The notes below the pieces were generated by a model. It was not told where the DNA came from and did not search any database. It saw only the letters and a program-made list of their open reading frames with translations. A stretch of DNA of 60,302 nucleotides from Halocafeteria seosinensis (lineage: Eukaryota): positions 62,001 through 122,302 of the forward strand of contig LVLI01000066.1 of NCBI GenBank assembly GCA_001687465.1, written 5' to 3'. Made by a program: the position numbers and the translations under genes. Of the stretch, positions 1 through 60,302 are shown one piece after another. Positions within the stretch are counted from its first letter, which is position 1. Each line of letters begins with the position of its first letter.

Positions 1-2445
1 GGTCTCTCGAAGAGACCGAGGGTAATGAGATAGGTGAGGTGATGAAGGATAAGTTCACGTGGGTACTATATCTTCAAATGCATCATTTGATACATGTAGA
101 AAATGAGTACGCGAAAGCTGATGGGGATACATGCTTGGGGATTCTTCTCTCCAAGAGCTTCATGAAGCTTAAGGAAACCTTTAGCGACGAGGTTGCTGCG
201 TGCGATATTACCGCGCAGCAAGCAGCGTAAACAGAGTGATATTCTTTTCCTCCTGGATGGGTGCGACGAAGTAAAAACTAATCCATTTGAACTTGGTTCA
301 CTCGGTGGGAGAATGTTTTCCGTTCTTCGCCAAATGGGAGTGTTCGTTTTTGTATCGTCGCGATTCTCGAGTCATACGGCGAGTCGTCAGGATGGTATCC
401 CCTTAGTTAACAGGTACTTTAGCTCTTTTGTAGTGGTGGAGGGACTCACACCGGAGGCTCGCAAACTTTTTGTGGAACAATATGCTCAAGAACGTTATCC
501 AGACAGCAGAGGTAACCAACTGCATCTTTCCCAGACACTGCAGCTCTCCTTCCGGCTCAACGATCGGCTTGACTATCTCGGTGCTAATCCGACGCTCCTG
601 GAAGCGATATGTTTTGTATATGTAGAGAGCTCAGGAAGCTTCTTTGAATCTACAAAGAAGGACATTCGCATCACGCCAATTTACGCTCGGACTGTGAAAC
701 ATTTGGTGCACAAATGGTCGACGATATCATGCTCGTCTTCACCCGACGATGATCCCCTTGACGTGTCACTAAAAATGTTAGAGGATGTAGCCTTACGACT
801 GGACGAAGATGGAGAAAATCTTCATGAGGAGAACGTTTCCACTGATAAAGACGTGTCTCTACATCGTTTGCAAAAGATCTTTGCAAAGTATCGCGAGGAA
901 TTTCGGGGACCACTAAAGTCTGTAGAGCGGGTGACCGAGTTTTTCGAGCGTGTTGGTCTGTTGAGGATTGTGTGCCGCACGGGTGACGCAGATCAAACCT
1001 ATGAATTCATTCATCGTTCTTACTGGGAATATTTTGTGGCTCTAGGGGAATTTAGAAAGAGTAAGTCTCGCCCCGCCAGATACCTTATTCAATCTGAGTC
1101 TCGACTTTGGGATCGGGTTTTCGACTTCTACGTCAGCATATTTAGCGAACAGCAAAACATTAACACTATTACTGATTTGCTTCATAGCTTACATGGTTTG
1201 CTATGTGGGGAGCATGTATCCGGTTGTACACCAGATCAAGGCCCCCATCGGTTCACCGAACTTTTACTTGAAGTGCATCCAGATAAATTGGAAAAAGTAT
1301 CGCTTCACATGATAATGTCGGCTTCAGACGAAATACGATCGCTTTTGTTTTATGCAGGTGAAATAGGCAGTTTTCGTCTTGTTAGCTGGATCCTAGCTCA
1401 GACTGCTCAGCGTAACTATCAATGTGGCGAGAAGGAAACCTATAGCGAGCAAAGAGCACTTGTCCAAGTTGCACTCGCGGGATCTTCGAAAGGAGGACGA
1501 TCTGCTTGTTGCCGAAGGATACTGGATACCATGGATACTGATTTTTATCGGGTTGAGGAAACTTCGTGGTCAGCTATTTACATAGCATCGCGAGAAGCTA
1601 GTGCCCCGGGAGCTGCCGCATGTTTGCAGTTGCTACTGGCTGAAGCTAAGCTGTCCGAAACCCCGGAGTTTATTAAACAGGAATCTATGAAAATCGCAGG
1701 AGAACGGAGTCACGAACGTTGCGTCGCCCTGTTCTTAATCTGGTGTGACGGTGTTGTAGGTGAAGTCGCTGCACAAGTATTGGGTGACGCCTGGATGTCG
1801 ATGGCCCCACAAAAAAGAATAAATGCCGCAAAGAGTGAACTTAATTGTTTTGAAGAGTTAGTACAAGCGTTGCAACGGGATGATGTGGAACGACTTTACG
1901 CACTCAATGATGGCGGAAAGGATGTAAGCTTACAGTTCTCTCGAAAGGGACATGAGAATTGCTATTCTCCCGTATGGATTGCTGTGATATTAGACAGACC
2001 AAACACAATATTGCCATTGTATACGTGCAATGCGACTATCGACGAAGTGCTTCCATACCAGCGTGTAAAGTTGATGTTTGAGGAAGTTTATCCTCGGTCA
2101 AGTGAAATGGACTGTTGGCTGAACACCGAGCTCTCCATGGATGAAGAGACGAAACTGACGCCTTATGCTTTAGCCTCGAGCTTGGGGCGAATTGATTGTG
2201 TGGAAGCTTTGGAGCAAACAAAGGTGCCTCTCAAGAATGATAAAGCACTGAGTCTTGGTCCTCTTCGAGGAGCCATACGAACTGGCCAGTTGGCCTGTGT
2301 CAAACACTTCGTTGGCGAAGGAAGAATAGACACCGACTTAATTGAGGAGTCAATTTTGTTTGATCGAAATGTAACTTTGGAATTTTTGCTTTCTCGGAGG
2401 CAATTGACCGAAACACCTGACCAGGACGACGAGTTTGTTAGTTAT

Positions 2446-3003
2446 TGTTTTCATTTATGTTTAAAGAAGGACAGTGGAAAATGCCTGCTGGAATTACTGG
2501 ATGGAGCTGAATGGAGACGGTTATTGCGTGATCGGGCGGGATATTCAGACAACGAGTTTGTTAGTTATTGCTTGCATTCATGCTTAAAAAGCGATTGCGG
2601 GAAGTGCCTCGTCGAGTTGCTGAATACGTCTCAATGGATGGATATACTCTGCCAGCAGAAGGGATGCTCTTTTGCGAAACTCATCGGCTCTTGCTTGCAA
2701 TCATGCTTAGAAAATGATTGCGGGAAGTGCCTCGTCGAGTTGCTGAATACATCTGAATGGATGGATATATTCTGCCAGCAGAAGGGGTGCTCTTCCGCGG
2801 AACTCATTGGTTTTTGCTTTCAGTCATGCTTAGAGAAAGATAGCGGAAAGTGCCTCGTGGAGCTACTGAGAACAAGTCGATTGCAAAATATTCTCTGTGG
2901 ACAAGGCGAGTCCACTGAAGATTTTACTGTTCGGTGCTTTAAAATGTGCTTAGAGAAGAATCGTGGAGGTTGTGTTGAGGGTTTGCTAAGTGTGACTCAA
3001 CTG
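2446..3003 (+). repeat. 123-bp (41-aa) Cys-rich coding repeat, about 5 units
   Basis: Units of the form CFQSCLEKDSGKCLVELLNTSxWxDILCxQKGCSxxELIGx are visible in both protein and DNA. Confidence 0.85.
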
Positions 3004-3876
3004 AACGACAGTATCGTCCCTACGGCTCATAGGGCCACTGTCGCTATCAATGACGCGGTGACACTCGATGCGATCTATTGCTTGGAGCCCCTTGTATATT
3101 CCTGTTTGGAGAGATTTTCTTCCGAAATAGTGGGATTGAGGGACGAACACATCATCTTAGCCGCAAAATATGGCTCGGAGCGTGTTCTACGGACATTGAT
3201 TACCAAGCTGAAGGTGCAACCCTCGCAATTGTTCACTGAGCAGGGACATTATTCTTTACTATTTTTGGCGGCTTTGAATGGTCATGATAAATTGATAAAA
3301 TCTCTGATGGGAGACTTTGAAATCAGCACACATCAAGGAGTCTCAGAGCAAGGCGAAAGTGTTTTGTTTGCAGCAGCCTTGAGTGGGAATGTAAATTGTC
3401 TAAACGAATTGCCAAGTTCCGATGTAGCGAATCTCAAAGAGCAAAAAAGTTCGTATGGGCTGTTACCTCTTGATGTGGCTTGTCTGGTGGACTCTTCGGA
3501 ATGTATCAAATTCTTAATGCCCACTAAGCACACGGAGTCGGGCAAGAAGAGGCTGAAAATCCGCCACGAGTGGCTACGCGATCTCCCTGATACTGTCTCG
3601 CTGCCTTGTGTGCTAACTGAGCAGATTGTTCATGATAAACAGCGCAAGAGCAAAGTTCATACGGTCGAGGTAAATGCAAAGACTATTGTCGATAATCTGT
3701 TCAAAGCGCTACCTACATACACGTCTGTCGCACATGGCACGGATCAGCAGCAGCAGCAGCAGCATCATTACGATGATGATCATAAACGCAGTAACAACAA
3801 CGCATATACACCTAGTACGACACCGGAATATGACAACCAAGATGAAGATGGGTTTGAGGTATTGGACATGGAAGAA

Positions 3877-4420
3877 TGCAATCAATCCACGATTACAGAT
3901 GATGCGTTTGGACATATTGGTCAACTATCGCAATTGCGAGTATTGCGGATGTTTGGGTGCAATCAGTCCACGATTACAGATGATGCGTTCCGACACATTC
4001 GTCAGTTATCACGATTGCAAAGACTGAATATGATTGGGTGCGATCAATCCACGATTACAGATGATGCTTTCCGACATATTAGGCAATTATCACAATTGCA
4101 AGAATTGTTGGTCAAAGGGTGCAATCAATGCACGATTACAGATGATGCTTTCCGACATATCGGTCAATTATCGCAATTGCGAGTATTGTGGATGAATGAG
4201 TGCAATCAATCCACGATCACAGATGATGCGTTCCGACATATTGGGCAGTTATCACAATTGCGAGAATTGTTGGTCAAAGAGTGCAATCAAGCCACGATTA
4301 CCGATGAAGCGTTCCGACATATTAGGCAATTATCGCAATTGCGAGTATTGTGGATGAGTGGATGCGATCAGTTTTCGGAGGATGCATTCCGACATGTCCG
4401 TCATTTGTCCCATTTGGAAA
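3877..4420 (+). repeat. 81-bp (27-aa) LRR tandem array, 6 full units plus a terminal unit
   Basis: The tgc-aat/gat-caa-tcc-acg-att-aca-gat-gat-gc unit recurs at 3877, 3958, 4039, 4120, 4201 and 4282, with a terminal unit at 4363. Protein consensus is CNQSTITDDAFRHIGQLSQLxxLxMxx. Confidence 0.95.
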
Positions 4421-5399
4421 TACTTGGGAAGAGAGGGGCAACCACTGGTTCGGAGGGACTTGAGACAGTCCGCGAAGATAGCTAGGCGTGTCTACATGCG
4501 CCATGACACGTGTTCATGTCAAAGACGTACGGACACCGGTTAAGTGCGCCCACGTGTATAGTGAGCTCGTTTCTGGAGAAGAGCTTGAATCGATTTAGGG
4601 AACCCGAACGTAAACCAGAACTATGGGGTATACTAAGCTTAAACAGTTCGAAACGTAGGTATTACGATAATCTTGAGGTGGCGCCGATCTAAATAGGTGC
4701 ATTTATTATTCCTCCCATCACATGAAGCTCAATCATATCTTCACCTGTACTGTTTTAGTAACGTCAGCATGGATATATCTAGAGCGTTCTATTAGCCAGG
4801 CCACTGGTCAGATCTTTAGTGCATTGCCGTCCAACACCTAGCAATCCGCAATGACTTTTCGTTGTTAGACACTAGACGGAGCACCAAGAATTTGCCACGT
4901 CCTGGATTTAGGTACCGATGGTTTCACCACACGCGCCCTTCCATTCCATCATGTTCAAACCCAATTCACAGGTTTGCGCACTAGTGGTGACAAGGCACAG
5001 CTGGGGAAGTGCTGTCACATATGTGTGTGTGCTGGCAATGTGAACTCCGCAGCCGAAGTATGAGAGAAAGGAAAAGAAATGGTAGTTGTTCAACCGCACT
5101 TCCAGTTTGTGTGCAGTTCATAGAGGAGAAGGGACTGGTATGAATGCTGCCGAAGGTCATACTACGGTGCGCATGTTCAAAAAGTGCCAACCTACGCTAA
5201 TAGCACCAACTACCGTACGTTGAAATGATTTGTTCAAAGAAGCAGGCACCGGTCAAGGTTCCAAAAGTTGCTGATGTTGGTCAGAACCCAGCTATACGGA
5301 ATCGGTTAACGGAGTCCGTTTTCTGTTAATCTAGCAGCTGCCAGCTATATCAGAATGACCATTAGTTGTTCCAGCTGGACAGGATACGCAGCTTACAGA

Positions 5400-5715
5400 T
5401 GGATTTGAAACTTTGATAAATCCGCTCCAATAATATGGACTATCACACCAACGTTTGCTGGAACATATTAGCAGCTGAAGAAGTCTCTTCCGAACCTGGA
5501 GATGTTGCTTGTGTTATGAAGATAGCCGGTTGAACAATCTGGTTGCCCTTCGGAGAAGTGTCCAATCGACCGTCCTTGGCGTTTGCGCCAGATATTGTTG
5601 TAGAATGACTAAAGTATCGCATCTATGATTCGAGGATAGGAAAAGTTCACTAGATATCCCCAGCATTGCCAAGACAGCTACCCGAATAGGGTTGTTTCGC
5701 CCATCCTCTTTTACT
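5400..5715 (-). pseudogene. Degenerate relic of the C-terminal part of the phosphatase gene at 15516-18026
   Basis: 5411-5710 (tttgataaatccgctcca...atggactatcacacc...aagtatcgcatct...cccagcattgccaagacagct) is colinear with 15735-16030 (tttgacaagtccactcca...atggactatcacacc...aagtatcgcatct...cccagtattgccatgacagct), with indels. Confidence 0.8.
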
Positions 5716-6620
5716 AGGCTTCCTGCGAGTCACCTTCTATATATACAGTATATGTACTTTATCCCTTGGGAACCCGTTCTCCATATTCTTCGCTCTTTAA
5801 TGACCCGAAGGTTTCGTCCGAAAAATCTCGTGACCCTGTTTTAGCGTTGATTTTGCCTACCATTTATCCTCTGCTAGGGGAAGCTCCAGAGCTCGCGAAG
5901 GTGTCGACAGCCTGACGACAGGCCTCTTCGGCGCAGTTTGTACTACATGTATGCGACTGTTCGAGTTTTGTTCCAGCTTTCTTCCGATTTTGATATAGAG
6001 GGACCTTCCATCTCCCCTTCCACCATTGGTACATTCCCCACCGCTTGCTTGCCAACATATCTGCTCACACAATACAAAAAATATACGTACAGTATGTTGA
6101 TGTTGCGAGCTGGGTTCCGCACTTCCACCAAAGGTTCACACGCAGCAAATGCTTAACAAGTTTGCCAGCATTGTCATTCATTTCTTGTTTCTATCTTCAC
6201 ATACGTATTTATCTGTCCCTCTCTCTTTGTGTCTTCCTAGCAGCCTCAGGCCCCGTGAGAGTTGTGTACAGTATCAGCTGGAGTAAGTAGGTGCCTATTG
6301 CTCTTCCTCTCATACACTATATTGAGCATTACTAGATGCAACCACTTGCGCAACACCCTACAATTGCTCCTCTGCACCAGACAGCTTAGGCGCGGTCGAA
6401 GATTCCCGAGAAAAACGACCCGATTCGTTCCGTTACCCTTAGTGAGATCAGACAGCCTATCACCCACCTCGGGAGGAGGCAGACGGGCTGGAGCTTTCCC
6501 TCTCCTATACTGTACGGTATATCTACACAAGAAGAAGAACAAGAGACAAAGAAGGAAGGAATTATTTATTTATTTGTCTGTTTGTGTCTCTCTTTGTGGG
6601 AGTATCCTTCCTTGTTCGAC

Positions 6621-9600
6621 ATGAGAGGCAGCCGAATCCAAGCCCGCTTCGAGGAGGAGAAAGATCATCAGACCCCACCAGCGTGTTCAGAAGAGCACAC
6701 CACCACTACCACCACCTCCACATTGCGAAGACAGCATGGAATGAGGAGACTGGGGTCAGTATCATCCAAGTGGAGGTGGATGAACATCATAGCACTGGTG
6801 GGAACGCTGTTGTTCTTCTTGGCAGCGGCGACTTTGGAGCTCCAGCCTCCTGCGGATCCAGAACCAGGCTCCCAATTCCTCCGTCATACCAGTGCTCACA
6901 AGGATGATGCGAATGTGGAAGCTTCGGTGCGTCGACGGAATCTGAGTCCGTTGGAAATGTCGTTTCTCCCCGAGTGGCTGGTTTGGGTGATCCGAATACT
7001 TGTCCCCAGTGGTGTATTAGGATTCCTCGGGCGCTGGATGTGGAAGTGGTGTCTAATTCACCAGTATCGCAAAGATGATCCCTTCTGCTATCGCGTCGCC
7101 ACAGAGCTGGGGTTGGATTCAACCACATACGCTCGGGCTGATCCGAATGACATGGATGCTCCGACGGATTATCGACCCCATCTACTGCGTCAATACTTGA
7201 TGGATAACTTACAATTGCTGGTTGTCTGGTCCCCCGGTCAGAACTCTTTCGTTCCGTTAATTTCCTATCTCCATGATAACAGGGATCAAATACGTCATGT
7301 TTGCGCTTGCCGAGGGAGTGGTGTGAACGACTTAGCTTCATCGTTCGCTGGGGCTCTGCAACATGGTGTGGGTAATTCAATTGAACAAAGCCAAGCAGGT
7401 GCTTTAACACCTGTGCTTGCTGTCCAGAAGTTTAGGCTTATACGGGGAGGGTGCTGTCGAAGGTTATTGTGTTTGGGTCGAGTGATAGAGCCTTGGGCGC
7501 TTGAACCAAGTCATTGCCCCGATTTGAAGCATGATGTATTCCTGAGGTGGTGCGGTGGCATTGCAAGCTCAGGAGAGTATGCTAGTCTTGTAAAGATCGC
7601 AAGGCCTCCGGTGTCTTTGTCCATAAAATGCGATGATATTATGGACCCTGACTACATTCCTGTCAACGTCGTCTGGGACAATACCCAAAGTGAATCTGCA
7701 TGGACCAGTATTATAGGGGAACAGAAAATTATGATTTCGCTAGAGCCAGCTCAAACGGGTACACCATGCCCTGTTGAATTCGTTGCAAAGACTGCAGGAG
7801 GAATTCCGGATCGTCGCCGTAGTCTAGAATCTCCGACTCAGCTTAGTTTGGAAAGACTGAAGCAAGGAAACTACGGCCTGCGTCTCACCCCGAACGCACT
7901 AATTGAGAGACCTAGTAACGAACATGGCAATACTCCGTTTTATGTGCATGCGTTTGTAGAATCAACAGACAACTACCGGTTGGGACAACTTAACAACGTA
8001 CGTGAATATCACGAACTTCAGTGCTCCTCCTGGGAACATCCGTTAGTTAAGCAAGCTGAATATCGTGAACGCCTTCGGCGTTGGTGCAATAATCCTAGCA
8101 ATAACAGCATTGTACAACCCATCCAATCCCCACAAGGATGGCTGAATTTCCCGGCGGTGACCAGCGTAGAGAACAATTACTTCAATGATGAGCCTGGATG
8201 GAAGTGGGAGGCGGGTGAGGAACCATTCTGGACAAATTTAGCTCCTACGTCGGATATGTTCATTTCCCTGTGCGAACACAGTCCTATCGAGCTCTGTCGA
8301 GGGGATAGCAACAGAATCTCTGTCGATCACCTCATTTCATGTCCTCAGAAAATTAGTGTGCATCCGACGGAAGCATCCCTTTACTCTAACAATGAAAATC
8401 CCCGACGCGTGCCCTTTGAATTTCACTTGCAATGCAGTCATAAGATGCATGCAGGGATCGAACAAACGCGTTTATTTGTATTTAGTTATATCGCAAACAC
8501 GAATAGGTCGGAAGTGCGATTTGACTGGAGCAAACTGCCTCCATTGTTCAAGTGTGATTTTCTCCGCTTGCTATATCGAAGCTGGAGGCTTCACCGTCTC
8601 TTTAGTCACGACAGGGAAAAATATTTAGGCACGAAGGAGCGACCGATGTTGAACGATTGCTATCAAAAGCTGACGCTACTAGACAAGCACTCGAAGAATC
8701 CTAACGAAGAGACCCAGACGAGGGAAATCAATGCGACGGAGCTGCTTTCCTTGCCTAGCAGCAACGGCAAATGGGTTCTTTTTGAAGGGCCCGCCGGTGT
8801 TGGCAAAACTACCTTGTTTAAACATTTTGCCCAATCATGGTCTTTATCTGGAAATGAAGCAGAAGAAAATGAAATTGGGCGTCTATTAAGAGATAAATTT
8901 TCATGGATAATTTGTATTCAGCTTTATCACTTGATGGATATTGAGTGCCACGATAGCGCTGCGGATGGAGAGACGTACCTGGGGAGTCTTCTTTCTAAGA
9001 GTTTCTTGGCTCTAAAAGAAAGTCTCAAAGGCAATGATTCCTCTCAGCAAATTAGCAAAGAGGAAGGCAAACGGATTGTAGAACACATACTAAAGAATGG
9101 TAAGGATGTTCTCTTTCTGTTAGATGGGTGCGATGAAGTAAAGAACAATCCGTTCTCGGCGAAGTCTCACGGCAATAAAGCCTTTACGGCACTGCGGCAA
9201 ACTGCAGCCACAGTGCTTGTCTCATCGAGGTTCTCAAGTCATACGGCGAGCCGGGATCAATACGGAATTCTTCTCGCTGCTAAGTATATTAACTACTTCG
9301 TTGAAGTCGAGGGGCTTCAGCCAGAAGCTCGACGAGGTTTTATACAGCACTATGCTGCTGAATGCTATTCGGATAAGAGGAACCGTTTGAAACTTTATCG
9401 GAATTTACAGCTGTCATTCCGACTTAATGATCGTCTTAAAGAACTGAGCTCAAATCCGACCCTTTTGGAAGGGATTTGCTTCGTATATGTGGAAAGCGAA
9501 GGTAGATTCTTTGAGTCCACAACGAAAGACTTCCGTGTGACGCCGATTTATGACCGGACAGTGCACCATCTGCTGGACAAGTGGTGGAGATCGTACACTT

Positions 9601-12600
9601 CGAGTGCCGACGAAGACCCTTGTAAAATAGCAAAGAAGATTCTCGAAGATGTAGCTTCTCAGGTGGATAGAGATGATGGCTACACTGATAAACAGATTCC
9701 TCTTAAATTATTGCAAGAAGCTTTTGATAGCCACCGAAGGAAATTCCGAGGACCGTTGAAGCGTCTGAGGGGACCGAGTGAGTTTTTCGAAGGTGTAGGC
9801 TTGTTGCAAATAGTATGTCCCAGTGGTGATGAAAACCAGACTTACGAATTCATCCACCGATCCTACTGGGAGTACTTTTTGGCGCGTCAGCAATTTAAGA
9901 CTGTGGATCCAAGAAATGTTGAAAGTCTTGTCGAGGGGGGATCGCGTCTCGGGGATCGGTTTATGGATTTCGTTGTTAGCCTCTTTAGTGAACACCAGAA
10001 TTTAGAGGCTGTTACCACTTTGCTTTGTAGTTTGCACAGATCCCTGACAGGTCAGGAAGACGAAGCGTCTCGCGGACGCAGTCGTTTCGTAGAGCTTCTT
10101 CTGGAAGTCGATCCCGGGGCCTTGGAGCAGATATCGCTGAGTGAAATCACGTGTACTGCTGAAGAAATGAAGCTTTTGCTATTTTGTGCGGGGCAAGTAG
10201 GCAGTCTTCGCCTCATCCGGTGGATTTTAGATAATTGCAGCGATAGCTCAGTGAACCGGTTAGAGCTGAACCAAATCGCACTCGCTGGCGCGGTAAAAGG
10301 AGCACGCTTTGATTGTTGTCGAGCTGTTTTGGATACATTAGAAACTAAATTTTACCTGATAACCGATGTCGCATGGTCGCCGATTTATATTGCATCGAGA
10401 GATGGATGTGCTCTCTGTCTGCAGTTACTGCTCAGCTGGCTCCTGGCTCGTCCCAACCTTCCAGCTATTGCTGACTCTGTCAGGCACGAATCTTTGAAGA
10501 TAGCAGGACAACAAAACCATGATCGCTGTACTTCCTTACTCTTGATCTGGTGCGAAGGCAACATTGATGATTGTAATGCGCCAGTCCTGAGTGACTTCTG
10601 GTTCTCGCTGAATAGAGAGGAAAGGATCAGTAACGCGAAGCACTATCTTGACTGTTTTGACGACCTAGTCGAAGCGTTGCAGGACGAGAATGTGGACCGA
10701 CTATATGCACTCAACGACGACGGAAAGGATGTAAGTTTGCAGTTCTCTCGGAGGGGACAAGAAAATTGCTACTCCCCAGCATGGGTTGCTGTTGCATTAG
10801 ACAAGCCAAACACAATATTACCATTGTATACGTGCAATGCGACTATCGATGAAGTTCTGCCTTCTCGACGTATCAAGTTGATGTTCCAAGAAATTTGCTC
10901 GACGTCAACGTCAAGCGAAATGGAATGTTTGCTGGACAAGGAGCTCTCCGTGGATGAAGAGACGGAACTTACTCCTTATGTTTTAGCCTCAAGTCTGGGA
11001 CGACTTGATTGTGTGGAAGCCCTGGAGCAAACGAAAGTGTCTCTGAAGAACGATGCAGCACTAGGTCTTGGTCCTCTGCGAGCAGCCGCCCGAACGGGCC
11101 AGTTGGCATGCCTGAAGCACTTTCTCGAAGCAGGACGCATATATATAGATACAGAGGTAATCAAGGATTCCATTTTGTTTGATCGAGATGAAACTTTCGA
11201 GTTTTTGCTTTCTCAAGGGAGTCAATGGGCAATTACCATCGATTTTATCGGGTATTGCTTCCAATTGTGCCTAGAGCAACGTAGCATAGGATGTCTTGAG
11301 TTATTGCTGGCTAACGAATGGAAAGATCAGCTTTGTCAACATGGTCAGTCCAATGAAGGGGAGGTCATGAGCCAGTGTTTGCATATATGTCTCGACGAAG
11401 ATAGTGGACGTTGTCTTGGGGCATTGCTTAGCACAAAGCAGTGGAGAGATGCGGTCTGTCGGCATGAGGGATTTCATATGGAGGAACTCGTTTATCAGTG
11501 CTTTCAGCTATCAATGGAGAAAGACAACACAAAGTGTCTTGAGGAGCTACTTGACGTCGATGAGTGGAGACAGTTGCTTTATCAACATGCGGGATACAAT
11601 GAAGGAGAGTTCTTGGATCATTGCTTCCAGTTGTGTATCGAACACGACAAGAATAAGTGTCTCGTGCACTTGATAGGTTCTGAGCGGTGGAGAGGTTCTC
11701 TTTGCCAGTTCAATGGATGCAGTGAAAATGGTCTCATTAACTCTTGCTTTCAGTCGTGCTTAAACAAAGATAGTCGAAAGTGCCTAGTGGAGCTTCTGAG
11801 TACAACTCAATGGAAAGATATGCTCTGCGAACAGGAGAGGTTAACTTTTGAAGAGCTCATCGGTTCTTGCTTTCAATCATGCTTGGGAAACGATCGCGGG
11901 AAGTGCCTCGTCGAGTTACTGAATACATCTCAATGGAAGGATTTACTCTGTGAACAGATGGGATGCTCGTTTACTGAACTCATCGGTTCTTGCTTAGAGA
12001 AAGATAGTGGGAAGTGCCTCGTTGAGTTGCTGAATACATCTCAATGGAAGGATTTACTCTGTGAACAGATGGGATGCTCGTTTACTGAACTCATCGGTTT
12101 TTGTTTTCAGTCATGCTTAGAGAAAGATAGCGTAAGGTGCCTCGTTGAGTTGCTGAATGCATCTCAATGGAAAACTTTACTCTGTGAGCAGAAGGGATGC
12201 TCGTTTACTGAACTCATCGGTTCTTGCTTTCGGTCATGTTTAGAAAAAGATAGTGTAAAGTGCCTCGTTGAGTTGCTGAATGTATCTCAATGGAAGAATT
12301 TACTCTGTGAGCAGAAGGGATGCTCGTTTACTGAACTCATCGATTCTTGCTTTCGGTCATGCTTAGAGAAAGATAGTGAAAAGTCCCTCGTTGAGTTGCT
12401 GAATGCATCTCAATGGAACGATATACTCTGTGAGCAGGAGGAATGCTCGTTTACTGAACTCATCGATTCTTGCTTTTGGTCATGCTTAGAGTCAGATAGT
12501 GGAAAGTGCCTCGTAGAACTAGTGAGTACTAGCCTGTGGACCGATATGCTCTGTGAACAAGGCGAGTCCGTTGAAGATTTTACTGTCCGGTGCTTTCGAT

Positions 12601-14066
12601 TGTGTATAGAAAGAGATCGTGGACGCTGTGTTGAATGTTTGCTAAGCGCCACGCAACTGAGTAACAGTATCATCCCTACGGCTGACATGGGAGAGGTCGC
12701 TATCAAAGACGTAGTGAAATTAGATGCGATCCATTGCTTGGAGCCTCTTGTATCTTCCTGTGTGGAAAAATTTTCTTCCGAAATTGTTGGGTTGAGGGAA
12801 GAGCACATCTTCTTGGCCGCAAAATATGGTTCGGAGCCCGTTCTACGGACATCAATCTCCAGACTGAAGATACAACCCTCACGATTATTCACGGAGCAAG
12901 GACATTATTCTTTACTATTCTTGGCGGCTTTGAATGGTCATGACGAGTTAATGAAATCTCTTATGGAAGACTTTGACATTAACGCACATCAAGGAGTCTC
13001 AAAGCATCGCGAAAGTGTTTTGTTTGCGGCAGCCCTGAGTGGAAATGTGAATTGTCTAAAACAATTGCCAAATTCCGATGTAGCATATCTTAGGAAGAAA
13101 AAGACGTCGTATAAACTGTTACCTCTTCATGCGGCTTGTCTAATGGACTCTTCGGAATGTATTAAATTCTTAATGCCCACTGAACCTTGGTTGGACGACA
13201 ACAGCCAGAAGACGAGGCTGAGGATCCACCCAGAGTGGCTACGCGATCTCCCTGATACTGTCTCGTTGCCTCGCGAGTTAACTGAGCACATTGTTCATGA
13301 TGGGCGGCGCAACAGAAATGTCCATATGGTCGAGGTGAATGCAAAGACTATTGTTGATAATCTATTCAAAGCGCTACCTACATACACGTCTGTCTCAAGA
13401 CTCTCAACTGACACCCGTAGTACGTATGATGATCATCATCATTATCAACAGCAGCATAATTACGATGACGATCATAATTTCAGTAACAACAGTGCATATA
13501 CACCGAGTACGACCCCAGAACATGACAACCAAGAAGAGGATGGGTTTGAGTTATTGGGTATGAGTTTGTGCAACCAATCCACAATTACAGATGATGCGTT
13601 CCGACATATTGGGCAATTATCACACTTGCAACACTTGTTTATGAATGAGTGCGATCAATCCACGATTACAGATGATGCGTTCCGATATATTGGGCAATTA
13701 TCACAGTTGCGAAGATTGGATATGATTGGATGCAATCAATCCACGATTACAGATGATGCGTTCCGACATATCGGTCAGTTACCACACTTGCAAACATTGT
13801 GGATGAATAGGTGCAACCAATCTACGATTACAGATAATGCGTTTCGACATATTGGGCAATTATCACAATTGCAAAGACTGTGGATGATTGGGTGCGATCA
13901 ATCCACGATTACAGATGATGCGTTCCGACATATTGGTCAATTATCACAACTGCAAACATTGTGGATGATCGGGTGCAATCAATTTTCAAAGGATGCGTTC
14001 CGACATGTCCATCATTTGTCCCATTTGAAAATACATGGGAAGATAGCCGCAACAAAAGATAGCTAG
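6621..14066 (+). CDS. Membrane-anchored NLR-like STAND protein: TM segments, unknown N-terminal domain, NACHT, ankyrin-like repeats, 41-aa Cys repeats, ankyrin-like repeats, His/Gln linker, LRR
   Basis: Intronless ORF of about 2480 aa from ATG 6621. Hydrophobic segments WMNIIALVGTLLFFLAAA and WLVWVIRILVPSGVLGFLG; Walker A GPAGVGKTT; Walker B VLFLLDGCDE; winged-helix YEFIHRSYWEYF; ankyrin-like LLFLAALNGH and LPLHAAC; C-terminal 27-aa LRRs. Confidence 0.9.
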   Translation: MRGSRIQARFEEEKDHQTPPACSEEHTTTTTTSTLRRQHGMRRLGSVSSKWRWMNIIALVGTLLFFLAAATLELQPPADPEPGSQFLRHTSAHKDDANVEASVRRRNLSPLEMSFLPEWLVWVIRILVPSGVLGFLGRWMWKWCLIHQYRKDDPFCYRVATELGLDSTTYARADPNDMDAPTDYRPHLLRQYLMDNLQLLVVWSPGQNSFVPLISYLHDNRDQIRHVCACRGSGVNDLASSFAGALQHGVGNSIEQSQAGALTPVLAVQKFRLIRGGCCRRLLCLGRVIEPWALEPSHCPDLKHDVFLRWCGGIASSGEYASLVKIARPPVSLSIKCDDIMDPDYIPVNVVWDNTQSESAWTSIIGEQKIMISLEPAQTGTPCPVEFVAKTAGGIPDRRRSLESPTQLSLERLKQGNYGLRLTPNALIERPSNEHGNTPFYVHAFVESTDNYRLGQLNNVREYHELQCSSWEHPLVKQAEYRERLRRWCNNPSNNSIVQPIQSPQGWLNFPAVTSVENNYFNDEPGWKWEAGEEPFWTNLAPTSDMFISLCEHSPIELCRGDSNRISVDHLISCPQKISVHPTEASLYSNNENPRRVPFEFHLQCSHKMHAGIEQTRLFVFSYIANTNRSEVRFDWSKLPPLFKCDFLRLLYRSWRLHRLFSHDREKYLGTKERPMLNDCYQKLTLLDKHSKNPNEETQTREINATELLSLPSSNGKWVLFEGPAGVGKTTLFKHFAQSWSLSGNEAEENEIGRLLRDKFSWIICIQLYHLMDIECHDSAADGETYLGSLLSKSFLALKESLKGNDSSQQISKEEGKRIVEHILKNGKDVLFLLDGCDEVKNNPFSAKSHGNKAFTALRQTAATVLVSSRFSSHTASRDQYGILLAAKYINYFVEVEGLQPEARRGFIQHYAAECYSDKRNRLKLYRNLQLSFRLNDRLKELSSNPTLLEGICFVYVESEGRFFESTTKDFRVTPIYDRTVHHLLDKWWRSYTSSADEDPCKIAKKILEDVASQVDRDDGYTDKQIPLKLLQEAFDSHRRKFRGPLKRLRGPSEFFEGVGLLQIVCPSGDENQTYEFIHRSYWEYFLARQQFKTVDPRNVESLVEGGSRLGDRFMDFVVSLFSEHQNLEAVTTLLCSLHRSLTGQEDEASRGRSRFVELLLEVDPGALEQISLSEITCTAEEMKLLLFCAGQVGSLRLIRWILDNCSDSSVNRLELNQIALAGAVKGARFDCCRAVLDTLETKFYLITDVAWSPIYIASRDGCALCLQLLLSWLLARPNLPAIADSVRHESLKIAGQQNHDRCTSLLLIWCEGNIDDCNAPVLSDFWFSLNREERISNAKHYLDCFDDLVEALQDENVDRLYALNDDGKDVSLQFSRRGQENCYSPAWVAVALDKPNTILPLYTCNATIDEVLPSRRIKLMFQEICSTSTSSEMECLLDKELSVDEETELTPYVLASSLGRLDCVEALEQTKVSLKNDAALGLGPLRAAARTGQLACLKHFLEAGRIYIDTEVIKDSILFDRDETFEFLLSQGSQWAITIDFIGYCFQLCLEQRSIGCLELLLANEWKDQLCQHGQSNEGEVMSQCLHICLDEDSGRCLGALLSTKQWRDAVCRHEGFHMEELVYQCFQLSMEKDNTKCLEELLDVDEWRQLLYQHAGYNEGEFLDHCFQLCIEHDKNKCLVHLIGSERWRGSLCQFNGCSENGLINSCFQSCLNKDSRKCLVELLSTTQWKDMLCEQERLTFEELIGSCFQSCLGNDRGKCLVELLNTSQWKDLLCEQMGCSFTELIGSCLEKDSGKCLVELLNTSQWKDLLCEQMGCSFTELIGFCFQSCLEKDSVRCLVELLNASQWKTLLCEQKGCSFTELIGSCFRSCLEKDSVKCLVELLNVSQWKNLLCEQKGCSFTELIDSCFRSCLEKDSEKSLVELLNASQWNDILCEQEECSFTELIDSCFWSCLESDSGKCLVELVSTSLWTDMLCEQGESVEDFTVRCFRLCIERDRGRCVECLLSATQLSNSIIPTADMGEVAIKDVVKLDAIHCLEPLVSSCVEKFSSEIVGLREEHIFLAAKYGSEPVLRTSISRLKIQPSRLFTEQGHYSLLFLAALNGHDELMKSLMEDFDINAHQGVSKHRESVLFAAALSGNVNCLKQLPNSDVAYLRKKKTSYKLLPLHAACLMDSSECIKFLMPTEPWLDDNSQKTRLRIHPEWLRDLPDTVSLPRELTEHIVHDGRRNRNVHMVEVNAKTIVDNLFKALPTYTSVSRLSTDTRSTYDDHHHYQQQHNYDDDHNFSNNSAYTPSTTPEHDNQEEDGFELLGMSLCNQSTITDDAFRHIGQLSHLQHLFMNECDQSTITDDAFRYIGQLSQLRRLDMIGCNQSTITDDAFRHIGQLPHLQTLWMNRCNQSTITDNAFRHIGQLSQLQRLWMIGCDQSTITDDAFRHIGQLSQLQTLWMIGCNQFSKDAFRHVHHLSHLKIHGKIAATKDS
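11256..12658 (+). repeat. 123-bp (41-aa) Cys-rich coding repeat, about 12 units
   Basis: Period measured between units at 12102 and 12225 is 123 bp. Central units are near-identical, and one unit lacks 12 bp (CFQS). Confidence 0.9.
13569..14030 (+). repeat. 81-bp LRR tandem array, 5 full units plus a terminal unit
   Basis: Units start at 13569, 13650, 13731, 13812 and 13893, with a terminal unit at 13974. Confidence 0.95.
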
Positions 14067-14143
14067 GCATGTCTACATTCGCCGTGGGATTCATTACGAA
14101 GGCGTATGAGTACAGGTTTAGTGCACGCTGATGTATAGTGAGC

Positions 14144-14378
14144 AGGATCGCAGACGTCGCTCGTTCGCACCGTGCCAGCTTGTGCTTGTACTGGCCGGCG
14201 AGCTGGAGCTCGATGGAGTAGCACTTGCAGGTGATGTAAAGCTGCATGAAGGAGTCTCTGACCATGTCGTTGTCACTGGTGGTGTGGCCCTCGGTGATGG
14301 AGTAGCGGATGGAGACGTCGTTTCCGGATTTGCCCTGTTGTGTTGGGACATTGAAATGGCCCTTACCGTATATCGGGG
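14144..14378 (-). other. About 235-bp insertion encoding a Ser/Thr/Pro-rich (mucin-like) fragment in the 3' flank of NLR copy 2
   Basis: The flanks (tgtatagtgagc ... aacgtaaac.agaactat) match the copy 1 flank at 4555-4625, which lacks this segment. The minus strand reads ETTSPSATPSPRATPPVTTTWSETPSCSFTSPASATPSSSSSPASTSTS. Confidence 0.65.
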
Positions 14379-15515
14379 ATAAATCATTCAGGGAAACTCG
14401 AACGTAAACGAGAACTATAGAGTACATTAAGTTTAAACAGTTCGGAGGTATTGCGGTTAATCTTAAGGTGTCGCCCATCTAAAATGTTACATTTCTCAAT
14501 CTTATCTTCACGTGTACTGTTCGTAGTAAAATCAGCAACTTTGCAGGCTGAACCGAATGCCATTGATTACTGCCGAATATTCACCGTCTTACGCAGTGGC
14601 TTACCTCACCTCGACACTTCTAAACCTGGTTGCTCATGTGTAAACTCAGAATGTTCTTCAGTTAACAACTCCAGGATCTTCGCTTTTCGGTTTTAACCGG
14701 AACCTTGCTGCCCTCAGTCTGGTTTCTCCATTAGCCTTGGCTCTTCCTCGGATTCATGTGCTTCTTCATCCTGAGTATGCTGGGGTTGCGAAGCTGATTG
14801 CTGGAGTGTTGTTTTGTCTCTTCCTTTCTGCAGGTTATGCTCAAAGTTATCAGTATTCGCCTTGCTTCTGGGGCTTCAAACTTCTCCTCCGCAACACGTC
14901 GCCCGGCTTGTGGGCGAAAAGTATTCGTCAGTTGCCTATGCGACAGCTCTTCCACTTTGGAAGTGACGGTCGCTTCTTCGCGGGATCATGTATGAACCTG
15001 ACCCACCTTTCGACCACATGCTCTTAGCTGATCCACTGGTACATTTCGAAGTGCTTGAGCGCGCTGTTCTCAACTTTTTCACAAGCAGTACCTTCGTTAG
15101 GAACGCCAGTGGTGACGTTTTCCTCAACGATTTCCTTCCTGGAACGTGGTTGGCTGACCTGCCGCTACATTTGGAAGAACTTGGATGCGCTCGTTTCAAC
15201 TTCTTGGCAACGGTGGAAGACGGACTTGCCTCGTTTGTTCTTCTAGTTTTCAGCCACTCTCTGGGAATGTTGGATGTCCGGACCGAATACTTCTTCATCT
15301 TTTGGCTCTCAAGATTTGGAGCTTTGGTAAACTGTTTGTAGATGTCTGCTCAATTGCCTAAGGCAAACTGCGAACGAGTTCTGAGTTCTGATATTGCTGT
15401 AACAAGATACTTCCTCGAGCAGCTAGAGTCTCGAACCAGCTTGTCCGGTTGAACCGGTTACGTAGTATAAATACTTGCTTGCCCCACAATGCTTGCTCTC
15501 ACTACCGTCTTTCCC

Positions 15516-18026
15516 CTAGACGGTAACACCGAACACACTGCAAGCACGATCTCCCACGGGTGATGGTAAATCTTTGCTGCTGTCGCATTCCACTAGCTCG
15601 GCGTCGGCTAACAACAAGTAACCAGGTGGGATACCAGAGAGAGAAACGGTGGATCGAAGTGTGCTTGTGTCACTTTTGACACACTCGGAAGACTGTAGAA
15701 AGTCCATCACAGGTAGCGATGTCAGCGAGGAAGATTTTGACAAGTCCACTCCATAAACATGGACTATCACACCGAGATTGGCTGGTACATTAGCAATGGA
15801 AGATACGCCTTCCAAACTTGGAGAGGTTAGTTGGGTTACCAACGTAACCGGCTGCACAATGTTCTTACTCGTCGGAGGAGCGTCTTTAGAGCTTGCATTA
15901 TACGATTGAAGTATCGCATCTCTCGTTAGCGGATGAGAAAAGTCCATTAGAGACTCCCAGTATTGCCATGACAGCTCTCCAAGGGAGTAATCCCTGTTCC
16001 CCGCGTTATCGTTTAGCCAGCGTCTCTTCGAGTCACTCCAAGCCATCGAACCAACTATCGATCCATGCTTGGGAGATACGATGTCGATCTTCCACTGATT
16101 CTCTGATCCCGCAGAGGCGGATGCCGCTCGCTTACGCAACCGTTCACATTGTTCAGACGCTTCAGTAATCAGCGCTTGCCTTAGTCGTGGAGGTTGATGT
16201 CCCCATGCCAAGGGGCGGCAGGTAAAGAAAATTCCATGCTGTTGCTGAGGATCGCAGACATGAGCGACCCGTGGGCGAAAACTCTGGAAGATGGATGACA
16301 TAGAGCTCCACGAAGCTGCGTCCAAGCTTTCGCGAAAACTGTGCGCTTCTTGATCAGGACTACGGAACCAGCGACCATTAACGTTCACTAATTGCTTTAG
16401 AACACTATGACGACAATGTTCTAATCGCCACTGACTCGGCCCAACTGAGCCTTCGAGATAGAGCAAACCAAACGAATCCGTATGGAAGTTAAATCCCGCA
16501 CATTCAGTAGCTGAGAGAAACGTGTATACAATGTTCGACTGTTGCCAATTATCATATAAGCCGCCATGCCCACGGAGTTCGTTTAGCATAGGGCCCGCAG
16601 TCGGTAGATTGTTGTGTTGGTGCGCGCGGATAATGGCAAATATCCCATTTTCCTGGAACCACGCTTTTGTGATAGGTTTACCAAAGATGAAGCCGCGGCC
16701 TGGGGTATACGCGAGGTCTTCATTCTCATCATGTACAAAGAAATCTGACCACATGAATCCGTTGGACACGTCCAATTTCGTCGGCTTCTGAGGCCAATGT
16801 CTCCCGTATTTGGGTGGGGATTCGTACACCCTTCCATAGTCTGAAAACAACTTTTGAAATCGCTTTCTCAAATTCCGTTGTTCAGTAAAACGGTTCCACC
16901 ATTGCTGGCGTAAAAGCGAGGGAATGGTTGAATACTGTGTCCTAACGTCCGACTCTCGCAAATATAGCATATTCGATCCCCCATCGACTAAGAATTCCAA
17001 AGGAGCATACCCCACTTCCAGACCTCCATGGCAGGCCTGAATGTACTGCGGATCGTTCTTAGCCCATTCACCGGCTAGTGTACGTGAATTAGCTTGCCCC
17101 ACAAATATCGCCATCGGCAGAAGATCATAGAAACGGAACACTTTCGTAAGATTATCTGTTGACGTCCGCGGAAATTTCCCTACTAACTCGTCATAAAATG
17201 TGCCCATTACGTTTTGCGGCTTATCTTCGTGATTTCCCCGAGAGAAAAACATGTTTTCTGGATTCGCTGCCTTGAGACGTAGTAACGTGGCAAACACCTC
17301 TACCCCGTATGCGCCTCTATCGACATAGTCTCCTAAACATATCATGAAAAACTTTGCTTTCCACTCATCACGGATGCGGAAGGTATCATCCAGGTATCCC
17401 ATATCTACTAAACCAGCTAGCTCTCTCAATAGGCTATGAACGCTGCCGTGGAGATCTCCAAACGTAGCCACCACTGCGTCTTGCGGGAGTAGTAATTTCT
17501 GGACAAACGGTAACAGAGCTTCTTCTTCTTCCGAACCTTTTCCCCTGCCTCTGTAGGAAGTTCGTGCATTCAAGTTGGTAAAATGTGTCTCTTGGAGAAA
17601 TTGTCGAGTATCCCAATTCGGAGGAAGTCTGGAATCCTGGTCATACCAAGATTTCTCATCCATCATTTGTTTCTCCACGAGCCCAGCTACTTCTTCTAAG
17701 AGTCCAAAAAATTCCTTCCATGATACCGATCCTTCCCAAAAACGCTTCTCTCGTATGGTATAGGCTCTGTCATTAATGGCCACTTGGACCTCCGTTTCCG
17801 ACATTCCTTGCAAATCAGCGTGATCAAAGCACGGCAAGCGCTCAAACGAGTACCGTATCCACTGGGAAAGGTTCTGCATATTCTTGGGCACAATATTGCC
17901 CATTGAGGGAGCCGAAGAGGCTCCACGAGGAGCCTCATGGCCCTGTTGTAGTGTTGATTCAGCGCTCGATACGGTCAGAATCAGGGCCAATCCCAGCACC
18001 AAATACAATTTGTGCACCACTACCAT
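15516..18026 (-). CDS. Secreted PPP-family (calcineurin-like) Ser/Thr metallophosphatase with C-terminal extension
   Basis: Motifs GDLHG, GDYVDRG, RGNHE, CHGG and IRAHQ; N-terminal signal peptide LYLVLGLALILTVSSA; intronless. Confidence 0.9.
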   Translation of the reverse strand: MVVVHKLYLVLGLALILTVSSAESTLQQGHEAPRGASSAPSMGNIVPKNMQNLSQWIRYSFERLPCFDHADLQGMSETEVQVAINDRAYTIREKRFWEGSVSWKEFFGLLEEVAGLVEKQMMDEKSWYDQDSRLPPNWDTRQFLQETHFTNLNARTSYRGRGKGSEEEEALLPFVQKLLLPQDAVVATFGDLHGSVHSLLRELAGLVDMGYLDDTFRIRDEWKAKFFMICLGDYVDRGAYGVEVFATLLRLKAANPENMFFSRGNHEDKPQNVMGTFYDELVGKFPRTSTDNLTKVFRFYDLLPMAIFVGQANSRTLAGEWAKNDPQYIQACHGGLEVGYAPLEFLVDGGSNMLYLRESDVRTQYSTIPSLLRQQWWNRFTEQRNLRKRFQKLFSDYGRVYESPPKYGRHWPQKPTKLDVSNGFMWSDFFVHDENEDLAYTPGRGFIFGKPITKAWFQENGIFAIIRAHQHNNLPTAGPMLNELRGHGGLYDNWQQSNIVYTFLSATECAGFNFHTDSFGLLYLEGSVGPSQWRLEHCRHSVLKQLVNVNGRWFRSPDQEAHSFRESLDAASWSSMSSIFQSFRPRVAHVCDPQQQHGIFFTCRPLAWGHQPPRLRQALITEASEQCERLRKRAASASAGSENQWKIDIVSPKHGSIVGSMAWSDSKRRWLNDNAGNRDYSLGELSWQYWESLMDFSHPLTRDAILQSYNASSKDAPPTSKNIVQPVTLVTQLTSPSLEGVSSIANVPANLGVIVHVYGVDLSKSSSLTSLPVMDFLQSSECVKSDTSTLRSTVSLSGIPPGYLLLADAELVECDSSKDLPSPVGDRACSVFGVTV

Positions 18027-18219
18027 CACTTTCTACCTATCTAAGTATCGTGCTCAACATTATCATGGGATCATTCTATCCAGTAGAATGACAATACGGG
18101 GAGTATTATACACTACAATGTGACTACATAACGTGTATCACGCTCTTGGAACATAACTTCAACTTCTTGTCGTATTTAGAGCCTTGGCAGCCTTGTACGA
18201 GAGGCTGTACACAATTACA

Positions 18220-19045
18220 CTAGGCTAGATAGTTAGGAATCAATCCAGTGAGAGACAGTGAACCTAAGACGGAGAGTGCAATGAGCCCTATAATAGCAAC
18301 GTCGCCCCCGAGAGCCCCCATCAGTCGCCCTTTGGGACCTCCGGAACGGTATCCAATGGAGTACATGATACGCGACACGAGGTATAGGGATCCTACCATA
18401 GATGCGTATAGAGGGTAGAAAATTCCACTAATGAGCTGCAAACCAAAGGCGACGAACACTTGTTGAGAGGTTTCTATTGTACACAACAACGTTCGACCTG
18501 AAACTCACCAGCAGGACTTCCACCGTAGGAAGCAATTCTAGGTTATTGTAATGCCCTCTTTGAGCATTATTCAGACGATACCATTCTTCATACGTGAGCG
18601 CGTTGCTGTAGCGACCGGAGCCCATGTCAGGGTAACCTGTGGTCAATTATTTCCATAATGAATACCCCCCAGCTCCGTTGTAACATCCACGCTTCGGATA
18701 GTACATACCAAGGTCCGAGATGGCGTTTTGTCCAGTGGCCTTCTTATGCTCCTCATTCAAACTCTGCACTTCACGTCTGGAATGGAAGTCCTTGGAATCT
18801 GCGGACAAAGACACAATGAGCTCTCGTCGAGACGGTAAGGTTGCCAACGCGCCCAACCTACTGAAGACTTCCTTCCTCGCTTTCATCACAGGCACGCATG
18901 ATAGTATGCACTGCAGCCCAATCCCGATGGCTACCAAGAACACCTGCATCGTAAACGAGTATTCAGGGAGTCAGAGTCGTAAAGGCGAGGTAAACATCTT
19001 CCTTCGACCTACATAACCGTGTTCGGGGGCAAGTTGGACTTCCAT
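18220..19045 (-). CDS. MAPEG family microsomal glutathione S-transferase (MGST3-like), multi-exon
   Basis: Spliced pieces read MEVQLAPEHGY / VFLVAIGIGLQC...MKARK / GYPDMGSGRYS...NNAQRGHYNNLE / YLVSRIMYSIGYRSGGPKGRLMG. Confidence 0.9.
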
Positions 19046-19379
19046 AATTGTCAAGCAGATTTTTTTTTTTTCTTTTCCACTCGTTCAAGTGATCTTATGA
19101 ATCGCGCTTTCCACAAAAATCGTCCCAACCAAACAATCGCTCTAATTTGCTTGGTATAGCTTGGATAACGCGATATTGAGTCGCCGACTCGCCTTCACAC
19201 TTGCAACTTCAAGGCGCGATCCAAAGGACACCCAATGTCATTACAGCGATACCGTATCGGCTTGATTGACGCAGATACGCAGCTACGTTTACGTTTCCCA
19301 AGGAAGCGCAGCGGGTGTCCGAAAATCCTCCTGTTTATTAGTGTGTATCAGTGGACGCAAAGCTTAAGCATTGAGTACG

Positions 19380-20550
19380 ATGACTTCAGAAGACAAGATT
19401 AGCAAAGTGAAGCTCCCCCCCATTAAATGGGCCCAGAGGAAAGACTCCGTGTATATCACCATCGATATACCCGACGCCGAGGTCAAAAAACTCGACTTAC
19501 AGGGGAAATCCCTGGACTTCCAGTAAGTCCAATGTTCCCTCCCTCTGTCGAATATTGGAACATCTCCCAAAACGACAAAAAGGGTCCGGGGTTGGGAGGT
19601 CCCTTTGTCATCCCCGGGACTGAGGTACAAAGGGTCCGACCCCCCTCGGTGTCCCATCATTTTGTTCGATAATGGAGTTGTGAGCCATATGGAACGATAA
19701 TGAAGCCATGGGGAGTAACCTTGATATTGTCTCTATTGTATGCAGTGCTGTCTCGAAAGGAACGGAGTACCAGTGCAAACTGGAATTCTACAAGGAACTA
19801 GATCCGAACGACGAGGTAAGTTTATCTTTCAGATTGTTCGATGAAGTGAATTCGTCATATTTAGCTGCTATATGGACTCTCGGGTAACTCCCAAAGTACC
19901 GGCGCATAGGTTGACTTGGGTGTGCATGTATTCACGTCTTTTTTTTTCTTTGGTTTTGGGAACTTGCAGAATAGCAAATATGACATCAAGCCCCGTGAAA
20001 TTCACTTCCACATCATGAAGGTAAGCTCAATGAAGTTTGCAATGATTCATGATGAACTTGATTGATTTGACGATTACAGAAAGAAAAAGAGGATGAATAT
20101 TGGCCTCGCTTGCTCGAAGACAAGAAACTGGAAAAGACACATATTTCCATTGACTGGAGCCGCTTCGTGGACGAGGATGAAGAAGAAGGCGGATTTGATC
20201 TAGGCGACATGTCTGGTGGTGGAATGAACTTTGCTGACATGATGGGTGGAGGTGGCGGCGGTGGAGCCGGTGGAATGGATATGAACGCACTTCAACAGAT
20301 GATGGGACAAGGTGGAGGTGGTGAAGGTGGCGCCGGTGGCATGGATATGAACGCACTGCAACAGATGATGGGACAGCAAGGCGGCGGCGGTGGTGAAGGT
20401 GGAGCTGGTGGCATGGATATGAACGCGCTTCAGCAAATGATGGCACAACAAGGTGGTGGCGGCGGCGGCGAAGGCGGCGACGATGACAGTGATGATGAAG
20501 AGTTGCCCGATTTGGAAGGTGAAGACCAAAATAAGGGTCAACAAAAGTAA
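19380..20550 (+). CDS. HSP90 co-chaperone p23 (PTGES3/SBA1-like), multi-exon
   Basis: CS-domain motifs PPIKWAQRKDSVYITI, YWPRLL and IDWSRFVDEDEEE; GM-rich and acidic tail ending DDSDDEELPDLE. Confidence 0.92.
20266..20470 (+). repeat. Three coding repeats GAGGMDMNALQQMMxQ-G(n) in the p23 tail
   Basis: atggatatgaacgc occurs three times, separated by Gly runs. Confidence 0.9.
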
Positions 20551-21093
20551 TCACCGTAGCCTTTCGCCGAAACACTATCTACGTTAACCCAAATGTGGGG
20601 GCTTTCTGTGTTAGGAACTACTAGTACCGTTCAGGTCGCTGTATATACGAGGTAGCAGCCAAACCAAAGCACGCAGCAGATTATAGCATCAAAGGGAAAG
20701 TGCCAGTTTTTAGTGCCTATGTTTATTTGATTGACTTGCGCTTTAGTCTTTATAATGGTGTTGTTGTAGTATCCTTTCACAGATGCTCTCTTTTTCTTGC
20801 AGCTGTAGGTAGTGGTCCCAAAGAATCAAAACACACTGTACGGCAGTTCCTGCCTCTTGGTAAATAGGTGAGACTGGGCAGCATGGCCTTGCGTCCAACT
20901 CCCGCCCGGAGGGCGTATAACTTAATTGCGTCAGTCAGTCGGTCCATCACCAGGGAGGTCCCCGCGTCGATCAATCAATTACGGGCGTTGGGTTTCATAA
21001 TCCAAGATGTTTTGACTTGATTCGGATTGTTTAGATTTTTTTCCCCACCACCACAGTTCTTGTTTGTAGCTTGTGCTTGTTCTGCATAAGACC

Positions 21094-23186
21094 ATGCCGG
21101 GGCACAAAGAGCACCATCAAAACCTTCGCTTACGTCGTGGGGGAGCCCAGCAGCAGCAGCAGCAGCAGCCCCCTTCGGAGGTCGCTGGTCCGGGGGAAGC
21201 CTCTTTGATTGACACCATCGAGCAGGACGACCCCACTGTGGGGACGACCTCGTATGCGCGCGGCCGGCAGTCTCGAACGTCTCCGAAAGGAGGCGACAAG
21301 AGCGAGGAGTCTGGAAAAGCCTCCACGGCGGCCGTTGGAGGCGGCGTGGGGTCCAAAGCCGTCCCTTTGGAGGCCTATGAGACCGCCATGGGTGATTTAG
21401 AGCGCCTGTTATGGGCGGCACAGCAGTATATGGTGGACAAAGTACTCGCTGCATTGCTCACAATTGTGTGCGCGATTACGCGATTTTATCAGATTTCGAA
21501 CCCTCCGGGTGTCGTCTTTGATGAATTCCACTTTGGACGATTCCAGAACCAGTACTGTCGAGGTGAATATTTTTTTGATGTAAGTTCCTCGGCAAGTTTG
21601 CGATGGTNCCCTCAAGCTNCACACGAATGGCCGTGAATGCNCAGATACACCCGCCGTTAGGAAAACTCGTGTTCTACCTCGTGGGAGCAATCACCGGATA
21701 CGATCCGGATATTTGCGAGTATAAACACATTGGATACATCTTTCGAGAAGGATGCAAGTTTTTACCACTGCGCATCACAGCGGCAACGTTTGGGGTGTTC
21801 ACATGCCCTGTCTTATACTATGTTACTCGAAACTTTGGAGGGAGTCGAACTGCCTCCGTAGTAGCGTCGATGCTGTATATTCTGGACAATCTGTCTTTGA
21901 TAGAGTCACGGTTGATCCTCGTAGGTACGTCTAACATCGTCATTGATTGGAACACTCTTTATTCAACTCATTTTAACGGTATTCTTCTTGTCTTTCCTTT
22001 CATGACGTCAGACTCGCAATTGATCTTCTGGATGTTGACCTCAGTCCTAGTGGCGCAGTGCCTTTGGAGACGATGGAACTTACATGAAATGGCCCGCGCC
22101 TATCACTTGTTCCCTGTATTCGAACAATTCCCTGACGAAGCAAAAGCAACTGAGGAACGCAGTGCTCTTCCCGTGACTGTGCTGCAATCTCCCGAACAAG
22201 AACCGAAACACATGAAACAATATAGAGAAAAGCTCGCCAGGTCAGAGGCTTTGCTACAGCGAGATGGTCGATATCTCAGTACAAGGCGAAGGTTCCTGTG
22301 GCTGACGGTTTTGGCGCTTGCGTGCGCGGCTGCCGTCAGTGTTAAATGGACGGCGTTGGCCACACCGGGGATGATCGCAATTGAATGTTTCTTCGGATTT
22401 TTCTTCTTAAAACGCCCTCTGCCTCTCCTAAGTCTCTTATATATGGGTCTTGTATGTTTCGTGGAATATGCTATATGGTTTGCCATCCATCTGTGGATGC
22501 TACCCAATTCTGGCGATGGAGATGCGTTCATGCACCCTGACTTCCAAGCGTCTCTGCGGAACAGTTCCCACTATAATCCCAATGTGCCTACTCCATCGTT
22601 TTTGTGGACGTTTATGGATCTGAATCGAGAAATGTTTGAAGCAAATGCTCGCATCACAGAACCACATCACTGGATGAGCAAATGGTATTCGTGGCCTTTG
22701 AATCAACGAGGAGTGCTGTTTTACGCTGCGGATGTCATCAAGTATGTGCGTTCACAAGTCTACTTACTTGGGAATCCAGCAGTTTGCTGGATTGTATTCG
22801 GTACACTGTTGTTTGCTTTTGGGGTAGAAAGCATCCTATTACGGTATCGTGCAACTGCATGGGTGACGACCAACGTTGCACTTCGACGTTACGCCCGGAG
22901 CGCTGGCTACTGCATTGCAGCGTATATCCTCAGTCTGCTGCCATACATCGCTGTGTCTCGGGCCGCGTTCATTTATCACTATATTCCTTCATTGCTGTAT
23001 GGGATTATCTTGACTGGATTAAGCGTGGATGTCTTTGGATCAGGCACCCATGTGAAGCTTCTCATTTTTGCACTGATATTTAGTGTCAGTGCTGCAGTGT
23101 GGTACCATTTCAGCCCCTGGGTGTATGGCACACCGCTCCACGTTCATGAACATCAGCGTAGACAGTGGCTTTCTGGGTGGGACTGA
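21094..23186 (+). CDS. Dolichyl-phosphate-mannose protein O-mannosyltransferase (PMT/GT39) lacking the MIR domain, multi-exon
   Basis: VVFDEFHFG (DE motif); YFFD|IHPPLGK split by an intron containing the N bases; IESRLIL; SVKWT; HHWMSKWYSWP; YLLGNP; FIYHYIPSL. Confidence 0.92.
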
Positions 23187-23315
23187 GAGAGAAGAATAAG
23201 AGCCTGAACACCAATTCATGTATCGATAGTAGGGAAAATGTACTAGAGCCAATGTTTATACACAGTACAATAGGTATTGTACGACGTATTCATTCAATCT
23301 TCCCGGAATGAAATA

Positions 23316-25522
<2,207 letters not shown>

Positions 25523-25837
25523 CGTTTTCGATATATTCTAGGTCGATTGTCACTCCACCTACACGCTGATGGACACTTCCAAGGATACTTGGGCGTACTG
25601 GGTCAACACATGCAGCTTTGGGAGGCCTCGGCCTCCTATAGAGCCTCCGAAAGGGCTCTTCAATGAAGATCGAACACGTCTATCTTTTCTTTCACCTAGG
25701 TGAACGTTTTGATTGTTGTGTCCCAATTCAAATCAGCCTCTTTGCTTTAAAGGCGTATTTCCGGCTGTTTTGGCTCGAATACCACTGTATGGAGGCGCGG
25801 AGGAGGAGGAAGTAGATGCTCTGGACGTGGAACGAGC

Positions 25838-28800
25838 ATGACCGACACATACGTCGTGCTGGAGGGCTTCCAGGAGAGCACAAACCACTCGCCGTGGACG
25901 TGGTACCGAGTGGCTCTAGTTCAAGAAGGCCTATTTTATTGGATTACAGCCTCCCCCGACGACAGCCACCCGTTGGTACTTTCGGAGGAGACGCTCTGCC
26001 AATCGTCCTTGGTGTTTGCGAAAGCAATACAGCCTCGACAAAAGCACCCGCCGTGTTCAACGCTTTTTTCGTCCCCGAGGAGTCGTCGCAGGTCGCACGA
26101 GCAGAGTGGAATCAAGCCATCAAACCTCCAATATCGATTCTGGTTCGGGTTATTCGGTCCTCACAGTTTCGCCTTTGACGTCGGCAACGATGACGAAGTC
26201 ATCGACGTCGAGACCCTGGAAATGGTGCTACGGGTCCCTGTGCTTCGCGTAAGTATGCTGTGGAGGGGGGTCGTTCATTGCATAGTATGAAGTTTTGTGT
26301 GTAAGTGATCTCAGAGATTTTTCAAATTACTCAAGAATAATAACCTGCTGTATGGAAGCACAACGTCGTCGGAACGACAGACCGAAGAACGAGCTACAAC
26401 AGCGGGAACCAAACGAGAGCAACTGATCCACAGACTCGAAGCGCTACGGAAAAAGGTGGTCCGTCTGCAGGTAGGTATAGCATCTGCATTTTGTTCTTTG
26501 TTGTACCTCTTTTCAAACTGTTTGAACGTGGGATAATTCCAGATTTCTGCCGTGACGTCGGCTTCGGAAAGCGACGTGGAAGGACTGACGGCTCTTCGCA
26601 ACGAGATTGTCCAAGAGCGCAATGAAATCTTACAAGCTGCAGGACTCACGTGGCAAGACGCTTTAAATCAGAGTAGCGCCGAAGAAGAAAATGATACCCC
26701 GAATGGACCATTTGGCTCTCCACAGAGAAAGAAACAGTTCTCACAGGATATTGGCATGCTCTCCCGAATTCGGAGTTTAATTGAAACAGCAGATCTCGAC
26801 CAAGGCTCCAACGCCCCTCAATCGTTTCATGATATAGAAAAAGAAACAGAGATGGAAACGCAAAAACGTATATCTACAGCCCATGTTCCAGAAATCCTAC
26901 TGCTTTGCTACATATTCGATGTCGACGACCTACGAGGTCAGTGTTTGGAGATAATCAAATGGAGATGGGAAAAAATATGTGTAAATGCCCGTTCCCTCAC
27001 TGTACTCTCTAGGTTCCCAAGAACGCTCGCCAAACACCTCCCGGAGACAGCCCGTCAACAAATGTCCACCTATGTAGACAAGAGTCTTTATGAGAGCACC
27101 ATCAACAATCAAAGCAGCATTTCCTCCATGAGTCAGGAAAAACATTCAGAGAAGAGAAATAATAGCACGTGCCGCAATAACGCACATAGTACACCGAGAA
27201 ACGCCCAGAACCAAAACGATAGTGGGGAATATGATCTCACTCAGAAATTGTTTACAGAAGAAGGGAATAGACTGCACGCTCCTGCAGAAGATGAATTGAT
27301 CCAGTCTCCGGGAGATAGGATGGAAGCAACAGGGGAATGCGATCAGACTAATGAACATATCGCTTCGGCACTGACGCAAGCTTTGCACCATGACGAAGAA
27401 GATTGGGAACATGACATAAGCCGTAGTCCACATCAACTTCCGTCCGAATCACCGTATGGACGAACGGCAAGCGACCTCGCATACGGAAATTCTTCCCCGC
27501 CAAACTCCCATGAAAAGGTGTCGTCCTCCTTTAGCAACAGTTATCAAAATGATAAATTGGCCGTGAGCGAGTCTAACGGTGCTGCAGATATTTTCCAGGC
27601 TAGTCCTGATAGCGAAAAGACCGTACACAAGGATCACGCGCGCTGTCAAACTCGCGACGGCACCGAATCGAAGGAACGCCGATATTCTTACGCGAACTAC
27701 AACGAAACACGTCGCATTAGCTCAAATGAGGAATTCGTTTTGTCCTTGCTCGAGCAGCACAGGGCGAGAAAGAGTGGTTATTCGCGTCGTCGTAGTAGCG
27801 CTCAAAAGACAGAAATACTCGATCAAGACGATGAGTGTGACACGTATCAGAGGTGCGCAAATGTTGGGGAATCTCAGGAAGCCGTGTATAGTAGCCCCTC
27901 TTACCAGCCTGAGTGTTCATCAGGAACGTCGCAGGAGAATACGGGGGCTCATGCAACTGCGAACGTATCTCCCCGAGTCGCCGAGGGTTTCAAAATCGGG
28001 GAACGACGTGCAAAACAGCAAATTCAACGGGAAAAACTAGACCGGTTGACGAAGTCAAACGAGGCCAAACTCCGTTTAGAAAGGATTCGCGAATTCGATA
28101 GGAACTTACGCAACGAAAAAGCGAAGTCCAGAAAAAATCGTGCCAGTATGTTCGGGAGCACGACGTCGACTTCTCCCGCGCAGCCGCATTCAAGCCGCCC
28201 GTCAAGGGCACCAGAATATCCACGGAGTCAATCCCACAGTCCAGAAGACGAAGCAGCAAAATCGAGAGCATTGCAGAGAATCCGCGAGTACAAGAGAAGG
28301 AAGGAACAGGAGGAACGAGAGATGCAAGAGGAACAACTTAAGAAATGGAGGGACAGAGATCGCCGCTTGGAGCGGTTCAAGAATCTCTCTGATTCCAAAG
28401 AGCAAGGTTCTTCTGGAACTAACCTTTCAAGTTCAGCCGCGGCGAATGGTAGAGCAGCATACGAGGACAGCCAACGGGCGGTACACGGTACAATGCAGCA
28501 CTCTCCAAACGGTCAGCAGCCTTCAGAAGGGGATTCCAAACAGGTGTCACCTCACTCCTCGTATGTTGTACCTACTCCGCCTTCCAGGTATGTGAATATT
28601 TTGGATATTCCGATGTTGATTTTTGGCCTCATTGTGTGATCCCTTACGTCTTTCGCGCAGGAATAGGAAAAGTGAACGAAGCGAACCGACATGGATGGAT
28701 TCCACAATCGACTTTGAAAACTTAGAGAATGGTATGAAAGAAAATCACGAAGACCGAGAGGTGGACCAGAAGGATCACGGCGTCAACGAAACCACCTCAA

Positions 28801-29459
28801 ATGAGGTTTTGGCTCCTACATCGAGCGCTGCTGATTGGAATCATGACGCAGCAGAGAGATTTGATTCCTGCCCTAGCGAGGGAAATATGGTAAGCGTGTC
28901 AGGATACAACGCACAAACACAAAGTCCTGTACTCCGGGCAAGTACGGAATTTGAGCGCAAGGCAGTACTAGATGGTAGAGCTGTAAAATCTGAAACAGGT
29001 TTTAGGAAGGCTCGAAAATCAGTACAGGCAAGCAAGGCAAATGAGATCCAACAGGATCTAAATGAATTCTTACAAGGAGAACGATCAACGACAGAAGAGA
29101 AAAACGAGGAGGAAGAAACTGAATCGCAGCGGAAGTCACTTCCTCATCTAGGAAGCCTTTTGAAATACACCTCTAAGCAAGCTTCGCAAAAGAAATCCAA
29201 GAAACGTTCATCCTCAAAGACGAAGGGCAGACATGGCTCTCTGAAAGAGGGGTCCGAGTACTCACCGAACTTAATGGGTGCTCTCGCTGAGAAAGCCAGG
29301 CAAGAGCCTTTGTATTCAGATACTAAAGGTGATTTGGATGAAGAGCTTGAAGCAGAATTACCGCCACATGACTCAAATGATAATGCTGGAATTCTTGAAG
29401 CTCGAAGCGCGATGATTATGCCTTCCGAATCTGACTCGTATGACGATAGCTGGAATTGA
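25838..29459 (+). CDS. Hypothetical multi-exon protein with a possible BTB/BACK-like segment, coiled coils and long disordered regions
   Basis: ORFs 25838-26290, 26552-28639 and 28623-29459 can be joined through GT-AG introns near 26249, 26471 and 28588. VPEILLLCYIFDVDDLRGQCLEII resembles the end of a BTB domain. Confidence 0.6.
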
Positions 29460-29624
29460 GCCTGGTACGTCATTTTGACCACACGAGCACATACCCGTCG
29501 ATCGGCTCAATCCAAGTTGCGAACAGACTTCTGGAGAGAAGATTATCACCAGAATCAGATTGTATGGTCTATGTAGACCTGTATTGTGGTGTGACTGCTT
29601 CGATATGAGTCCGGTATACACTGG

Positions 29625-29853
29625 TGTTGAAATAATGTCACATCAAGTAACCCACCGGCGAGGAACACAACACTGGTTTTGCTCAGGTGGTATCGGGAGA
29701 GGTGCTATGCCTGCGCCAACGACGTCAGGAGTGCCGTCAAGGCTCAGTCTGGGAGGAGAAGGCCCTGAGCCTGCCACAGCGACGCCCGGACCGTTGCAGC
29801 AGCGCAGTTAGGATTAAGTGTTGGTCCAGACGCAACAGTTGTGGCCAATGACA
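29625..29853 (-). mobile_element. Solo LTR of the chromovirus-like element at 57380-57927
   Basis: Matches the reverse complement of 57726-57927 (caacactggttttgctca, ctgcgccaacga, caaggctca..ctgggaggagaaggcc, gcagttaggatta, cagttgtggcc). Termini are TG...CA. No clear TSD. Confidence 0.8.
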
Positions 29854-30426
29854 AGCCGTGTGTGGGTACCAATGCAAGATATCCTAAATGCAAACTGGTG
29901 GTGGGATGAAGTAGCGCCTTTAATAATGGAAACTGAGAGTAATTATACTGCACACGAGGTGTACTACACATCGTTGCACACCCCCTAATAAGTTTTCTCC
30001 CTGTGCGTTTCTTACGGACTCAAAAGGGCTGCTGGACTACAATTGTGTGTACGACTGGTACATATTGTACTTGTCAACAGGTTTGTCGTGTTTCTGCAGC
30101 GTGCTGACAAAAACCAGTCGAAAACGACGCTACCTTGGCGTCATAATCAACACCAAGTCACCATCCAGTCCAATACCAGCCCACCACATATTCATGTAGC
30201 AAGCCGTGGTTGTACAGTACAAGTGCATGGTATGCTGCTATACAGTATTAGCAAGATCGGCCAGTTCTCACCTCCATGATTGTTCTAAACACGTCTCTTT
30301 ATACTCTTTGTACCGTCGCTATCGGTACCAGACATTGCTGTACGTTTACCGGTATTGATTCCGATTCCTCGATTCCAGCTGTTTCTGCCTGTTCTCACCA
30401 GTGACCGGCGGGCGTCGAGCCAGCGG

Positions 30427-31617
30427 ATGCCAGGAAGATTGTCCCCCTCCCTCTGCTGTTGTATGTGCCTTAGCAGTATCGTATTTCGATGCGCACATGG
30501 ACATACCGGTACAGCGCACTTGACGTTCGAGAATGGGAATGAATGGAACATCCACCATGATAGTGTCGAATGGGAAGAGGCGACATGCGATAATGGAGCG
30601 AGCAAGAGTTTGGAGATCAGAGAAAGTTCTGTTAGTACGGACGTCGCAACCCATACGCTTACGTCTCCTCAGAAAATGAAATTCTTTTCATTCTTTTACT
30701 ATGAATGGGAGGCTAGCAATGGAGGAGGGATACGACTCATCAATGAGAACGAAGAATTGGAGCTGGGGTTCGGGACAACTAATCCCCAGTTCATGGTGGA
30801 CGATGGTAATAGAATGGCATGGGTCACCGGTGAACTAGGAGATGCCGGAAGTGCGAGCGATTTCGAAAAATGGTTTCGAGTCAGGGTTGAAATTGACTGG
30901 GATTCAAGTTCTTTTACGGCTACGTTGGATCGGGGGAGGGATAGCACTGAAATTGTGCAATTCGATGGATCGCTCAAGGGCTCTAAGTTGCCGATTAAGA
31001 AGCTTGTCTGGGCTGACATTTCCCAGAACACGTGGTATAAAGGTTCGGCTATGCATATGCGCATTTGCAGTGTCCGATACGAGACAACTTGCTCTCCTGG
31101 ACAAGAGTTTGATGAGCAACAGAATCAATGTGTCGACTGCCCAAGGGGAACATACCACAGCAGCGAAGAAGATAAATGCGAGAGTTGTCCAGAGGGCGAA
31201 ATCAGTGACAAAGGAAGTGACGGAATCGGAGAGTGCTCTCCGTGTCCAAGAGGAACATACAATACAGGACAATACTGTGAGATCTGTCCTTCCGGAAGGA
31301 GTAGTGAGAAGAGATCCACGAGCCAGGACGACTGCACGACATGCCCTCCAGGGAAATATAGCCACCAAGGAACCGCATGCGAGAATTGTCCCGCGGGAAA
31401 GAGCAGTGAGAGGGAATCTACAAGCCAAGACCATTGTACGACATGCCCTCCAGGTAAATATAGCAATGAAGGAAGTGGATGTCTTTTGTGTCCCGAAAAA
31501 CGTATTAGTTATCCTGGAGCTAGGGGAAAGAAAGACTGCTTCGTTCCACCAAGTAGGCAAGCTTCTCAATTTCCAGAGCGAAGTGTTAGAATGAGCAAGC
31601 ATCGCCGCGGCCTCTGA
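30427..31617 (+). CDS. Secreted protein with a beta-sandwich/lectin-like N-terminal part and Cys-rich GCC2/GCC3 (ephrin receptor-like) repeats
   Basis: Putative signal peptide; repeated CxxCPxGxY/S motifs (CVDCPRGTY, CTTCPPGKYS twice). Confidence 0.75.
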   Translation: MPGRLSPSLCCCMCLSSIVFRCAHGHTGTAHLTFENGNEWNIHHDSVEWEEATCDNGASKSLEIRESSVSTDVATHTLTSPQKMKFFSFFYYEWEASNGGGIRLINENEELELGFGTTNPQFMVDDGNRMAWVTGELGDAGSASDFEKWFRVRVEIDWDSSSFTATLDRGRDSTEIVQFDGSLKGSKLPIKKLVWADISQNTWYKGSAMHMRICSVRYETTCSPGQEFDEQQNQCVDCPRGTYHSSEEDKCESCPEGEISDKGSDGIGECSPCPRGTYNTGQYCEICPSGRSSEKRSTSQDDCTTCPPGKYSHQGTACENCPAGKSSERESTSQDHCTTCPPGKYSNEGSGCLLCPEKRISYPGARGKKDCFVPPSRQASQFPERSVRMSKHRRGL

Positions 31618-31786
31618 CAGGACTGAAAATTGCTTTACGATTTTCGTGGGTGGTATACGCGGTATGGCACATTATTTTTATAAAAACTGAGGATATGCGT
31701 CAATTCTTCGACGACAGCATAGGAGCAAGCAAGTTGCATTCCAACGCGCTGGTGTCACTGGCAAACTACGACCATTAAGTATGACC

Positions 31787-34700
31787 TTAATGCTCACGGT
31801 AATCATCAACTACGTGGAACCCCGGAGGAACAATTCCGGCCAGCAACTGGCGAGTGGCCGGGCCAGCTGGCAGAAAACAGCTCAAAGAGTTTCCAGCACC
31901 AAACTTTCTCGCCCAAACGGCAGAGCTGGCTCCAGCGACAACAGTCAAAGCGCCTTGAGAAGTAATGGAAGTCATCGCATCGACAAGATCACGTGTACCT
32001 CCTTGGCATTCTTCAAGTTCAGTAGCGCCCAGGGGACCCGCCCAGACCACTGTTCCTGCTTCTCCAATGATCTCTTCGATCCTGCAAACAATTTCACACG
32101 GATATAGCTAACAGAATAACCACAAAGCATAACGATGTACTTACATTTCCTTCGTTTTACTCCCTATATCCAAGACGAACTTCCCTTCGGGAATCGACGG
32201 AAACACTTCCACATCTGTAGGTGATTGCTGACGAGGAGACTCCGTGCTTTTTTCTTTCGATTTCTTCCCCCGTGGTGATTTCTTCCCACTTTCAGCTGAG
32301 GCAGGAGCATTTTCCTTTGCCCCCAAATAATTTTGAACTACATTCTGTTCATCACTTGATAAGCTAGCTAAGGCCCTTAGAGACTTGTCAGCTTGAGATA
32401 TTGCCCCCTTCAGTGCCAACCAACCCCTAGATGCGGTAGCATCGATCTCCATGCCCGTCATGAATTCTGATTCAAACTCACTTAGAATCGAGGACCAATC
32501 ACCATCGGTTACAGAGAGGCCAGAGCTCCCAATTAAACGCGAGACCACAAACTCCCGAAAGTATCTTAGCAACGCCAAAGACTGATAAAGGCATTGTGAA
32601 TCACTCACGGAACCGGCAGAGGCAGCAACAGATTCGATGCATTTAAAGGCTTCAGAAATAGCCATAATAGTATTGGCACTATTGCCAGTAAACATACCAG
32701 GGTTTTGTCCGATTCCCGTCTGAGCAATCTGCGCAAATATCCCGAAGTTTTCGGCATCGGGAACAACAGAATATTCGTGTAGTTCCGATCCATATTCAAA
32801 TTCTTGTCCCAAACTGCAATGGATCCGTTCAGGGACATAAACTGTGATATACTCCGGTTTCGCAGCAATGTCAGGGCCAAAACGCAAAGGAGCCTTCCTG
32901 CGCTCCATTCTGTAAACTGTTTGTATGCTGTAATTACTGTAAGAGCTTGAGGGTCTAAGTAATCCCAAATATTCCTCAGGGTCCGAAGGCAATTCTGCCT
33001 CTAACAGTTCCCCGTTATAGTCTACTCCTCCACTTTCTTGTTTCGAACCGGTTGCTCTGATCGGGCTTGATCTCAGAGGTAGGTTCCGCTCAAATTCCTC
33101 AAGATCATCCTCGCCTTCCACAGGCGGCAGTTCCTCCCCAGCAGTCGAAAGTTCACTTTTCACTCGCTGCTTCCATGCATTCCGTTCAATATTTGAATCC
33201 ACACTGATGTCATCCGAGTCTTCTTCCTCCTCTTCGTCTTCACCCTCAGATTCTGGCTCTTCTAAATAACGCAGTTGGCTTGCCTCGGATGCTCTCTTGT
33301 TGCCACATAAGAAATCCACAGGAGAGTGTATTCGCACCCCTCGACGCTCCGCAGTGGTGTTTAATTTCCGAAGAATGACACCGACACTGTACCAGACCCT
33401 TTCGCCACAGACCAACCTGGTAGATCCTACTTTGATTCCCCGAACATGCTCAACGTACGCGGCACCAATAAGTCCACCCAGTACGATTCTATCAGCCCAA
33501 TCCACTGCATAAAGAGCCTGATATGCCCTTGCAACTAAAGAAGCCGGATTGCTACCACCACCCAACACGCACACCACAGGTTGTGGGGCGTCTAGTTCTG
33601 CCCGAGTGTGCGTAAACTGTTCTACTATCCGCTTAGCAAAAGAAGCCGCTCCCACAGAATAATCGGGATCTGTTGACTTTCTCGTGCTCAGATCCTTCCA
33701 TTCATCTTCAAAACAGACTCCATGCTCGCTTGAGGTACCTCCAATGCAATTGGTCAAATGTTCCTTTGGCCGATCAGAGAACGAGCGCAAAAACACGGAT
33801 CTCCCACGCCGAAACAAGATGCGACAAAGATCGTAACAGAGTCCTGCGGTAGAAGAGTTTATGATCCTTCCATATCTGCGTGTGGACAAGCATATATTGG
33901 GGATCGACGGTAACGTTTTATGCTTTTTAATCACATGTTGATCTACATCGCGGATTCCATGCACTGTATCACATATACTTCGTAGCGGCCGGACACCTGC
34001 CACAGAAGATGCGCTACTCTGGGTCACATTGACAGCATCAAACACGACAACATCAGCTAGCGAAGAAAGTGCACCTCTAAGAGCGGCTGTGTGAGACGAA
34101 ACGCGTTTCCAAAATGCACCGAATTCCGCAAAGTTTGCGAGGTTCGCTCGGACTTCACTAACATATCGATCCTCTTTGGCTCTTATGGACAAGTTGGCCA
34201 ACCCGCTGACGCATATCCCAATGTCGTCCTCAGATACACCTAAGCGACGAAAGAAACCTCGCATTTTCGTCATATTTAACCGTTCTCCACTACTTTCATT
34301 TATGGTGTGCAGAAGCTGATTACCAGTTACCCCAGCTTCGCATAATGCCCGACAATACGATACCCATCTGGACTTGGCACTGATACCCGGGCACATGGAA
34401 TATAGCCACAAGCTTGTGTGTACAGGAGACCACTCGTGGACCGGAGTCTTATCACACATTTCTACACCGCAGGGATTGGAAAGATGCTTCCGATGCAGGT
34501 TTATCAATGGAGAATCTACTTCGAATAGTTCAGCAATCATGCTCAAGCGCAATAGATTCTCAATCACAAGAACCGGCATTTTCGACGCTTCAGAAATCGC
34601 CTTGTCGACACGTCGCGGTAAGCTGGATATGCGTTTGACTTCTCCATCTACCTGGCTTTTCCAATCATCCCCATGAGAGTTGTCATCTGTGCTTTCACCT

Positions 34701-37700
34701 ATTAGAGTGCCGTTGAGCCCCAATGACTTAAGCACCGTTACAATCGGAGAGAGACTGGGAGTATATCCAAACCACGTTCCGAAACTATCCTCCTCTCCAT
34801 GAGGTATTGTTTTCTCGGCTGCTGGTATAGCCCCCAAGCCGTATGGTTCATCGATAGAAGTCTCGGGCAAGTAAGCTTCGGTACCCGGAAAACGCCCATT
34901 CTTGATGACATCATTTGGCAAAGGCATTCTACATGTACCCGAAGTAGACAACAAGATAATGGCCGAAGGTTTTTTGTTCTTGATGTGGGAAATTGTGTTG
35001 AGCACACTCAGCAATTTGGGGGACTTCATAATGACCTCTTCAGCTGTTGGTAATCGAGATGGATCAACCTTTTTCTGCCCGTGCTGCCCTCGAAGCTGCC
35101 TATAAACTTTCTCCCGTTCGGCAGAGATTTCCTCCGAGAAGTCCAAATCAGCCCTGATTAAAACAACCTTTCCAACAAGTGATTCCTTCTTCCGCAACGC
35201 ATTTTGTAGAGAATCTTTAGGGGACCTATGGACGAGTTGTTTCCCTTGAGAAGACCATACGTGTCGCTGTGGGAAGCCCAATTCTTGCCAGATATCAGCC
35301 CCTGTAGTGGGAGGGGTCAGCTGATTGATACCGGAGAGATGACGAGCATATACGGAGAACGAGCCTAGCATTTCTCCTAAAAATTTGCGAACGTTATCTG
35401 AGAGTGCCTGCCGGTAGGAGTCCGCTTCTCCAGAACTTCCCCCTTGATCGCCTGCTACAATTTCTGAGGGCTGTTCTTTCTTACCCTTGCCGCTTTGGGG
35501 TTTGCCTTTGGAGGAAGGCTTCTTACCTTTCGCACTTTTGTCTCCGCTGCCCTCCAGTAAACTGCGGTTACGGGAAATCAACCAGAGGGCACTGTTAGCC
35601 CACCTTATACCACGATCTACAGATGCAAGTCCAGCTGGCAATACCCTCAATAGGGCTTGCTCTGCCATACCTGTCGCCGCAGTGTCATCGAAGTCACAAC
35701 CGGCAACCTCGTTTTGGCCGTAAACTCTCCTCACGGCCGAGTCAACTGAAGCCGTAGCTCCAATATACGCCGCTTTACTCTCTGGTTGATACGACACATC
35801 TTCACCTGATATGTTGTAATCACCACTTTCGTATTCCTCAAGAAATTGTGACTCAGATTTATTCTGCTGTTGTGCCCATTCACGAGCCATCTTATCATCT
35901 GCATTTGTTAGATCTTTACAAGCAGTAATACCACTTGCAAGACAAACATGCAGGTCCTCAAATTTGCTGCTTGCCTCATCGGAGTCGTATTCACTCTCCG
36001 ACGGCGATTCTATCTCCTCTTCACTTTCCTCACCTGCGTCCGAGGCCTGTTGTTTATCAGCTGATGCCTTCGGTAAGCCGACACGCGCTCTCACGCGTCG
36101 TTTCGCCTTCCGCCACTTCCTCCGGCGGCGAACGTCTTCTCTCAAACGAGCCATTTTGGCATCGTGGTGGCGTTTCCACAAGGCAAATTTGCCTTCAACT
36201 GCAAGCACCGCAGAGTCACCATCTGTATGTCCCAACTCAGGAGTAACATCGAAATCACGTAGAGGCAGCTCCTCTTTTTGACGGCATGCTCCTGCAAGAA
36301 GGGGAATACTCTCCGCCAACCTGAGCAGCATTGATTTAGTATATTCCTCTAACTGGTGACGTTCACGGTGTCGTTTGCTTCGAGCTTGGGTGATAAGCAG
36401 TCCAAGTCGGCTTTTGCAAGAAGCATGAAAGGACCTGACTTTCTTCCTAATTTCTTTATCTTGTCTCGAGACGGATTCCTCTTCAGTTACAGGCGGTTCT
36501 TTCCCTTTCCCTTTTCCTTTGGATTTCGGCGTCTTTTCTCGCTTATCAGACGGGGCAGCTTCAGCGTCCTCTTCTTTTGGTAGTGACTCCATCAGCTTTT
36601 GCATTACAGTCTGATTATCTGATGTAATGAGATTTATGCCAAGTAAAAGACTTGATATACTTCCATCCCAGGTTTCTTCCGTGCCGATTAGTTCATTCAC
36701 TTGTGCGTGCAGCTGCTCAAATTCATCATAGAGCTCAGGTTTAAAAGCAAGACCCGGATTCAAAGCAATGAAAAGCCTCCGCTGTTTATCTCGGATTTGC
36801 TCCTGAGTCGGTGGCTCAGGGGGAGGCTGAATCTGGCTCAGGACTTCATTCAAAACCTCTTGCGCCACTCTTTCAGCAGCTCGATCGGAAAGCCGCTGAG
36901 AAAGGTCTTCTCTCTGCGGAAGAGAATCGTCTTCTGCGATAGCAATCCCGCGCAGAGCGATTCTTATTTGATTACCGTAATTTACTGGCGGAGCGGTTTC
37001 AAGAGCCCATGTCTCCCTGAATGTACCAGAGTCGTAGCTGCGGAAATAAAACGTCAGCTCCTCAGATGTCCGCGGGAGCAGACTGCCTCGCATCTGTCCG
37101 CACGTAAAGCGCGAAGGCACGATTTCACTGCTGTCGGTGCCCGCAAAGTTATCGTCTCCTACACCGAACATGCTACTCCGTTGTCCACCACCAGAAGAAC
37201 CTCGGCTTGAGTGCCGTGAACGCTCACCATGCAAAGGACTTGTGCCACCTGGGTCTACTCTTCGCCAGGAAAAGTAGACTGCACAATCGCTCTGATTCAC
37301 TAAACGAATACTGGCGTGGGCAAGAGTCATGTTAGCACTACCTAGACGGGCCTTCCGGCGCTCTTCCAATAGTGATCCACCCGCGTGGCACTTCAAAACT
37401 ACCCGCGGCCACCCTCTGGCCAGTTCCACGGGACCAGTAGCAACGCTGCTTGTTTCTTGTAGCTGGTTCGCAAAGTCTCCAAGATCCGGTCCATCTGGTC
37501 CTGTTGAAGCACCCTTGACTCCCGAAGGAGTAGTTGCATCCTCTACAATTTCGGCAACGAGTGAGGGGAGAGTCCCGATACCGGATGGACCCTCCAGCGT
37601 CTTTGAAGCCGACACACCTTCGACATTCAAAGTTGAACTGCCCTCGATAGTGGCCTCGTCATCCTGCTGCTCCGTCGTGGGAACTTCTTCGCGAGAATTC

Positions 37701-38785
37701 GAGTACTTTTGGGCCCATTGAAACAAAGGTACTCCGATTGCTACTAATTCGCCCATATCAATGTCAGTGGGGCGATAAGGCTTAAGTTTAGCCATGCGTG
37801 GTGCCAGCTGTTGCTTCCGTTCTTGATATACTGGATCGTCCCACCAAGTCCTTGGCTGATGTTTCTTCTTCTTAATGTGCCCTTCAGTAACATCCTCCTC
37901 TACTGACTTATGCCCTAATTGATCTGTCAGACTGGCGAGGGGTTCTTCTAGGCTGTCTAGTTCCATGCTCTGCGCCAGTTTGGTGGACGCCATAGCAGAT
38001 TTTTTCTTGTTGAGGGGATGGCGAATGGTTTCCCGCATCGGCTTCTCTGTCTCTCTCACAGGAACATACAAACCGCTGAATTCATTACCAACACGGATAT
38101 ATCGCGTCGATCCACCACGAAGAGACATTTCCCACCCTTCGGTAGAAGGGTTATCATCTTTAGGTTTCGCTTTTTCCAAGAGGTCTTTTTCTTCCATGAG
38201 TTCTCTGTACCCCTCGGAGCGTTTCACGATGGATTCATCAGGATGGCGCTTTACCGAATTCGACAACCTTTGCTGAACCATGTCCCATTCACGCAGCCGA
38301 GCTTGATACAGTTTACGGCTTCGTGCTTCCCGTTGAATGGCCGATTTTTCAAACGGCTGCAATCCTTCCAGGCTATCTTCCTCCTCTTCTTCGCCCTGCA
38401 GCGGTGGCTGCGGCTGACTGGAAGACGAGCGAGGTTGCTCCGCCGTCTTGCCGTGAGTTGATTGGTCTTCGAATCGCACATTCCCACCACCACCACCACC
38501 GCCACTGGAGGTGTACGTCGGTGAGGATACTGGAGGTCTTCTTTGCTGCTGTGAGAAGCTCGATGTAGATTCCAGGCTGTCGCGCGTCTGCACTGTCCAT
38601 TGCTCGATCTGTCGATCCGGTTTGGGAGGACTGGAAATGTGACTGGACGGGCAAAATTCTTCATCCTCGTAGAGGACATCAGCTAATTCCCCCAAATCGC
38701 GGTTCTCGTCCGCCGTCTTTACTCGTCTCGCGCTCGATGACGGAGACGCCGACCGAGCCAGTCTCTCCGAATACGGATTCGACAT
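31787..38785 (-). CDS. MYCBP-associated protein (MYCBPAP/FAP147-like) fused to a degenerate phosphoglycerate kinase domain
   Basis: MYCBPAP-like motifs WEMSLRG...VGNEFSGLY, VYFSWRR and SYDSGTFRETWALETAPP. PGK-like motifs GKVVLIRADLD, VLVIENL, LADVVVFDA, VCVLGG, RIVLGG, PVDF and LDIG. After intron 32082-32144 the last exon reads TVVWAGPLG...GALTVVAG...GIVPPG. Confidence 0.8.
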
Positions 38786-39831
38786 GTTCCAAACTATCTT
38801 ACACAGAAAACGGAAGAGAAAAATATCAATCAGGGAACGTGTAAGAGCCTCTTAAAGTCCTACTGGAACTTGGCCCCGTCCTTTAACGGTCAACCTGGCA
38901 ATTTTGTGAAGCTCGTTGTTGTTTCCACGTCGCAAACCAAAACTGGGTGAGAAGAAATCGAAAACGATAACCGCACAGACATTTACGCAGACACATTATT
39001 GGTGGGAAATTTTCTGCAAACGGAGGTAGGTTAGGTTGCACGTACACGCTTAACCAGACATAGTGTTGTTTGTACTCGAAGGCAGGTTGGCTAACTTGTG
39101 CGAGCAAAAGAGTATTACAACCAGATAATGTTGTACATCGTCCAACCCACCTACATGAAAAGACATGTGTCCGTTATTAGTCATAGTTGTCTTTAAGTAG
39201 CTCATATCTACATCTACAGGCACTGGATCTGTTCCAGAAAATACCGGTATGGTATGGCGTATTCTCCCCTATCAGCCTCTTCCCGTCGCTACGCTCTATG
39301 TAGCGTCTGTCTTGACAAACATCCATCGACTCCCCTAGTGCAGTGCTTGTCTTTTATGCAATAAATTTGTAGTGGCCACTCTATCTACTTTGACCTGCAG
39401 AAGATCCATCCACCACCCACTACAACCACTGGATGATCAGCCAGAATCCCTCTCTTGATTCACATCACACACAGTACGACGGACTAGTTTGCTTGTGCAA
39501 CAGTTCTCAATGATCCTCTTTCGCATTTATTTGGCACATAGTAGCCAAATTTTTAGCGAAGTGAATAGCGCTCCCGTGAGAGAACTCCGTGTGCGTTCGC
39601 TTTCTTCCACAGCACCTGCTCCATCGAAATGAACGTGCTCTATGATGGCTGTGTCTGGAAATTCCGACCGGAACGCGATACAATAGCTATGTACAATCTA
39701 GCGCATATGCATTGCATCAGATACGACCCATCTCTATATGTTTGCGTCAGCCCATTTCCCATACTATGGCCCCCTGCATCCTCCAGGACGGCATTAACAG
39801 TTCCATCATCAGTCTTTCATCCTATATCCCA

Positions 39832-40132
39832 TTAGCCTTGTTCGCTCTCTTCTTCATCATCATCCGTTTGTTCCTCCAAATTTGGAAGCGTCTGCGCAGA
39901 GCCAACTAGCCAGAGAGTAATATTCAGCTCTTGCGTACCGCCAGAGTGGCGATACTGTACATACCAAATCAGGTTTCAAAATATGGTGCACGCACAGGTG
40001 TCCAAGGTATGCAGCGGCGATCCCAGTAGAGTAAAAGAGGACGAAATGCCATGATTTAGAGAGCCGAAGAAGATTAGCTTGATTGCGATTTCGTTGCCAT
40101 TGACGCCAGTTCTGGAGCACTGTCCGGATCAT
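39832..40132 (-). CDS. BRAWNIN/UQCC6 (C12orf73)-like mitochondrial microprotein, 2 exons
   Basis: Splicing intron 39892-39964 gives ...GIAAAYLGHLCVHHILKPDL|TLPNLEEQ...*, which matches the family motif GAxxVHxxYxPDLTIP after one TM helix. Confidence 0.7.
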
Positions 40133-41064
40133 TTCCCAATTTATTCACTCGCTCTTCCGTCCGAAACAAAGATGGTTACGTATTTTGACACGGGTCGGCA
40201 CTCTGTATCAAACAGTGAGGTCCGAGTCGGAATCGCCCCAAAGACTGTATGCATCCATTTCATTCTGCCGTCCAACCCGGTTTGTGAAGGTGTTGAAGGT
40301 GCGGAAGGTGCGTATACCTACATTTCACGACAGTATACAAGCTCAGCCAAGCGGCCGCCGCTACTGGATTACTCCGCGACGGCTTTGTTTCCATCCTATC
40401 TAGTACTTGTAGCCAGTGCTTCTTTCAGGCAGGACTTGCCGGTGTACTCCGGAGCAGAGTCGGTCGTTGAACCGACGCGAAATCGTTGGCGACTAACTTG
40501 GTACCTCTATGCAGTGTTTCTGCGCGATTCCTCCATATGACATGGATTGCTTTCGGAAAAGGATTCGTACGATATATCTACGGTGAGTCCACTTTGGTTT
40601 TCCAATTATTCGCTTTTCTCTTCTGTCTACACTGCCGGTATGAAAAGGTAGAGACTGGAGATGAGGGCAAACTCGCAAGGGATGAACGGATGAAGTTGCT
40701 CGACCAGACGATAAGCAAGTGTGGTAGTCCGACATCTATGTTATGTGCTTGCGAGTGTGATTCAAGTTTGTTCATTAAAGCCCGGTACGGCGTGCACCTC
40801 CACCTTAAGGGAGGTTTGGTTTGCCCGTTGTACATCTCAAGATGGCAATATTGCGGCACAGGACGGAGTGTTTGGAGATGCGATGAAGTGAAGTGGGGGA
40901 ATTAGAAATGGTGGAAAATAGTCGGACCTGTGGTATGTTGTTGCACGCTCTTGGAAGGGAACTCCCAGCCCCCGACTTTGAATGGCCAGAATTACGTATG
41001 GTTCACCGCCCTGTGAATGAATGGAGCTGTTCATGCAGATTGTATGCTCTAAAATGAAAAAAAT

Positions 41065-42501
41065 ATGGCCTCGGCTAATAGACTCTCCGTAACGCTGGTA
41101 CTATGGCTATTCGCCATATGGACATCGGACTGCATACAGGCCAACCAGCCAGAAACAGTAGATATCCGGGAAGACATCATTGAAAGTGCTTTCCAATACA
41201 ATGACTTATGTATCGAATATGATGAAAGTAAAAAGAGTTTTCGACAAACCTGTGATAATGTTTGGCCCGGCCATGTATACATTTCACTCCACTACGGCGA
41301 ACTATTCGATGGTAATGACCATCTCATTCATTTGGATGGTATCGACGACTTTGAGGGATTGTTTACAACAAATCATGCATCGGTCGTTTCCTTGAGAGAT
41401 GCTCCTTTGATCATGCGGGTACATACTAGAAATGGGAGCACAAGCTACACTGGAGGTTTCATCGTTCAGTCGAACCAGCAGTTCTTTAGAGTTGCCAATT
41501 GCAGCTCCAGTGGCTTAATTAATGGCTGGCACATGGTAAATGGAGACGGCGAGGGTGGTGGGGGCATATGTGGACAGCAATGTGGACAAAACGGAGGCTT
41601 CAGAATCTCCTATTCATACTCAACCGCGGAGATTTACGGAGGTAGAGCAGGAGGCATAGTTGGACAGCGAGCAGCGAAAGACGGATTTGCGGAAATATTC
41701 CGATGTCACTCCACAGGAGATATTCTAGGGTATAACGCTGGAGGTATTTGTGGTGCCGTAACGGGAAGGAGGGGTCGTGTTCTCATTCAGCAGTCCTACT
41801 CTACTGGTCTGATTGGTGGGACAGGTTCCGGAGGAATCTGTGGAGCATCAGCAGCACTGGAGTCAGAAGGGAACGTGAACATCTCTGAATGCTCCTCGCA
41901 TGGGGACATCTCGACATTTTTTTGCGGTGGTATTTGTGGTCAAAGCGCCGCGGCATTTGGTGGGTCTTGTACCGTATCTGATTCCTACTCGACGGGAGGA
42001 ATACGCGGAGAAATGTCGGGAGGAATATTCGGTGGGACCGCTGGGGCTAATGGAGGTACGGTTGTGGTACTGAATACGTACTCTAGTGGTAGGATGGCGC
42101 TTAACATTCATGACAATGCTACTCTGGGTAGAGGAATAATTGGAGCTATTGACTCCGGAATATTTGAGCTACCTGACCTAGTTGATGTACGACATTCGGT
42201 TTACAACGGGGAAGGAGTTAATCCGATAGCAGATATTACTACGGATCCCTTCAAAGGGAAGGGTAATTCCGCTAGCATTATCAATATTACCGGAAGGCTG
42301 TACTCAGTTAATGGCGTTCAATTGTGGAGTGATGAGAAATGGATTGTGCCCTCCGAGGATGCTCTTCCCGTCTTGCGGTTTCAGTATTCTTCATCAGAAC
42401 CACGAACTTTCCCGTCAACACCTTATAGGGGGAAACAAGTTGTGAAACGTACTATCAGGATTTCGAAAAGCAAAAGGCATGATACCCCGCAATTGGGATG
42501 A
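41065..42501 (+). CDS. Secreted Gly-rich repeat (GLUG-like) protein
   Basis: Signal peptide; about 7 repeats of SYSTGxIxGxxxGGIxG; intronless. Confidence 0.75.
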   Translation: MASANRLSVTLVLWLFAIWTSDCIQANQPETVDIREDIIESAFQYNDLCIEYDESKKSFRQTCDNVWPGHVYISLHYGELFDGNDHLIHLDGIDDFEGLFTTNHASVVSLRDAPLIMRVHTRNGSTSYTGGFIVQSNQQFFRVANCSSSGLINGWHMVNGDGEGGGGICGQQCGQNGGFRISYSYSTAEIYGGRAGGIVGQRAAKDGFAEIFRCHSTGDILGYNAGGICGAVTGRRGRVLIQQSYSTGLIGGTGSGGICGASAALESEGNVNISECSSHGDISTFFCGGICGQSAAAFGGSCTVSDSYSTGGIRGEMSGGIFGGTAGANGGTVVVLNTYSSGRMALNIHDNATLGRGIIGAIDSGIFELPDLVDVRHSVYNGEGVNPIADITTDPFKGKGNSASIINITGRLYSVNGVQLWSDEKWIVPSEDALPVLRFQYSSSEPRTFPSTPYRGKQVVKRTIRISKSKRHDTPQLG

Positions 42502-43088
42502 ACAGCCTGTGATATTAATTGGGGGTGTTGCAGAGCGTAGAAATATGCCCATCCGTGGGACTTAATGGAGTGACCAGAGCCAAGTGCGAGTGTGGTGTCG
42601 AAATTTCGAATGCGGCGCCGATATGATACAGTCGGGGTGAGTCAGTCTCATACCGACTGGCGATCGCATGCAGAGATGATTGAAGAGACGAGTGACACGG
42701 ATATCTCGCCTAAAACGATTTCCACGGATGACGCTCTTCATTAAGGCAAATATAAACAGGCGCACTGATTCCGTCATCCTCATGGTTTGCATTGGCTTTG
42801 CCGCAACGACCTTCATTTTTGCACTAAAAAGTACCACTAGCCTCTACTTTTCTTCTACACCTACCCAACCACCGGTGTAGCACGTCCCACATACACTGTT
42901 GGGTTCCTAAAAGTACCGGACCGGATCCAGACCGGCCCGGAATCGGTCCGAAAACCCGGAAAGACCATCACTCCAAGCCATTCCCCCATCTTGTAGAGGC
43001 TTGTATAGAGGCTATACACGCATTTTTTGGGTCCTATTTTCTTTCTGGGGGTGATCAAGTGTGCTAAAATTGTTTATCGGGGGAGAAA

Positions 43089-44226
43089 ATGGCGAGTGCA
43101 GGGCTGATTGTGCTCATTATAGTGCTTGTCATTGTCGGATTTTTGGTCATTTTCGGCATCTATAAGTCCATTAACGTCGTCCGAGAGAAGCAAGCCGTGG
43201 TTATAGAGCGGCTAGGGAAGTTTAAGGCAACCTTATCGCCTGGCATTCACTTTATCATCCCGTATTTGGACTGGCCGCGGACGTATACGCATAGATATTA
43301 CGTCAGGTATGTCGTATCCGAGTGTCGTTTTGGACCGAAACAGCCTTATTTTGATGCTTTCATGGCCCTTGCAGTGACAATTTCGGACGCACAACGCTCG
43401 TTCAGCATGTCAATGAGACGAAAATCAGCCAGCAGAATGAGGTCATGGATTTCCCCAAGCAGGAAGTCATCACTCGCGATAATGCAACGATTACGTTGGA
43501 TGCACTGTTGAGTTACCAGATCGTGAATCCCAAAGTGATGCTATACGCCACCAAGAATCTGCCACGTATGTTGGCTAAGCTGCTTCAGGCGCAACTAAGA
43601 AACGTTGCGGGAACTTTGGACGTGGATCAGATGATCGAATCCACGGCGGGGTTGAGCCGTGTCGGAGCGGAAATGCAGCACATTGCCAACAGGTGGGGTG
43701 TACATGTAAAGTTTGTTAAAATCCAGAATGTAAATGCGGGAGAACTGAGAGATGTGTTGCAACGAAAGAAGAATGCCGATCTGAATAACAAGCAAGTGCT
43801 TATCTCTGCGAAAGCTGACAAGCAGAAAATGATCACCCGGGCCGAAGGTGAACGAGATAGTATGCAGAATCAAGCCCAGGGTGAATCTCAAGCTGAGAGA
43901 GCCAGAGCACGTGGTGATGCAAAGGCTATTATTAATGGTGCCCGTGCTGAAGCGGAATCGGTGCGAGAAGTCGCAAGAGCAATCGGTCGTACGGGTGAGA
44001 ATCCCACGAAGTATTTATTGGCATTAAAGTACATCAAGGCACTACAAAAGGTCATGTGGCAAAATGGGACGAGTATCAGACTGCTACCCAACCAGACCGC
44101 ATTCCTGCAGACTCTTCAAGGTAAGCAACACCTAAGAAGCGTAATTTCACATATTACTATTGGGATCTTTTTAATTGCACAGGCTTCGGGCTCAATACGG
44201 TATTACCTTCCCAATCTGCAAAATAA
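43089..44226 (+). CDS. SPFH/Band 7 stomatin-like protein, 3 exons
   Basis: N-terminal TM; VIERLGKF...PGIHFIIPY; QEVITRDNATI; AEGERDS...AQGE. Introns at 43307-43374 and about 44121-44182. Confidence 0.9.
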
Positions 44227-44341
44227 TCTACCGGGAAAATCATTCGTGGATTTGCCTTTGCGGCACACATTATTTGGGTGGTCATGTATACAACTGTTGA
44301 TCGCCTGTCCTAGTTTCTGTTGAATGGACAACAAGTGCTCC

Positions 44342-46502
44342 TCATATCACACACAAGATAGCAACGCCGATACCAAGAGCGTCTTTTAATACGCCTGAAT
44401 TGTTCAACTTTTCAGGGGCTCTCTTCCGCTTCCTTCTGTTATTGTCTTCATCGTGACGTGCTCTGTAGTCATCGTCCCTCTTCCCGCACTCCGAGGACAA
44501 AGCTTTGATCCCTACAAGTTCTGCGGCAGTGATGATATCCATACCCTTCCTATAAATATCAGTAAGTTCTTCTCGCATATTCTTTGCCTGCTGTAATCTC
44601 CATGAAATTTGTTCCTGTGAACTGTCTGTAGCCTTTAATGCAGTTATAATTGAGTCAAACTGTTCACGAATTCCTTGAATTTGCAATACAGTGCCCTTTA
44701 GTAGATTGAGATTGTATTTGCATTCTTTCCACGAGTCCTGGATATTTTCGGAAGCTTCAAGTGGCAATATCCTTTCAAGTGTCTCCCAGCTGTCTTCAAA
44801 ATAATTGTCTGGTTCCTCTTCCGCTTCTTCACTTTCCTGGGCATCCAACTGGTTTCTGGCTTCGCTTTCCCAGCGTTGGTACTCATCGTAATCGAACTGC
44901 CCGGACTCATCCACAAAAACACGATAGATGTCAATATCGTCACCCACTTCATTTTGCCTACCCTCCTCATCGCTGGACGACCAATCATCCTCCCTCGTGA
45001 GGTTCTCATGCTCGTGCTCGGTATGGTCTACCTTTTCACTGGATGCTGCATCGTCACCCGAATCAGTCTCTCCGGGGAAGCTATCTGATTCCGAACAATT
45101 AGAAACAGCGTAGCGAGGATCAATAGCAAATGCACTAGAAGATTTTCCTTGTCCTTCTTTTTGTTCGTTTTCTCTGGGTACAGGGGATTGCTTTGCCTCG
45201 TCCTCGGATTCGCTCAAACTAGGGAAGGCTTTCATCAAAATGCCGTAATAGCGGGGACCCAAAAGAGCTTGGATTAAATTTAGAATTTCGCTGGAAAGCT
45301 TGTTGAATCTACCGATAAGTGGACTTTTCTCCTTTAGTCCTACTAACAATTTGCGAACCGCTTTCTGCTGCGACTTCATATCGGCATCCTCAGCAGATTG
45401 AGTTCTCACTGGGCGTTTTATGATACCTTGGTTATATAGATAAACCAAAGCCAAACTAACGTTAGATATCTGTTGGAATTGTTCTTCAGACCATCTCTTT
45501 AACATATTTGCTACGACTTCCTTCATATCGACCTGGAAAGACAAAAGAAAAAAATACTGATCGCCTACTGAATCTTGAGGGGTTTGCGCGATAAGTGACA
45601 TACCGTCGCTTTCTCATTGTACTTGTCGGGAAGCGCTTTTATGCAGAGATTCACAAGCTTCTGTAAACAATCGTAATTAATTCTAGTTAGGGTTGCACCA
45701 AGAATCTTGCAAATACACACATACTTGAATGCTATTATCTACTCGCCTGAAAAACAGCGTAGTTCCCTTTCTGTTCCGTTCACTTCGGGTGACTACAGCG
45801 TCAATACAACGCACCACGGCAAGCTTTTCTTCTGGTGATTTCGACTGCTCAATCATCCCTATCAGTAGCTCTGAGGAGCCGGAAGCGTCCGTCATGGACG
45901 AATTGACCCGGTAAATCAAGTGCTCCAACATCGAGTTGAAATGCGTTGGAGTCTCTGAGTCTGTTTGACCGCGAAACACTTCCTGTATCGAAATCTCGAC
46001 ATGGCCATCATCTTGTGCACCCTTCTCCTGAGAAACTTCAGAATGCTTCGTAGATTGCTCGGAAGCCTTGTGTGAGCTTGCACCTGCAATTAACAGAGGT
46101 CACTAATTCCAATTTCCACGTTCAACATGCATTGCCAGACTCACCTCCTCCGGAAGCTTCACGCATTTCCAGTACACTGCGATGAACGACATCCTCAATG
46201 GAAAGCGAAGATGGGTCTTCTTCTTCTTCTCTTCCTTCTGCATGCTCCTGTGCCTTCCTATTACGCTTCTTGCTCGGTTGTCTCCGAGAGCCCGACGAAG
46301 GTGTCCCTCCTTTTTTCTGTTTCCGGCGAATGTACCGAGAGCGCAGTTTCTTGATAATAACTTCACGTGTCGTCCCTACAGCCACTGCCGCGGCTGTAGG
46401 ATGGCTCAAAGATGAAGATGAAGACGATGCTGGAATGACGGAGGATGAAGTCGAGCTCGCATTCCGGCTGTTGCCATGACGTCCTGTCGATCGCGCCGCC
46501 AT
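44342..46502 (-). CDS. Multi-exon protein with a VHS/ENTH-like helical domain (UVSSA-like, tentative)
   Basis: ORFs 46122-46502, 45683-45979 and 44342-45601 can be joined by introns. KLAVVRCIDAVVTRS...MLKRWSEE...SLALVYL resembles the UVSSA N-terminal VHS region, followed by an acidic region and a coiled coil. Confidence 0.5.
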
Positions 46503-49329
46503 TCTACATACACAACGTTGACCATATGGTCAGTGGCGCTACTCACTATAGTGACGGACTTAATGAGAACAATATAAGGGGGGAGGAACCATAATAACAC
46601 TGCATTTCGTGCATGCGTTGAACTTCACAAACGAGTTACTGGATGAAGTTTAGAATGCTGCATATGCAGATTATGATAGTATTAGTAGGACACTCGACCC
46701 GTCGTAAAATTCTTCTTGGGTGTAATTGCTGCGTACGGTACATCATTACTGTTTACGGTGAACTTCGAATAAATTCCGCGAATCACTCAACTTGCGGGGA
46801 GTGATGTTCCAGATGCTAGTGTCCTTCCTCTTCCTCCGCGATAGAGCACTGTATCATTCGAAGAACTGCATAGCAATCTATAGTTTTTGCTGATAATCTT
46901 TTGGAGTTCGGATGCCACAGGGGTGGCTCGTTCTGGAAGGTTCCGACAGGGCTTGTGACGGAGCGGAGTCCCAGTTTTCGCTTCAACCTCTACGACCCTA
47001 TCATATGTAAGTATTGTTTAGCCACTACAGTTGGCACAGGTGACATATACCCTCCACTACGTCGGGAAATGGTAGTTGTTGTCTCACTCAGAGCCAACCG
47101 AAAAGCCGTTGCACACACGGTAGGTCTTGCAAGTTCTTGTGCAGGGTTCTCACCTTTCTCACAGACTTTCCCGATTCCGAACTGCCTCAGAAGGAGCCCA
47201 CTAGAAGCATAGGATTTCAAACAGATATAATGGCATCGGATGACCCAGCGCTGTATTCGGAAAGGCGGGCAGACCTGGGCAGCGCTGGAGGAACGATGGG
47301 GAACCACCACAGGTGAGCAGGCGGAGCCGAAAGGCGGGAATGAAACCACCGAGCGGTGCACGGAGTCCCAGTTTAAGAAATTCACGATTCGGTACTTAGT
47401 CGGACAATGAGAGCATTAAGGTATGAATTTCTCTCCCACATCTGTAAAGGATACAATTCCTTTGAACATCCTCTTGTTCACGTCTGGTTCCCGATCGAGC
47501 ACATCCAGTGAACGGCTACAGCCACATCAGTCCTCGTTCTGGCAGCCTTCTCTCCCTCTTTTGCGCTTGATTTTGGGTTCTACGAGGTCTTTGTGCCGGT
47601 ACCGTTCTCTTTGCTGCAAATACGCGAGGGGATTGCGATGGTGTAGCTGTCAATGCTAACGGTTGCGTTCTTGCAGACTTCCAAGAAAACCAGACACAGA
47701 AAATTCCTCTGTGGGGCATACTGAGCTTTGATCACTCCTTAGATCCTCTGCTATTTCTCATCAGCCAAATTCACGCATCCGCCGGGAGTTCCTTTCAGTT
47801 AGTCGCGTAGCTATTACTCAGCGAAATACGAAGAGGTGACGTGACGCAAAGACCATCTTCACTCGATGACTTCGACGAAGTCGCTAACTGTACGTCCTAA
47901 AGTTCTTATCCTTGTGGCAAAGGAAATCTGGGTTCCTTTGCTACAATACATGTATATTTCGGTCAAATAAGCTACCTAGGGCTTGGGAAACAACACACGT
48001 GACGTGACCCAGCGCTTCCTTGTGTTTTGTTAAGCGGCAAGATGAAGAGGTATAGTATCTTGCTGCCGAAACTAAAACGAATTGCATGTTCTCCATGCTC
48101 ACCCATGTGCATGTGGTATGTAAATGTAAATCTAGCGGCTCCTGGGGTCGGGCTTTGGTTGGTTGCCAACTGGTGCAGAATCGGTAATTTCAGAATTCCC
48201 ATAGGCAAGGGTTACCTACAGCCATGAGAATATGATAAAATTCGGAACCTTTCGCAATGAAGCTTTTAGCAATCGACGTGAACTCTTAATCTGGGCAGTC
48301 CGGGGGGAGTGTTGTACAGTGATTGTAATGTCTGGGCAAGCTCTGGAACCGAGAGAGTTGAAAGCCCCCCTAAGGGTAAACTATTGGTTTACAGGAAGAA
48401 ATAGGTGCGCTCATCAGTTTCAATTGGGAGCCAGAGCAGTGCCCGACCCGCTAGGTAAGTCAGGATAACAGTCGACCCCTTTCAAAAACGCACTCGAATT
48501 GGAGGAAATCGCATCAGGGAGTGACATGTTTGTCACATAGACAGTATCTCACACGGTTATACTGGTTGTACAACAGTGACCAATGCAGATGATCAATGGG
48601 TCACAACTTGTTATCAGCCCTTGATGGTCTCAGTTTTCCTACAAAGTTCATAGGGGTTGAAGCTCTGAACGCAGATGCATGAATGGTGTTCGTTGGTTCG
48701 TGGACTTTTGTGGCCCCACTGAATTGCATATGGCCCCTACTGAGTCACAGAAAGTGGTGCAACACGCTAGATTGACTTATACGCACACACGGTAACTTAT
48801 ACGCAACGTCTGTATCCGAATTTCTTCAACGATGGGAACAAACGATAAAGACTGACCAGGAATGCGGGTTTGGCATAAACGTTTATGAAACTTTATGGCA
48901 TACGGAGTACAACTTGGAGGTGTAATTTTCCTCACTGTGTTCTTGGTACCCTGTATGCGATATGCTTCTGCTAGAATCCTGAACGTGGCGCTATCTGTTC
49001 TTGTCAGATACCCTGTAAGGCAACAGTTTTTATTTAGCTGCAGGGAAAGCAGTTTGCAACTGGAGGGTTTCTCCTTTCCCCATCTTGTACTGTAACACCG
49101 GATCGCATCGAATCAGTATGTATTAGATCCCGAATACTGTAGAACTCTATCGCCTTAATTAGGCAAGTAACGGCTATGGGTGCCTGCATGTACTATACTG
49201 TATGCACTCAGTGGCAAGTTGCAGCTTGCAACGTCGCCATGTCATTGTCATGCGGTGGATTCAACACTGCGGAGTCAAAATCCGAAAGCTCTTCGCCTAA
49301 ACGTCTGAGCGACGTAGACATTGAGATCA

Positions 49330-49465
49330 GAGATCCGATTGCGGGGATTTTTCCACAACGAGAAGATGCTGGAGCGGTTCGGGCTAGGATGAACTTCACC
49401 CCACGCGTCCTAGCGTAGCATATAGACTAGGTGTCCTCCATGAGAGCAATACTAATACACACGTG
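49330..49465 (+). mobile_element. Degenerate 3' end of an RLE-type non-LTR retrotransposon
   Basis: gaagatgctggagcggtt...gagcaatactaatacacacg matches 57268-57367 and 53889-53990. Confidence 0.65.
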
Positions 49466-49646
49466 TCCACCTAGTAGAAGCGCTACTACTGACTTGACCA
49501 ACGCGTTTGCAATATTGTGATGGTCATTTGCGTCGTTGAGCGATCAGTCCGTTCTTCTGGCTGAATACTACTGGCGAATGACTATAGAAACGAAGGAGCG
49601 TTTACCGTGTAACATATCCGCGCAATGCAATATCGGATTCATGTAT

Positions 49647-50307
49647 TTACTCCTTCTTCTGCCGTTTTAGAGTGTCTTGAGGACCATCGCTACTTGGTGA
49701 TAAGCCATACGAAGCACTGGCTGTATTCTCGGGCCTGCTGGGACTTCCAAGGCTATTTTGGGAACCAATTGCAGAGGAGTCAAGTCTGGACAACGGTGTC
49801 GTCCAGCTGGAGCTGAAAGGAGTTGAGCCGGAACTGGTACTGCTCATCGAAGAGTTCCCAACAGTGGCTGTGGAGCATGTCAGCACGAAGTTACTACCAG
49901 CGCTAAAATGTCGACAAGTAGTCATGTCATGCTCTGTCCCATGGATCTGTGGTTGCTGAGTTGGTTCTGACGACTCATGTATATTAAGAACCCAGTCCAC
50001 CAGAGAGGTTTGGTCATCGATGCGAGGTGGTTCTCCAGGGAAACGGCTCACTGCAAGCCATTTCCTTTCTTTTTCATCCTTCGTTTGCACATTGATGCAA
50101 AGATGTTCAATACCTTTCCCGGTACACCGCTGCACACATGGACAATTGCAGCAGCCATAACGACTTCTACACTCCGCGAAGATCGAGTCCCAGACTTACG
50201 CGGCATGGCCGGTGGCTATCACATTTCACCTTGCTTCTCGCGCAGGGTTGGCAAGCACGTTTTAACCTTGAATTATTCAGTTCCGTTGATGTGTCCCGAG
50301 AAGCCAT
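49647..50307 (-). CDS. Zn(II)2Cys6 (GAL4-type) transcription factor, paralog 1; 3' end uncertain
   Basis: ATG at 50307. Splicing intron 50130-50199 gives RLKRACQPCARSKVKCDSHRPCR|RCTGKGIEHLC, i.e. C-x2-C-x6-C-x5-C-x2-C-x8-C. Confidence 0.85.
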
Positions 50308-51576
50308 GTTTTCTTGCGCTTCAAGCCTGAAGTTATGACGTCACACACGACCACGTACACACGACCACGTACTAGTAGCACCTGTCAACCACCTTCCCAG
50401 GATAACAATAACAGAGAGCACTTACTCTGAGGCAGTGTAAGTAGTTTCAACACGGACTTAAACGAAGGTTTGTGTGGCGCGCAGGTGGGCATACTTCGCC
50501 CAGGTATATGAACAATCCTTAGTTTTACCACCACACTGTTACCAAATCTCCGTGAACTTGCGCCGCAGGAGCCAGTGTGCCATCACTTACCATGATGCAG
50601 GGGTGCCAGCGCCACCTGCACCCTTCTGAGAGAAGCTCTCCAGTGTTGCGTATAAATACTGACGAAACTCCTACTTTGTATGTCTTTCTATCATTCTACG
50701 TGATAGAGTGGAGCCGCGAGGACTCACTGCGGTAACGCGGTTACAAAAAGTCCGGTGAACTGCTGAGCGTACATCTGCATCAGTAGTGTTAACAGCTAAC
50801 ACAGAACAGTCACAATGGTGCAAATGGAGACTATATTTCACTTGTATGAGCACTGAAATCTTCAGAGACGTGGCAGCCCTCAGTATGTCTAGTGTGACGT
50901 GGAATTTGTGACTCACCGGTTGACCTACTGACGTTCCCCTACTGGCCCACATTACCAGAAAATGACTCCATCAATACTTGAACTGGTAGGGGGCCTCATT
51001 AATATGTTCTTTGAAGTTTGGTGAGGGATAGTAAGGCCCACGCATGGCTGCCGGTAATTGTTGAACAAGAATGACTCCTTAGCTGGTCAGTGGTTACACT
51101 TGAACACACTCCCTGGCGACTAAGAAACCGCTAAGCTTAGGGTTAGTTCAGTCAAAGTCAGTGATGGGAAGTGTATGGTTTAAGCTTTATGGCAACTTCT
51201 AATACCGAAAGTGAGAGGTTCTACCACGGGGGATTTTCTTGCAGTATCGGAATACCGGTACAATGAAAATTGAACCTGTAAGAAATATGTTGGGAATAGC
51301 TAAGCCCATTTTAAAACAGCAAAATGGACAGATCTGACGCGGTCCAAGCTTGACTTGGACATAATAGCTTCATCAGGATTGATCCATTGAGTTTCTGAAA
51401 GCATCACGATCAAAAATCGCTGACATGGTGTAGTGCTTATCCCTGTTGGAAGACCCCTCACAGCCAGTTAAGGGTTTATAATCCATTATTTACGAAGCGG
51501 ACGGTTCCCCGATGACCCGGTGATTGTATGTGCAAAGATTGATCATCATCGGGAGCCATTCAAGTTGAGCTTTGTA

Positions 51577-52126
51577 TCACTGCTTCCTCTGACATTTCGG
51601 GGATGAAATAAAGACGTCATCGCGATACGTGCAGTGCTGAGTATTCGCTTGGGGATTCGGATATGCGTAGCCCCCCATGGCAGCCGACTCTTGGTGTGAA
51701 ACTCGACGTGTTAAACTGAAGCATGTGCTTTCGCCATCTTCCTCCAAGTGAGTCAATCCGCTATCTTTTGTTTCTTGTCTTGTTAGGTCGCTTGACTCTG
51801 ACCACTCGCGTATGTTGAGAACCCAATCGACCAAGGACGGTTGATCCTCTATTCGAGGCGGCTCTTCACGGCTCTTTAACCTTTCTCGTCCTTCCTTCTC
51901 CTGCTTCGTTTCGACATTGACGCAAAGATGTTCGATGCCTTTCCGAGCACACCGCTGCATTTGCACTGGCAATTACGGTCAACTGCGTAACTCCGCACCG
52001 GTCAGTCTAACTTACCTGGCACGGTCGACTGCTATCACATCTACTCTTGCTATCAGCGCACGGCTTGCAGGCGCGCTTTAACTTAGGCGCACGGGAAGAG
52101 GCATCTTCATTTTGCTGAGAAGCCAT
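51577..52126 (-). CDS. Zn(II)2Cys6 transcription factor, paralog 2; 3' part possibly degenerate
   Basis: ATG at 52126. Intron 51955-52015 lies at the same position as in paralog 1 and gives KLKRACKPCADSKSRCDSSRPCQ|RCARKGIEHLC. Both paralogs share EPPRIxDQxSLVDWVLNI. Confidence 0.8.
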
Positions 52127-53223
52127 AGCAAATATTAAGTAGAATTCGTAAATAGGGTACAATTCTACTATACCCAGAGACTGTGTGCAGCGAGACTCAG
52201 GAGACTGACTTCCGTCACTCAGATCGTGGTCTTATGGGAGGGCAGACGGCTGGTCAGCAACGTCTGCCGCCTAGCCAAATCCTGCAACCATGCATATCAA
52301 TAACTTTACAAACCACGATTTCGCTACCACACAGTGCGTTCATGCAGTTACTGTCTGACGACAAAATCCCGAGCAGGTGAACACGTCAAGCGTGTATTTT
52401 CCGTGTGGAGTTGCGGTTGAACACCCAAGAGCCAGCGCGGTGTATCCCTGGCTATGGACTCTAACAGGCCACAGCAACGCACAACAAGGACACTATACCA
52501 CAACTTTGCTCTTGCAAGCACCAGGTACCAAGCCTTGTTATAAATATTCCTTATTGCACAGCTACCGGTTGCAGGTACAGCGTACAGCCGCTATAGTAGG
52601 TAACGGCGCTCAGGCTGAGTCTTGCGGTGAAACATTGAAGGCCGGCACCATTCATAAAATACGCAAAATTGGTGTTATCAGTGTTGTTAAAAAAAAGTTG
52701 TAAGTGTCTACGCAAGTAGGTGAACTGTTGAACAGGCTGCGCACAGTGTCTGCTCGAACCCAACCTCTGCAAGCTGTCCACGTCACACCTGACGATTGTC
52801 TCATTGGGTATGTGACTATCCGGGGTTACTGGCCATTTCCACCTAGATCTAACTTATGAGCTGCTATACTTTGACGCTCATTGGCACACCACTTTAAGAC
52901 TTAACACGCTTCGGTAATACAGTAGACCAAGTAAGCGAGACTCTGGAGACTCGGAGACTGACTGCGGAATTCTTCAACCAAACGACTGTACATTCACGTG
53001 ATAGTGCAGAACCACTGGCCGTTCGTTCCTTCTGAATAAGCACAGTTGCAATTAGAGCTCCTCACAGCCAAGATGACCCCACTTCAATTGTTAGGGGATG
53101 CTGTTGCTTCGTGCTTCTGCGGTGTGACCGGTTTGGTTGGAAGCAGCTGTTGATCACCCGCCAGAATAAAACACGTGAAGTACGGTATATTTTATTATAT
53201 TTTTCTGTTTTAATTGTTGATTT

Positions 53224-53244
53224 TATATATATATATATATATAT
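53224..53244. repeat. (TA)n microsatellite
   Basis: About 10 TA units. Confidence 0.9.
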
Positions 53245-53649
53245 TTCAGCCATTTTTATTCTGGCGGGTATCGCTGTTTGAAGCAATACCAGCAGTAGCG
53301 TCGATAAGCTTCAAGCATATAGTCGACTTCTAGCTGCTGCAAGTGCGCCCAGTGCGCGGGTTTTCACGAAAACCTTGGTGGGGCGACTTCGTGACAAACG
53401 TAAGGGGTCACTGAGGGCTACCCCGGGGAAACGATCGGATTCCCGGATGCGAACTACGAAGGCCACTGGAACAAACCGAAGCTACAAAACACCTGGGCAA
53501 GACGTTGCAGAGAGTAGCTACACGGACTCTGAAAGGGACGCTGAATCCACAGCAGAAAGCGATACTGACAGCATACCAAGTGGACGGAGCAACAGCATGG
53601 CTAGTATACCATGTAGACGCAGCACCGAGGACAGGATTTACATAAACCG

Positions 53650-53990
53650 ACGCCAGCGGCAGAAGCGGAGAAGATGAAGCGGACAAAATACGGGCACCTG
53701 AGAGAGCACCACACGGAAATTATCACGTTCGCGATAGAGGCGACGGGCGGCTTCGGGGAAGACGCAATCAAGTTCCTCAAGTGAATTGCCAGGAAAGCAC
53801 TGGGCTCCCGCTGGGGAACAAGGGAGATGCGGAACTACCGCAAGCTGATGACGGCCAAACTGTCAGTCACGTTGATGCGCCACAACGTGAAGATGTTGGA
53901 CCTGTTCCGGGTAGGGTTCACCCTTCACACGGCTTAGCGTAGCCTGTAGCAGACACGTCTTCCGATAGGAGCAAAACCAATACACACACG
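53650..53990 (+). mobile_element. 5'-truncated RLE-type non-LTR retrotransposon fragment
   Basis: Reads AAEAEKMKRTKYGH...TFAIEATGGFGEDAIKFLK*IARKA...LSVTLMRHNVKML, ends aatacacacacg, and is paralogous to 57040-57367. Confidence 0.8.
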
Positions 53991-54150
53991 GGGATAGGCT
54001 GCAGCTCCCGGGGCCAGGATCATAAACATTATTACCATATATATATGGTATGTATTCCAAATGCATTGTATACACATGCAAGTGATGATGCACGGTAGGC
54101 TTACAACAATTATCGTATTTCCTATGAAATAAGTACCAGTAGTGTGTAGT

Positions 54151-54300
54151 CCACCTTCCGGCGTATACCTGCAATCTGGCGTCAAGCACTGTAGACGTTC
54201 AAACGACCCTGTTTGAACCAACCACCTTCCGGGATAGGGATATACCTGCAACCTGGCGTCAAGCATTGTAGACTTTCAAACGACCCTGTTTGAATCAACC
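54151..54300 (+). repeat. Two-copy tandem repeat of about 71-78 bp
   Basis: ccaccttccgg...tatacctgcaa.ctggcgtcaagca.tgtagac.ttcaaacgaccctgtttgaa occurs twice. Confidence 0.9.
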
Positions 54301-54320
54301 AACAGTGTCTATTACCGTGA

Positions 54321-56011
54321 ATGAATACACATAGGAGTGTCAATCAGCTACCCCTGGATCAACAATGTCACCTGGTTGTACGAGTAACCAAGAAAATGCC
54401 AGAGAAGAGAATTCGAAGGTCGTACAGGGTAGTCATTGAGGAGGCAGAGGAATTTGACGATTGTGTCGACGACGACGACGAAGACAAAGTTGCACATGAT
54501 GGACATATCACGGAAGTCACTAATGGGGAAGAACTGCGCAACTGCGCCACGGGGTTTGGAGATGTTTCCTTTCACTCAGGAAAAAAGAAGAAGCGCTACG
54601 AACAGCCCGCCGCAATGGAAAACGGAAACCAATTCCATTTATGTTGCTCCGGCATTTCGGGGATTGGTAAATCGTTGTTTCAATTGTATGTTATCTATCG
54701 AGTGCTCAAAGAGATACACAACAATCCTGGGGAATGTCAGCTGAAAGAGATTTACTTGCGTGGGGAACACGACGCTGATACATTTCTTCAAATTTGGCCT
54801 GTTCAGCAATACGTGTTTGAGATGGCCCTCGTTTTCGCAAACTGTACCTCCCGTCTGCTCTTGATTGATGGAAGAATGGACATCAAGGCTCGGACAGCAC
54901 AAGCTCACAAGTTCCTGTTTTGTTCCGAAAGGACAGATAACTACGGTGAGTACAAGAAGACGATGCTGAGGGCTTACCTACGACCTTGGACGTTTGAGGA
55001 GATCGAAATTTTGTGCTTGGTTAAAGGTCTGACTCGTGAGACGACTGAACGTGTTGGTGAATTGTTTAAAACCTGGGGCGGTGTACCTCGCACGCTTCTG
55101 GGTGATACGCCGGACCTTGATGCAGTTGTAGACAGTTTTGAGCTCGACAAAGTAAGAATATTTAGTGGAATAGGTCCAGCTATATCAGGGCAACTGAAGG
55201 ATACTACGACGTATAAAATATTGCACATGTTCCCGGATGGACTACTGGAAGATGGGTTTAGTGACGCTCGTACCTGCCATTATGCGTCAACTGTAGTCGC
55301 AGAGGCCGTAATGGCACGAGCTATTGCACACCAAAATGAATACATTTGGAACTGCCTCCTTGAGGGTGGAGATACTCGGAACCGTTTAGTCCATCAGGGA
55401 TGGGAAATGGCCGCAATCGATTTTTTCAAGAAAAATCTTCAGGCGAACAAGAAACTTTGCAATTGGAAAGGAAAGCGAAAGTGGAAGTGTGATATATCTC
55501 CCCGTCAATGGACTTCCTCGGAAGTGAGGACGACTGACATCCCTCAGTGGGGCCCTGAGGCGGTAAAGACACTTGTGTATAATACGGTGAACCGGTTGTA
55601 TACGGAGTTGATAAAATACGATAAACAAAGGTGCTGTTTGGTTCCGTCTGCATCCAACGCGGAAACTGTTGATGCTACGCTTTATATTCCGAAAGGGAGG
55701 GGCAACACTCGACAGAGGACTATCATTTTCTTCAACCGACAACAGTGGGGAACCAGAGTTTAAAGCTACGTGGCTTGCGTCTGATTCTGGAAACCTTAAA
55801 GCCTATCGTTGAGCCCGTACAGATAATATTGGTTTTTGTGTTCCCACCATTTCAACCAAGATGTACTCCGAAAACTCCTCAATTTTCTACGGACTTTAAC
55901 GAATGGAGAGACGAAGAGGAGATTTTGAGGAAGTTGACTGTGTTCGATGCTCAGGTAGCAGAAGATGGTCTCAAAGCATTGAAATCGTTGTTTAGCGGAT
56001 CAGGTCGTTAG
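54321..56011 (+). pseudogene. Crinkler-type (CR) NTPase + restriction-endonuclease-fold protein, copy A, with a single frameshift near 55733
   Basis: Walker A SGISGIGKSLFQLY, LLLIDG, PWTFEEI and WGGVPR. The REase part PSASNAETVDA...IIFF(Q)PT...LKLRGL...LVFVFP continues in ORF 55745-56011. Confidence 0.8.
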
Positions 56012-56819
56012 GCTCCCCGATATTGTTGACGTGCTCGGCAGCCAGTGAGAGCACCAACTTAAGATATTGCTCCCTTAATTGCACGCTCGACGAACTGTCG
56101 GTGCTCGTATCATAGAGATAACAGAGATGAATTGAAACACACTGGAAAAAGAGTATCTATCCACATCTGTAACGTACCGTTTGAAACTTAGCTTCAGTTG
56201 CCGAAATGTGTATACATGGCATCAAGACAAACTTTGCCCGAGCGTGTCACTGTGCAATAAGAGTTCGCGGACCAGCGGTAAATGAATGACCCTCTTCCAA
56301 CTATATTGTGGCAAGAAGAATTCTACGTAGGCAACGCAGACCCCGATTTGGCAGTAGAGCGTTAGTTTTTGGTAGAGTGTTGAAATGGGTCTTGAAAATT
56401 CTTTCCTTGTGAACAGCGTACCGAACGGAGGATGTGACACGACGCACCAACTGCGTAAACAGTTCAGAGTTTCGTGGGACATGCTGAGTAAATGCTCTAC
56501 CAGCATGGATTTTGGACGGGTAGATTGCACATTGCCCATATTAGAGTGCTGCGGGATGCGTTGCGCTTATCCCGGCCCGTCACTGCTAAACACGGGCGCA
56601 TACCGCTCCTCTTACGCATAAATAATACACGCTACTACTAGAGGATGCTGTCAACCTCCCCGGAGGCTGCCTGTCACATTGTATGTGTTCCATTGATATC
56701 TTGAAACTTGCTACTGCTTCTCCCTTTGCTAGATACCACTGAACGCACCTCTGCGACTACAGTTGATGCGTACAATGGCAGGTACGAGCATCACTAAACC
56801 CATCCTCTAGTAGTTGTAG

Positions 56820-57367
56820 TGCTGAAGCCCAGTGCCGCAAGGACAAGTTGCCGCTGTTCGAGAGGGCACGGACTACATGGTTCCACCCTAGGAACCTCCC
56901 AATAGTGAAGAGCGATGAGGGAAGGAGAAGCGAGGCCAGTAATGGACCTGGTAGCGAAGGGCCCGACGAACACAGTTTATGTCGATGTGACGGTGCCAAA
57001 CCCGCTTACGGGAGACAGACTAGCCACGGCAGCAGGAAGAGCCGTCACCATCGCAGCAGAAGGGGGGAAGTTGAAGCGGACAAAATACAGACATCCGCGG
57101 AAATTATCACTTTCGCGATAGAGGCGAAGGGCGGCTTCGGGGAGGAAGCGATCAAGTTCCTCAAGAGGATTGCCAGGAAAGCACTGGGCCCCCGCTGGGG
57201 AACAAGGGAGATGCTACCGCAAACTGATGACGGCCAAACTGTCAGTTACGTCGATGCGCCACAACGTGAAGATGTTGGAGCGGTTTCGGGTAGGGTTCAC
57301 CCCTCACACTGCGTGGGGTAGCCTGTAGCATACATGGCTTCCGGGAGGAGCAATACTAATACACACG
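56820..57367 (+). mobile_element. RLE-type (CRE/R2-like) non-LTR retrotransposon 3' fragment
   Basis: RPVMDLV...VYVDVTVPNP...AAEGGKLKRTKY...FAIEAKGGFGEEAIKFLKRIA is a restriction-like endonuclease signature; frameshifted. Confidence 0.8.
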
Positions 57368-57379
57368 ATTAGGTTCCAG

Positions 57380-57927
57380 GGCTTCAAACTCGACTGCCGA
57401 CCTCTTGGCTGAGACCGCGTCAAACAACCCAATGGGAAATTGTTTCTCTTGCTTAGACTGGGCGCCTACAGTTACACAGACGGTAGAAGATGTCGAGAGG
57501 TTTATCGACTTCAGGTTCCACGACACGACAGGCGGATCCTCGTCCACTGGAAGGCCTACCCAGAGGCAGCATGGACGTGGGAACCGAGTTCGTGGCTTCA
57601 AAAGGACCTGGGTAGCCGCATCTTCTTTGACCTTGAGCAGGAGACGTACCACAATCTGGGCTATGTTGACGAAACTGAGGTGGACAAAACTCCTGGGGCT
57701 CCACTTCCCATGTAGGGTGGCTGCATGTCAACGGCCACAACTGCTCGTTAGGACCAACACTTGTAATCCTAACTGTGCGGCTTAAACCGGTCATGGCGTC
57801 GCTGTGGCTGGCACAAGGCCTTCTCCTCCCAGGTTGAGCCTTGTCGGTAATTCTGTAATCGTTGGCGCAGTCATGGCTGCCTCTTGAGCAAAACCAGTGT
57901 TGCACTCCCTCACGGCGCATGTCAACA
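57380..57927 (+). mobile_element. Ty3/Gypsy chromovirus relic: chromodomain, PPT-like tract and 3' LTR (57726-57927)
   Basis: Frameshifted chromodomain EDVERFIDFR.../RILVHWKAYPEAAWTWEPSSWLQKDL, a stop, agggtgg, then TGTCAAC...TCAACA. A second copy of this LTR lies at 29625-29853. Confidence 0.75.
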
Positions 57928-58883
57928 AGACTGCAGAAACAGCAGGGACCAGACACCGCAAGGCCTATTTCGGTACACACTCTCACTTTGTCGAGGTCGA
58001 AGCTGTCAATAACGTCACTCAAAACTCAAAACCTGGGTAGTTGCATTAAAATCGCGCGAGGCACACCGCCCCAGGTCTTAAACAATTCACCAACACGTTC
58101 AGTCGTCTCACGAGTCAGACCTCTAACCAAGCACAAAGTTTCGATCTCCTCAAACGTCCAAGGTCTTAGGTTAGCCCTCAGCCTCGTCTCCTTGTACTCA
58201 ACGTATTTATCTATCCTTTCGGAACAGAACAGGAGCTTGTGAGCTTGTGCTGTACGAGCCTTGATGTCCATTCTTCCATCAATCAAGAGCAGACGGGAGG
58301 TACAGTTTGCAAAGTCGAGACTGTATCGGAAGACGTACTGTTGGACAGGCCAAATTTGAAGAAATGTATCAGCATCGCTTTCCCCGCGCAAGTAAATCTC
58401 TTTCACCTGACATTCCCCAGGATCGTTGTGTATCTCTTTGAGCACTCGATAGATAACATACAGTTGAAACAACGATTTACCAATCCCCGAAATGCCGGAG
58501 CAACATAGATGGAATTTGCCTCCGTTTTGCATTGCGGCAGGCTCTTCATCTCCTCGCAACATGGGTACTACTAATTGATCGAAAATCCGGTCGTATTCCT
58601 TCAACACCAAGATTCTTGTAATCGTTTCGTTTCTTTCTAGAAACTCTAATCCCATGGGAACTTCCAATACGTTGTATGTACCAGCATCCGTTTCAACTGT
58701 CGTCAGTTCAGTAGTTTTCATATGTCGAACAAATTGTTTCACCCAACGAATGGGAACCGGACCAGTTGCAGCCAGTACTGCAAATGACAAGCACAATGCA
58801 GAAAGAAGGTTCTCTCTCTCAAACAGGGGTTAGGAACTTGGATTCAACAATTACTTACCCAGCAAACGATATGCATTGAGAAT

Positions 58884-60302
58884 CAGTACAACTACCACGA
58901 TCAAGAGTAGTAAGAGTACAGGGTCCTTCCGGTGTTTTTCCTCTAGGAAAAACATAAAGAACCAGCCAGTAAGAAGAACAGACAGTACAATCCAGACGTC
59001 GTACCCTTCCACAATCACATAGCATCGGTCTACGATTTGATCCATAAGAGCTGCAACTGCACATATCGCTATGTTAGTACTCTTGTAGATGGCGGAATCC
59101 TAGAAACAAATACGAAGTCAGCTCTCTACAGTAGGCCCTCGCGGCGGAACCAATGGGACAGTGGCCCTCCATCAAAATGTACTACAGTACCTACTGCAGT
59201 ATGCCCAACATGACTTTCTACGAATACATACCGTACGTATACTTGTTTTGAACCCCACCACCGGCAGCAGCCCCATTACGGGTCTGGGCATTCAAAGCAT
59301 CGTTGTTGGTGCCTTGAGCGAGAGTTCTCGTATCCTCCACGATATTATTATTGCGTTGCCCTTGTGGTGCCGACCGAGCTCTGATTCGAGGCGAGGAGCG
59401 TCTAGATGGATGCATTCTTCGTTGGGAAAGTGTAACTACTGTATTATACACATATACTGGACCATCAATACTAGTACTCATCCGGTACTCATTTAATTCC
59501 CTTGTTTTCCCAGTTGGTTGAACAACAACAGCAACACCAACACAAACACACAGCGAAAGAAAGACAGGTAGCGGGATATATTTGTTCCACAACAAGCCTC
59601 AGAGATGTAGTTAATATATATATAAACTGGAAGGAAGTGTGGGTGTTGTTGTTCAACAACCGTTAGTCGTCTGTCGTCAAGGAAGGGAAGTCTGGTTGGA
59701 CCAGGAAGGGAATTGAATGAGTATTGATGGTCCAGTGTATGTATAGCTACATACACTTTCCCAATCAAGAATGGATCCTTCTAGACGCTCCTCGCCTCGA
59801 ATTAGCGCCCGATCGGCACCACAGGGGCAACGTAATAATAATATCGTGGAGGATACGAGAACTTTCGCCCAAGGCACCAACAACGATGCTTTGAATGCCC
59901 AGACCCGTAATGGGGCTGCTGCCGGTGGTGGGGTTCAAAACAAGTATACGTACGGTATGTATTCGTAGAAAGTCATGTTAGGCATACTGCAGTAGGTACT
60001 GTAGTACATTTTGATGGAGGGCCACTGTCCCATTGGTTCCGCCGCGAGGGCCTACTGTAGAGAGCTGACTTCGTATTTGTTTCTAGGATTCCGCCATCCA
60101 CAAGAGTACTAACATAGCGATATGTGCAGTTGCAGCTCTTATGGATCAAATCGTAGACCGATGCTATGTGATTGTGGAAGGGTACGACGTCTGGATTGTA
60201 CTGTCTGTTCTTCTTACTGGCTGGTTCTTTATGTTTTTCCTAGAGGAAAAACACCGGAAGGACCCTGTACTCTTACTACTCTTGATCGTGGTAGTTGTAC
60301 TG
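58884..60302. repeat. Large inverted repeat (palindrome): near-identical arms 58884-59406 and 59780-60302, degenerate inner arms and a short spacer
   Basis: Paired positions sum to 119186 (58884/60302, 59045/60141, 59401/59785), with only scattered mismatches. The repeat extends beyond the window end. Confidence 0.95.
60141..60302 (+). CDS. 5' part of Crinkler-type copy C (2-TM header exon), runs off the window
   Basis: Inverted copy of 59045-58884: MDQIVDRCYVIVEGYDVWIVLSVLLTGWFFMFF... An upstream exon from ATG 59771 is possible. Confidence 0.65.
   Translation, partial: MDQIVDRCYVIVEGYDVWIVLSVLLTGWFFMFFLEEKHRKDPVLLLLLIVVVVL

Follow-up and report, generated by a model that had tools for sequence, protein, structure and literature searches.

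The window analysed here, 60,302 nucleotides of a Halocafeteria seosinensis contig (LVLI01000066.1), holds two neighbouring genes whose LRR units are almost constant as protein except at a few residues of one short strand, and the question that it raises is how those residues came to differ. An earlier note had proposed that recognition specificities are generated by repeat shuffling or gene conversion. By our reading, these are probably the cysteine-containing (CC-type) LRRs of tandem NACHT (NLR-like) paralogs, with a 20-residue scaffold under purifying selection and five fast strand positions on the predicted ligand-binding concave face. The pattern is likely to stem from selection for new binding surfaces and not from a novel mechanism of diversification.

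Layout and mosaic divergence of the two genes

The two neighbouring genes, which like all features given below lie on the plus strand, encode NACHT proteins with C-terminal 27-residue LRRs, in the order NACHT, helical repeats, ankyrin repeats and LRRs. Copy 2 (6582–14066; protein P0001) is an unbroken open reading frame (ORF) of 2494 codons with its first ATG at codon 14. Its NACHT domain (8775–9356, residues 732–925) scores 39.4 bits against Pfam PF05729 (cut-off 26.7), and the Walker A (GPAGVGKTT) and Walker B (LFLLDGCDE) motifs can be read from the translation. About eleven helical repeats of 41 residues follow, one of them four residues short (11271–12593); in the AlphaFold2 prediction each unit is all-alpha and has three helices (pLDDT 72). 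Next come ankyrin repeats (12915–13175, residues 2112–2198; Ank_2, E 4.8e-19). Pfam recognizes the LRRs of this copy only as a sub-threshold LRR_4 match (25.9 versus 27); profiles and ORF reading together place NACHT and C-terminal LRRs in one uninterrupted frame. Two hydrophobic segments (6777–7046, residues ~66–86 and 128–155), picked out by eye, may be a signal or anchor sequence and a transmembrane helix, with the NACHT-LRR part predicted to be cytosolic, and the relative P0126 shows this layout too. The N-terminal 550 residues matched no family, the Atlas scores of 0.80 being a lead only.

Copy 1 (3–4485) is truncated at its 5′ end by the window start, and its NACHT domain is frameshifted. 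Its coding sequence is in frame 3 as far as about nt 227; frame 1 is open from about nt 166/193 and ends with the TAG at 4483–4485. The break (166–228), between the Walker A and Walker B regions, coincides with a 23-nt gap relative to copy 2 in a MAFFT alignment, and a contig of sequencing run X1 that spans it equals the window over positions 1–2622 with no differences and no gaps. The frame-3 peptide (3–227) matches residues 759–829 of the copy 2 protein (E 4e-19). Farther downstream are five helical repeats of 41 residues, or 123 bp each (2446–3057), and ankyrin repeats (3259–3519, ORF residues 1023–1109; Ank_2, E 3.1e-15); the LRRs score 54.2 bits against LRR_14 (cut-off 40), and a partial NACHT match of 17.4 bits lies below its cut-off.

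The two halves of these genes have diverged to different degrees. In sliding windows, synonymous divergence between the paralogs switches from saturated to moderate at 1810–1990 in copy 1 and, by sliding windows and maximum chi-square, at 10620–10800 in copy 2; the maximum chi-square of 74.9 falls after copy-1 residue 598 (nt 1984) and was reached in none of 500 permutations. At conserved codons, third positions are identical in 129 of 282 cases in the 5′ part and in 408 of 537 in the 3′ part. The 3′ sensor halves thus appear to be much younger than the NACHT halves, a hint of exchange. The family is restricted in lineage, with 15 matches at E up to 0.001 among 1.84 billion representatives, and its NACHT domain is very divergent, the best match outside five close relatives having an E-value of 6.2e-07.

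The LRR units and their variable face

Array 1 consists of six 81-bp units, 1a–1f (3877–4362, starting at 3877, 3958, 4039, 4120, 4201 and 4282), and array 2 of five, 2a–2e (13569–13973, starting at 13569, 13650, 13731, 13812 and 13893). Each is closed by a shorter, degenerate C-terminal cap unit (4363–4437 in array 1, 13974–14048 in array 2), and the two caps are identical to each other at 64 of 75 nt. All 11 units are contiguous in frame and read L-x-x-L-x-(M/V)-x-x-C with a period of 27 residues. We reproduced exactly the units and the 11 strand strings that the earlier note had listed, along with its unit counts of six and five, and the strand sub-motifs that it saw do recur, with identical codon usage in each case. 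Allowing up to three mismatches, the 30-nt scaffold core occurs 11 times in the window (0 expected), always inside the two arrays. In contigs from the organism's runs, additional strand variants, decoded by eye, sit on scaffolds that match, and the word depth of the scaffold core there reaches 3079, against ~55–112 in the flanks, although depth is not copy number.

The scaffold itself had been described as almost constant and the arrays as near-invariant outside the concave face. The consensus CxQSTITDDAFRHIxQLSQL is exact in three of the 11 units, and the other eight differ at one or two of the 18 fixed positions (10 deviations in 198 cells). Since 14 of the 27 unit positions vary in amino acid, 'almost constant' is fair for the protein and 'invariant' is not. 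The scaffold is constant only as protein, not as DNA: 26 of its 60 nucleotides vary, mostly synonymously, while 16 of the 21 strand nucleotides do. Mean unit identity is 0.753 in array 1 (162 aa) and 0.793 in array 2 (135 aa), and that of the scaffold alone is 0.87 among the window units versus 0.67 against the distant paralog P0002, in which positions 4, 9, 12, 15, 16 and 19, uniform in these arrays, are variable.

Variation is concentrated on the strand and is not spread evenly along the unit. The x residues of LxxLxLxx, fixed a priori as unit positions 21, 22, 24, 26 and 27, account for 3.58 of the 6.49 units of pairwise amino-acid diversity; none of the other 22 positions varies as much, and among all 80,730 possible five-position subsets this one ranks first. 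An AlphaFold2 model of the LRRs (pLDDT 86.6, pTM 0.84) predicts a solenoid, in array 1 with one strand and one helix per unit. Its eight three-residue strands are regularly spaced, and a helix comes after each of seven of them; strands fall at unit positions 22–24 and helices at 8–14, which agrees with the earlier placing of the variable residues on the LRR strand. Foldseek returned at least 500 LRR matches in the PDB at E up to 0.001; among the matches listed the best is FBXL2 (6o60_C, E 8.6e-13), followed by FBXL17, Skp2, KDM2B and others.

From their sequence, the units would fit the CC-type consensus with small changes in length. That consensus is given as LxxLxLxxCxxITDxxoxxL(a/g)xx(C/L)xx, 25–27 residues with a helical variable segment (PMC2946307). 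Like the proteins of that class (for example FBXL2, Skp2 and GRR1), the units have LxxLxLxxC, ITD, a helix, hydrophobic positions and a length, here 27 residues, within the given range; unlike the published consensus, they have four residues rather than two between C and ITD and one fewer after the helix, and they are joined to a NACHT ATPase instead of an F-box.

Rates of change and exchange among units

The x positions and the scaffold contrast in omega. Pooled NG86 omega is 2.45 at the x positions and 0.14 in the scaffold; a codon model gave an omega of 3.93 at the x positions (p 0.017) and 0.23 in the scaffold (p 1e-5), and across four trees in all the former ranged from 3.3 to 6.6 (likelihood ratio test p 0.04 to 0.0005). 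These values, on the dN/dS check that the earlier note had suggested, are above neutrality, but they come from 11 units only and omega tests of this kind are inflated by recombination. In minimum changes, 16 nonsynonymous and two synonymous fall at the x positions, against 12 and 18 elsewhere (Fisher p 0.001). Compared with six convex positions at which P0002 is not constant, the x positions have 16 changes versus eight and are 2.4-fold faster per codon (p 0.03). A tree-free count does not show an omega above 1: nonsynonymous changes make up 16 of 18, where a share of 0.79 would be expected (binomial p 0.25). As an internal control, the 41-residue helical repeats have a similar dS (0.52) and vary at 26 of 41 positions, with an omega of 0.33. 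The pattern recurs in all 18 metagenomic arrays of a related 24-residue unit, where dN was 0.05–0.20 in the scaffold and 0.22–1.05 at the x positions, with x-position omega, taken as ratios of dN and dS, from ~0.4 to 3.2 (median near 0.9).

Our results do not support concerted evolution or continuing shuffling, as had been proposed, for the origin of the pattern. Within arrays scaffold dS runs from 0.37 to 0.46, and between arrays it is 0.44; the overall value of about 0.45 is level with the 3′ flank of the paralogs (0.43). Units differ at 14.5 of 81 nt within array 1, 12.5 within array 2 and 14.3 between arrays, and this comparison of units within and between arrays gave no array-specific homogenisation. 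The longest identical in-phase tract between units is 38 nt, and the unit tree is star-like, with 1c + 1e (93%) as its sole supported grouping. Because scaffold dS equals that of the flank, units are as alike between arrays as within them and identical tracts are no longer than 38 nt, ongoing homogenisation or shuffling is not shown; the recurring strand motifs would largely be due to shared descent of duplicated units. The donor LRR cassettes that the earlier note had envisaged are absent from the 60 kb, where all 11 core matches lie inside the arrays and tblastn gave no match outside the two genes.

Traces of older exchange may nonetheless be present. The earlier note had suggested tests for recombination; a PHI-like one gave p = 0.06, with incompatibility at 108 of the 231 informative pairs of sites. 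Scaffold and strand distances among units correlate at a Mantel r of −0.205, versus 0.32 ± 0.20 in simulations on a single tree, of which 0.7% of 1000 were as low (P = 0.007). Units 1b and 2d, which have a rare synonymous CTG in common, differ at 3 of 21 strand nucleotides and 10 of 60 scaffold nucleotides. This discordance together with the PHI-like result makes some intra-unit exchange in the past plausible.

Competing readings, history and meaning

Three other accounts of these arrays have to be set beside selection for new binding surfaces. In one, which we regard as a tentative possibility, the x positions of what is an idealised LRR class are simply exposed to solvent and free of constraint, and they drift neutrally while folding holds the scaffold. 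The x of LxxLxLxx stands by definition for any residue (PMC2946307), the tree-free count does not exceed neutrality and the metagenomic median is near 0.9. Near-neutral drift would explain much of the x-position pattern; what speaks for selection is the codon-model omega on all four trees and the faster change of x positions relative to convex positions that are themselves free in P0002. A different doubt concerns the immune-type role. The LRRs might be protein–protein adaptors, similar to those of F-box/LRR proteins, in a regulatory STAND ATPase with a housekeeping or signalling role, and the nearest solved folds among the matches listed are indeed F-box LRR proteins (FBXL2, FBXL17 and Skp2), many relatives of the unit have other partners (for example kinase + TIR in P0007, and Neochlamydia LRR proteins) and the N-terminal 550 residues are without a family. 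We consider this somewhat doubtful, given that Pfam detects no F-box in these proteins at E up to 0.01 and that the genes are tandem paralogs of a lineage-restricted family, with one copy broken and with predicted binding residues that evolve fast. These four features are the usual marks of conflict receptor families.

The third account, that concerted evolution keeps the arrays uniform while shuffling or gene conversion within and between paralogs makes new specificities, as in the WD, ANK and TPR repeats of fungal NLRs, is in our judgement unlikely. It draws on the unequal unit number, the scaffold/strand discordance with its PHI-like counterpart, the mosaic pair 1b and 2d, the younger 3′ halves, the six positions uniform here and variable in P0002, and the additional strand variants and core word depth in the organism's runs. 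Set against these are the scaffold dS and the equal distances within and between arrays, the shortness of identical tracts and the lack of an orphan unit elsewhere in the 60 kb; unit identity, at 75–79%, also does not reach the >85% over at least 100 residues that serves as the fungal criterion (PMC4986451), and recombination is not needed for the five x positions (a hand count shows 22 and 26 to be compatible with each other). Its most far-reaching form, in which the frame-broken copy 1, its ORF otherwise kept, and further arrays would donate strand segments by conversion into an intact, membrane-anchored copy 2, giving a germline or even clonal binding-face repertoire outside animals and plants, seems to us very improbable.

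Under selection for new binding surfaces, the history of the arrays may have run as follows. One 27-residue unit would have been amplified in tandem at about the time when the 3′ halves of the paralogs last had a common ancestor (dS ~0.45), and the units would then have diverged mainly by point substitution, with structural positions frozen, other convex positions slow and the x positions at or above the neutral rate. A unit may occasionally have been gained or lost, and the entire 3′ sensor half was probably swapped between the paralogs at least once. We infer that the x positions bind ligand and that the proteins are STAND/NLR-like receptor switches, with selection for new specificities behind the changes. 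The interrupted NACHT frame of copy 1 counts against this reading.

Among known systems, LRRs of metazoan NLRs are ribonuclease-inhibitor-like, whereas these are probably CC-type. The order of NACHT and C-terminal LRRs is that of metazoan NLRs as described by Yuen et al. (2014, PMC3879445), who give NACHT outside animals as occurring only with ANK, TPR or WD repeats; unlike in those NLRs, ANK, a 41-residue helical repeat and LRRs stand here behind one NACHT, which is very divergent, and the N-terminus is apparently membrane-anchored. Fungal NLR repeats, described with >85% identity, concerted evolution and no LRRs (Dyrka et al. 2014, PMC4986451), similarly join NACHT to tandem repeats that differ in number and vary at few surface positions, but the repeats here are LRRs with lower identity and a scaffold dS of ~0.45, and positive selection on few surface positions appears in the codon model and not in the tree-free count. 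In the zebrafish NLR-B30.2 genes, too, synonymous divergence among paralogs is unequal between the NACHT and C-terminal parts, which Howe et al. (2016, PMC4852459) interpret as gene conversion specific to domains; in that account variation sits in the B30.2 sensor and not in the LRRs, and the genes number hundreds rather than the two seen here. The LRR-ROCO and NB-ARC-TPR candidate receptors of Ectocarpus (Zambounis et al. 2012, PMC3341825) come likewise from a eukaryote that is neither animal nor plant, with clustered paralogs, short regular LRR units in variable number and positively selected sites on the concave face. There every 24-residue LRR sits on a separate 72-nt exon, shuffling of exons is the mechanism proposed and the signalling domain is ROC-COR, whereas here NACHT lies upstream of the units in one continuous ORF and the one-repeat-per-exon layout is absent, as is any orphan unit in the 60 kb window.

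That the scaffold is fixed and the concave face variable is what one expects of LRR receptors and no new principle. What is worth keeping is its setting, a continuous-ORF NACHT-helical repeat-ankyrin-LRR protein with a probable membrane anchor in a microbial eukaryote, in a very lineage-restricted family whose tandem paralogs appear to have exchanged sensor halves. With its great regularity and five free positions, the CNQxTITDxAF unit of 24 and 27 residues also offers an 'idealised' LRR scaffold from nature. If these proteins are recognition receptors, they would be an independent case of NACHT joined to LRRs outside animals and, with few units and no introns, a compact system for studying sensor-domain diversification in unicellular hosts.

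Two tandem NACHT-ankyrin-LRR genes

The first 14 kb of the window, which is eukaryotic, contain a tandem pair of paralogs, both on the plus strand. Copy 2 (6582-14066, +) is an uninterrupted open reading frame of 2494 codons with Pfam matches to NACHT (residues 732-925; 39.4 bits, cut-off 26.7) and Ank_2 (residues 2112-2198), sub-threshold Pfam LRR matches at its C-terminus, and Walker A (GPAGVGKTT) and Walker B (LFLLDGCDE) motifs read from the sequence. Two hydrophobic segments found by eye at its N-terminus (residues ~66-86 and 128-155; window 6777-7046) look like a signal or anchor sequence followed by a transmembrane helix. The related protein P0126 is organised likewise: its start clearly resembles a signal peptide, and a single transmembrane-like segment lies upstream of NACHT. 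Such a protein would be membrane-anchored and NLR-like. The ~550 residues separating the hydrophobic segments from NACHT in copy 2 (7029-8681) match no Pfam family and have few relatives (P0126, P0128 and P0129, all related proteins), and an Atlas look-up with the N-terminal 551 residues, scoring 0.80, gave a lead only. Tandem 41-residue repeats number about eleven in copy 2 (11271-12593, one of them four residues short), where they sit between NACHT and the ankyrin repeats, and five in copy 1 (2446-3057). This array is predicted (pLDDT 72) to be an all-helical alpha-solenoid with three helices per unit; the repeat matched no Pfam family, and a Foldseek search with the model gave no PDB match at E <= 0.001. 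Upstream of each LRR array is a low-complexity linker rich in Q, H, D and N (3700-3830 and 13400-13510), unequal in length between the copies.

Copy 1 (3-4485, +) is truncated at its 5' end by the edge of the window. Within it, the first 75 codons are in frame 3 and align to residues 759-829 of P0001, the copy 2 protein (E 4e-19), and the remaining 1430 codons are open in frame 1, with the frame change falling at 166-228, inside the NACHT domain, where MAFFT opens a gap of 23 nt against copy 2. Given this frame switch, the gap and a contig from sequencing run X1 that matches window 1-2622 without a difference, copy 1 is likely a gene that was recently broken or truncated; alternatively, it may be used from an internal start. 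An alternative genetic code for the 5' stops of copy 1 was rejected, since the stops vanish when read in frame 3 and none is in frame in the 2494 codons of copy 2.

Elsewhere in the window, a tandem repeat of 66-72 bp in ~3 copies (20244-20462) encodes a Gly-rich segment unrelated to the LRR arrays, and N bases occur at 21608, 21619 and 21641, at the start of an open reading frame with protein O-mannosyltransferase domains. A 2214-codon open reading frame on the minus strand (32141-38785) has a MYCBP-associated protein domain; this and other long open reading frames without introns point to a compact eukaryotic genome.

Variation and selection in the LRR units

The 81-bp, 27-residue LRR units form array 1 in copy 1 (units 1a-1f, 3877-4362) and array 2 in copy 2 (units 2a-2e, 13569-13973), and all 11 units and strand strings listed in the earlier note were reproduced. 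Each array closes with a shorter cap unit, the caps being identical at 64 of 75 nt. The scaffold motif CxQSTITDDAFRHIxQLSQL is exact in 3 of the 11 units, and each of the others departs from it at one or two of the 18 positions that it fixes, 10 of 198 cells in all. In the 60-kb window, where chance alone predicts 0 matches to the scaffold core, there are 11, every one within the arrays, and tblastn gave no match outside the two genes; the orphan donor units for which a search had been suggested were thus absent outside the arrays in this window.

The copy-1 LRR domain as modelled by AlphaFold2 (16-row alignment, pLDDT 86.6, pTM 0.84) has in each unit a strand of three residues and a helix, predicted at unit positions 22-24 and 8-14 (unit 1a from model residue 20). 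Searched with Foldseek, the model is closest to FBXL2 (6o60_C, E 8.6e-13), and the next matches include FBXL17, Skp2 and KDM2B. The unit broadly follows the CC-LRR consensus quoted in PMC2946307, apart from two additional residues separating C from ITD and the loss of one behind the helix. The x positions of L20-x-x-L-x-(M/V)-x-x (unit positions 21, 22, 24, 26 and 27) were set in advance from the LRR consensus. As in LRRs generally, their side chains are predicted to point to the concave surface. They are the five most variable of the 27 (1 of 80,730 subsets) and hold 55% of the amino-acid diversity, in agreement with the proposed concentration of variation at the predicted binding face.

Pooled Nei-Gojobori estimates (55 pairs) were dN 0.67, dS 0.275 and omega 2.45 at the x positions, and dN 0.065, dS 0.45 and omega 0.14 at the other 22 codons. 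Minimum changes were 16 nonsynonymous to 2 synonymous at x positions and 12 to 18 elsewhere (Fisher p 0.001). With two partitions and the ML tree, the codon model put omega_x at 3.93 (LRT 5.72, p 0.017) and omega for the scaffold at 0.23 (p 1e-5), and omega_x was 6.6 with a star tree (p 0.0005), 6.5 with a scaffold-only tree (p 0.0006) and 3.3 with a strand-only tree (p 0.04), all from few codons and with a test that is sensitive to recombination. The raised dN/dS expected at strand positions thus appears nominally in the codon model (omega_x 3.3-6.6), the tree-free test of omega > 1 (16 of 18 changes nonsynonymous) being non-significant (p 0.25), and there is nominal support for diversification at the predicted binding face. 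Positions 4, 9, 12, 15, 16 and 19, which are free to vary in the distant paralog P0002, took 8 minimum changes in the window units vs 16 at x positions (p 0.03). As an internal control, the 41-residue repeats had dS 0.52 and omega 0.33, with variation over 26 of 41 positions.

History of the paralogs and their arrays

As whole genes, the two copies are clearly mosaic. In conserved codons, identity at the third position breaks at about copy-1 residue 598, from 129/282 (0.46) upstream to 408/537 (0.76) downstream (maximum chi-square 74.9, reached in 0 of 500 permutations), and synonymous divergence falls from saturated to ~0.3-0.6 at 1810-1990 in copy 1 and 10620-10800 in copy 2. The sensor halves share younger ancestry than the NACHT halves, and the downstream flanks are alignable in three patches only (74-81% identity). 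The mosaic likely arose when the sensor half was replaced or overwritten by gene conversion, by an argument analogous to one made for zebrafish NLRs in PMC4852459.

Among the units there are also hints of exchange. Scaffold and strand distances had no positive correlation (Mantel r = -0.205); when 1000 data sets were simulated along the ML tree under site-specific rates, r averaged 0.32 +/- 0.20 and was as low as the observed value in 0.7% of them. Incompatibility was found in 108 of 231 informative site pairs (PHI-like p 0.06, from 11 units only), and units 1b and 2d, which have a rare synonymous CTG in common, differ at 3 of 21 strand vs 10 of 60 scaffold nucleotides.

The nucleotide data speak against any recent or array-specific homogenisation of the scaffold. 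Of its 60 nucleotides 26 vary, and its dS (0.46 and 0.37 within arrays, 0.44 between) is the same as that of the paralogs' non-repeat 3' flank (0.43). Whole units differ by 14.5 and 12.5 per 81 nt within arrays and 14.3 between (flank prediction 15.8), the unit tree is star-like with only 1c+1e supported (93%; 1b+2b 66%), the longest identical in-phase tract is 38 nt, and mean unit identity is 75-79%, short of the 85% that PMC4986451 requires for high internal conservation of fungal NLR repeats. These data do not support concerted evolution of the arrays, nor do they establish shuffling or gene conversion, which the earlier note had proposed, as the source of specificities. In the simplest history, a burst of unit amplification would have taken place at about the time when the paralogs' 3' halves last had a common ancestor, and the units would then have diverged with a constrained scaffold and fast x positions. 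Under such amplification followed by divergence, recurring strand motifs would reflect shared descent: ELLVK is encoded by identical codons in the sister units 1c and 1e, RVLxM recurs in 1a, 1d and 1f, and QTLWM in 2c and 2e.

Relatives and known receptors

Reports later than 2014 are said to describe NACHT joined to LRR in green plants. A survey of that year had the combination absent outside animals (PMC3879445). Outside animals and plants, the nearest parallel is the Ectocarpus LRR-ROCO family, for which PMC3341825 describes positive selection on the concave face and exon shuffling; the window genes differ in being without per-unit exons. Fungal NLR repeats, as presented in PMC4986451, are alike in logic, but the window arrays lack their high identity and their signs of concerted evolution.

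Protein searches returned no close copy of the window proteins, the best match being P0002 (transcript-derived, 1401 residues, 43% identity), with 15 detected 27-residue units, the regular ones (n = 13) being 51% alike on average. One P0002 unit is 90% identical to the window scaffolds, and the window scaffold is therefore close to the family consensus. The window genes themselves belong to a very narrow family, a search with the first 1200 residues having matched only 15 proteins at E <= 0.001 among 1.84 billion representatives.

Four runs (X1-X4; one study, one organism label), none of them from RNA, cover the locus as contigs, none of which spans an array; window 1-5247 has no X2-X4 contig, a blank that carries no evidential weight. 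Word depth of the array 2 scaffold core is up to 3079 in X1 vs ~55-112 in flanking contigs, depth not being copy number, and strand variants outside the window set (QSLWMGE, QRLNMNG and RTLDMIE, by eye) occur on matching scaffolds in contigs; together these suggest more LRR arrays in the genome. Some variants occur in some runs only, although contigs cannot show absence. As the by-eye translations of two loose ends are 10-residue strings found in P0002, the organism probably has a P0002-like gene. X1 contigs identical to copy 1 have depth ~50-70 and one on the copy 2 3' flank 112, and many X1 copy-2 contigs differ from the window; this pattern could reflect alleles, further paralogs or hemizygosity, again with depth distinct from copy number.

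A metagenome scan found the exact scaffold motif at 0 loci and a looser family motif in at least 139 stretches (137 loci read), almost all with 72-bp spacing; these are relatives from other than this organism, and the 24-residue version (CNQxTITDxAF...) is widespread. Freshwater contigs of 95-709 kb (L007, L017, L034, L036, L056, L067 and L071) have several separate arrays of 24-residue units, and one unit of the L032 array has an in-frame stop. In a comparison set of 18 metagenomic arrays, each of 5 or more units in phase, unit identity averaged 0.64-0.82 per array, x-position dN 0.22-1.05, scaffold dS 0.13-1.22 and scaffold dN 0.05-0.20, scaffold conservation being inflated here by the 11 residues that the looser motif fixes. 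Because these 18 arrays share it, a constant scaffold with a variable strand is a property of this LRR class, and the pattern agrees with what has been established for LRR receptors.

What the first reader, a model, noticed from the sequence alone, without database searches (positions are those of the whole stretch)
6621..14066. Membrane-tethered NLR-like receptor with three stacked repeat sensors (ankyrin, 41-aa Cys repeat, LRR)
Seen: two N-terminal hydrophobic helices, about 550 aa of unassigned sequence, a NACHT with intact Walker A and B, ankyrin-like repeats interrupted by a 41-aa Cys-rich array, and a C-terminal LRR array, all in one intronless ORF in an intron-rich genome. Known: NACHT-LRR receptors are characteristic of animals, while fungal and algal STAND receptors mostly use WD40, ANK or TPR repeats. 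Inference: this is an independently assembled protist immune or non-self receptor with an architecture I do not recognise.
Basis: partly seen in the sequence, partly recalled or inferred. Interest (0 to 1): 0.85.

Follow-up and report, generated by a model that had tools for sequence, protein, structure and literature searches.

The report
Membrane-anchored NACHT-ankyrin-LRR receptor-like protist gene
One transcribed, intron-free 2,481-codon gene of a small-genome eukaryote joins two hydrophobic N-terminal segments (a predicted membrane anchor), a 550-residue domain with no known relatives, a NACHT ATPase, ankyrin repeats, twelve 41-residue Cys-rich helical repeats and six LRRs. It likely works as an NLR-type switch at a membrane, though an immune role is untested.

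Summary
Window 6621-14066 (+) is one 2,481-aa ORF. It has two N-terminal hydrophobic segments and about 560 aa with no Pfam, PDB-sequence or Atlas match. Pfam NACHT matches at E 6.9e-10, above the curated cut-off, with Walker A and B intact. There are ankyrin blocks, twelve 41-aa Cys-rich units predicted as a three-helix solenoid, and six 27-aa LRRs that pass Pfam cut-offs and resemble F-box (FBXL2) LRRs.

RNA-like public runs carry colinear, unspliced contigs over the gene, while neighbouring genes show GT..AG introns. A frame-shifted tandem paralogue lies upstream.

The family is tiny in public data: five related clusters among 1.84 billion representatives. Two transcript fragments from another organism together show the same domain order without the 41-aa array.

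This is an NLR-like STAND protein with an unreported domain order. However, NACHT+LRR proteins are already reported in choanoflagellates and bacteria, and membrane-bound NLRs in anthozoans. Immune function, topology and independent assembly are inferred, not shown. Repeat units are on average under purifying selection.

Verdict: a new variant of a known kind, of moderate interest.

The parts
6621..14066 (+). Whole single-exon coding sequence, 2,481 aa plus stop (P0001)
   Evidence: Colinear contigs in RNA-like runs X2-X4 cover pieces between 6890 and 13763.
6783..6845 (+). Hydrophobic segment 1 (about aa 55-75): a signal anchor, or the core of a signal peptide if translation starts at Met41
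   Evidence: KD 2.29. It aligns with the signal-peptide-like start of P0003.
6963..7034 (+). Hydrophobic segment 2 (about aa 115-138), the predicted membrane anchor, followed by a conserved basic YRK patch
   Evidence: KD 1.78 here and 1.98 at the same place in P0003.
7035..8720 (+). N-terminal domain of unknown fold (about aa 139-700), shared only with P0003, P0005, P0006 and the start of P0004
   Evidence: No Pfam, PDB-sequence or Atlas match. Relatives come and their alignment. The AF2 model is poor (pLDDT 49) and the best structural Z is 4.6.
8775..9356 (+). NACHT NTPase domain (aa 719-912) with Walker A (aa 723-731) and Walker B (aa 830-839)
   Evidence: Pfam PF05729, E 6.9e-10, 39.4 bits against cut-off 26.7. 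Short motif-level alignments to NLRC4.
9357..9920 (+). Helical and winged-helix continuation of the NOD module (about aa 913-1100), including NPTLLE and FIHRSYWEYFLA (His1079)
   Evidence: Conserved in P0002, P0004 and the upstream paralogue. The His-containing stretch aligns to NLRC4. Naming these motifs as NACHT hallmarks is from recall.
10182..11135 (+). Ankyrin-like region 1 (aa 1188-1505)
   Evidence: Ank_2 28.2 bits (aa 1188-1272) and 24.3 bits, below cut-off (aa 1435-1505).
11226..12683 (+). Array of twelve 41-aa Cys-rich units (aa 1536-2021), consensus g.s..Eli..CFqsCLE.Ds.kCLveLL...qW...LCeq
   Evidence: TRF; units in register. AF2 model with mean pLDDT 62 (aa 1491-2110) shows three helices per unit. 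Only weak solenoid matches. No Pfam, Atlas or homologue match.
12915..13175 (+). Ankyrin repeats, block 2 (aa 2099-2185)
   Evidence: Ank_2 49.2 bits, Ank_3 34.0 bits.
13569..14054 (+). Six 27-aa LRRs (aa 2317-2478), unit CNQSTITDDAFRHIGQLSQLQxLxMxG
   Evidence: TRF; units; Pfam LRR_4, LRR_14 and LRR_8 above cut-off. PDB hits: LIC11098 E 7.4e-14, and FBXL2 E 6.7e-10 over 163 residues on both sides.
12..4485 (+). Tandem upstream paralogue, cut by the window start and frame-shifted near 157-224. It has fewer 41-aa units.
   Evidence: 52% identity over 956 aa and 64% over 686 aa. tblastn places 12-224 in frame 3 and 157-3015 in frame 1. A DNA-like contig matches 1-2622 with 0 differences and continues upstream.

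Best explanation
The gene encodes a NACHT-class STAND ATPase that is predicted to be anchored in a membrane by its N-terminus, and that likely acts as an NLR-type molecular switch.

Shown:
- One uninterrupted, transcribed ORF.
- A NACHT domain with intact Walker A and B.
- Ankyrin blocks, a 12-unit 41-aa helical repeat array and six F-box-type LRRs C-terminal to it.
- Two hydrophobic segments plus a 560-aa lineage-restricted domain N-terminal to it.
- A tandem paralogue, and a relative in another organism with the same order of parts.

Inferred by analogy with studied STAND/NLR proteins:
- Both predicted topologies put the bulk of the protein in the cytosol. These are a two-helix hairpin, or a cleaved signal peptide plus one TM helix.
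- The C-terminal solenoids (ANK, 41-aa array, LRR) would hold the NACHT in an ADP-bound off state and bind a ligand.
- Ligand binding would allow nucleotide exchange and NACHT oligomerisation.
- Oligomerisation would cluster the N-terminal unknown domains and their membrane anchors. That output would be either membrane perturbation or recruitment of partners.
- The trigger is most likely non-self or conflict-related (virus, bacterium, conspecific), but this is the least supported step.
For: Architecture.

NACHT motifs line up with NLRC4 at Walker A, Walker B and the winged-helix His.

Transcription without splicing: runs X2-X4 show GT..AG or CT..AC joints in neighbouring genes and very uneven depth, so they are RNA-like. 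They hold colinear contigs over 6890-7368, 7465-8312, 8988-10454, 10629-11111, 11082-11513, 11634-11948, 12467-12911 and 13325-13763.

The domain order is not an assembly artefact. P0003 (798 aa) covers aa 106-830: TM2, the N-domain and the NACHT up to just before Walker B. P0002 (1,401 aa) covers aa 864-1569 and 2063-2470. They carry adjacent transcript ids.

Features typical of NLR-like families:
- Tandem duplication with one decayed copy.
- Repeat arrays that change in copy number between relatives: 12 units here, fewer in the paralogue, about one in P0002, which instead has many more LRRs.
- High internal repeat identity, 83-84% at DNA level.
- Very narrow distribution and fast divergence: only 15 proteins at E<=1e-3 among 1,835,955,588 representatives.
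- Many more differences between the window and read contigs inside the gene than in the flank. Examples are 16 in 845 nt and 19 in 848 nt, against 5 in 4,632 and 0 in 4,123.
- Of 36 listed coding differences, 19 non-synonymous and 9 synonymous fall in aa 44-645, against 0 and 8 in aa 714-1131.

Precedent for membrane-bound NLRs comes from PMC3879445. Precedent for TM-bearing bacterial NACHT proteins comes from the Kibby preprint.
Against: - No functional data, and no infection or challenge data.
- Units of both repeat arrays are on average under purifying selection (mean dN/dS 0.29 for the LRRs, 0.25 for the 41-aa units). This is not the hypervariability seen in many immune sensors.
- The family looks small: two copies in this window and five clusters in public data. 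No genome-wide count was possible because no genome is held.
- The TM call rests on hydropathy and conservation in one relative. A similar hydropathy value (1.97) occurs inside the ankyrin region of P0002, so such peaks can be false.
- The N-terminal domain has no recognisable effector fold.
- PADLOC and NCBIfam gave no NACHT-type defence model hit at E<=0.1.
- PDB NLR matches are weak: NLRC4 E 0.11, and NLRP3 E 0.005 with a family profile.
Confidence: 0.55

Rival explanations
1. It is a membrane-anchored STAND scaffold or regulator with a housekeeping role, for example in trafficking, cilium or signalling assembly, and not a non-self sensor. The repeats would bind fixed endogenous partners.
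For: Mean dN/dS among repeat units is 0.25-0.29. The NACHT part shows 0 non-synonymous and 8 synonymous differences. RNA-like runs that are not known to be challenge experiments hold low-depth contigs of the gene. The family is small in public data. The F-box-type LRRs and ankyrin repeats are generic protein-binding modules.
Against: The distribution is extremely narrow and divergence is fast: 43-47% identity to the closest relative, and nothing else above E 1e-19 apart from four fragments. There is a tandem copy with a frameshift, repeat copy number varies between relatives, and the N-terminal half carries many non-synonymous differences. Conserved housekeeping scaffolds are usually widespread.
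Confidence: 0.25
2. The NACHT core, or the whole gene, is a fairly recent acquisition from bacteria. That would explain the lack of introns, and the gene would keep a bacterial-style abortive-infection logic.
For: The 7.4-kb ORF has no intron although neighbours have several. Among the 10 non-family hits are TIR/SEFIR-NACHT-HEAT proteins from metagenome sources (P0013, P0014). The Kibby preprint argues for repeated bacteria-to-eukaryote NACHT transfers and describes bacterial NACHT proteins with TM and LRR parts.
Against: GC of the gene (0.43-0.49 in 2-kb bins) lies within the window's range of 0.43-0.52. PADLOC and NCBIfam give no NACHT hit at E<=0.1. The other non-family hits include NACHT+LRR_6 and DED-NACHT-LRR proteins of animal type, at equally weak E-values. 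The closest relatives are transcripts from a eukaryote protein set. Other long intron-free ORFs occur in the window.
Confidence: 0.1
3. The long ORF is not one functional protein. It would be a mis-joined model or a decaying pseudogene, and the N-terminal hydrophobic part would not belong to the NACHT protein.
For: The upstream paralogue is frame-shifted. The 5' end of the mRNA was not mapped. The relative P0003 starts at a position matching Met41, not Met1.
Against: There are 2,481 codons without a stop. RNA-like contigs are colinear with the ORF. P0003 joins the TM segment, N-domain and NACHT in one transcript ORF. The NACHT part shows synonymous-only differences, indicating constraint.
Confidence: 0.05

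Closest known systems
Animal NLRs (NACHT-LRR; e.g. NLRC4, NLRP3, NOD1/2)
   Same: NACHT with Walker A, Walker B and a winged-helix His stretch that aligns to NLRC4. LRRs lie at the C-terminus. NACHT and LRR sit in one protein, which is the working definition of a bona fide NLR in PMC3879445.
   Different: There is no CARD, PYD, Death or DED domain. The LRRs are 27-aa Cys-initiated units like F-box LRRs, and Pfam LRR_6 is not matched. About 1,100 aa of ankyrin and 41-aa repeats are inserted between the NOD and the LRR. The N-terminus has hydrophobic segments. Sequence similarity to solved NLRs is marginal.
Anthozoan putative membrane-bound NLRs (Yuen et al. 2014, PMC3879445)
   Same: N-terminal transmembrane segments precede a NACHT-LRR protein (passages read).
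   Different: Those have three to four TM segments with a gap-junction-like Cys-rich profile. This protein has two hydrophobic segments followed by a 560-aa domain of unknown fold. No sequence comparison was possible because no such sequences were on hand.
Fungal NLR-like proteins (NACHT or NB-ARC with ANK, TPR or WD40 repeats)
   Same: NACHT plus ankyrin repeats; highly similar internal repeats (83-84% DNA identity); lineage-specific N-terminal domains; tandem and decayed copies. The description of the fungal family is from recall and from search listings.
   Different: The recalled literature says fungal NLRs lack LRRs, and PMC2939053 (passages) found no LRR+NACHT combination in 49 fungal genomes. 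This protein has LRRs, has no HET, HeLo or other known fungal N-terminal domain, and has a predicted membrane anchor.
Choanoflagellate NACHT+LRR proteins (Richter et al. 2018, PMC6040629)
   Same: These are non-animal eukaryote proteins with both NACHT and LRR and without Death or CARD (passages read).
   Different: Their full architectures were not given in the passages I read, and I did not open the supplements. No TM segment, ankyrin repeat or 41-aa array is mentioned there.
Bacterial NACHT antiphage proteins (Kibby et al., preprint 10.1101/2022.07.19.500537)
   Same: The NACHT acts as a hub between a variable N-terminal effector and C-terminal repeats. Some have TM parts and LRR or HEAT repeats (passages read).
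   Different: [quoted passage not shown] No PADLOC NACHT-type hit was found at E<=0.1. The gene sits among intron-bearing eukaryotic genes.
F-box/LRR proteins (FBXL2, Skp2, FBXL5): LRR subtype only
   Same: FBXL2 matches at E 6.7e-10 over 163 residues on both sides, so the best-stretch spans are equal in length. Skp2, FBXL5 and KDM2A are also hit. Each unit starts with Cys and carries an ITD motif. The name 'CC-type LRR' is recalled.
   Different: There is no F-box, and the LRRs are attached to a STAND ATPase.

Membership tests
NACHT NTPase (Pfam PF05729, STAND class) | Profile match above the curated gathering score over most of the model | tested here: met
   39.4 bits against 26.7, E 6.9e-10, model positions 3-164 of 167, aa 719-912.
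NACHT NTPase (Pfam PF05729, STAND class) | Walker A GxxxxGK[ST], and Walker B hhhhD followed by acidic residues | tested here: met
   GPAGVGKTT at aa 723-731 and VLFLLDGCDE at aa 830-839, read. Both are aligned to NLRC4 and conserved in P0004 and P0003.
NACHT NTPase (Pfam PF05729, STAND class) | Winged-helix His motif after the NTPase core (motif recalled) | tested here: met
   YEFIHRSYWEYFLA (His1079) aligns to the corresponding NLRC4 stretch. It is conserved in P0002, P0004 and the paralogue.
NLR in the sense of NACHT + LRR in one protein (definition used in PMC3879445) | [quoted passage not shown] | tested here: met
   NACHT. The LRR tail passes Pfam cut-offs (LRR_4 44.2, LRR_14 41.4, LRR_8 31.1) and matches solved LRR proteins.
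Metazoan NLR clade | N-terminal death-fold domain (CARD, PYD, Death, DED) | tested here: not met
   Aa 1-700 gave 0 Pfam families at E<=0.1. No such family appears in the whole-protein scan at E<=1.
Metazoan NLR clade | NACHT groups with animal NLR NACHTs in a phylogeny | not testable with these tools
   No labelled reference NACHT sequences were available. The nearest non-family hits are a mix of animal-type and bacterial-type architectures, all at E 6e-7 to 1e-3.
Metazoan NLR clade | Ribonuclease-inhibitor-type LRRs (Pfam LRR_6; feature recalled) | tested here: not met
   LRR_6 is not among the 13 families hit by the LRR tail at E<=0.1. The units are 27 aa and resemble FBXL2.
Fungal NLR-like proteins | NACHT or NB-ARC plus ANK, TPR or WD40 repeats with high internal repeat conservation | tested here: met
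   NACHT plus Ank_2. The repeat arrays show 83-84% DNA matches. The highly conserved arrays are the 41-aa units and the LRRs, not the ankyrin repeats.
Fungal NLR-like proteins | Known fungal N-terminal effector domain (HET, HeLo, PNP_UDP, patatin and others; list recalled) | tested here: not met
   No Pfam family in aa 1-700 at E<=0.1.
Bacterial NACHT / Avs-type defence proteins | Match to a defence-system NACHT or STAND model | tested here: inconclusive
   PADLOC gave only two weak hits in repeat regions (PDC-M72A, DrmD) and NCBIfam gave none in the NACHT at E<=0.1. Absence of a hit does not exclude distant kinship.
Membrane-bound NLR (anthozoan type) | N-terminal transmembrane helices | tested here: inconclusive
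   Two hydropathy peaks, conserved in P0003. The shuffle control is weak (26 of 300 and 209 of 300), and no TM or signal-peptide predictor was available.
Armadillo/HEAT-type alpha-solenoid (for the 41-aa array) | About 40-residue units of two to three helices stacked into a solenoid; profile match | tested here: inconclusive
   AF2 predicts three helices per unit (model of aa 1491-2110, mean pLDDT 62, 70-83 in its best part). Foldseek gives only weak matches to designed armadillo proteins, beta-catenin and CAND1 (best E 6e-4, TM 0.25 or less). No Arm or HEAT Pfam hit was found.
F-box-type (Cys-containing) LRR subtype | 26-27-aa units starting with Cys, similar to FBXL proteins (subtype definition recalled) | tested here: met
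   Six 27-aa units begin with C[ND]Q. FBXL2 matches at E 6.7e-10 over 163 residues on both sides, and Skp2, FBXL5 and KDM2A are also hit.

The most novel reading that the evidence does not exclude
This is a self-contained, membrane-resident 'resistosome' that evolved in a protist independently of animal and plant NLRs. Ligand capture by a composite ANK / 41-aa Cys-repeat / LRR solenoid drives NACHT oligomerisation. That bundles the pre-inserted TM anchors and a new 560-aa effector domain into a pore or channel, which kills or alarms the cell. The 560-aa domain and the 41-aa repeat would then be a new effector fold and a new sensor repeat class.
Probability: 0.15. Interest if true: 0.8.

Novelty: new variant of a known kind. 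Interest (0 to 1): 0.55.

Why it matters
NLR-type receptors are central to immunity in animals, plants, fungi and bacteria, but are hardly described in free-living protists. This gene shows that a small-genome eukaryote has put a NACHT switch together with LRRs. It uses a different LRR subtype, an extra repeat class and a membrane anchor in place of a death-fold adaptor. If functional work confirmed a sensing role, it would be a further case of convergent NLR assembly. It would also give a tractable example of an NLR that signals from a membrane through an unknown 560-aa output domain. If it proves to be a housekeeping scaffold, it is a caution against reading 'NACHT + repeats' as immunity.

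Tried and rejected
- Whole-genome family count: no genome is held for this window.
- Earlier notes of this scan: nothing for this genome or sequence. The word search gave two unrelated protist findings, which I did not use.
- Transcript accession prefix in papers: 0 papers.
- N-terminal domain: 0 Pfam families, 0 PDB sequence hits at E<=10, no usable Atlas hit.
- N-terminal domain structure: the AF2 model with a 5-row alignment was poor (mean pLDDT 49, pTM 0.35). VIA-align against 48,161 chains gave 0 chains at Z>=5. The best match was Z 4.6, rmsd 3.5 over 100 residues, to beta-sandwich domains over model residues 202-354. That is within noise, so no fold is assigned.
- Word-index homologue searches among shorter proteins found nothing for aa 130-720 or aa 1536-2021. 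The first missed P0003, which the exhaustive search found, so these blanks are weak.
- 41-aa array: Atlas best score 0.76, a lead only. Foldseek gave only generic solenoids.
- Family-profile search of the PDB: the profile (A5) took in the long LRR tail of P0002, so LRR proteins topped the list. NLRP3 appeared only at E 0.005.
- Rfam and tRNA scans of the window: 0 matches each.
- Sequencing runs: no listed holder is on record as RNA. I call X2-X4 RNA-like from their spliced joints and uneven depth. X2-X4 have no cover over 1-6003, and I draw no conclusion from that.
- A single low-depth joint, 7695->8002 (X4, depth 2.5, side 28), was not taken as an intron.
- Positive selection on repeats was rejected as a general claim. 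Mean dN/dS is 0.25-0.29, and only 2 of 20 unit pairs reach 1 or more, on very few changes.
- Organism identity was not determined. 'Protist' rests on spliceosomal introns, eukaryotic neighbour genes, a DNA-like run whose contigs total only 37.8 million letters, and relatives in a eukaryote protein set.
Full report
**1. Is it there?**

Window 6621-14066 (+) is one open frame of 2,481 codons. The stop-to-stop frame runs from 6390, and 6621 is its first ATG.

- Pfam places a NACHT domain at aa 719-912 (E 6.9e-10, 39.4 bits against a cut-off of 26.7, model positions 3-164 of 167).
- The sequence shows Walker A GPAGVGKTT (aa 723-731) and Walker B VLFLLD followed by GCDE (aa 830-839).
- Further on are a VSSR stretch, NPTLLE and FIHRSYWEYFLA (His1079). 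The Walker motifs and the His stretch line up with NLRC4 in an otherwise weak PDB match (E 0.11).
- Ankyrin matches lie at aa 1188-1272 (28.2 bits), aa 1435-1505 (24.3 bits, below the cut-off) and aa 2099-2185 (49.2 bits).
- Tandem Repeats Finder reports a 123-bp repeat (6.4 copies, 84% matches, 11742-12514) and an 81-bp repeat (5.1 copies, 83% matches, 13568-13983).
- In protein register these are twelve 41-aa units (aa 1536-2021, one shortened by four residues) and six 27-aa units (aa 2317-2478).
- The LRR call was just under Pfam's cut-off in the whole-protein scan (LRR_4 26.0 against 27). The tail alone passes it (LRR_4 44.2, LRR_14 41.4 against 40, LRR_8 31.1).
- The tail also matches solved LRR proteins, such as LIC11098 at E 7.4e-14 and FBXL2 at E 6.7e-10.

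**2. The membrane anchor**

The two strongest 19-residue hydropathy peaks lie at aa 56-74 (2.29) and aa 119-137 (1.78); the only other peaks above 1.2 are at aa 1185 (1.48) and aa 1257 (1.33).

Hydropathy alone is weak evidence. A peak of 2.29 or more appeared in 26 of 300 shuffles, and 1.78 or more in 209 of 300. A peak of 1.97 also sits inside the ankyrin region of relative P0002.

The support comes from position and conservation. Relative P0003 starts with a signal-peptide-like hydrophobic stretch (aa 7-25) and has a second segment at aa 119-137 (1.98). As here, that segment is followed by a basic YRK patch.

P0003's start aligns near Met41 of this protein. A start at Met41 would give a classical signal-peptide layout. 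Two topologies therefore remain: a hairpin, or a cleaved signal peptide plus a single TM helix. Both would put the NACHT and the repeats in the cytosol, which is an inference.

The stretch between the two segments is about 40 aa here and about 90 aa in P0003, and it is poorly conserved. It does not look like a ligand-binding ectodomain.

**3. The unassigned 560 aa (aa ~140-700)**

- No Pfam family at E<=0.1.
- No PDB sequence match at E<=10.
- No usable Atlas hit.
- An exhaustive HMMER search of aa 1-1200 against 1,835,955,588 representatives found relatives of this part only in P0003 (aa 106-830, 44% identity), P0005 (aa 135-391) and P0006 (aa 478-643). P0004 overlaps its last 60 residues.
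- An AF2 model from this five-row alignment was poor (mean pLDDT 49).
- The wide structural search gave nothing at Z>=5. The best match was Z 4.6 to beta-sandwich domains.

The fold and activity of this domain are unknown.

**4. The 41-aa Cys-rich array**

The consensus is g.s..Eli..CFqsCLE.Ds.kCLveLL...qW...LCeq. There is no Pfam family, no homologue in the word-index search, and an Atlas best score of 0.76.

AF2 predicts three helices per unit in a continuous helical solenoid (mean pLDDT 62, 70-83 in its best stretch). Foldseek finds only weak solenoid matches to designed armadillo proteins, beta-catenin and CAND1 (best E 6e-4, TM 0.25 or less).

I read it as a predicted armadillo-like repeat of a new sequence type. 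It is not a proven member of that family.

**5. The LRRs**

The units read CNQSTITDDAFRHIGQLSQLQxLxMxG. They are 27 aa long, start with Cys and carry an ITD motif. FBXL2 aligns over 163 residues on both sides, and Skp2, FBXL5 and KDM2A are also hit.

This is the F-box-type Cys-containing LRR (name recalled), not the ribonuclease-inhibitor type of animal NLRs. Pfam LRR_6 is not among the hits.

Within the five full units, the variable positions cluster at positions 18-27, around the LxLxM strand.

**6. Is it a real, expressed, single gene?**

Four public runs hold the stretch. Their kind is not on record.

X1 behaves like DNA: it has cover in all 30 bins and no splice-like (GT..AG) joints. X2-X4 behave like RNA: their depth ranges from 0 to several thousand, and they show GT..AG or CT..AC joints at 18435-19011 (skips of 59-73 nt) and at 19522-19968 (skips of 223 and 154 nt).

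X2-X4 carry contigs colinear with the ORF at 6890-7368, 7465-8312, 8988-10454, 10629-11111, 11082-11513, 11634-11948, 12467-12911 and 13325-13763, at low depth. No well-supported joint lies inside the ORF. The gene is therefore transcribed and apparently intron-free, beside genes with introns.

The domain order is backed by another organism's transcripts. P0003 joins TM2, the N-domain and the NACHT up to just before Walker B. P0002 runs from the NACHT sensor region through ankyrin repeats to LRRs (43% identity over 712 aa and 45% over 413 aa). The two carry adjacent accession numbers.

P0002 aligns only as far as the first 41-aa unit (aa 1569) and resumes at aa 2063. It thus lacks the array but has many more LRRs.

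**7. Surroundings and family**

Upstream, 12-4485 (+) is a tandem paralogue, 52% identical over 956 aa and 64% over 686 aa.
- It has fewer 41-aa units.
- The window start cuts it.
- Its frame shifts near 157-224.
- A DNA-like contig matches 1-2622 exactly and continues upstream with short matches to 7448-8603. The shift is therefore in the DNA reads too, and the copy once had the N-domain.

In public protein data the family is tiny:
- 15 proteins at E<=1e-3, 5 at E<=1e-10 and 4 at E<=1e-30.
- The four family clusters I looked up (P0003-P0006) each have one member.
- The near-length word search found 1 protein among 6,834 candidates.

I scanned 14 hits (P0003-P0016) with Pfam, and 11 carry a NACHT. 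The exceptions are the N-domain fragments P0003, P0005 and P0006. The ten non-family hits (E 6e-7 to 1e-3) mix NACHT+LRR_6, DED-NACHT-LRR, TIR/SEFIR-NACHT-HEAT and bare NACHT proteins. The NACHT's closest clade is therefore unresolved.

PADLOC and NCBIfam gave no NACHT-type hit. A family profile reached NLRP3 only at E 0.005.

**8. Variation**

| Contig and region | Differences from the window |
|---|---|
| X1, 7830-8674 (gene) | 16 in 845 nt |
| X3, 7465-8312 (gene) | 19 in 848 nt |
| X2, 8988-10454 (gene) | 15 in 1,467 nt |
| X3, 12467-12911 (gene) | 22 in 445 nt |
| 13920-18562 (flank) | 5 in 4,632 nt |
| flank | 2 in 4,125 nt |
| flank | 4 in 4,149 nt |
| flank | 0 in 4,123 nt |

These contigs are either divergent alleles or near-identical paralogues, and I cannot tell which.

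Of the 40 differences shown (95 more were not shown), 36 lie in the ORF. In aa 44-645 there are 19 non-synonymous and 9 synonymous changes. In aa 714-1131 there are 0 non-synonymous and 8 synonymous changes. The NACHT is thus constrained while the N-terminal half changes freely.

Among repeat units, mean dN/dS is 0.29 for the LRRs and 0.25 for five 41-aa units. Only 2 of 20 pairs reach 1 or more. There is no general sign of diversifying selection in the repeats.

**9. How it most likely works**

The shown parts fit the STAND/NLR plan, with a variable N-terminal output, a NACHT switch and C-terminal solenoid repeats.

By analogy (inference), the repeats keep the NACHT off and bind a ligand. Nucleotide exchange then lets NACHT domains oligomerise, which clusters the N-terminal domains at the membrane where they are anchored.

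Several features favour a conflict-related sensor over a housekeeping scaffold:
- tandem duplication with decay;
- changes in repeat number between relatives;
- narrow distribution and fast divergence;
- the excess of differences at this locus.

The purifying selection on repeats, the small known family and the lack of any challenge data keep that at about even odds.

**10. Comparison with what is known**

- Yuen et al. 2014 (PMC3879445, passages) found NACHT outside animals only with ANK, TPR or WD40 repeats, and called NLRs metazoan-specific. They also described anthozoan NLRs with three to four N-terminal TM segments as the first putative membrane-bound NLRs.
- Richter et al. 2018 (PMC6040629, passages) detected proteins with both NACHT and LRR in several choanoflagellates, without Death or CARD.
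- Kibby et al. (preprint, passages) describe 25 NACHT clades, bacterial forms with TM, LRR and HEAT parts, and repeated transfers to eukaryotes.
- Soanes and Talbot 2010 (PMC2939053, passages) found no LRR+NACHT combination in fungi.

My text searches listed no paper with the order TM, unknown domain, NACHT, ANK, 41-aa repeat, ANK, LRR. These are word searches, and I did not open any supplements, such as Kibby Table S1 or the Richter domain tables. A similar architecture could be tabulated there.

**11. Verdict**

This is a new variant of a known kind: an NLR-like STAND protein with a predicted membrane anchor, a new N-terminal domain, a new 41-aa helical repeat and F-box-type LRRs.

It is not a new category of system, and its immune role is unproven.

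Noticed in passing
window 12-4485 (+): A tandem paralogue of the NLR-like gene. Its frame shifts near 157-224 (frame 3 to frame 1), the window start cuts it, and it has fewer 41-aa units. It may be a pseudogene.
   Followed up: partly
window 6198-12911 versus 13920-18562: Read contigs differ from the window roughly 4 to 40 times more often inside the NLR-like gene than in the flanking gene. These contigs are either divergent alleles or near-identical paralogues. Listed changes are mostly non-synonymous in aa 44-645 and only synonymous in aa 714-1131.
   Followed up: partly
window 6741 (Met41) versus 6621 (Met1): The relative P0003 starts at a position matching Met41. A start there would turn the first hydrophobic segment into a classical signal peptide. 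The true start codon is open.
   Followed up: no
window 13920-18068: RNA-like contigs of about 4.1 kb span the last 146 nt of the NLR-like ORF and the whole convergent minus-strand gene 15516-18032 (calcineurin-like phosphoesterase, Pfam Metallophos E 2.9e-17). The two convergent transcripts probably overlap at their 3' ends.
   Followed up: no
window 18435-19968: A cluster of short introns appears as joints in RNA-like runs. Four are CT..AC type of 59-73 nt, one with two alternative ends (18858 and 18862). Two are GT..AG type of 223 and 154 nt. The genes there are very highly expressed, with depth up to several thousand.
   Followed up: no
window 32141-38851 (-): A 2,236-aa open frame with a MYCBP-associated protein domain (E 1e-34) and a weak, sub-threshold phosphoglycerate-kinase-like stretch. 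This is a cilium-associated family, which suggests a flagellated organism.
   Followed up: no
window 30289-31617 (+) and 21579-23186 (+): A Cys-rich ephrin-receptor-like / ELAPOR1 TNFR-like ORF, and a protein O-mannosyltransferase (PMT, PMT_4TMC) exon. These are ordinary eukaryotic neighbours.
   Followed up: no
window 26537-28639 (+), 41053-42501 (+), 44342-45613 (-), 54321-55763 (+): Four open frames of 423-700 aa with no Pfam family at E<=0.001.
   Followed up: no
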